Shown here piece after piece: positions 1-32,000 of a DNA stretch of 32,000 nt. The position numbers were made by a program, and so were the translations under genes. Numbering within the stretch: the stretch's first letter is position 1; every line of letters starts with the position of its first letter. The notes below the pieces were generated by a model. That model saw only the letters and a list, made by a program, of their open reading frames with translations. It searched no databases and was not told the DNA's origin. Source of the DNA: Wallemia ichthyophaga EXF-994 (lineage: Eukaryota > Fungi > Basidiomycota); assembly GCF_000400465.1 (NCBI RefSeq), contig NW_008806283.1, forward strand, positions 30,001 through 62,000. Reading direction: 5' to 3'.

Positions 1-2990
1 TACATCGGAACAGATGAAGCAGCTCGGCGGGCGCGACCTCACTGATTACTTCCCTCCACCACTCGAATGGGCTTGCGAGGGTCTGACGGATGGTGACATA
101 CCCAACTACGATCCCGGAAGCAGACTACTTGCCGTCCCAACTGCCGACCATAGCTCAGGAACCGAGTACGAACTCAATGAAGACTCAGCACTCCAGTCGT
201 CCACCTGGTACCCCGATAACTTCCTTCCCAAGATGAAACCCATGTACAAGGGTTTGTTTGTGATTCAGAAGGAGGACGTACAGGAGGACGGCTTTAAGCG
301 TGACAAGCAGAAGGCTATGTATGACGGCGGGGTTTACGACCTAAGTGCATACCTCTCCACCGTCAAGTACTACTCTTCGACGAATGATGCTGTGCAATTC
401 ATGGACGAGAGCGTCACCGATCTTTTCAAGGAGAAAGCGGGGCAGGATATTACGAAGGAGCTCAACGAGGTGTTGGACGGCATGGACAACACGCGCGCCG
501 ATCAGCACAAACAGTGTCTTAAGCGCAGGTACTATCTCGGCGACGTTGATTTCAGAGACACGCCCAGATGTCAGGCGCAGAACTACATCCTGCTCTCCTT
601 CACCGTATTTCTCTGTTGCATTCTCCTTGTCAAGTTCCTAGCGGCGCTCCAGCTCGGCAGCAAGCGCAAACCGGAGCCACAGGACAAATTTGTTATATGT
701 CAGGTGCGTGTGGTTTGTGCGTTATGCACCGTGCATTTTGCTAACATATACATAGGTTCCCGCTTACACTGAAGGTGAGGATTCGCTGAAGAAGACGATC
801 GACAGCTTGGCCGGGTTGGAGTATGACGACAAGCGCAAACTCATCCTCGTAGTGTGTGACGGCAACATTATTGGTGGTGGGAACGACAGAACAACACCGC
901 GCATAGTTCTCGATATATTCGGTGTCGATCCTGAAATCGACCCTGAGCCACTGATGCTTAAGTCTCTCGGCGAGGGCGGCAAGCAGATGAATTACGGCAA
1001 GGTGTATTCGGGGTTATATGAGTACGAGGGGCATGTTGTACCCTTTATGGTGGTTGTCAAGGTCGGTAAGCCTACCGAGCGGTCCAGACCAGGCAACAGA
1101 GGGAAGCGTGATTCACAGATTCTCGTGATGCGCTATCTTAACAGGGTGCACTTCAGCGCACCTATGTATCCACTCGAGCTGGAGATGATGCACCAAATGA
1201 AAAACGTCATCGGGATCGATCCGAGCTTCTACGAATACATACTCATGGTGGACGCAGATACATCCGTCACGCCAGAATCGGTCAATCGACTGGTTGCACG
1301 ATGCGTTGACGACAGCGCGATTATCGGGATTTGCGGTGAGACGAGGTTGGACAACGAGGAGCAAAGTTGGTGGACTATGATACAGGTGTATGAGTACTTT
1401 ATTTCCCACCATCTAGCCAAGGCGTTCGAAAGTCTGTTCAGTACTGTCACATGTCTTCCAGGGTGTTTCTCTATGTATCGCATTCGCACTGACGATAAAG
1501 GAAAGCCGCTGATCATCTCGACGCGTGTGATAGAGGACTATGCGGAGAACAACGTGGATACCTTGCACAAAAAGAATTTGCTCTCACTCGGTGAAGATCG
1601 TTACTTGACTACTATCATGCTCAAGTATTTCTCTGCATTCAAGATGAAATTCACCCAGGACGCTATTGCTCACACTGCAGCACCTGAGTCTTGGTCTATC
1701 CTTATGTCACAGAGACGTCGGTGGATCAACTCGACAGTACATAACTTTACTGAACTCATTAACCTTCCTGATATTTGCGGGTTCCTTTGCTTCAGTATGC
1801 GCTTTATCGTCATCATTGATCTTATCTCGACCATTCTATTGCCGGCAACCGTCGTTTATCTCGTCTACCTGATCACGATTGTCGCTTTGGGTCAAGGACC
1901 GTTCCCCATTATCACGATAATCATGTTAGCTGTGAGTGAATAGTTGGAGGTGATGATGGCATTACCTTCTCACTTTAACACCTGATCAACTTCTAACACT
2001 CCTCAGGCCACGTACGGCTTCCAAATCGTCATCTTCCTCCTCAAGCGCGAGTGGCAGTATGTAGGCTGGATGATCATCTACCTGCTCAGCTACCCCCTGT
2101 GGTCTTTCTACCTGCCGCTGTACTCGTTCTGGCATTTCGACGACTTCGGATGGGGTACGACGCGCGTTGTGATCGGTGAGAAAGGGTCGACCAAGATCGT
2201 CGCTACTGACGAAGAACCCTTCGACGAGTCGCAACTCCCTCTCAAGACATTCTCCGACTACGAAACAGAGCTGTACACTAAGACAGGCGGCACTAACCCC
2301 TTTTCCGACAGCCGCGGCATGGCTTCTACTATTAGTGACTTCCAGTTCCCACCGCCACACGCAAGTATGCATATGGGCGGTGGTGGGGGTGCGATGAGTG
2401 CGATGAACGGGATGAACGCCCGTTCTAACACTCCTGCTTATACCAACGCCGGCGATATGCCGCGCCCATACTCAACTTACTCCCTCGCTACCAACAACCT
2501 CGCTCCGAACATGCCGCACATGCAGAACATGCCGAACAATCCGTATGGAGCAGCGTCGGCGTACAACCCCACCATGAGCCACATGAGCATGGGCATGGGA
2601 ATGGGAATGGGTATGAATCCTTATCAGTCAATGTACGGTATTAGCGAGGCGCAGCTGCTGCCACACGCACAGATGCACGCACATACACAAGATCAAGATA
2701 ACTCGCCACACTCCAATTCAGCTGCTTCCAGACCTCCCTCTATGTTCTCGGGCGCGGGGCAGGCTGCATCGGACTTCGGTGCGAGCGTTGCTCCCAATCC
2801 CATCTCCGACCCCTCGGACGAACAGATTGTCCTCGCTCTCAGACAGTACCTCGCTACTACTCCCCTCATGCAGGTCACGAAACGCACCGCAAGAGATCAT
2901 GTAGCTAAGCGCTTCCCTAATGCCGACGTGGAGGCTAGGAGAGACACTATCAATCACTCTATTGACGCTATTCTCGAAGGTAGAATTTGA
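1..2990 (+). CDS. Chitin synthase, class V/VII type (cytochrome b5-like region, catalytic domain, TM region, C-terminal DEK_C); 5' part lies outside the window
   Basis: Exons <2-703, 756-1931 and 2007-2990. Introns are 704-755 (GTGCGT..CTAAC..TAG) and 1932-2006 (GTGAGT..CTAAC..CAG). The spliced product has [62 protein letters not shown] and a DEK_C-like tail ([25 protein letters not shown]). Confidence 0.95.
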
Positions 2991-4187
2991 TTTAGGTGTT
3001 ATTAATTACTACACTTTGCACAGAATAATTTAATATTATCATTATAACGGTAAAACAGTAAAAACTCGAACACTCGAACACTTTCGCTCATCATCACTTC
3101 CTGAACAATATTTTCGATCAATTTTACTCCCTCGCACCTTTCTCACGACTTTACTCACTAACTCACGCTTAAAACGAACACTTGATTATTTATATCATGC
3201 ATAGCATTATTCCTTTCTCAGCCACCTCGGTGTTTTTAAGAGTCTAACTAGCCTAATTAGTCTAATAATACTAACCAGTTTAGCTTTAGTTATTTCAGCT
3301 TTATCGTGCAAGTTCAACCCTGCTAACCACTGATGATCTAGAGTTTCACATGTTTCACCAGTACTCCCTTCAGTCTATCCTGCTCATTGAATTCTAAGCA
3401 ATCGAAACCCAATGTAGTAAACGACTAACAGATGGAAGGTTTTATCTCTCAAAAGACCCAAGCTCGTTGTTTATAGTTTGCAATCGCCCACCAACATACA
3501 ATGCCAATCCTTCCATAATCGTCCACGGGATGTAATGGCTTACAATTATGAAGGTTTCCGTATCTGTATTCGTTTTAATTCGTTATAATCCCATTGGAAA
3601 AACTCATAAAGGCGCATCGACGTTTGTTTCACAGTGCCGGAAACGCTTCAACTTATCGTAAAGGTGATGCCTTAGTCTGGTATGAAAGGATGCCAAAACA
3701 GCGCTGCCGCTATAGTTGGATCAATATTAGGGGCACCTCATAGATCAATTTATGCCTTTCGATAAAAATCAACCTGAGACCTATGGAAGGTAAGCCTTCT
3801 GAATAAGAGCTTTTTACATAATGATGGATTTTGAGAGAAACACAACTAAGAAACGAGGAATAAAAAACTGATATTACAGTGCTTGTATATAAGACTCAAA
3901 CAGTATCTTTATCTTCCTTTTTGCTTAGGAAAATTTGCGCAAATTACATAAAACACTAAGCTACAAAAGACAAGCTACACATGACCTCATTAAAACTTCG
4001 TCTTTTTTATCTCTCTTCGTCATCAAGATGCTTGCTGTTGATGGCGGCTTGTAATTTGCTGTTGGGATGCTCAACAAATCGGATGGGGTGTTTGTGGTGA
4101 GTAATAAAAAGTCCTTGGACCTGTTCGGCATCTCCAGCGCACAATTATGGAGGTAAAAACCAGCTCAAAAAGCCATTCGAGCCAGTA

Positions 4188-4740
4188 GTGAAAATTTTCA
4201 GACTACTCACTCCTCCTTTCAGTCGAAATATTTCTCTCGTCTTACTTCGAGATATCCGAAATGAAGCGTACGGGACCCAATCCCAAATCATTCAGCTATT
4301 TGCACTGATAGTGTGCAACACTCCGCCCGTATATGATGACGTTCGCCCATTACAAGGTGGTTATAATATAACCGCTGATAACAGCAGCGACAGAACGAAA
4401 TTATACACATTTATTACGCAGATGGACAAGTTTATGATCTTCAAGTACGTAAATGACCAGCCTAGCTTTGCAATGGTACGAAGAGCTGCCCGAGTCGGTC
4501 AGAACGCAAGATTACTTCTGGGTGAAGATGAGAGGTAAAATGATGAATCGCTTCACGTTGTTTGACATTGGTACCAGACCTTCTGCTTGGAAGAAACGTC
4601 TACTTAACAGGAAATTTAACGTTGATGGCTCGTTGCTTGACACAGTATCAGAAACAAGGGATGAGCACTATACATTCGTTCCCAGGCATAGGCAAACAGA
4701 GTTTGCAAGTTGTTTCATCCAATACTGTAGCTTGTCTTAA
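4188..4740 (+). mobile_element. Possible degenerate LTR-retrotransposon gag (capsid)-like fragment
   Basis: Two overlapping ORFs (4188-4538 and 4453-4740) read KLYTFITQMDKFMIFKYVND, then ALQWYEELPESVRTQDYFWVKMRGKMMNRF...KKRLLNRKFNVDGSLLD. This resembles the A..W...L.....W..l...f..rF pattern of Ty3/gypsy gag. Pattern recognition only; no LTRs or pol were seen. Confidence 0.25.
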
Positions 4741-4798
4741 GTTTTTTTTTTTTTCTCTGTTGATGTTCTTATTAAAGTGTATGAATACATGGTAAATC

Positions 4799-6306
4799 CT
4801 ATAAACGCTGAATATTGACCCCAAACAACATCCCTGCTCTCCTCAAAAGTGAAATTATGACGTAAGCAACAACAAGCTGCAGGGTGTAGAGCACCTTCCT
4901 CACCCAACTTTCATTCTCCTCTTCATTGTAATGCTTGATGTCGAGAGCGTATGTGATCTCCAAATCGTCAGTGTCACGCGAGTCAGTGACAGTCCACTCG
5001 CGCATAAATTCATCCTCCAGCTCACTCAGCTCCTCTATAAGGTTTGAGTTTTTCTCTATAGCTGCAATCACAGGCTCAGCGAGATCTGGTGAGCCCAAGA
5101 GTACGCTAGAGTGAATACGCTCTGTACCGCCTTCGATTAGCTTTGGCTTGCGCTTCACTGGCATTAAGGTTGTTAATTTGGATGTGTAGGGGTTGTGTGG
5201 TGGCTGGATTGCGTATCTGAATACAGGCATCGCGAGCTGTTCCATCAACACCTCTTTATTGAGAGAAATTAGTGGGTTTATTTGACTCTATGAAGGTGTT
5301 AGTTTCTGTTTATGCTATATACCCGTACTATGCTCACAGCGATCCACATTCTGCTTATATCAGATAATTCTTTCATCGAGTATGATCCGCCAATATCACC
5401 ACTACTGCCTGTGAACCATACTTGCTTGCATTTCTGACCCATATCTTCACTCCCCCTCAACAACTCCAGCCGGAGTTCGCGCTGATTGGCGCGGTTTTCG
5501 TTGAGAGCCATAGCGTGATAGCAGTGTTGGATGCGTTGGCCGAGGAGCGCATCCGGAAGACCGAAGTAGCTTTCTGGCCGGGTTATAATGGAATTGAATT
5601 TGGAAGTGATGCTGTTTGTTCATGAGATATGAACTCGAACATTGAGTTCAACCCACCCTGGCAGACTCGGGGAGGGTTTCACAGTGCAATCAAACAGTGC
5701 TAAGCATCTGATTACCGTTGAGTTAGACTGGAGTAAGACGAAATCCTCAACGACCCACTTTATGATAAATTGTTGCTCCAGGTGGCGTGTATTGGATGGT
5801 GATGATAGCAGCCATGGCTTGAGCACCTCCTCAGCCTCTGAGGCCACCTTCCCACCCCTCTTGCGCTCAAAGAAGGCCTTTAAAATTGGGAAAAAGCGTC
5901 TGAGCTGGTCTCGCGGAAGAATGCCAATTTCGTTGATAACAGCGGCGAGAATGCGAGCAACATATGCACCTTTGCTATATCCTAAAAGAAAGATCTCATC
6001 TTTGCCGTCTTCACTGTAATTCATGCAGAGAAATGCATAGAGCTCGAATAAGCAATTTGAGAAGGATTGATAAGCTACTCCGAGGAGCTGTGAGAGGAGA
6101 GAGGAGCTGAAGTGAGCCGTTCTATATTGGGCATATTGCATTACTGATGGCTGAGTGCGTTTATCGATTGTCTCAATTGATCGGAGAAGGTGGACAATGT
6201 TGGAATGATTGGGTGTGCTGGTGGAGTCATCCCAGGACCCATCTATACATACAATAAGCCTGTGCATTTGGTGGCAGTGGGTTATAAGGGAGTGTATGAT
6301 ATTCAT
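4799..6306 (-). CDS. DUF2235 (Tle1-like alpha/beta hydrolase) family protein, divergent, with C-terminal hydrophobic helix
   Basis: Exons (minus) 6306 or 6267-5759, 5707-5657, 5611-5338 and 5287-4799, with GT-AG introns 5758-5708, 5656-5612 and 5337-5288. Motifs are LIVCIDGSW..SNI, IFLLGYSKGAYVARILA, CLALFDC, HCYHAMALNENR and QVWFTGSSGDIGG..LSDISRMW. The C-terminus is VLYTLQLVVAYVIISLL. Confidence 0.85.
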
Positions 6307-6871
6307 ACGCGTTTGAGAGGATTGCGCCGGATTTAGAAAGTTAATTTCATAATTTAGAAGAGATTTACTGTATAATTTAAATGCAGCTCACAATAACAGG
6401 TGTTGCTTAGAATTTATCCCACTCGGCAGTCAATACTCAAGGTAGTGATGACAGTGAAAATATTCAGAATACCCTAAACGACTTCTCTAATCTCCAAAAT
6501 CTTGTTCATTTGGTGTAAAAGTGTGACAACAGTAGCCACGTTAGAATGTCTTGGACCGCTCCAGGACACTCTCTCATATCTTACTTTTGAGATCAAAACG
6601 AGCTGTACCTCTGGTATGCTGTATGGCTTGCATTCCATTCTAATTGGAAGAGTATTCGAAGTAGTCAAAGAACTTTATAGCGTGTTTAATGTAATATAAG
6701 TTTTCAGTTTTTACGAGTAATCAAAATTTCACCAAGAGTTAGTGAGGAATGGTTGTTATTTATGAGGGTGATTCACTGTGTTGCTTTAGGGGGTAAGATC
6801 CATTCAACAGAGAATCAAAAAGCTAGTCAACCAATTTGATCATATGCTCACACACTCTAATCAGCACGCTC

Positions 6872-8138
6872 ATGTTTTACCCAAACAAAGAAATCGCGAT
6901 CGACGGAGAGAATTTTAAGGACAAGGCAGTCGTAGTGATTGGAGTTAATGCAGGTGTGTCTATGCGTTCAAGCTTAGAAGTAGTCCATTCAACGAGCACA
7001 CGAGCACAGGCTTAGGATTCGCCAATGCAAATACCTAGTCCAAAGAGGCGTAAAGAGGTTAGTGATTGGATTTCGCTCACTCGATAAGGCACATAAAGCG
7101 CGTGACGGGGCTGCTTGAGCTGAATAAGCAGACACACCCCTCATCATCGGTTCAAGTATGGCAAATCGACCTGGCTTCTCTCGATTTAGTAAAAGCGTTC
7201 TGCGATAAATGGCTGGGTCAAGTGGAAGAGCAGAAAGCAATCGATTTAATTTTCGCTAATGCGGGTCTGGCAGCGTTCAGCGCCAACCAATCAACCTGAG
7301 AAGATAGCCTCGGAATGACCTATCAGGTGGCGTTTAAGCTTCTATGCTCTTTTTGACACGTCTCCGGTCAGTATGATGGACTAAGCCACTTCGTTATCAT
7401 ACTCTCCCTCCTCCCCGCTCTCAGCTTGGCAAGTGACCCGCGAGTGGTGATGACTGGAGCGGCGGGGAGCAAGTTGGCCACCATTCCAGATCCACCGTGT
7501 AATAATCCATGCACTCCCCTGAAAGATACATACGCGATTGGATCAACCATCTGGAATGCAGTTCGGTTATATGCTGATACAAAACTGGGTGGGTGTTGAG
7601 AGGTTGATTATAGCTTCTCTAAAGCAACCCAAGTAATTGCAATGATTATTACGTATACAGGAAAGACTCAGAGTGCATCACAATGCTGCGTACAGGAAGA
7701 TTTTTATCGCAGTTTATAATCCAGGCTTGGTGGTGGGTAAGAGATTTCTCCAAGATGTCTTGAATGCTTACAAATGCGTTGTACAAGACAATCATCATCG
7801 ACAAAAGTCAAGACAGCGCTGCGTGGCTTTTCACAGCACCAATCAACTTTATCTTCAACACGTTGGCGATAGACACAGAGAGAGGCATGAGACCGGGACT
7901 GTATCTGGCGAGTACGCCCGCAGAAGCGCTCCCACTTGGCTGCTACTGGAATGAGAATGGCGAGGTGGAGTATGTCAATAACCAGCATGAGGACGAGGAG
8001 TCAAGGAGGTGAGTGAGGAGATTTAGGTGGTGAATGGGAGCTCATCCTGTACAAAGGAGGTGTTATGAGAGGCTGATGCTTGATGGGAAGCTGGAACAAG
8101 ATGTTTTAGCTTTAGAAGAGGATAAGACAACGAGATGA
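6872..8138 (+). pseudogene. Short-chain dehydrogenase/reductase (retinol-dehydrogenase/WWOX-like type) pseudogene
   Basis: The ATG is at 6872. The spliced reading gives VVVIGVNAG-LGF (TGxxxGxG-like), IDLASLDLV, IDLIFANAGL, LSHF, YADTK (YxxxK) and YNPGLV. The frame is broken at about 7027-7031 and about 7107-7110, by an in-frame TGA at 7297-7299, and probably again near 7655-7660. Confidence 0.8.
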
Positions 8139-8245
8139 TGAATGATGAGATAATGAGATGATGAAACATGCATATATGTAAAACTGAACGTGACATTATG
8201 AGTATTTGACGGATAAGAGCCTGCATTCAGAATGAATTCAGCATG

Positions 8246-8291
8246 TGAAAAAAGCACGTGAAAAAGCACCTGAAAAACACCTGAAAAACAC
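8246..8291. repeat. Four imperfect tandem copies of TGAAAAA(G)CAC(C/G)
   Basis: Read directly as tgaaaaaagcacg tgaaaaagcacc tgaaaaacacc tgaaaaacac, about 70 nt upstream of the GH78 ATG. Confidence 0.8.
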
Positions 8292-8363
8292 ATGATGATG
8301 ACTAAATCAAGTGGGTAAATGTAAAGCCTCAACATACATAAGCGCTTGTATGTGCTATAGTCG

Positions 8364-10560
8364 ATGAGCATGCACATACTCAACAACATACTCATACTCA
8401 TACTCGCCACGACAGCGTCGGCGTGGACGACGAAATACAAGGAATACATCCACAGTCCATCGTCGCGCACAGTAACGCCGCAGAGCGTATATGGGATAGA
8501 GTGAGATATGCGAGCGAGCAAGCGAATAGACTGACAAAGCCATCACAGAGGCAATGTCACCAACCCACTCGGAATTCTCGGGGGTGAGGGCGCCGCAACA
8601 CTTTCAGGGGTGAATAGTACGATAGTAGTAGATTTCGGCTATATCACAGCCGGGCTGCTATCGTTCAACTATACAGCCGATTCGGCGAATCAGACGGTCG
8701 GCGTAGCATTTTCCGAGTCAAGCTACTACGCGACGCAGTCGAGCGACATGTCGATAGGGCTGAATGGGGAGGTAGATGGGTCGTTGCGAGTGGAGCTCAA
8801 TGGGACCAACGGCACGCAAGAGCAGTGGACAGCGGACGATCTGCATCTTCGAGGAGCGTACCGGTATGCGACGCTATTCATGGCCACGCCAGGTACAGTA
8901 GAGGTGAGCGGCCTATCGAACCAATTCACAGCTGCGCCGCAAGTCGATGAGGACAAGCTGCGCGAGTACTCCGGGTATTTCTACAGCGACGACGCGCTCC
9001 TCAACCGCATATGGTATGCCGCCGCATACACGAACCAGCTGTCGACAATCGGCGCGGGGACATCGCGCAACACCACCACCACGCCAACATCCAACTGGAA
9101 CAACAGCGAGCTGATAACTCCACTTTCCCCCTCCGATAGCGTGCTCGTCGACGGCGCTAAACGCGACCGCACTGAGTGGCCAGGCGACTTTGCTACGGCC
9201 ATACCACCCACGTTCCTCGCGAACAACAGGGATGGATTGGGGATGGAAGCGCTGCGCAACTCACTCCGCGCGCTTTATTCGCAGGTCAGCGCCGAGGGCA
9301 TGCTCCCGTACGCAGGGCCACCGCTGCTGAAGGGGCCGCAGTCGTACACGTACCACCTGTGGACGCTGAGTGCGACATACGCGTACTGGAAGCACAGCGG
9401 GGACGATGATTTCGTGAAGGGATTATGGGACGTGTTTGGTCGCGGCGTGGACCTCGCGCTGGAGGATGTGGAGCGGGGCGCAAACAAAACGGGGTTGCTG
9501 GATGTACCCGAAAGCGCTTCGTCGTCGTGGGGACGCAGTCCGACCGCGGGACACGACCTCACTGCGAATGCCAATCTGTACCATGCGCTGGAGTGCGCGG
9601 GGAAGCTGGCGCGCGCTCAACAGGACGGACGAGGCAATGCAGTGGGAAGAGCACATGGAGCCGCTCAGCAACGCTATCAACACCCATCTGTGGGACGAGG
9701 AGACGGGGCTGTATATGGACAACGACACGGAGGCTGGTCACTCGCTCTATCCTCAGGACGGCAATGCTGTAGCTGTGCTGTATGGCGTCGCTGATGCAGA
9801 CAGAGCACAGACAGTGAGCTCGGCATTGAAACAGCGCTGGAATGACCACGGTGCCGTCTCCCCAGAAGGCCTAAGCGCCATCTCGCCCTTCGTGTCGGGA
9901 TTGGAGGTGTCCGCACACGTGCAGGCTGGTGAGTGGCTTGTGTGCTCATTTGCAGTGCTAACACCACAACCACCCGCAGGAAACATAACCAACGCACTCG
10001 AATTGATTAGGCTGGAATGGGGATATATGCTCAGCGCCTTCTCCAACTCGACGCTGATTGAAGGTTTCTACCACGACGGGACACTGCATTACCCGTTCTA
10101 CGGCTCGCTCGACAGCTACATCTCACACGCGCACGCATGGTCGACTACACCACTAGCCACGCTCACGCAGGAGGTGGCTGGGCTGAGAATAGGCGATAAT
10201 CTCACGCGGTGGGAGTACGCGCCGCAGAACACTGACCTCGAGTTTGTAGAGACAGGCTTCGCGGTGCAAGGGGGAGAGATCAGGGCTAGAATGAGAGGCG
10301 GTGGTGGAGTGGTAGCGTATGAGCTGCAGGCGCCTCAAGGGACCAGCGGGTCGATTAGGGTGCCTGTTGCGGACAATGGCACTGTCTCAGTCGACGGAAA
10401 GAGAGCGAATGGTGAACGCGGCAACGGGAAAATGCTGCTGGAGGATATTCAAGGGGACGGACAGGTGATGGAGATTGTGGTGGCTGACATGGGCAATTTT
10501 GCAGCCAATTGGTCTAAGCAGACGGATCCAACGCGGGAGGAGAGTGATGCGTTTGCGTGA
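8364..10560 (+). CDS. Secreted alpha-L-rhamnosidase, GH78-type, with one frameshift (pseudogene or assembly error)
   Basis: The ATG at 8364 gives a signal peptide (MSMHILNNILILILATTASA-W), then YIHSPSSRTVTPQSV. Intron 8501-8548 is followed by GNVTNP..TIVVDFG, LNRIWYAAAYTNQL, LVDGAKRDRTEWPGD and SYTYHLW. The frame shifts at about 9609-9616 to THLWDEETGLY and YPQDGN. After intron 9929-9979 come EWGYML and SHAHAWSTTP. Confidence 0.9.
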
Positions 10561-10572
10561 AGGCTGATAGTG

Positions 10573-10662
10573 TAAATGATGAATATAAATGATGAAGAAT
10601 ATAAATGGAATATAAATGATGAATATAAATGGATAAATGGATAAATGGATAAATGGATAAAT
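10573..10662. repeat. AT-rich low-complexity tandem repeat (GAATATAAAT / ATAAATGG units) downstream of the GH78 stop
   Basis: Read directly: gaatataaat recurs four times, followed by (ggataaat) x4. Confidence 0.8.
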
Positions 10663-10923
10663 ACATGAAATAGTCCACGCGAGTCAAATTGTATGGCCAC
10701 AGGCTAGCACAGGCAGGAGGAGGAGGAGGAGAGAAATAAAAAGAGTAAAGGTCTAGAGCCCACCTGCTACGCCTAGAAATACAAATTAAGAAAAAAGTTG
10801 GAATTGAAAATATGACGCCTTGTTCAAAAAAACTTTGCCCGATTCACAATTCTTGCTCAGCGACCGTCAAGAAGGTGAGTAGGAATGGTGAATAATTGCG
10901 CATAAATTAAGAAAACCCGTAGA

Positions 10924-11514
10924 ATGCCTGGTGTCAGCCATCAACACAAGTATTCAGAGTATCTCGTCGTTGGACGCAGACTTCCGACCGAAGTCGATCC
11001 AACGCCAAAGCTCTACAGAATGAGAATATTTGCACCAAATGAGGTCGTTGCAAAGTCACGTTTCTGGTACTTTGTTGGACAGTACAGAAAGATGAAGAAG
11101 GGTACTGGTGAGATTGTTTCTCTCAACGTGATCAGCGAGAAGAAGCCACTCAAGCCAAAGAACTTTGGTATCTGGTTGAGATACGATTCACGTTCTGGTA
11201 TCCACAACATGTACAAGGAGTTCCGCGAATTGTCACGTGTTGACGCTGTTCAAGCTCTTTACCAGGACATGGCTGCCAGACACAGAGCTCGTTTCCGTTC
11301 TGTACAAATTCTCCGTGTTGCTGAGATCGAGAAGACTGAGGACATTCGTAGACCGTGAGTTTGGTGTTTGACACTTTAAAACTGAGTACTTAACAACTTT
11401 TACAGATACATCCGTCAACTCCTCACTAAGAACCTCAAGTTCCCACTCCCTCACAACAGAAACAAGAACTACAGATCTTCATTCCAAGCTAAGCGTCCTT
11501 CCACCTTCGCTTAA
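10924..11514 (+). CDS. RPL20: 60S ribosomal protein eL20 (L18a/L20)
   Basis: Contains [55 protein letters not shown] and [12 protein letters not shown]. Intron 11355-11405 joins to [17 protein letters not shown]...KRPSTFA*. There is a probable 5'-UTR intron at 10875-10922. Confidence 0.97.
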
Positions 11515-11815
11515 GCCATGTGTTTGCGCTGTTGCGGTCAAGGGCAAGTCTTTTGTGAACTGGTTAATATTACTTTGAATCGAATTAGTTTGCAGGGGTT
11601 ATGTTAGTGTGAAGGGTGTGCATTAGAGGTTTAAAGATTTGTGTAACGTGCATTTATGTACTGTTCTGAGACAAGTATGAAAAACTTGAATTTCAAATAT
11701 TATAGCACATTCAATATAAACTCAATCATCACAAAACATGTCTGTAACATATGTATATGGATGTAACAAAAGATAGCAAGCCATAGACAGTCTGCAGAAG
11801 TACACAAGCACCCCG

Positions 11816-12425
11816 TTAAACCTTGAAAGCACGAGACTTACGACGACCACGGGCGATTTCTTCCTTCTTACCCTTGGAGATGGTGTATGGCTTCTTGTGC
11901 TTGTGAGGACCGAAGCCGAAGTGGCGGTTAGCCTCTCTAGCCGTCTTCTTACCACGGAGGAGGATAACGTTTGAGCCAGTTGGAGCTCTAAGGGCGAGTT
12001 GGTCGAGAGTGAGGCATTCACCACCAGCAGCTTCAATACGAGCGCGCGCAGTCTTAGTGAATCTGAGAGCTGCGATTGAGAGCTTAGGAATTTCAAGCAT
12101 ACGGTTGTCATCGGTGACAGGGCCAACGTTGACAATGGTAGCACCTTGCTTGGCTTGTGGGTAGTTCTTGCTCAAGTAAGCCAACTTTGAGATTGAAAGT
12201 GGTGGCTTGTTGACCTTGGACATGAAGAGACGACGGAGAACAACCTTGTTGAACTGGCTGTCTGTGCGGCGTGCAAGGAAGCGGAAGAGACGGACAAGCA
12301 AGAGGAGGTATGGATCCTCGCTCTTTGGCGCTGAACGCTTGCCCGACTTGACGTGGTGACGGCGGATATCAACACCCACTGGATTTTGTTAATCAGAGTG
12401 CTTTACTCTTAATATTCCACTCACT
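11816..12425 (-). CDS. RPL18: 60S ribosomal protein eL18; start codon split by an intron
   Basis: Contains [70 protein letters not shown] and [12 protein letters not shown]. There is no ATG in exon 2. The A at 12425, intron 12424-12379 (GTGAGT..CAG) and TG at 12378-12377 together rebuild ATG. Confidence 0.96.
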
Positions 12426-12637
12426 CTTCCTATTTTATGCTTGACAAGGCGAAGAGAGAAGTATGTCAGATTTGCGAGTAGGATGCGAGTTGAAAAAATT
12501 AATATTTATCCTAGGATTTTTAGTAGTGAGGGGGCTTCAAAAAAACAAGGGAATTAAGAATAATTGGCTTGATTTGTTTGTGCCCTGGTTTAGCCATTTG
12601 AACCACCTATCCACCTCACAGCGACTACCATCACCGC

Positions 12638-13867
12638 ATGTCTAAACGCGGCTCAGATACACAGGCACTCACGGCTAAGCGTGTCAGGAGCGATGAAATG
12701 GAGCAGCAACTGGGTTTAGACGAGTCACACACCCACCAAGTTGCTCTCTCCAAGAAGCACGACGACGACAACGCGCTGATTAGAAGCGTACACCGCACAT
12801 CCAAGCTATCGGCGCCTATTATAAAGCTCGATGGGTGTCACACCGGTGAAATAACCTCGGTTAAATTCGACATGACTGGAAACACAATAGTCGCAGCTTC
12901 TGCAGACAAGTCAGTCAGCCTATGGAGGACATACACGGATAATGCAAACTACGGGTACATTCCACATGCACACAAGGATGCTATTACCTCTCTAGTCCTC
13001 TCACATACTTCACCCTCCGATCCACTCATCCTCACCGCCTCAGCTGATTCCACGATTGGTGTGTGGCAGGCTTCGACGGGAAAGCTGGTGAGGAGGCTGA
13101 GAGGGCACAGCGACGTCGTCAACGTACTCGCCGTATCCAGAAACAACCTCCTTGCTAGTGCTGGTGACGATAACAAAGTGTTTATATGGCAATTAGACGG
13201 CGATGACGGTAACGGTGATAGAACACCACCTAAACACCCCGTTCATACCATTACCTGGAACGCTCCCGTTATTGCGCTTGAATGGTCAGACGATGATTCG
13301 ACGCTGTACATTGGCGGGTTGGATAACCAGATACATGTGAGTGTGAAACGCCTAAAATGAGTGTAACTCACCTGACTCACCTTCTCGAGGCTCACAACCT
13401 CTCCTCCCACTCCACACTCTTCTCACTCACCGGTCACACAGACACAGTCACCTTCCTACGCCACTCACCTTGCTCGCAACACCTGATATCCTGCTCGAAT
13501 GACTCGTCAGTGCGTATCTGGGACGTTAAGCCTTTCACAAGCGACCCTACCAGACAATATAGAGTGCTGCACGGTGCTGTGTCCTCGTTCGAGGGTGTGT
13601 ACTCTCAGCCGGCGTGGAGTGCAGATGGAACACGCGTAGCTGTTGGTAGTGCTGACCGCACTGTCACTGTGTGGAATGTAGAATCTGGCGATATCCTTTA
13701 TAAGGTGGGTGTAATGCTTTGTTGCGCGTGTTGCGTTTGCTAACCCTCTGCTATAGCTACCCGGACACACTGGCACCGTTGGCGCTGTCGATATTCACCC
13801 AACCGACCCTGTCATTGTCTCTGGCGGGAAGGATTGCAGGATGTTTCTGGGCGAGTTGATGAGCTGA
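12638..13867 (+). CDS. SNRNP40: WD40-repeat protein, U5 snRNP 40 kDa (SNRNP40/Spf38)-like
   Basis: Exons 12638-13336, 13390-13704 and 13757-13867. Contains RTSKLSAPIIKL, several GH..WD-type repeats, ADRTVTVWN..ILYKLPGHTGTV..VDIHP and C-terminal MFLGEL, as typical of this family. Confidence 0.85.
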
Positions 13868-13937
13868 TGAATGGTGTCTCATGTGGTATACGTGGTATAC
13901 TGCGTACTGTCAACGTCAATGTGAATGTAAATGTAAT

Positions 13938-13967
13938 TTATTGCGTTATTGCGTTATTGCGTTATTG
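13938..13967. repeat. (TTATTGCG)3.75 minisatellite between convergent 3' ends
   Basis: Read directly as ttattgcg ttattgcg ttattgcg ttattg. Confidence 0.85.
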
Positions 13968-14378
13968 ACTTGTGCTTTCTACTATTTCTTCTTTCTGCTT
14001 ACATCATCACGTGACTCGAGTGGTGATACGAACAACATGCACTCGAGACATCTGTGTGTGTATGTGTTTTCCTTCTTGTGTACCTCTGCATAATTCTGCG
14101 TACTTTTGTGTCCACTCAACGTCACTTCTACGTACCTTTACCTCTGCAACTTTGGTACACCCAACTTCACTCTCTACTTGCACTTATTCACTCATCTCAT
14201 CTTCAACTTGATCATGTATATGTACTACTTGAGTCTTGTTTCTTGGTCAATCAACAGAAACGGATTAAATATTTTACTTGAATTGAAAAAGCTAGAAAGG
14301 GTGGGTTGGGTTAGTTGGAGATTAACGACTTGTAACAAATTTTCGTTTCTTGCATTTATTCATTTTTCACACTACCAT

Positions 14379-15367
14379 CTAATCGCGCATTGGGGAAGGG
14401 GAGTAGCGACGAGGAGGAGGAGAGCGACTGAAGCGGCGTGGAGGAGGAGAACGTCTGGCATAACCACCGCGTGGAGGAGGGGATCTAGAGCGAGGTCTAC
14501 CGTAACCACCTGCACGTGGTGGTGGTGGCGAGTAGTCGCGGTAGCGTCTTGGTGGGGGAGAGCGTGAATAGCGGCGTCTGGGTGGTGGGCTGCGTCTGGA
14601 GCCTGAACCTCTCCAGTCATCGCGGTCGTAGTAACCACGACGAGGAGGAGGACGAGGAGGAGGACCACCACGGTATCCACCACCACCACCGCGTGGAGGA
14701 GGGCGATCGAAGCGACGGTCGTCGAAGCCTGTCAAGAGGGTAAATTAGTGGGTTACCCAGAATAAAGACCTAACACACGTTTAACACCCATATATTGACC
14801 AGGAGTTGGAGAGTGTGGACGCTTAGTTGCACTAAAGTCAACGCGAATGTTACGACCGTGAATTTCAACGCCATTTAAAGCTTGAATGCACTTGTCTGCG
14901 TCTTCGATTGAGGCCATTTTAATGAAACCAAAGCCACGAGAGCGATCAGAGCGTTGGTCGTATACGATTGTAACCTTGTCCACTCTACCAAATCGATTGA
15001 ATTCATCTTCTAAATCGATTTCACGTGTTCTAATCGATAAACCGAACACACCAAGTGTTTCGTTAGGTTCTGGTGGGTTTTCATTGCGGCGACGTGGTGG
15101 AGGTGGGGAAGGGCGTGGAGGAGGGGATGGAGAGCGTGGTGGAGAGCGTGGAAGATGTGGTGACTGTGGCTGTGGATTTTGAGTACCTGGAGCGCCCTGA
15201 GTGCCTGGATTATCCTCTTGCTTAGACTCCTCCCAGCCATTCTGAGTATCATCACCCTTGAACCCCCAGCCATCATCATCCTCATTGTTCTCCTGCTTTA
15301 AACCCCAACCAGCATCCTCCGCTTGATTTTCTCCCTTGAACTCTTCACGTATTTCAGTGTCAGCCAT
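14379..15367 (-). CDS. TRA2: Transformer-2-like SR/RRM splicing factor
   Basis: The RRM has LGVFGLS (RNP2) and RSRGFGFI (RNP1), followed by the Tra2-type KRPHSPTPGQYMG. Intron 14778-14729 joins to an RGG/RS/RSPPP-rich exon (14728-14379). Confidence 0.85.
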
Positions 15368-15549
15368 TTAGTAGATGATGGTGGTTAGTGAGTAAGAAGG
15401 GAATACATATTAAATAAAATAAAATTGAAAAATGAATAAAAATATATAATTATATCTGACAGCTGTCTTGAGCTTATTCTTCTTGGAATTGTCTTCATCT
15501 CCTTCATCTCCAACCACCACGACCGACACCACGGCTTTGCCAAATTAAA

Positions 15550-17818
15550 ATGCCATTTGGTAAATCAACAAATGAGAATTTTATATATGGAATGTTTAAT
15601 TTCCAAGGGGAAGTTGACGATGAATTGAGTTTTAATTGTGGGGATATTATTTATATTATAGAGACAGACGAGGAATTTAAAGATGGTTGGTGGATTGGTA
15701 AATGCGAAAATGGTAATCAAGGTTTATTTCCTGAATCTTATACTTGTTGGTCTAAACCTATTGCCCCCGGTGTTGCTCCTGTTTCTGCCGTGGCCTCTGC
15801 GGCTTCCGTGACTGCCGTGGCTGATCAGGAACACCCAAAACAACCCCCACAACACACTCCCATCAATTCAACCATGTCTCAAATCGAAGACGCTATAAAC
15901 GACATCTCTACCAACCACCCTGACAATGAAAATCTTCTCGCTCCAATCGTTGAATCTACTAACTCAAACACTTCCTCACAAATCACCCTGGATCACTCTG
16001 ACAACGAAGATGATCCCATTAACGCAAATGCACGCTCCCTATTGGCGAAGAAGAACCTTAACCCTCCCACTTCCCTCCAATTCGGTAGCGATAGTGATGA
16101 AAATTTGACTCCTACTCATTCCCCTATTACTGATAATAATGAGCAATCAACTCCAAATCCTCCTTTTCAACCAGAAAATTCTTTTAACTCTTACAACTCA
16201 AACCAATCTCCTACTCCACCCTCTCCAAACACCGCAGACATCCCCAACTGGTCCCTCGACAACGTCCTTCATTGGGCTAAGCACAAAAATTTCGACGATT
16301 ACATATGTGAAAAACTTCTTCAACACGACATCTCCGGTGATGTTCTCCTCCAATTGGACACTGACTCCCTCAAAGAAATTGACATACTTGCTTTCGGTAA
16401 GCGTGTTAAACTTGCAAATGCTATTAAAGATTTGCGCATTTTAGCCGGTTTGGATCAGGGTGTTGATAACCATAAACGTGGTAGTGAGACATCCAAGTCA
16501 TCTGGTCATAACCAAACACCAATTAGCAACATCAACACCAGCAGCATCAACAACGCCCCATCTGACCCTCCTACTGCTGTCACAACCTCGCTACCCTCCC
16601 CACACTCTCAACCCGGGTTATCTCGCACCGCCTCAGCCACAAATTCCCTCCGAAGAGCTTTTAGTGGTCATAATTACAACTCAACTAACTCGCCCTCCTC
16701 AGCTACCTCACCCACCATCCAATCCCCTCTATCTCCTCGCACTCCCTCCCTCCGCAAACGCACTTCAGACTCCTCCGCCTTTTTCGGCGTCGGCAGTAAA
16801 GGCAACCCACGCAAACCTGCTCCTCGCTACAGTGGTGCCAGTAACGAGACTGAAAAGAGTGACAAGGAGGGTTGGTCAGCTGCCCGACTACTCGGATCAA
16901 AACGTTCATTGCGCAATATTAACGGCGGTGGTCGTCCTAGCACCTCGCCGCAACCGCAGCAATCCCAACCACAATCCTCATTCGCCAACAGAGTGTCTTT
17001 ATCTACTGACAATGCAAACACAAACACAAACACAAACGCAGACACTCGAAGGAGTGTAGTAGACCTCACCCACTTCCAATCTCGGGACGGTACAGCCCTA
17101 CAAAAAATAGGCGGGTGCGACTGCAAAGGGTGGTTAAAAAAGAGGGGGGAGAGGTATGGGTGGAAGATGCGCTACTTTGTTTTGAAAGGCTCGCAACTCT
17201 TCTACCTCAAGAACGAGAACGATACGCAATTGAAGGGCTTCATTCAGTTAAACGGCTTCAAGGTGCTCGCCGACGAATCTAACTCCTCCCGCCACCAATT
17301 CGCTTTCAAAATATCTCACGAACGTGAACGTGACACGCACCATTTTGCAAGTGAGGAGAAAAGCGTGACGAGAGAGTGGATGAATGCGCTCATGAAAGCC
17401 AGTATAGTGAGAGATATAGGAGGTGAGAGATGTGTTATGAGAGGCTTGCTATTTTCGTTACTAACGCCCTACTCCAGCTCCCGTCGTTAGTAGCTGCACT
17501 ATCCCTACTATCCCTCTGGATAAAGCGCAGACTATGTTTCCTCCACCCCGCCCTCCTTCGCCCACTTCTAGAGAGAGAGTGCAGAGAGCGAATGCACGCG
17601 ATAATCCTGACAGCCTCTCGCCGCAAGATGCACAGGTACTTATGGCCGGTGCGTCTGAGGGCGGTACTCAGGGTGGTAGTCACGGCAGTCATACTCGCGC
17701 TGGCGCTACTCACCCCTCTCACTCATCCCCCACTTACGAAAAGAAGCGCACTACCTCTTCTTCCTTTGGTAACCTGTCGAGCAGCTTCGGAAATGAGGAT
17801 CGAGACAAGGATTTTTAG
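15550..17818 (+). CDS. BOI1: Boi1/Pob1-like polarity scaffold (SH3-SAM-PH)
   Basis: Has an SH3 (ELSFNCGD..GWWIG..GLFPESY), a SAM (WSLDNVLHWA..HDISGDVLL..LKEIDILAFGKRVKL) and a PH domain (GWLKKRGERYGWKMRYFVLKG..WMNALMKA). Intron 17423-17477 joins to APVVSSCTIPTIPL..PPPRPPSP. Confidence 0.88.
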
Positions 17819-18277
17819 TTTGATTGAGTGAGTGAAAGAGTGCTTGCGATGGTATAATCTTCTGCCGTGTTAGCGCTGTTTCTTTTTCTCACTTGCTATG
17901 CTTCTTGCTTCCTGCTTCTCATCTCCGTGCTTGCTCACTCACTGGCCCGCATAGTGTACTATCTATACCCCCCCCCACATTCTCTATTCATTTCCTAGCC
18001 AGCTCAAGTTCAATATTTATGTTACATACTTTAATTCCATGTCTTACGCCTTATAAGTTATTATTCTCACACATATCACAACTCGCAACTCAAACGTGAA
18101 TGGCGCTCATTCGGAGAGTGGTATGGGGCGTCTCGCATACCTACATAAATACACTCTTTCATTTTCACTTTGAGCTTTATCATTCTGAGCTGTGATATCA
18201 CCAAGTGACTCAACACTCATACTCATCAGTGTCAACTTTTCATAATAGGCGATATTGTACATTACAAACTAACTTTA

Positions 18278-19348
18278 CTATGCGATATGCTGCGATTGAT
18301 TGCTGGGGAGGGAAAGATTGCGATGCGATTGTGATTGTGATTGTGATTGTGATTGTGAATGCGATTGTGAATACGACTGCGACTCAATAAGGCTATAATC
18401 CTTATCACTACTCCCCTTGGCACACATTTCGGGCTTCCTGGGCAAATGCAACTGACTTAATTCTTCAGTCTTGATCTGCGAGATGTGGGGCAGGGAGCTT
18501 CTCCTAAGCCTGAGGCCCATTCCTAGCGCCTCAAGTATATCGGCCTGGATGAAGAAGAGTGCGAAAGCAATGATTCCGATACTGCCAAAGAGCTCTTCAT
18601 TTCTCGCCTCGTTGTGCGTTCCCGGCGCTAAAGTTTTGATGTGAAGCGCAATAGATATAAAAGAGTAGAAAAGAAAGAGCAAGAGACGCGCAGCAAGTTG
18701 AATGTTTACAGTCCAGCTCGTCTGGAGTAGACCGCGCTGAGCAGCGCGCATCCGACACAGCAGAAACGTAAGCCATACCGCTACAACGAGGACGAGAACC
18801 ATGAGAACGAGTGATACGCTTACGGAAGCATAAAGAAGTTTATTCGGCGGTCGTATGCTAGCATACAGTGGTGTGCGTATCAAGATGGATGAATGGGTGA
18901 TTGTCTCTACTAGAAACGCAATCACGAATGGAATGCCAAGTAAGTATGGTATCATTACTAACACCCTCGAATCAGCCCAGTAGAAGTAATGTGATACTCG
19001 CGTAGATAAGGCTATATTTGTTGACACCCAGAATTTCATTACTACCATTAAAGTCGTACTGGCATTCATCACCATTCCTGGTAGTCTTGATACGGCATTT
19101 GTTATTTCTAGTCCTGTCGGCGGATCGGGGTCGTAGATATGCCCCGTCCATAGAAGCACCGCGTCCATCCATAGTGTGACGCAGAAAACAAAGTAGAAAT
19201 TCAGTACGACGGCGTGTTTCTTGACATTGCGGGATGATAGCGTGAAAATGAATAGGAATAGATGTAGTGCACTGCCTGTGACTAGGAGTGAATAGTATGC
19301 CCGCAGTTGCGACTTTGAGGCAAGTGGCGGAATAGAATCTCCGTCCAT
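18278..19348 (-). CDS. Intronless multi-pass (about 7 TM) membrane protein, GPCR-like, unknown function; C-terminal Gln-Ser repeat
   Basis: A 356 aa ORF with about seven hydrophobic stretches and a polar tail. The SQSQSQ tract is encoded by a hexanucleotide repeat at about 18327-18358. Confidence 0.7.
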   Translation of the reverse strand: MDGDSIPPLASKSQLRAYYSLLVTGSALHLFLFIFTLSSRNVKKHAVVLNFYFVFCVTLWMDAVLLWTGHIYDPDPPTGLEITNAVSRLPGMVMNASTTLMVVMKFWVSTNIALSTRVSHYFYWADSRVLVMIPYLLGIPFVIAFLVETITHSSILIRTPLYASIRPPNKLLYASVSVSLVLMVLVLVVAVWLTFLLCRMRAAQRGLLQTSWTVNIQLAARLLLFLFYSFISIALHIKTLAPGTHNEARNEELFGSIGIIAFALFFIQADILEALGMGLRLRRSSLPHISQIKTEELSQLHLPRKPEMCAKGSSDKDYSLIESQSYSQSHSQSQSQSQSQSHRNLSLPSNQSQHIA

Positions 19349-19502
19349 GTGCTATAGCATGGAGTTTGGTGTTGTGTGTAATGTGTTGATGGGTGTGTAT
19401 CTGTACAAGTTTCTTAATGCGCAATGAATTTATCTAGCGAGTGAAAAATGTATTACACGATATTAATCTCAGACACGATCAGCCCTTGGCGGTGAAGAGA
19501 GC

Positions 19503-19760
19503 TGCGGATATCTAAGGCTGCAGATAATCTGCACATGAATTTCATCGTGGATGATATCGGATGTATTTATACTTTGTCTTTTGCCCTGTTTGCACTGAGA
19601 CACCTTTACCGGATGCTATGGATGAATGCTTTCAATGCTTTTTAGCGTGGATTTATTTTTAAATATAATAGCTTAAGGTATATTAAATAAGCCTGCTTGA
19701 TTACTTTCCTAAGAAGTACACCAACGCGATCTGGTCAATGCGAATACCGATGCGGATATC
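19503..19760. promoter_or_regulatory. Two exact copies of TGCGGATATC plus CGG-triplet variants in the divergent 7TM/dehydrogenase promoter
   Basis: TGCGGATATC occurs at 19503-19512 and 19751-19760, and CCG-atg-CGG at 19747-19755. CGG half-sites are typical of Zn2Cys6 factor sites; function is inferred. Confidence 0.35.
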
Positions 19761-20002
19761 AATTAAAATCTCCACTTAGCTTCTCCTTAGAATTTGCAGC
19801 ATCTGCGGCAGCAGCAGCATAATTGATAATCTTCCACTGCCCTTCAGTCCAAAACAGCCCAATACAACCTAATACACCCTTATACTAGTAATAATCAATC
19901 GCTTTATAATTTATTACAACTAATCATCCACACTAAGCACTTCTGCTCCAGTCGGCTCTCTCCGCTCAGCTGCACTGACAAATCGGTCAAGTTCCGTGAT
20001 TG

Positions 20003-20011
20003 TATATATAA
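20003..20011 (+). promoter_or_regulatory. TATA box of the polyol dehydrogenase gene
   Basis: TATATATAA about 40 nt upstream of the ATG at 20049. Confidence 0.55.
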
Positions 20012-20048
20012 GCGACGACAAACGAAATCGTCTTACAACACCTCCAAT

Positions 20049-21368
20049 ATGACTGATAGACAACTATACAACACTAAGAACCTCCTCGAGCACCCAGAAT
20101 TCAGAATACTCAAAGAAAAGCCTGCCAAAGGCACTGGAAGAAATATAGCGCTCACATATGACGTTGATCATGTTAACAAGTTCGTCGAGAAGCCTCGATT
20201 TGATCCTGCACCAGGCCAAGTAGAAGTTAATGTTCGAGCGACTGGAATATGTGGATCGTGAGTGGTTTTACTGCCAATTTTCCCACCTAACACCAACACG
20301 TCATAAGTGATGTGCACTTTTCGCAGCATGGCCACATCGGCGATATGGTTGTGCGTTGCATTTGTGGTGCGGGACACGAGTCAAGTGGTAAATATATCAT
20401 TACTTTGGCGCGTTTTGGCTTATCGTGCGCACAGGTGAGGTCACCAGAGTCGGGCAAGGTGTTACAGAATGGAAGGCGGGCGATAGAGTAGCAATCGAAG
20501 CGGGCATCCCCTGTGGTAATTGTGAATTCTGTAAAGTAGGTCTCAGTCAGTTGATATCGACGTATCTGACCAACTCAACAGCTTGGAAGATACAACGCGT
20601 GCCAGAACGACATCTTTTTCAGCACACCGCCACACTTCGGTACAATGAGCCGCTATCACTTGCATCCAGCTGCGTGGCTACACAGGCTACCAGACTCGGT
20701 TTCGTTCGAAGAGGGTGCGCTCTGCGAACCGCTAACGGTCGCTATGGCCGGTATCTACCGCAGTGGATTGCGGTTAGGTGATGGCGTAGTCATCTGTGGA
20801 GCTGGACCTATTGGTTGGTCGGATATCTTCAACAGTAGCCAATCTAACAATTTACATAGGTCTGGTTACCCTCTTAGCAGCAAAAGCTGCCGGATCCATT
20901 CCAATAATCACCGATCTATCCCAATCACGTCTCGACTTCGCTAAGAAACTCGTCCCATCCGTCAAGACAGTCCTCATTGAGAGAGGTCAGACACCAAAAG
21001 ACATTGCGCAGAAAATCAAAGAGGAAGCTGGTATGCCTCTCACCCTGGCATTGGAGTGTACGGGTGTTGAGAGCAGCGTTCACGCCGCTATCTTTTCCAT
21101 GACGTTTGGTGGAAAGGTGTTCATCATCGGTGTGGGCAAAGACATACAGTCGATTCCATTCATGCATCTCTCCGCTAATGAAATCGACATCCAATTTCAA
21201 TATCGTTACGCTAATCAATATCCACGTGCTATTCGCTGCGTCGCTGAAGGCATGATCGACCTCAAGCCACTTGTGACGCACAGATTCGACCTCGAGGATG
21301 CCATGGATGCCTTCGATACCGCCGCTGATCCTAAAAGTGGCGCTATCAAGGTTCAGGTCCTGGACTAA
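20049..21368 (+). CDS. lad1: Zn-dependent polyol dehydrogenase (MDR family), L-arabinitol 4-dehydrogenase-like
   Basis: Exons 20049-20257, 20308-20387, 20435-20535, 20582-20813 and 20860-21368. Motifs are TGICGSDVH, GHESSG, CGNCEFCK..RYNAC, FFSTPP, GALCEPL, GAGPIG and IPFMHLSANEIDIQFQYRYAN. FSTPP and FQYRY favour the LAD branch over xylitol/sorbitol dehydrogenase. Confidence 0.85.
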
Positions 21369-21604
21369 ACGGAGGATTTCTTGTATGATTTAGAATTCAT
21401 GATTAAATTTTTTAAAATTGGAGTGATCAGTGTGTTGATAGAACACGTTTGCTTGCAAGCAACAATTATGTCATGTATTAAGGTATAGGTAAGTAGTGCG
21501 AATATAATTAGCTAGTATTCCGTGTTTGTTGTATATGAATTGTTTTAAGAATTATCATGTGTTTGATGAAAATTTTTTTCCATGTCCAATCGAATAGGTT
21601 TCAC

Positions 21605-23759
21605 CTAATAAACCCATCGTGCCTCCGATGAATCTTGCATACGCGCTCTGATCTGATATCCGAGCAACTCCTGGCGGATGTTCACTGTCCTGTGAAACTT
21701 GATGTTGTTGCCTCTGATGGCTCTAAAGTTACCCTTGTTCATAGCGTAGCGCTTCTTTGGTACGCCTGATTGTTGGTCTTGATAAAATTCCTTCTGAGGC
21801 ATGGCTTCTAATAACCACCAGCTCTTAGCTATAGCTAGTTGATCGTTGATAGATGTCAAAGCTGAGATAGCAGAGATTAGTGGGCTGTATGGATGTAATG
21901 AAAAAGAGAGCTGTGTTTATAGTTCATCTCTCCTTCTTCTTTTCTACTCACAATCATAAACATCCTCGTGCTCCTCTGAAAGTTTAGAGCGGTCGTAGCG
22001 CTCGACGGGCACGTTCTCCATGTTTGGTTCCGGGGGGAAACCTTCTGGGACATTATATGCCGCCTCTTTTCGAGGCTTGACGATCGGATAAAGAGTGGAA
22101 AGGTCTAATCCGTAGTAATCGAGCAAGTGCGTATGAAACAGAATCCCACTACCTGATTTGAAAGATTGCCTGTACATCCAGCGCAGTGAGATTCTGTGCA
22201 ATGCATTTCTGGTCTCGTTCGAGACCGCTCCACCTGCTCACCGTTAGTTCTCCATTTTTCTCTGTCTTTCAAGTAATCCAAAACCTACCACCGACATCCG
22301 CGTGAGCGCCAAGGAAGTAAACTTCTTTGACCTTCGTATTGTCACGTATTTCGTCGTCTTTATCACTGGCGTAGGAATCGTGTTGCACAGGCAACTTGTA
22401 TAATTGCTGCAACAAATTCTGGATTTGAGGGTTGGTTCTGTCAATGCTGTCCAGGTCTACACGCTTAGTGCTGAAACGCGATTTGGCAGTTTGCTGACGC
22501 AGCTCGTCTATTCTGGAAAACAGCGCCTGTCTCATGTTCTCAATCTTTTCCCATGGATCAACCTCCTCCTCATGTTGACTATCTTTGTCGTCATCTTCGA
22601 GCTCGTTCACACTATGGTCGAATTTGATGTCGTGCTTTTTCTCTCGGTGATGAAACCACGAATCCTTGTTTGAGCGTTTCTCTTGCTCTTGTTCCTGAGT
22701 CCAATGACCTGCACGGAACTTGACGCGGTGCTTTTGCAAGTTTAGTAAGTAAGCAAATTAAACAAAATCAAACACACCTCATCTAACGCGACAGCGTGAG
22801 TAAAGTTTTTCACAATGTGATTGGAGTTTGTAAATGGCAGCTCTCTTGGGTAGAATCCAACGGAAGATACAGAATCCCATACTCCGATCCACTGTATATC
22901 CACATTTATCCCAAAGGTGGATTTGAAGAGCTTAGATTGATCGAAACCACGTTTGCTGTTGTCTTTGTACATGTCGTATGCGAACTGTACCTGTTGTAAA
23001 TTTCCTTTTGGAAGCAATCCCACTTTCAGCAGCATACCAGCCAAGCAACGGCAAGTATATGCACCTCTCGAGAAACCAATCATGCAAATTTTGTCACCAA
23101 TTCTGCCACTGTGTGAGATGACATCGTTTGTGCCGACAAAGAGCTTACCTATAATTCTCCATCAGGTACGTATATGCCTGCCTGACATGATGCCCCAGAC
23201 CGCTACCCACAGCCATGTCGCTGATATCACTAAGCTTGTTGGCCACAAAATTGGCGCGCTTGGTAGTTGAGTACGTTCCTAACCCACTTTGATAGTACAC
23301 GACCTGCTTCTCGGGCTCATCTTTCACCATACTCCTAAAGAAGCGTATGACGTTGGAGTTGTCATCGTCAAATTGATCGCCAGTGCCATCCAAACACAAA
23401 ACAATTGTACGGCCCTTATCGTCTTTGTTTTGATCGCGTATCGCCTTGAGGCGTTTGGGAACAACGTTGTCACCTCTAAAAAGGGCCTGTGGTTCATTTC
23501 TCGTCTTGGGAGGATTGATGATGAGCTGCTTGTCATTTTGGTAGTCCGAAGTGTCATTCGCTTCCAGATTAAGTGCCACATCGTAGCTGCGACCTTGAAA
23601 GTCTTTAACGTGTACAGTTTCAGTATTTGTCTCAAGAGACTTCTGAGTCGATTTGACCCGCTCTTTGAGTGATGGTTTATTAGATGGCTCATCGTTCCCC
23701 ACTTGCTGAGTTAAGTGAGAAATACTCTCAAGCTGTGTTGGTGAATCACCGCCGCTCAT
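21605..23759 (-). CDS. DUF2235 (Tle1-like alpha/beta hydrolase) family protein with complete Ser-Asp-His motifs
   Basis: Exons 23759-23149, 23102-22778, 22730-22289, 22233-21952 and 21861-21605. Motifs are [74 protein letters not shown] and WWLLE. Confidence 0.92.
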
Positions 23760-25029
23760 TGTCGATTAATAAGACAGACAACGTCAAAGCAAGACTTATT
23801 GACACTGGAGCGAGAGCAGTCCCTGAGTAAGATTTTTAAATCTCCGCGGCTGTCCAAAGCGTTCCGCGGTTAAGGGAAGTAAATCTAATTAGAAAGACGT
23901 GGATTGAATTGACTAGGATTTGTCTAATTGGATTGCGCATTTTGACTCGCAAGTAGCTTCATCATAGTGTATATGTGGAGTAGGTAGCAGTCAGTAAAAC
24001 TCCAGCTCAAGCACAAGAATACGCCACCTTTCTCAATGGGGTATCATTTCATTGCAACTATACAAGTCTGCAGCGTTTTTGTTCTACGCACGGACATGTC
24101 CGCAACTCTCCTGCATAAGTCCTCATCCTTTGCATCTCCCACTTACTCCATGACCACCATCATTTAAACATAAAGTCGTTATAAGTTTTAATCCGCAGTA
24201 TATTTGACACACGTAAATCTCCACTTTGACCTCTGAGGACCCTGAGGATGAGATTGTTGGGAGCATCGCATAGTAGCAGACACGAGCATCCGGGACTTCT
24301 CAGAGGTTTCCTAAGCTTTTGCAAACACATAGCTGGGCACACTTGACTCACGTTGAGGTTTATCGAATCTATATTTATCGTAATTGGGAGAGCATATTAG
24401 GATATCTGTGTCTTCTAAGCAATCTCTTTACTTCCCTCCCTCACCTTAGGTTCTAGAGATTTAATCTGTTTTACATCATTCGGAGACCCTGCTTATGTCA
24501 TATGGCTATTTATACGCGATTCACGCCGCAATTTCAACCTACGCGAACCAAAATCTGCGATGTCGGAATGAGTATAAGTATGTATTCTCTTTTTCTGCGA
24601 AAACCCAGCACCAGAATTCGATAATTAAAGAAGCTGTGATCATTATGTCATTTCGGATGTTGTTGTAGTGGAGCAATATTCCTTTAACTTGAGCATTTCA
24701 CCGGGACAGACTCTTTAATATATTCACACTCATGCTGGATGCCAGAGTTGGTCTAATATAACTGAATTTAAGATACACCGAAAATTTGCTGGTGGTCCGT
24801 GCGCTCGTGAAAATTAAGAATACTTTCGAGAAACCTGCATCAAAAGTCCCTTTCAAAGATGATCTTTGGTCCATACCGAATTAGGAGACGTAAGTGAAAT
24901 TTCAAGACTAATTTGTCTTATTTGTTTGACATTTATACAGTGAAACATTGTGAGACTTATCCGGTAACTTAATTTACCGCGTATTATCACGCAATATGAT
25001 CGAAAAGGTTTCAGTCGCAGTCTTCCAGG

Positions 25030-25036
25030 TATAAAA
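25030..25036 (+). promoter_or_regulatory. TATA box of the small secreted precursor gene at 25087
   Basis: TATAAAA about 50 nt upstream of the ATG at 25087, followed by a pyrimidine-rich leader. Confidence 0.55.
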
Positions 25037-25086
25037 TCAGCTCCACTTACTCTTCTTCCAATCAGAACCATCACACTCTTTTGAAA

Positions 25087-25360
25087 ATGAAACTTTCTAT
25101 CTTTGTCGCCTCAGCCGCCATCGCCTCTGCAGCAGCAGTTCCAGTTGCTGTGCGTTGTTAACTTTTTATCTCGTAATATCAAGCTGAATTAACGACAGCG
25201 TGAAACCCAAGCTGTTCCAGACTTGCTCCAGAACCTTGGCTTGACTCAAGACCAACAATCAGTCCTCGGAAATTTGCTCAAGGATCTCGGTCTCGTACCA
25301 CAAGATTTATCTTCAAGCAAGCGTGAGGCTGCCATCTCAGAGATTCAAGCCGGCCTCTGA
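25087..25360 (+). CDS. Small secreted Kex2-type peptide precursor, copy A (74 aa, intact)
   Basis: Exon 1 (25087-25149) encodes MKLSIFVASAAIASAAAVPVA, a signal peptide. Intron 25150-25198 is GTGCGT..CAG. Exon 2 encodes RETQAVPDLLQNLGLTQDQQSVLGNLLKDLGLVPQDLSSS-KR-EAAISEIQAGL*. Not in the ORF track. Confidence 0.8.
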
Positions 25361-26849
25361 ATTGATGTTGACTCATGATTCCCTTTTTATAAAATTCTCA
25401 CATGGCTATAGGATTTAGCTATGATTTACTTTATATCATTGTAATGATTTTTCTACCATGACTTTACCAAATTAATTCAGTGTCTTTGATATTAGTTCTT
25501 ATAACGATAGCGTGTCGCCATCTGCTTGCAACAGAATAATTGCAAGTCATGCTGGTAGAGCGCTGCCATTCTATGTCTTTCCGCTCAATTGAAGCCATTT
25601 GCGGATAAACGACAAGCAACGTTCGACCAACGAAAATCAAGACTGCTCAAAACAGCCATGGAAAATCGATGAGAGCTCTGTCATTTCTGAGCAAGCTAAA
25701 TTTGTTTTATGCATAAGCTGGAGATTGCTAGCTCCGGGAAATACCTTGTCGCGTGTTCAGGGACACGCTTAGAAGGACCTTTTTATCTTTCTTTGCGGAA
25801 TTTGCGCAAAATCTCTTCAAGACGACATATAAGCTCTTCACTCGTTTGCAACACTCAATGCAGTGATATTCATCATTTATGGCTCAACCATCGCTACACC
25901 AGAGTTACAGTAAGTGTCTGGCATTTTCAAAGCATGTGACTAACGCAAAGCTATAGCGCGATGGGCAAGCTGTCCCAGACCTTCTCGCTGCACTCGGGCT
26001 CACTCAAGATTATAAGGCTTCTTTACCAAGGTCGATGATTTTGTACCTAAAGACTCAACAGCTGAACTTAGACACCCACTACACCACAACTCTAAAAAAA
26101 GATTGAAGTTTAGTAGGAATTTTAGTGCTGAAATTTGTATCCCTATTGCCAAAAGCAGCCAAAACACGTTCTCTGAAAGCCACTTAGCAGGCAATCTCAA
26201 ATTTGTGGGGAATTGAGCAGATGAAACAGGCGGTAATTTTCATTGATTAGTACAACCATACATTTTTATGGCGAAACGTGTGTTTTTGATGTGTAGTAAC
26301 GAAGCAAAGATAACGATTGATAGACTTTCAATAACAATATAGTGTTTAGAGTGCATTATGCATGAGTTTATCTCAAACTATCATCTTTAGTGGCAATGGT
26401 GTTGAGTGTAGTCTTGTTGCAGGTTTGCGGATTGCTTGGATATACATATGTAAGCAAAGCTCGCTATCGATAGCTAAATGTAATCGCACGTGGTGGAGTG
26501 ATACTCGATAACATCCACGTCCTAACACGCCTCAACGATTGCCACAAGGGAGACTCATGATCGCGTATGCTTACACAATCGCGAATGATTAATTATCATG
26601 CGATCGAAAGCATTGGGTTCAGAAAATTTTAGACGCAGCGATCAAATGACGGAAAATATTAGCTAAATTGTTTCACATCAGCCGCGCACATCAGCCGTCT
26701 TCAATGTATGCAGCTAACCTGAAGACCGACTGTCACAAAAAATTCCTGTTACAAATTAAGGCACAGCAGACTAGAAAATCACCGCTGAAAAATATCCGTA
26801 ATGTTAGAACCTTTCAAGACAACCCTCATGTTCCTTAAAATTTCTGGAA

Positions 26850-27074
26850 ATGAAACTCGGAATCCTCGCCGTTGTAGCCGCCATCTTAGTCTTGACCATT
26901 GCTGTACCAGCAGCCATGAGTGTGCAGATTTTCCTCTAGCTCAGTTGACCATGCCTTTGGAACGATGAAGATCTTATTGAAGAACTTGTCGATGTCGATG
27001 GAGTAGCCGAAGATTTCGGAGCAATATTGTCCCAGACCGCTAACACAAACAACTTGATTGCTGACAGACATTAA
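26850..27074 (+). CDS. Small secreted acidic protein (about 57 aa)
   Basis: Exon 1 encodes MKLGILAVVAAILVLTIAVPAAM. A 51-nt GT-AG intron (26920-26970) removes two in-frame stops. Exon 2 encodes NLIEELVDVDGVAEDFGAILSQTANTNNLIADRH*. Not in the ORF track. Confidence 0.55.
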
Positions 27075-27264
27075 TGACTAGAATGTCAATGTGGATCTAA
27101 TCAACGCTTAGTGTTTTTAAATATATTTCGGATCTTTGGATTATCAGTCAATTTCTATACGTACGTCTCAAATTCGGGATGATCAATTCTATATTAGTGA
27201 AATGACGAATTGTTACAGGTCAATGAAGTATGTTATGTGCAAATTTTCAATGCGAGCCTCTCAC

Positions 27265-29293
27265 TTACGCCTTCAAGTTAAACCCAGCGAATAAATCCGA
27301 CAACTCATCTTCATCAGCTTGTGGCAGAGGAATATCTTTAGCTTTCTCGGCTACATCGGTCGGTGGTTTGGGTTGTGCTAGTTGTGATGATGGTGCTGCC
27401 TTTCGTCTCGCTGGGACAACTTTCGGCACTGGAGGTTTAGTGATGCGGGATGGTTTTGCAGCTTTTGTCTCGCCCGCTGGTGGGGGCTTGTTTGGCGGTG
27501 CATTCGGCCGCGACGAGACCACCTTCCTCTTTTGTAAAACCTTCGTAGGCGCACCTTTTTCATTCTTCTTCTCCTTTAGTGCGCCCACCGTTCCTTTGTC
27601 CTTCTTCGTGTCAGTTGACTTTGTGGGCGCTCTCCTTGCTTTCTGGCCCTTGTCCTCGACTTCCTCTTGAACCTTGTCCTTCTCTGTATCCTTCTCCTCG
27701 TCTTTACCACTACTGCCAATGTCCTTGCTTTTATTGTTCTTGCCTCCGTTGCTGTCATAATCCTCATCTTTATTAGCGCTGCTCTCACTCTGCTGTTTCT
27801 TGAGCGAGTTCCTCTCCTGGATATTGAGGATCTTGGCACGTACACCTGCGGCCATAGTTCTTCCAGTAGGCTTTTCCTGAGTCTCTTTACCATTAGACTG
27901 GAGTGGTTTCACCGCGAAGCGTGTATATCCAGCTGTTGAGGAGGTAGGTTGATCTGAAGCCTTCTGCTCCGTCTTCCTCAGTCCGATACCGGCAGCTGGG
28001 CGTCTAGGACCACTTGTGCTCGAGCCGACTGTGCTGCTACTACCACTACCACCGCCACCTGCACCACTGCTACTACCACTAAGCTTGGATATCGGCCTAC
28101 GTGCACCTGTGGTAGCTGTAGGAGTAGTGCTTCGCGGCCTCTCTGATGATTTTGACGACGAAGATGCAGGTTTGGTGGGCTGAGATACCACCCTGGATGG
28201 ACCACTGGTTGCAGTGGTCGGATGTCGCTGCTCTTGGGTGGATGAAGACAGCGACCGGGATGGTAGTGGAGGTACTTGGGGTGCAGGCTGCGAAGATTGG
28301 GCAGATTGTGCTGCTGATGTAGATTTTGAGAAGCGGACTGCACCAGTGTCACTGTTGGTATTGCTTGTACTTGCACTAGACTGCGTCGGTCGCAACGGGC
28401 CACCTGTACTGCTTGAAAGAGGCTCATTCTCATCATTGTCGGTGTCCAGGTGTTCTATTCTTTCGCGCTGTGGGCGTTGTGCTGGTGCAGGTGGCAAGGA
28501 AGGTTTTTTAGATTGATTAGCATTTCTTGGTGCGATCTGCAAGTATTTTCGTATAGTTGGAGTGAGTGGGTCAGTGAATTGATCCACTCTGTCAACGAAT
28601 TTGAGAGTGTACAGACCGTAAATACGCTTCGAAATAGCGCGTACATCGGCATTTGAGTCGGTGGCGCAAGCGCGCATAATAGTTTCGATATCAGTGATAC
28701 GAGATTTGAGAGATTGAGTGTCATAGCTCTCGATTGCAGTCAAGAGACCTTCAACTACAGCCAAACGCAAAGACTGAGCTTTGTCAGAGTAAGCATTTCT
28801 AAGGTGAGGGATGATTGAGGGTAGCCTAGTAGATGAAATGATAGTAATCAAGCATTTCTTAGCGCGTACTACGTATATCTTAGTACTCTTTGAAGTGAGT
28901 TTAAGTAGAGTTGGAATGAAAGTGGCACAGAAGGAATCAAAGAGTGAACCAAGCCGTGGTGCTATTATCGATAAGCAATCAACAGCCGCTGACATCACTC
29001 TTGATCTCTCACTGTTCAAAGCCCTAAGGAATCCCTCAGAGTGATTGCGTAGGATCTCCAAATAGATTGAATGCTTGTACCCGCCGCCGTTGGTAACAGC
29101 TGCTAACACTTTTAAAGAGTTCTCAATTTTATCCCAATTCTCCTCATTCTCGTGTAAGTTTAAGCTGGAAATTGCTGTAATCTTAGTTTCTAGTGCGGCT
29201 TCCGAATTCGTCTGCGAAAAAGAAATTAACAGATTTGAAGTAAGTGAAGAAAACACAAACCTCTATCACATCAGGCACCTGCTTCATTCCCAT
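27265..29293 (-). CDS. CLASP N-terminal (TOG/HEAT) domain protein, Stu1/CLASP-like, with long disordered basic tail
   Basis: Exon 1 (29293-29261) encodes MGMKQVPDVIE, followed by intron 29260-29212 and exon 2 (29211-27265). Motifs are ENEENWDKIE, LNSERSRVM, LLKLTSKSTKIYVVRAKKCL, DKAQSLR, ATDSNADVR and FTDPLTPTIRKYL, then an S/T/P/K-rich tail. Confidence 0.85.
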
Positions 29294-29345
29294 AATCGGG
29301 GCGTTTGATTTATATCGCCGTCGTTGTACTCTTGATAGAAGCGCA

Positions 29346-29423
29346 ACGCGTATTTACTCAATTTGGTAAATACAATTTGCTCATCGAGTAAAATAGTAGT
29401 AGTTGTCTCCTTGTATTACGCGT
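29346..29423. promoter_or_regulatory. Two ACGCGT (MluI cell-cycle box-like) sites upstream of the CLASP gene
   Basis: ACGCGT at 29346-29351 and 29418-29423, in AT-rich DNA 50-130 nt upstream of the ATG at 29293. Confidence 0.4.
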
Positions 29424-29924
29424 TAAATCACTTTCATTCTCATCGAAATATCCCCCTTATCTCTAACTTCCAGTCGAATTAGCTGAATAACGTAAAATAT
29501 TGGAATATAAGCTCAAATAACAACATTTTATCTAAATATAATTGCATCTCAATAATCCCTATCAAATGAGCTACTCGAACGTTTTATGCTTAGCTCCCGC
29601 GATCAATTCCGCTGCACCTCAACCTTTGGCAATAAAGTAGGCTGCTAAAATTTTGCAATACACACATATTCTGTTTTATAAGTGCTTCAAATGCATAATA
29701 TCGTCTGCAATGGTCATGACTTTATCTGAAAATTTTGCGAGCTGTAGTATAATGTCTCAATATCAATCAAGACCCAGTCATTACACGTCTCTGCCGTCTG
29801 CAAGTGTTCTTTTTATCGATGGTCCCTGGACCTTCCACGTCATATTGAGGCACTTAGAAAGGCATCCACGATATCAAGATTGATCGTACAATACAACTTC
29901 CACCCTTTTGCTTTGTCTAAATCA

Positions 29925-30375
29925 ATGAGTTTCGAAGTGTTAGATATTGCTGCCGCTGTACCTTTGGCTGTAAGTGCACAAACGTCCATTTGTACACCGT
30001 ATCATTGATGCACACTTGCGGGGCCAAGTTGAACCAACCAAGCGTAATGATTGTCTATTATTTGAACTCTAAGACAAAACAATTGATACTGATCCTGAAA
30101 ATTCAATTAACCTCTACACTAAGCGTGACGGTGGATCTCTTCAAGATCTGTCTGTAGCTGATCAAAATATACTTGAGACATTCGGTTCTCTGAACCGAGA
30201 TACTGCTGTCGGAAAGCTCCTCAACTATTTTGCTGCTAAATATACCAAGCGTGGAGATTGTCAACTGCTCGGTATTCAAAATAAAGCTATTCAACTCAAG
30301 ATTCAGAAGTTAATCGATATCTACACGAATGGTAATGAGAATCATCCAAGTATGGCAATCACGAGGATAATATAA
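29925..30375 (+). pseudogene. Kex2-type repeat peptide precursor, copy B (pseudogene)
   Basis: Exon 1 ends AAAVPLA then GTAAGT (29970), as in copy A. The expected acceptor at 30020-30021 reads GG, not AG. Exon 2 reads GQVEPT-KR-NDCLLFEL*DKTIDTD..YT-KR-DGGSLQDLSVADQNILETFG..KYT-KR-GDCQLLGIQNKAIQLKIQKLIDIYTNG. The TAA at 30070-30072 sits where the paralogous repeats have Gln (CAA). Confidence 0.75.
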
Positions 30376-31297
30376 TTGTTGTTGGAGCTCACGTTAACGA
30401 CATTCTCAAAAAGCGCGAAGACACTGTTGCGGAAAGACAAGCTGGTCTCTGAATTTTTCTCAGGGCTACGGGAAGCGCCTAAGAGCTTTCAAATTTCTAC
30501 TTAATTGTTATTGTTATCTTCCCACCTTTCACGTTGTACACATTTGTTAATTGAGTGAGTTTTAAATGAAAGCGCAATTGCGTCATCTTCGTTACAATCT
30601 TAATGTCTCGCTTTTATGGGGATGGTGACAGTTGATCGAGCTAAATTACGGAAAAATAATTCTTAAATGTTTCGAGGAACAGACGATTAGCAATGTATGC
30701 AAGGAAACCCACACTTACCAAGTCATTGAACAAACATTACATTACAGGCTAACCAAAGTTGTCTCTTTAGTGGATGCTCAGGTATTCATTAATACGGTAG
30801 CTTACAGAGCAATCGAAGAGCTTCACCACTTATAGGAGACACACGAAGGCAAATTACTTCATCAGCCCCATATCATGACAAATATTCGCTGATAGCGGCG
30901 TGCTAAGCGACATTACTTACTCGCACACAATATTTCGCAAAAATTTGAAGCAAGTGAAATTCATATGAGACATAGCTGTTACCATATGGTACCCATCTGA
31001 GAACCAAGCGTACCTGAACCACAATTTCATGCCGAGCAATTGCAGTCTAAAATTGGAAACCTTCTGCAATATGTATTGTTTCGAAACATCTTTAAGACAC
31101 TGTTGTTTTGCTTACTGGGACTAAGACGGGGTTAGTTAAGCATACAGGGTCAAGTATCTTACGTAAATAACGTCACTATTACATTGAACGATTGAAAGCT
31201 TGGCCGGGTTGGATAACCCATACTCTAACTTTAAGACTCTCTATTTTTAAAATAGCCACCAATACAATCTTTTTACTAGAATAACAAGGTAAGTACA

Positions 31298-31713
31298 ATG
31301 AGATTGTCTTTACTTGTCGTCTCATCAGTCATCTGCGCTGCTGCTTCTGTAGTGCTGTTTGCTGTAAGTTGAATAATACTTTGTCACTGCTAAAGTGAAT
31401 GCAGAATTACCTTCCAAATGATATAGCTCCCACCAAGCGTGGTGACGAGCAGCTGATCAGCCTTCAAGATGAAGCTATCGATCCTGATATCAAGCTTTTG
31501 GTCAAAATTATCTTCAACGGAACTGATTCATCCTCAACCAGCAAGCGCGATGACAAGCAGTTGATAGGCCTACAAGATAAATCGTTTGATCTTGACATCA
31601 AGGGTTTATCAAAATTATCAAAAACGGAACTGAAGAATCATCTAAGCGTGAGGTTGCCGCTCCCAAAATTCAAGCTGGCCTTTGAGCTGGCGTCTTCTGA
31701 TTTGCCTTTTTAA
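31298..31713 (+). CDS. Kex2-type repeat peptide precursor, copy C (1-nt frameshift in the second repeat)
   Basis: Exon 1 (31298-31363) encodes MRLSLLVVSSVICAAASVVLFA, followed by intron 31364-31404. Exon 2 reads NYLPNDIAPT-KR-GDEQLISLQDEAIDPDIKLLVKIIFNGTDSSSTS-KR-DDKQLIGLQDKSFDLDIKGL. Adding 1 nt at about 31609 restores KIIKNGTEESS-KR-EVAAPKIQAGL* (stop at 31683-31685). As written, the frame ends at 31713. Confidence 0.78.
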
Positions 31714-32000
31714 GTGATGTTATCGCAGCTGCGGCATGTAGCTAAGCGTTTTCTTTTGTATATAACACGTACTCTAAACTTTTTATTACAAATTAGTGTG
31801 TTAATTAGTGCCGCATTGTAATGTCTAAAAATAAAGCTGACTTGTCAATTGGCTGTGATGAGCCAAATTACTTTAAACTAGCTCTTCATAGCACTTCAAT
31901 GACTAAAAACTTGAGCAGAGCAATTTTGCTATAAGTCCGTAGCGAATAGGTTTGTGAAGAGCTAGAACGTGTTCATATCCTTGCTGGAGTTGTGTAGCGC

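Follow-up and report, generated by a model that had tools for sequence, protein, structure and literature searches.

A probable Wallemia-specific cluster of KEP-type precursor genes for small secreted peptides at different stages of gain and loss

The 32,000-nucleotide stretch of Wallemia ichthyophaga EXF-994 DNA that was analyzed (the window) probably contains a Wallemia-specific cluster of KEP-type precursor genes for small secreted peptides, its members standing at different stages of gain and loss. One of them, gene A, is probably its working member. Gene structure, repeat architecture, Lys-Arg (KR) sites and C-terminal tail are conserved across Wallemia lineages, and the repeated unit is under purifying selection. 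Features are listed in Table 1.

Table 1. Features of the region in window coordinates
Feature	Position	Strand	Basis
TATAAAA box, ~55 nt before the start codon of gene A	25030-25036	+	read from sequence
Gene A, intact	25087-25360	+	
Gene A exon 1, signal-peptide-like, MKLSIFVASAAIASAAAVPVA	25087-25149	+	sequence
Gene A intron, 49 nt, GTGCGT...ACAG (GT..AG), phase 0	25150-25198	+	annotated 74-aa product uses the same intron
Gene A exon 2, RETQAVPDLLQNLGLTQDQQSVLGNLLKDLGLVPQDLSSS-KR-EAAISEIQAGL, stop	25199-25360	+	sequence
A2, truncated A-type pseudogene (fourth copy)	25879-26106	+	tblastn E = 3e-5; unit-profile score 44 bits
X, orphan signal-peptide-like exon MKLGILAVVAAILVLTIAVPAA	26850-26915	+	ends at phase-0 donor position
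Unrelated CLASP/Stu1-like gene, between the A-type and B/C-type copies	27265-29290	-	Pfam CLASP_N, E = 5e-22
B, pseudogene	29925-30452	+	sequence; unannotated
TTTAAAA (TATA-like) element, ~50 nt before the start codon of gene C	31246-31252	+	read from sequence
Gene C as annotated, J056_000458, 124 aa	31298-31713	+	sequence and annotation
Gene C exon 1, signal peptide	31298-31363	+	sequence
Gene C intron, 41 nt, phase 0	31364-31404	+	sequence
Gene C original end, now in the -1 frame, IKIIKNGTEESS-KR-EVAAPKIQAGL, stop	31608-31685	+	sequence

Exon 2 of gene A consists of an arginine, one 39-aa unit (ETQAVPDLL...DLSSS), KR at 25319-25324, the tail EAAISEIQAGL and a stop codon, and scores 85 bits against the unit profile. 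The spliced product is exactly EOR00646.1 (J056_000456), a 74-aa hypothetical protein of EXF-994. Its N-terminus combines one lysine with an uncharged stretch of 19 residues, several cleavage sites of the AXA type are present, and exon 1 is kept in W. mellicola and in an ENA contig. Intron position and phase are the same in five genes or alleles (46-49 nt), and reading through the intron gave a continuous signal-peptide-to-unit frame in none of the five. The TATAAAA box is identical in other W. ichthyophaga strains. Signal peptides were judged by simple rules (a K or R at the N-terminus, 19-20 uncharged hydrophobic residues in a row, small residues at (-3,-1)); by these, A, C, the paralogue A3 and the W. 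mellicola orthologue carry the features of a signal peptide and B does not.

The window matches W. ichthyophaga contigs at 98.5% and 96.9% identity. Gene A contains one unit in the reference and two to at least four in other strains. The A family has a common layout of signal-peptide exon, conserved phase-0 intron, units of 36-41 aa and a KR-EAAIS.(I/L)QAGL tail. GCA_004918625 encodes a signal peptide, two units and KR-EAAISEIQAGL followed by a stop, and GCA_004918895 has at least four units spread over two contig ends. The W. mellicola orthologue has DGEAVPDLLEKLGLTQDQEAAVPQLLKNLGLAPT-KR units and ends in KR-EAAISSLQAGL; ENA contig L009 holds a complete gene of two units ending in KR-EAAIASAEAGL. 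Contigs that span gene A (L010 and L009) hold at most two units, and contigs are broken within the A array in five further strains and in most short-read assemblies overall. Since the unit is 123 nt long and the reference is a SOAPdenovo assembly made at K = 21, the single unit of reference A may reflect collapse of the array during assembly. Taken as it stands, with a single unit and one KR, reference A would yield one long peptide plus the tail.

Between units of the same gene, 21 codons differ synonymously and 3 nonsynonymously, where 75% nonsynonymous differences are expected (P about 3e-10), and this synonymous excess places the unit peptide under purifying selection. Each unit scores 75-87 bits on its profile. 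The pattern [KR]RE.{6}QAGL-stop has exactly three matches when all six frames of the 32 kb are translated, and these close A, B and C, which upholds the tail peptide proposed earlier as common to A and C; the reading frame of C runs into this tail only once a 1-nt deletion near 31605 is undone, and the tail DNA of A and C, described as near-identical, agrees at 32/42 positions (76%). Similarity between A-type and C-type units was sought and none was detectable, so the case for their common ancestry is built on the tail, the placement of the intron, the signal-peptide exon and B as a mosaic copy. When 1.84 billion representatives were searched with the unit profile in HMMER, the matches were Wallemia proteins plus three spurious repeat hits, with no family member outside Wallemia at E <= 0.001; the lineage-specific character claimed for the family stands. 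Neither a Pfam family for the unit nor a described KEP motif resembling its sequence was found.

The KEP definition used (PMC6339444) comprises a signal peptide, no transmembrane domain, at least three repeats and dibasic sites (KR/RR/KK) between repeats, and the cut-offs of the associated survey were three or more repeats and four or more KR fragments. The window copies have fewer than three repeats: A has one unit, C two of which the second is frameshifted, and B two of C type. The gene A orthologue of GCA_004918895, with at least four units over two contig ends, exceeds three. A dibasic site lies between repeats in reference-type W. ichthyophaga alleles, in W. mellicola, on L009 and in C; the exception is P0003 at its one visible boundary. 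The earlier KEP-like label thus fits the architecture of the orthologues of A (KR-separated units and a KR-E..AGL tail) and does not fit the repeat number of the window copies. Because they fall below the survey thresholds, reference A and C are probably outside the six KEPs counted for EXF-994. The same survey placed W. ichthyophaga and W. sebi among the top KEP producers relative to secretome size (PMC6339444) and A and C were already annotated as hypothetical proteins, so the earlier description of the family as hidden is overstated. Sequence features give the KEP reading good support at the level of the family, with cleavage and secretion as its putative part.

On this KEP reading, the most probable course is that the gene A product would enter the ER via a cleaved signal peptide. 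Most alleles have a KR in a flexible linker after each unit; Kex2 would cut behind each KR in the late Golgi, and Kex1 would remove the exposed basic residues. Several copies of an acidic peptide of ~34-39 residues, together with the tail peptide, would be released to the wall or medium. We infer secretion, cleavage and all downstream steps.

The products could instead be small secreted repeat proteins that act uncleaved, such as flexible wall or matrix proteins in which KR is an incidental linker. Three observations point that way. In P0003, a deeply divergent A allele of several strains, the sole visible unit boundary (...SPAEGTNADD-IQTLPDLL) joins the units without a dibasic site; KR is missing altogether from A3, the paralogue with one unit; and GCA_004918895 has lost its last KR. 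Set against these, KR stands at every unit boundary in reference-type W. ichthyophaga alleles, W. mellicola, ENA contig L009 and gene C, and is invariant in three lineages despite differences in length and sequence of the preceding linker (APQGSSSS, APT, APV). The C-type units, although unrelated, are bordered by KR too, and in A, B and C a KR stands before the common tail. Each KR is followed by E, D or G, in keeping with the Kex2 sites of alpha-factor processing. In the section of the PMC6339444 supplement listing species without Kex2, Kex1 and Ste13, Wallemia is absent. Uncleaved action is therefore considered unlikely.

The flanks of gene A are 99-100% identical between haplotypes and the gene with its promoter only ~70%. 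Gene A might exist as two ancient haplotypes, KR-separated and KR-less at the visible boundary, with array length varying as well. If balancing or diversifying selection preserves them, the peptides might serve a recognition, compatibility or antagonism system; alternatively, they might form a salt-adapted repellent-like surface layer peculiar to these extreme halophiles. This is a rather doubtful reading; if true, either role would represent a peptide system without a described counterpart. W. ichthyophaga is the most halophilic (salt-loving) fungus known.

After removal of KR the predicted peptides are 34-39 aa long, contain no Tyr, Trp or Cys, and are acidic (net charge -2 to -5) with a mean hydrophobicity near zero. 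Each unit would form two short amphipathic helices with Pro caps, patterned (A)VPxLLxxLGL; the AlphaFold model is of low confidence (pLDDT 53). Antimicrobial or membrane-lytic toxins, of Ece1/candidalysin or killer type, would be compatible with the amphipathic moments of 0.55-0.74 in short segments and with the Leu/Ile-rich IKLLVKIIFNG of the C-type units, and the deep allelic dimorphism at gene A could fit antagonism or recognition. The acidic charge, however, argues against cationic antimicrobials and classic cationic membrane-active peptides, and thereby against the membrane-active helices proposed earlier. Similarity to known toxin families was sought with Pfam and the unit profile and none was found, and the copies being lost are the more hydrophobic C and B. 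Release of toxins is accordingly improbable.

Precursors of alpha-factor-type pheromones or of dikaritin-type RiPPs are less probable again. KR-EA at the tail of A resembles a combined Kex2 and Ste13 site and is kept in three A-type lineages, and KEPs act as RiPP precursors in other fungi (PMC7329392). The Ste13 signature noted by the initial annotation is, however, confined to the tail of A: units start with ET or DG, neither X-Ala nor X-Pro, and the peptides are long and lack Tyr, Trp and Cys. A Pfam scan of 20 of the larger window ORFs (>=100 aa) returned housekeeping genes only (chitin synthase, ribosomal proteins, WD40, RRM, Boi-like, ADH, DUF2235 and CLASP); a MAT gene (STE3, HD, HMG) and domains of UstYa, tyrosinase or methyltransferase type were all missing among the scanned ORFs. 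An alpha-factor-type pheromone was rejected, only the tail of A starting with EA and the mature peptides not being 9-14 aa; alpha-type pheromones are absent from basidiomycetes (PMC6339444). A ustiloxin/dikaritin-type RiPP was rejected on the missing UstYa/DUF3328, tyrosinase and methyltransferase domains in the scanned ORFs and on units without Tyr. The pheromone and RiPP readings both fail these tests; like cationic antimicrobials, pheromones and RiPP cores are unlikely products of the family.

An artefact of annotation or chance, in which short ORFs with hydrophobic starts imitate a family, is hardly credible. In its favor, the gene models all come from ab initio prediction, B and A2 plainly do not function, and the reference copy of C carries a frameshift. 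Against it, conservation between species extends to the exons, the place of the intron, KR and the tail, the 21:3 ratio favors translation under selection, unit scores are high and the tail motif is exclusive to three gene ends in the window. For gene A, the conservation data effectively refute it.

The remaining copies illustrate loss within the cluster. The annotated product of gene C is exactly EOR00648.1 of EXF-994, a hypothetical protein. Exon 2 reads NYLPNDIAPT-KR-unit 1-KR-unit 2, with KR at 31435 and 31543, and unit 2 is disrupted by the 1-nt deletion, which the reference shares with all eight further NCBI assemblies in which C was examined. The original frame is unbroken in Logan contig L006 and in strain E3P86 (P0023), whose intact allele encodes 115 aa. 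This natural allele agrees at the mended site with the restored C of the initial annotation, and an intact C thus segregates within W. ichthyophaga although the reference is frameshifted.

Copy B contains two C-type units, bounded by KR at 30040, 30121 and 30247, a KR-bounded spacer with no match to the unit profile, and stops. The B/C unit described earlier was recovered by tblastn within the window (E = 4e-5), and AAAVP(V/L)A does lie directly 5' of the splice donor in A and B. Exon 1 of B, MSFEVLDIAAAVPLA, is degenerate and has neither a hydrophobic core nor a signal peptide. An AG acceptor for a 41-52-nt intron was looked for in B and none was found; the sole in-frame canonical acceptor gives a 73-nt intron, which cuts away some of the homologous sequence. 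At 30070 B has an in-frame TAA, found also in six other strains and replaced by CAA in two lineages, and the frame breaks ahead of the tail KREDTVAERQAGL and its stop (30411-30452). In lineage L006, KR is changed to KC twice and 1 nt is inserted. B is a dead copy; A and C are annotated with the introns proposed earlier. B is a mosaic: its exon 1 ends like that of A, its units are of C type and it has the common tail, which fits a single origin of both unit types.

Two further pieces inside the window had escaped the earlier count of three paralogues, and a copy beyond the window lay outside its view. A2 retains a part of exon 1 that lacks the hydrophobic N-terminus. It also has a 47-nt intron (25910-25956) and 25 conserved codons (RDGQAVPDLLAALGLTQDYKASL), after which the sequence diverges. 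Its exons are mutually out of frame, it is unannotated in every strain examined, and its DNA is 74% identical to the intact paralogue A3 (L002, 8197-8646); A2 is a dead copy. The donor of X is GTGAGT in strain GCA_004918895 and ATGAGT in the window. An in-frame second exon for X was looked for and none was found, and X, also unannotated, is possibly a relic of another family member, its membership being uncertain. A fifth copy, intact, lies ~1.5 kb beyond the end of the window. In every W. ichthyophaga strain examined, the CLASP/Stu1-like gene has the same location. The proposed birth-and-death evolution is shown by disabling mutations of B and C that are specific to strains, and by the truncated A2.

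KEPs are a widespread fungal means of obtaining many secreted peptides per transcript, and few have known functions. While the gene type is known in fungi, the genus-specific example is new and forms a clean genus-restricted case. Features for follow-up are the apparent strain-variable unit number (one, two, at least four), the segregating frameshift, the dead copies and the deeply divergent allele, which together make the family tractable for study of peptide role and of gene birth and death. Such genes are concealed by short-read assemblies and repeat thresholds; reference A resembles a plain 74-aa hypothetical protein.

With described KEPs (PMC6339444, PMC7329392) the family shares a signal peptide, tandem near-identical units, KR between them and the presumed release of many peptide copies from one transcript; it departs from them in the single unit of reference A, the two units of C and the P0003 allele class, KR-less at the one boundary seen. 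Like Saccharomyces cerevisiae alpha-factor (MFalpha1), it has KR-E sites, a peptide repeated in one precursor and X-Ala in the tail of A. The ascomycete repeats, however, are ~13 aa with a Ste13 dipeptide before every copy, while in Wallemia EA is on the tail only and units are three times longer. Candida albicans Ece1 is likewise a secreted polyprotein cut at KR into several peptides, although these are not mutual repeats and the active one is hydrophobic and cationic, unlike the acidic Wallemia repeats. Ustilago maydis Rep1 (PMC3133707) is also a basidiomycete protein with a signal peptide, repeats and Kex2 sites, and its peptides, of 34-53 aa against the predicted 34-39 aa in Wallemia, are amphipathic, as the Wallemia peptides locally are. 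Rep1 has 12 repeats, forms amyloid and its peptides act at the hyphal wall; the A-type units are predicted to be helical and acidic. As an indirect test of homology to the Rep1 repeats, the unit profile found no family member outside Wallemia at E <= 0.001 among the 1.84 billion representatives. By analogy, our guess is that the Wallemia product may be an extracellular surface- or wall-associated or signaling peptide, resembling Rep1 in logic and in peptide size.

The spliced product of gene A, an intact copy, was an exact match to EOR00646.1 / XP_009268359.1 (74 aa; hypothetical protein J056_000456, EXF-994), and the product of the frameshifted gene C to EOR00648.1 (124 aa; J056_000458). The introns proposed for A and C in the initial annotation were the same as those already in the EXF-994 annotation, whose J056 gene models were produced with GeneMark-ES, an ab initio predictor. 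GME ids in the expression table of Zajc et al. 2013 could not be matched to J056 tags (GME456_g is 360 nt, against 225 nt). Searches with the gene A protein returned Wallemia proteins only. When 1.84 billion representative proteins were searched with a HMMER profile of the repeated peptide unit, true matches were confined to Wallemia, which bears out the proposed lineage specificity; three matches outside the genus were dismissed as spurious low-complexity repeats. Pfam scans of A-, B- and C-type proteins identified no family, giving only sub-threshold helical matches (e.g. UBA_6, PRODH_N). No relatives were found by a unit-profile scan of JGI metagenome contigs, and no paper containing the peptide motifs by a literature search. 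The family is new and genus-specific, and its members have so far been annotated merely as hypothetical proteins.

Peptide-gene copies and other features (window coordinates unless a contig is named)
Feature	Position	Strand	Description
Chitin synthase, class V/VII-type, 3' part	14-2990	+	Cyt-b5, Chitin_synth_2 and DEK_C domains
DUF2235 / T6SS Tle1-like phospholipase catalytic domain gene	5620-6306	-	
DUF2235 / T6SS Tle1-like phospholipase catalytic domain gene	22269-23759	-	directly upstream of gene A
Gene A exon 1	25087-25149	+	encodes MKLSIFVASAAIASAAAVPVA
Gene A intron	25150-25198	+	49 nt, phase 0
Gene A exon 2	25199-25360	+	encodes RETQAVPDLLQNLGLTQDQQSVLGNLLKDLGLVPQDLSSS-KR-EAAISEIQAGL-stop
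A2	25879-26106		A-type pseudogene, fourth copy; signal peptide lost, frame broken
X	26850-26939		orphan signal-peptide-like exon MKLGILAVVAAILVLTIAVPAA, terminating at a phase-0 donor
Gene C exon 1	31298-31363	+	
Gene C intron			41 nt, phase 0
Gene C exon 2			encodes NYLPNDIAPT-KR-GDEQLISLQDEAIDPDIKLLVKIIFNGTDSSSTS-KR-DDKQLIGLQDKSFDLDIKGL...
A3	L002 8467-8726; L010 12235-12494; ~1.5 kb past window position 32000		intact single-unit paralogue, 70-73 aa

In other strains and species the orthologue of gene A is a tandem-repeat gene, with one unit in the reference and two to at least four elsewhere. At least 4 units of ETQAVPDLLQNLGLTQDQEAVVGQLLKDLGLAPQGSSSS-KR, divided between two contig ends, were present in W. 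ichthyophaga GCA_004918895, while in GCA_004918625 the gene was assembled through as a signal peptide, 2 units and KR-EAAISEIQAGL-stop (115 aa). W. mellicola units read DGEAVPDLLEKLGLTQDQEAAVPQLLKNLGLAPT-KR with the tail KR-EAAISSLQAGL-stop. A complete gene on the ENA metagenome contig L009 comprised a signal-peptide exon, a 48-nt phase-0 intron, two identical units and KR-EAAIASAEAGL-stop. Five more strains of W. ichthyophaga, and the majority of those of W. mellicola, have contigs that end within the array, because the 123-nt A-type unit exceeds the k used to assemble the population genomes (maximum k = 120). The single unit of reference A may be a short-read collapse of identical units. The idea that it arose by simple fusion of two GCA_004918895 units, the first and the last, was rejected, since the window carries a distinct allele with KR and the ancestral tail. 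Each A-type unit itself consists of two copies of a ~17-aa half-unit, (A)VPxLLxxLGL (window 25199-25318; units in contigs L007, L009 and L010), so that the repeat is nested; the two halves of the W. mellicola unit are identical at 8/17 residues. The position and phase of the A-family intron were identical in five genes or alleles, in none of which did read-through give one continuous reading frame.

Across 9 kb of upstream flank, strains carrying P0003, a deeply divergent gene A allele, matched the window at 99-100% identity (L003, L004, L005). Identity dropped to 93% and then to ~70% over the final 1.2 kb, which corresponds to the promoter and gene A (window 24100-25330). As judged from these alignments, there is a deep haplotype dimorphism restricted to gene A. 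Linkage disequilibrium in W. ichthyophaga decays within ~1.3 kb (PMC6738226). Such a dimorphism, at a single small gene for a secreted peptide, is the most intriguing lead; the family is of more interest across the population than in the lone reference window. Contigs of GCA_004918895 matched window 15104-25326 at 98.5% identity and window 25197-32000 at 96.9%.

Window genes include a class V/VII chitin synthase, ribosomal protein genes, a Boi-like SH3-SAM-PH protein and a CLASP/Stu1 homologue. The chitin synthase is divided by introns into several ORFs and is unconnected with the peptide genes. The neighbourhood of gene A and the adjoining DUF2235 gene is also kept in W. mellicola. Exact look-up of the 646-aa ORF neighbouring gene A returned no record.

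The three paralogues A, B and C of the initial annotation are real, and two more window elements, A2 and X, had been missed. Profile scans found no additional copies in the window. The pattern [KR]RE.{6}QAGL-stop had exactly three matches in the six-frame translation of the window, so the last peptide described as common to A and C also ends B and occurs nowhere else there; the tail DNA of A and C, called near-identical, measured 76% identity. The unit shared by B and C was confirmed by tblastn within the window (E = 4e-5). The copy that A2 resembles most is A3, which has the sequence MKFMIFASVAAILGSTIATPVT followed by RDGQAVPDLLAALGLTQDQKAAVPGLLKNLGLTPTENVEAAFTVPEAPAGF-stop and is annotated in many strains. 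The donor of X is GTGAGT in GCA_004918895 and ATGAGT in the reference; no in-frame second exon was found for X, which may be what is left of a further member of the family.

The frame of C is shifted ahead of the tail by a 1-nt deletion near 31605 in the reference and eight other NCBI assemblies examined, and C of GCA_004918895 also has a TAG within unit 1. The annotation of strain E3P86 includes an intact 115-aa allele, P0023 (...DIKGLIKIIKNGTEESS-KR-EVAAP(T/K)IQAGL-stop), which also lies on the Logan contig L006; at the repaired site this natural allele matches the "restored C" put forward earlier. Sequencing error was ruled out by the sharing of the deletion among assemblies and by the intact allele in E3P86 and L006, from which it follows that the frameshift segregates. 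On sequence grounds, C is a segregating loss-of-function or altered-tail allele. C-type proteins were seen in W. ichthyophaga-like genomes only. Logan calls on L006 1986-2333 and 4112-4495 (P0005, P0011) translate TGA as Trp and take no account of introns; they carry false C-terminal extensions (e.g. QAGLWAGVFW...), and the DNA retains the true stop codon.

B is a pseudogene. Its signal exon, described as degenerate, indeed has no hydrophobic core. A TAA at 30070 is common to six other strains (CAA in two lineages), and the frame is broken ahead of the tail in all lineages; B on L006 additionally shows two KR-to-KC changes and a 1-nt insertion. The 41-52-nt intron attributed to B could not be upheld, there being no acceptor for one. 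A second B intron at ~30331-30386 was rejected because NGNENHPS aligns with the C coding stretches NGTDSSSTS and NGTEESS, which makes a frameshift in B the simpler reading. B is a mosaic: its exon 1 ends much like that of A, with AAAVPLA ahead of the donor, and it carries C-type units together with the tail that all three genes share. This mosaic and the shared intron position argue for a common origin of the A-type and C-type genes. Profile-profile comparison of A-type with C-type units gave no similarity (probability 0.7%), so homology of the two unit types is not claimed.

The precursor would be imported into the ER and cut by Kex2 after each KR; trimming by Kex1 would then release several copies of a 34-39-residue peptide and the 11-residue tail. 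Each KR is followed by E, D or G, in keeping with known Kex2 sites. KR is constant at unit boundaries and the preceding linker is variable (APQGSSSS, APT or APV). Wallemia is absent from the supplement section of PMC6339444 that names species without Kex2, Kex1 or Ste13. The serious rival to cleavage is that the secreted repeat protein acts uncleaved: P0003 has no KR at its sole visible unit boundary, A3 has none, and the last KR has disappeared from one strain. At the 3' end of gene A in GCA_004918895 (L002 1-309) the last unit is without KR and the tail is altered (…SSSIQPGTAISGTPDGL-stop), where the reference and W. mellicola retain KR-EAAIS.(I/L)QAGL-stop. The pheromone and RiPP precursor readings raised earlier both fail, the latter because no tailoring enzyme turned up among the 20 larger window ORFs (at least 100 aa) scanned with Pfam and the units contain no Tyr, Trp or Cys. 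Chance ORFs are excluded for gene A by conservation and by the substitution pattern: codon differences among units within one gene were 21 synonymous and 3 nonsynonymous, against an expectation of 75% nonsynonymous (P ~3e-10), and by this measure the A-type peptide is translated and constrained.

The peptides are acidic (net charge -2 to -5), which argues against classic cationic antimicrobial peptides and fits extracellular proteins of the obligate halophile W. ichthyophaga; the genome paper describes its hydrophobins as unusually acidic. They contain two predicted short amphipathic helices, whose hydrophobic moment, taken over 11 residues, reaches 0.55-0.74. Modelling of the two-unit ENA protein with AlphaFold2 (six-row alignment) gave short helices only, at pLDDT 53. 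As to role, the best guess is that the peptides are surface-active or serve in signalling outside the cell.

Kex2-processed repeat proteins (KEPs), widespread in fungi, are operationally defined as having a signal peptide and repeats separated by KR (PMC6339444), and the Wallemia family matches this architecture. The KEP-like assignment thus stands for the family, and only in part for the copies in the window. With one unit in A and two in C, the reference copies fall below the survey thresholds of at least 3 repeats and at least 4 KR fragments (PMC6339444), so the family is probably not among the six KEPs scored in EXF-994, which the survey names as one of the top producers when secretome size is taken into account (PMC6339444). 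The nearest functional analogue is Rep1 of U. maydis, from which Kex2 releases amphipathic peptides of 34-53 aa that coat hyphae (PMC3133707). Rep1 has no detectable sequence similarity to the Wallemia units, and the relation is therefore one of analogy, not membership.
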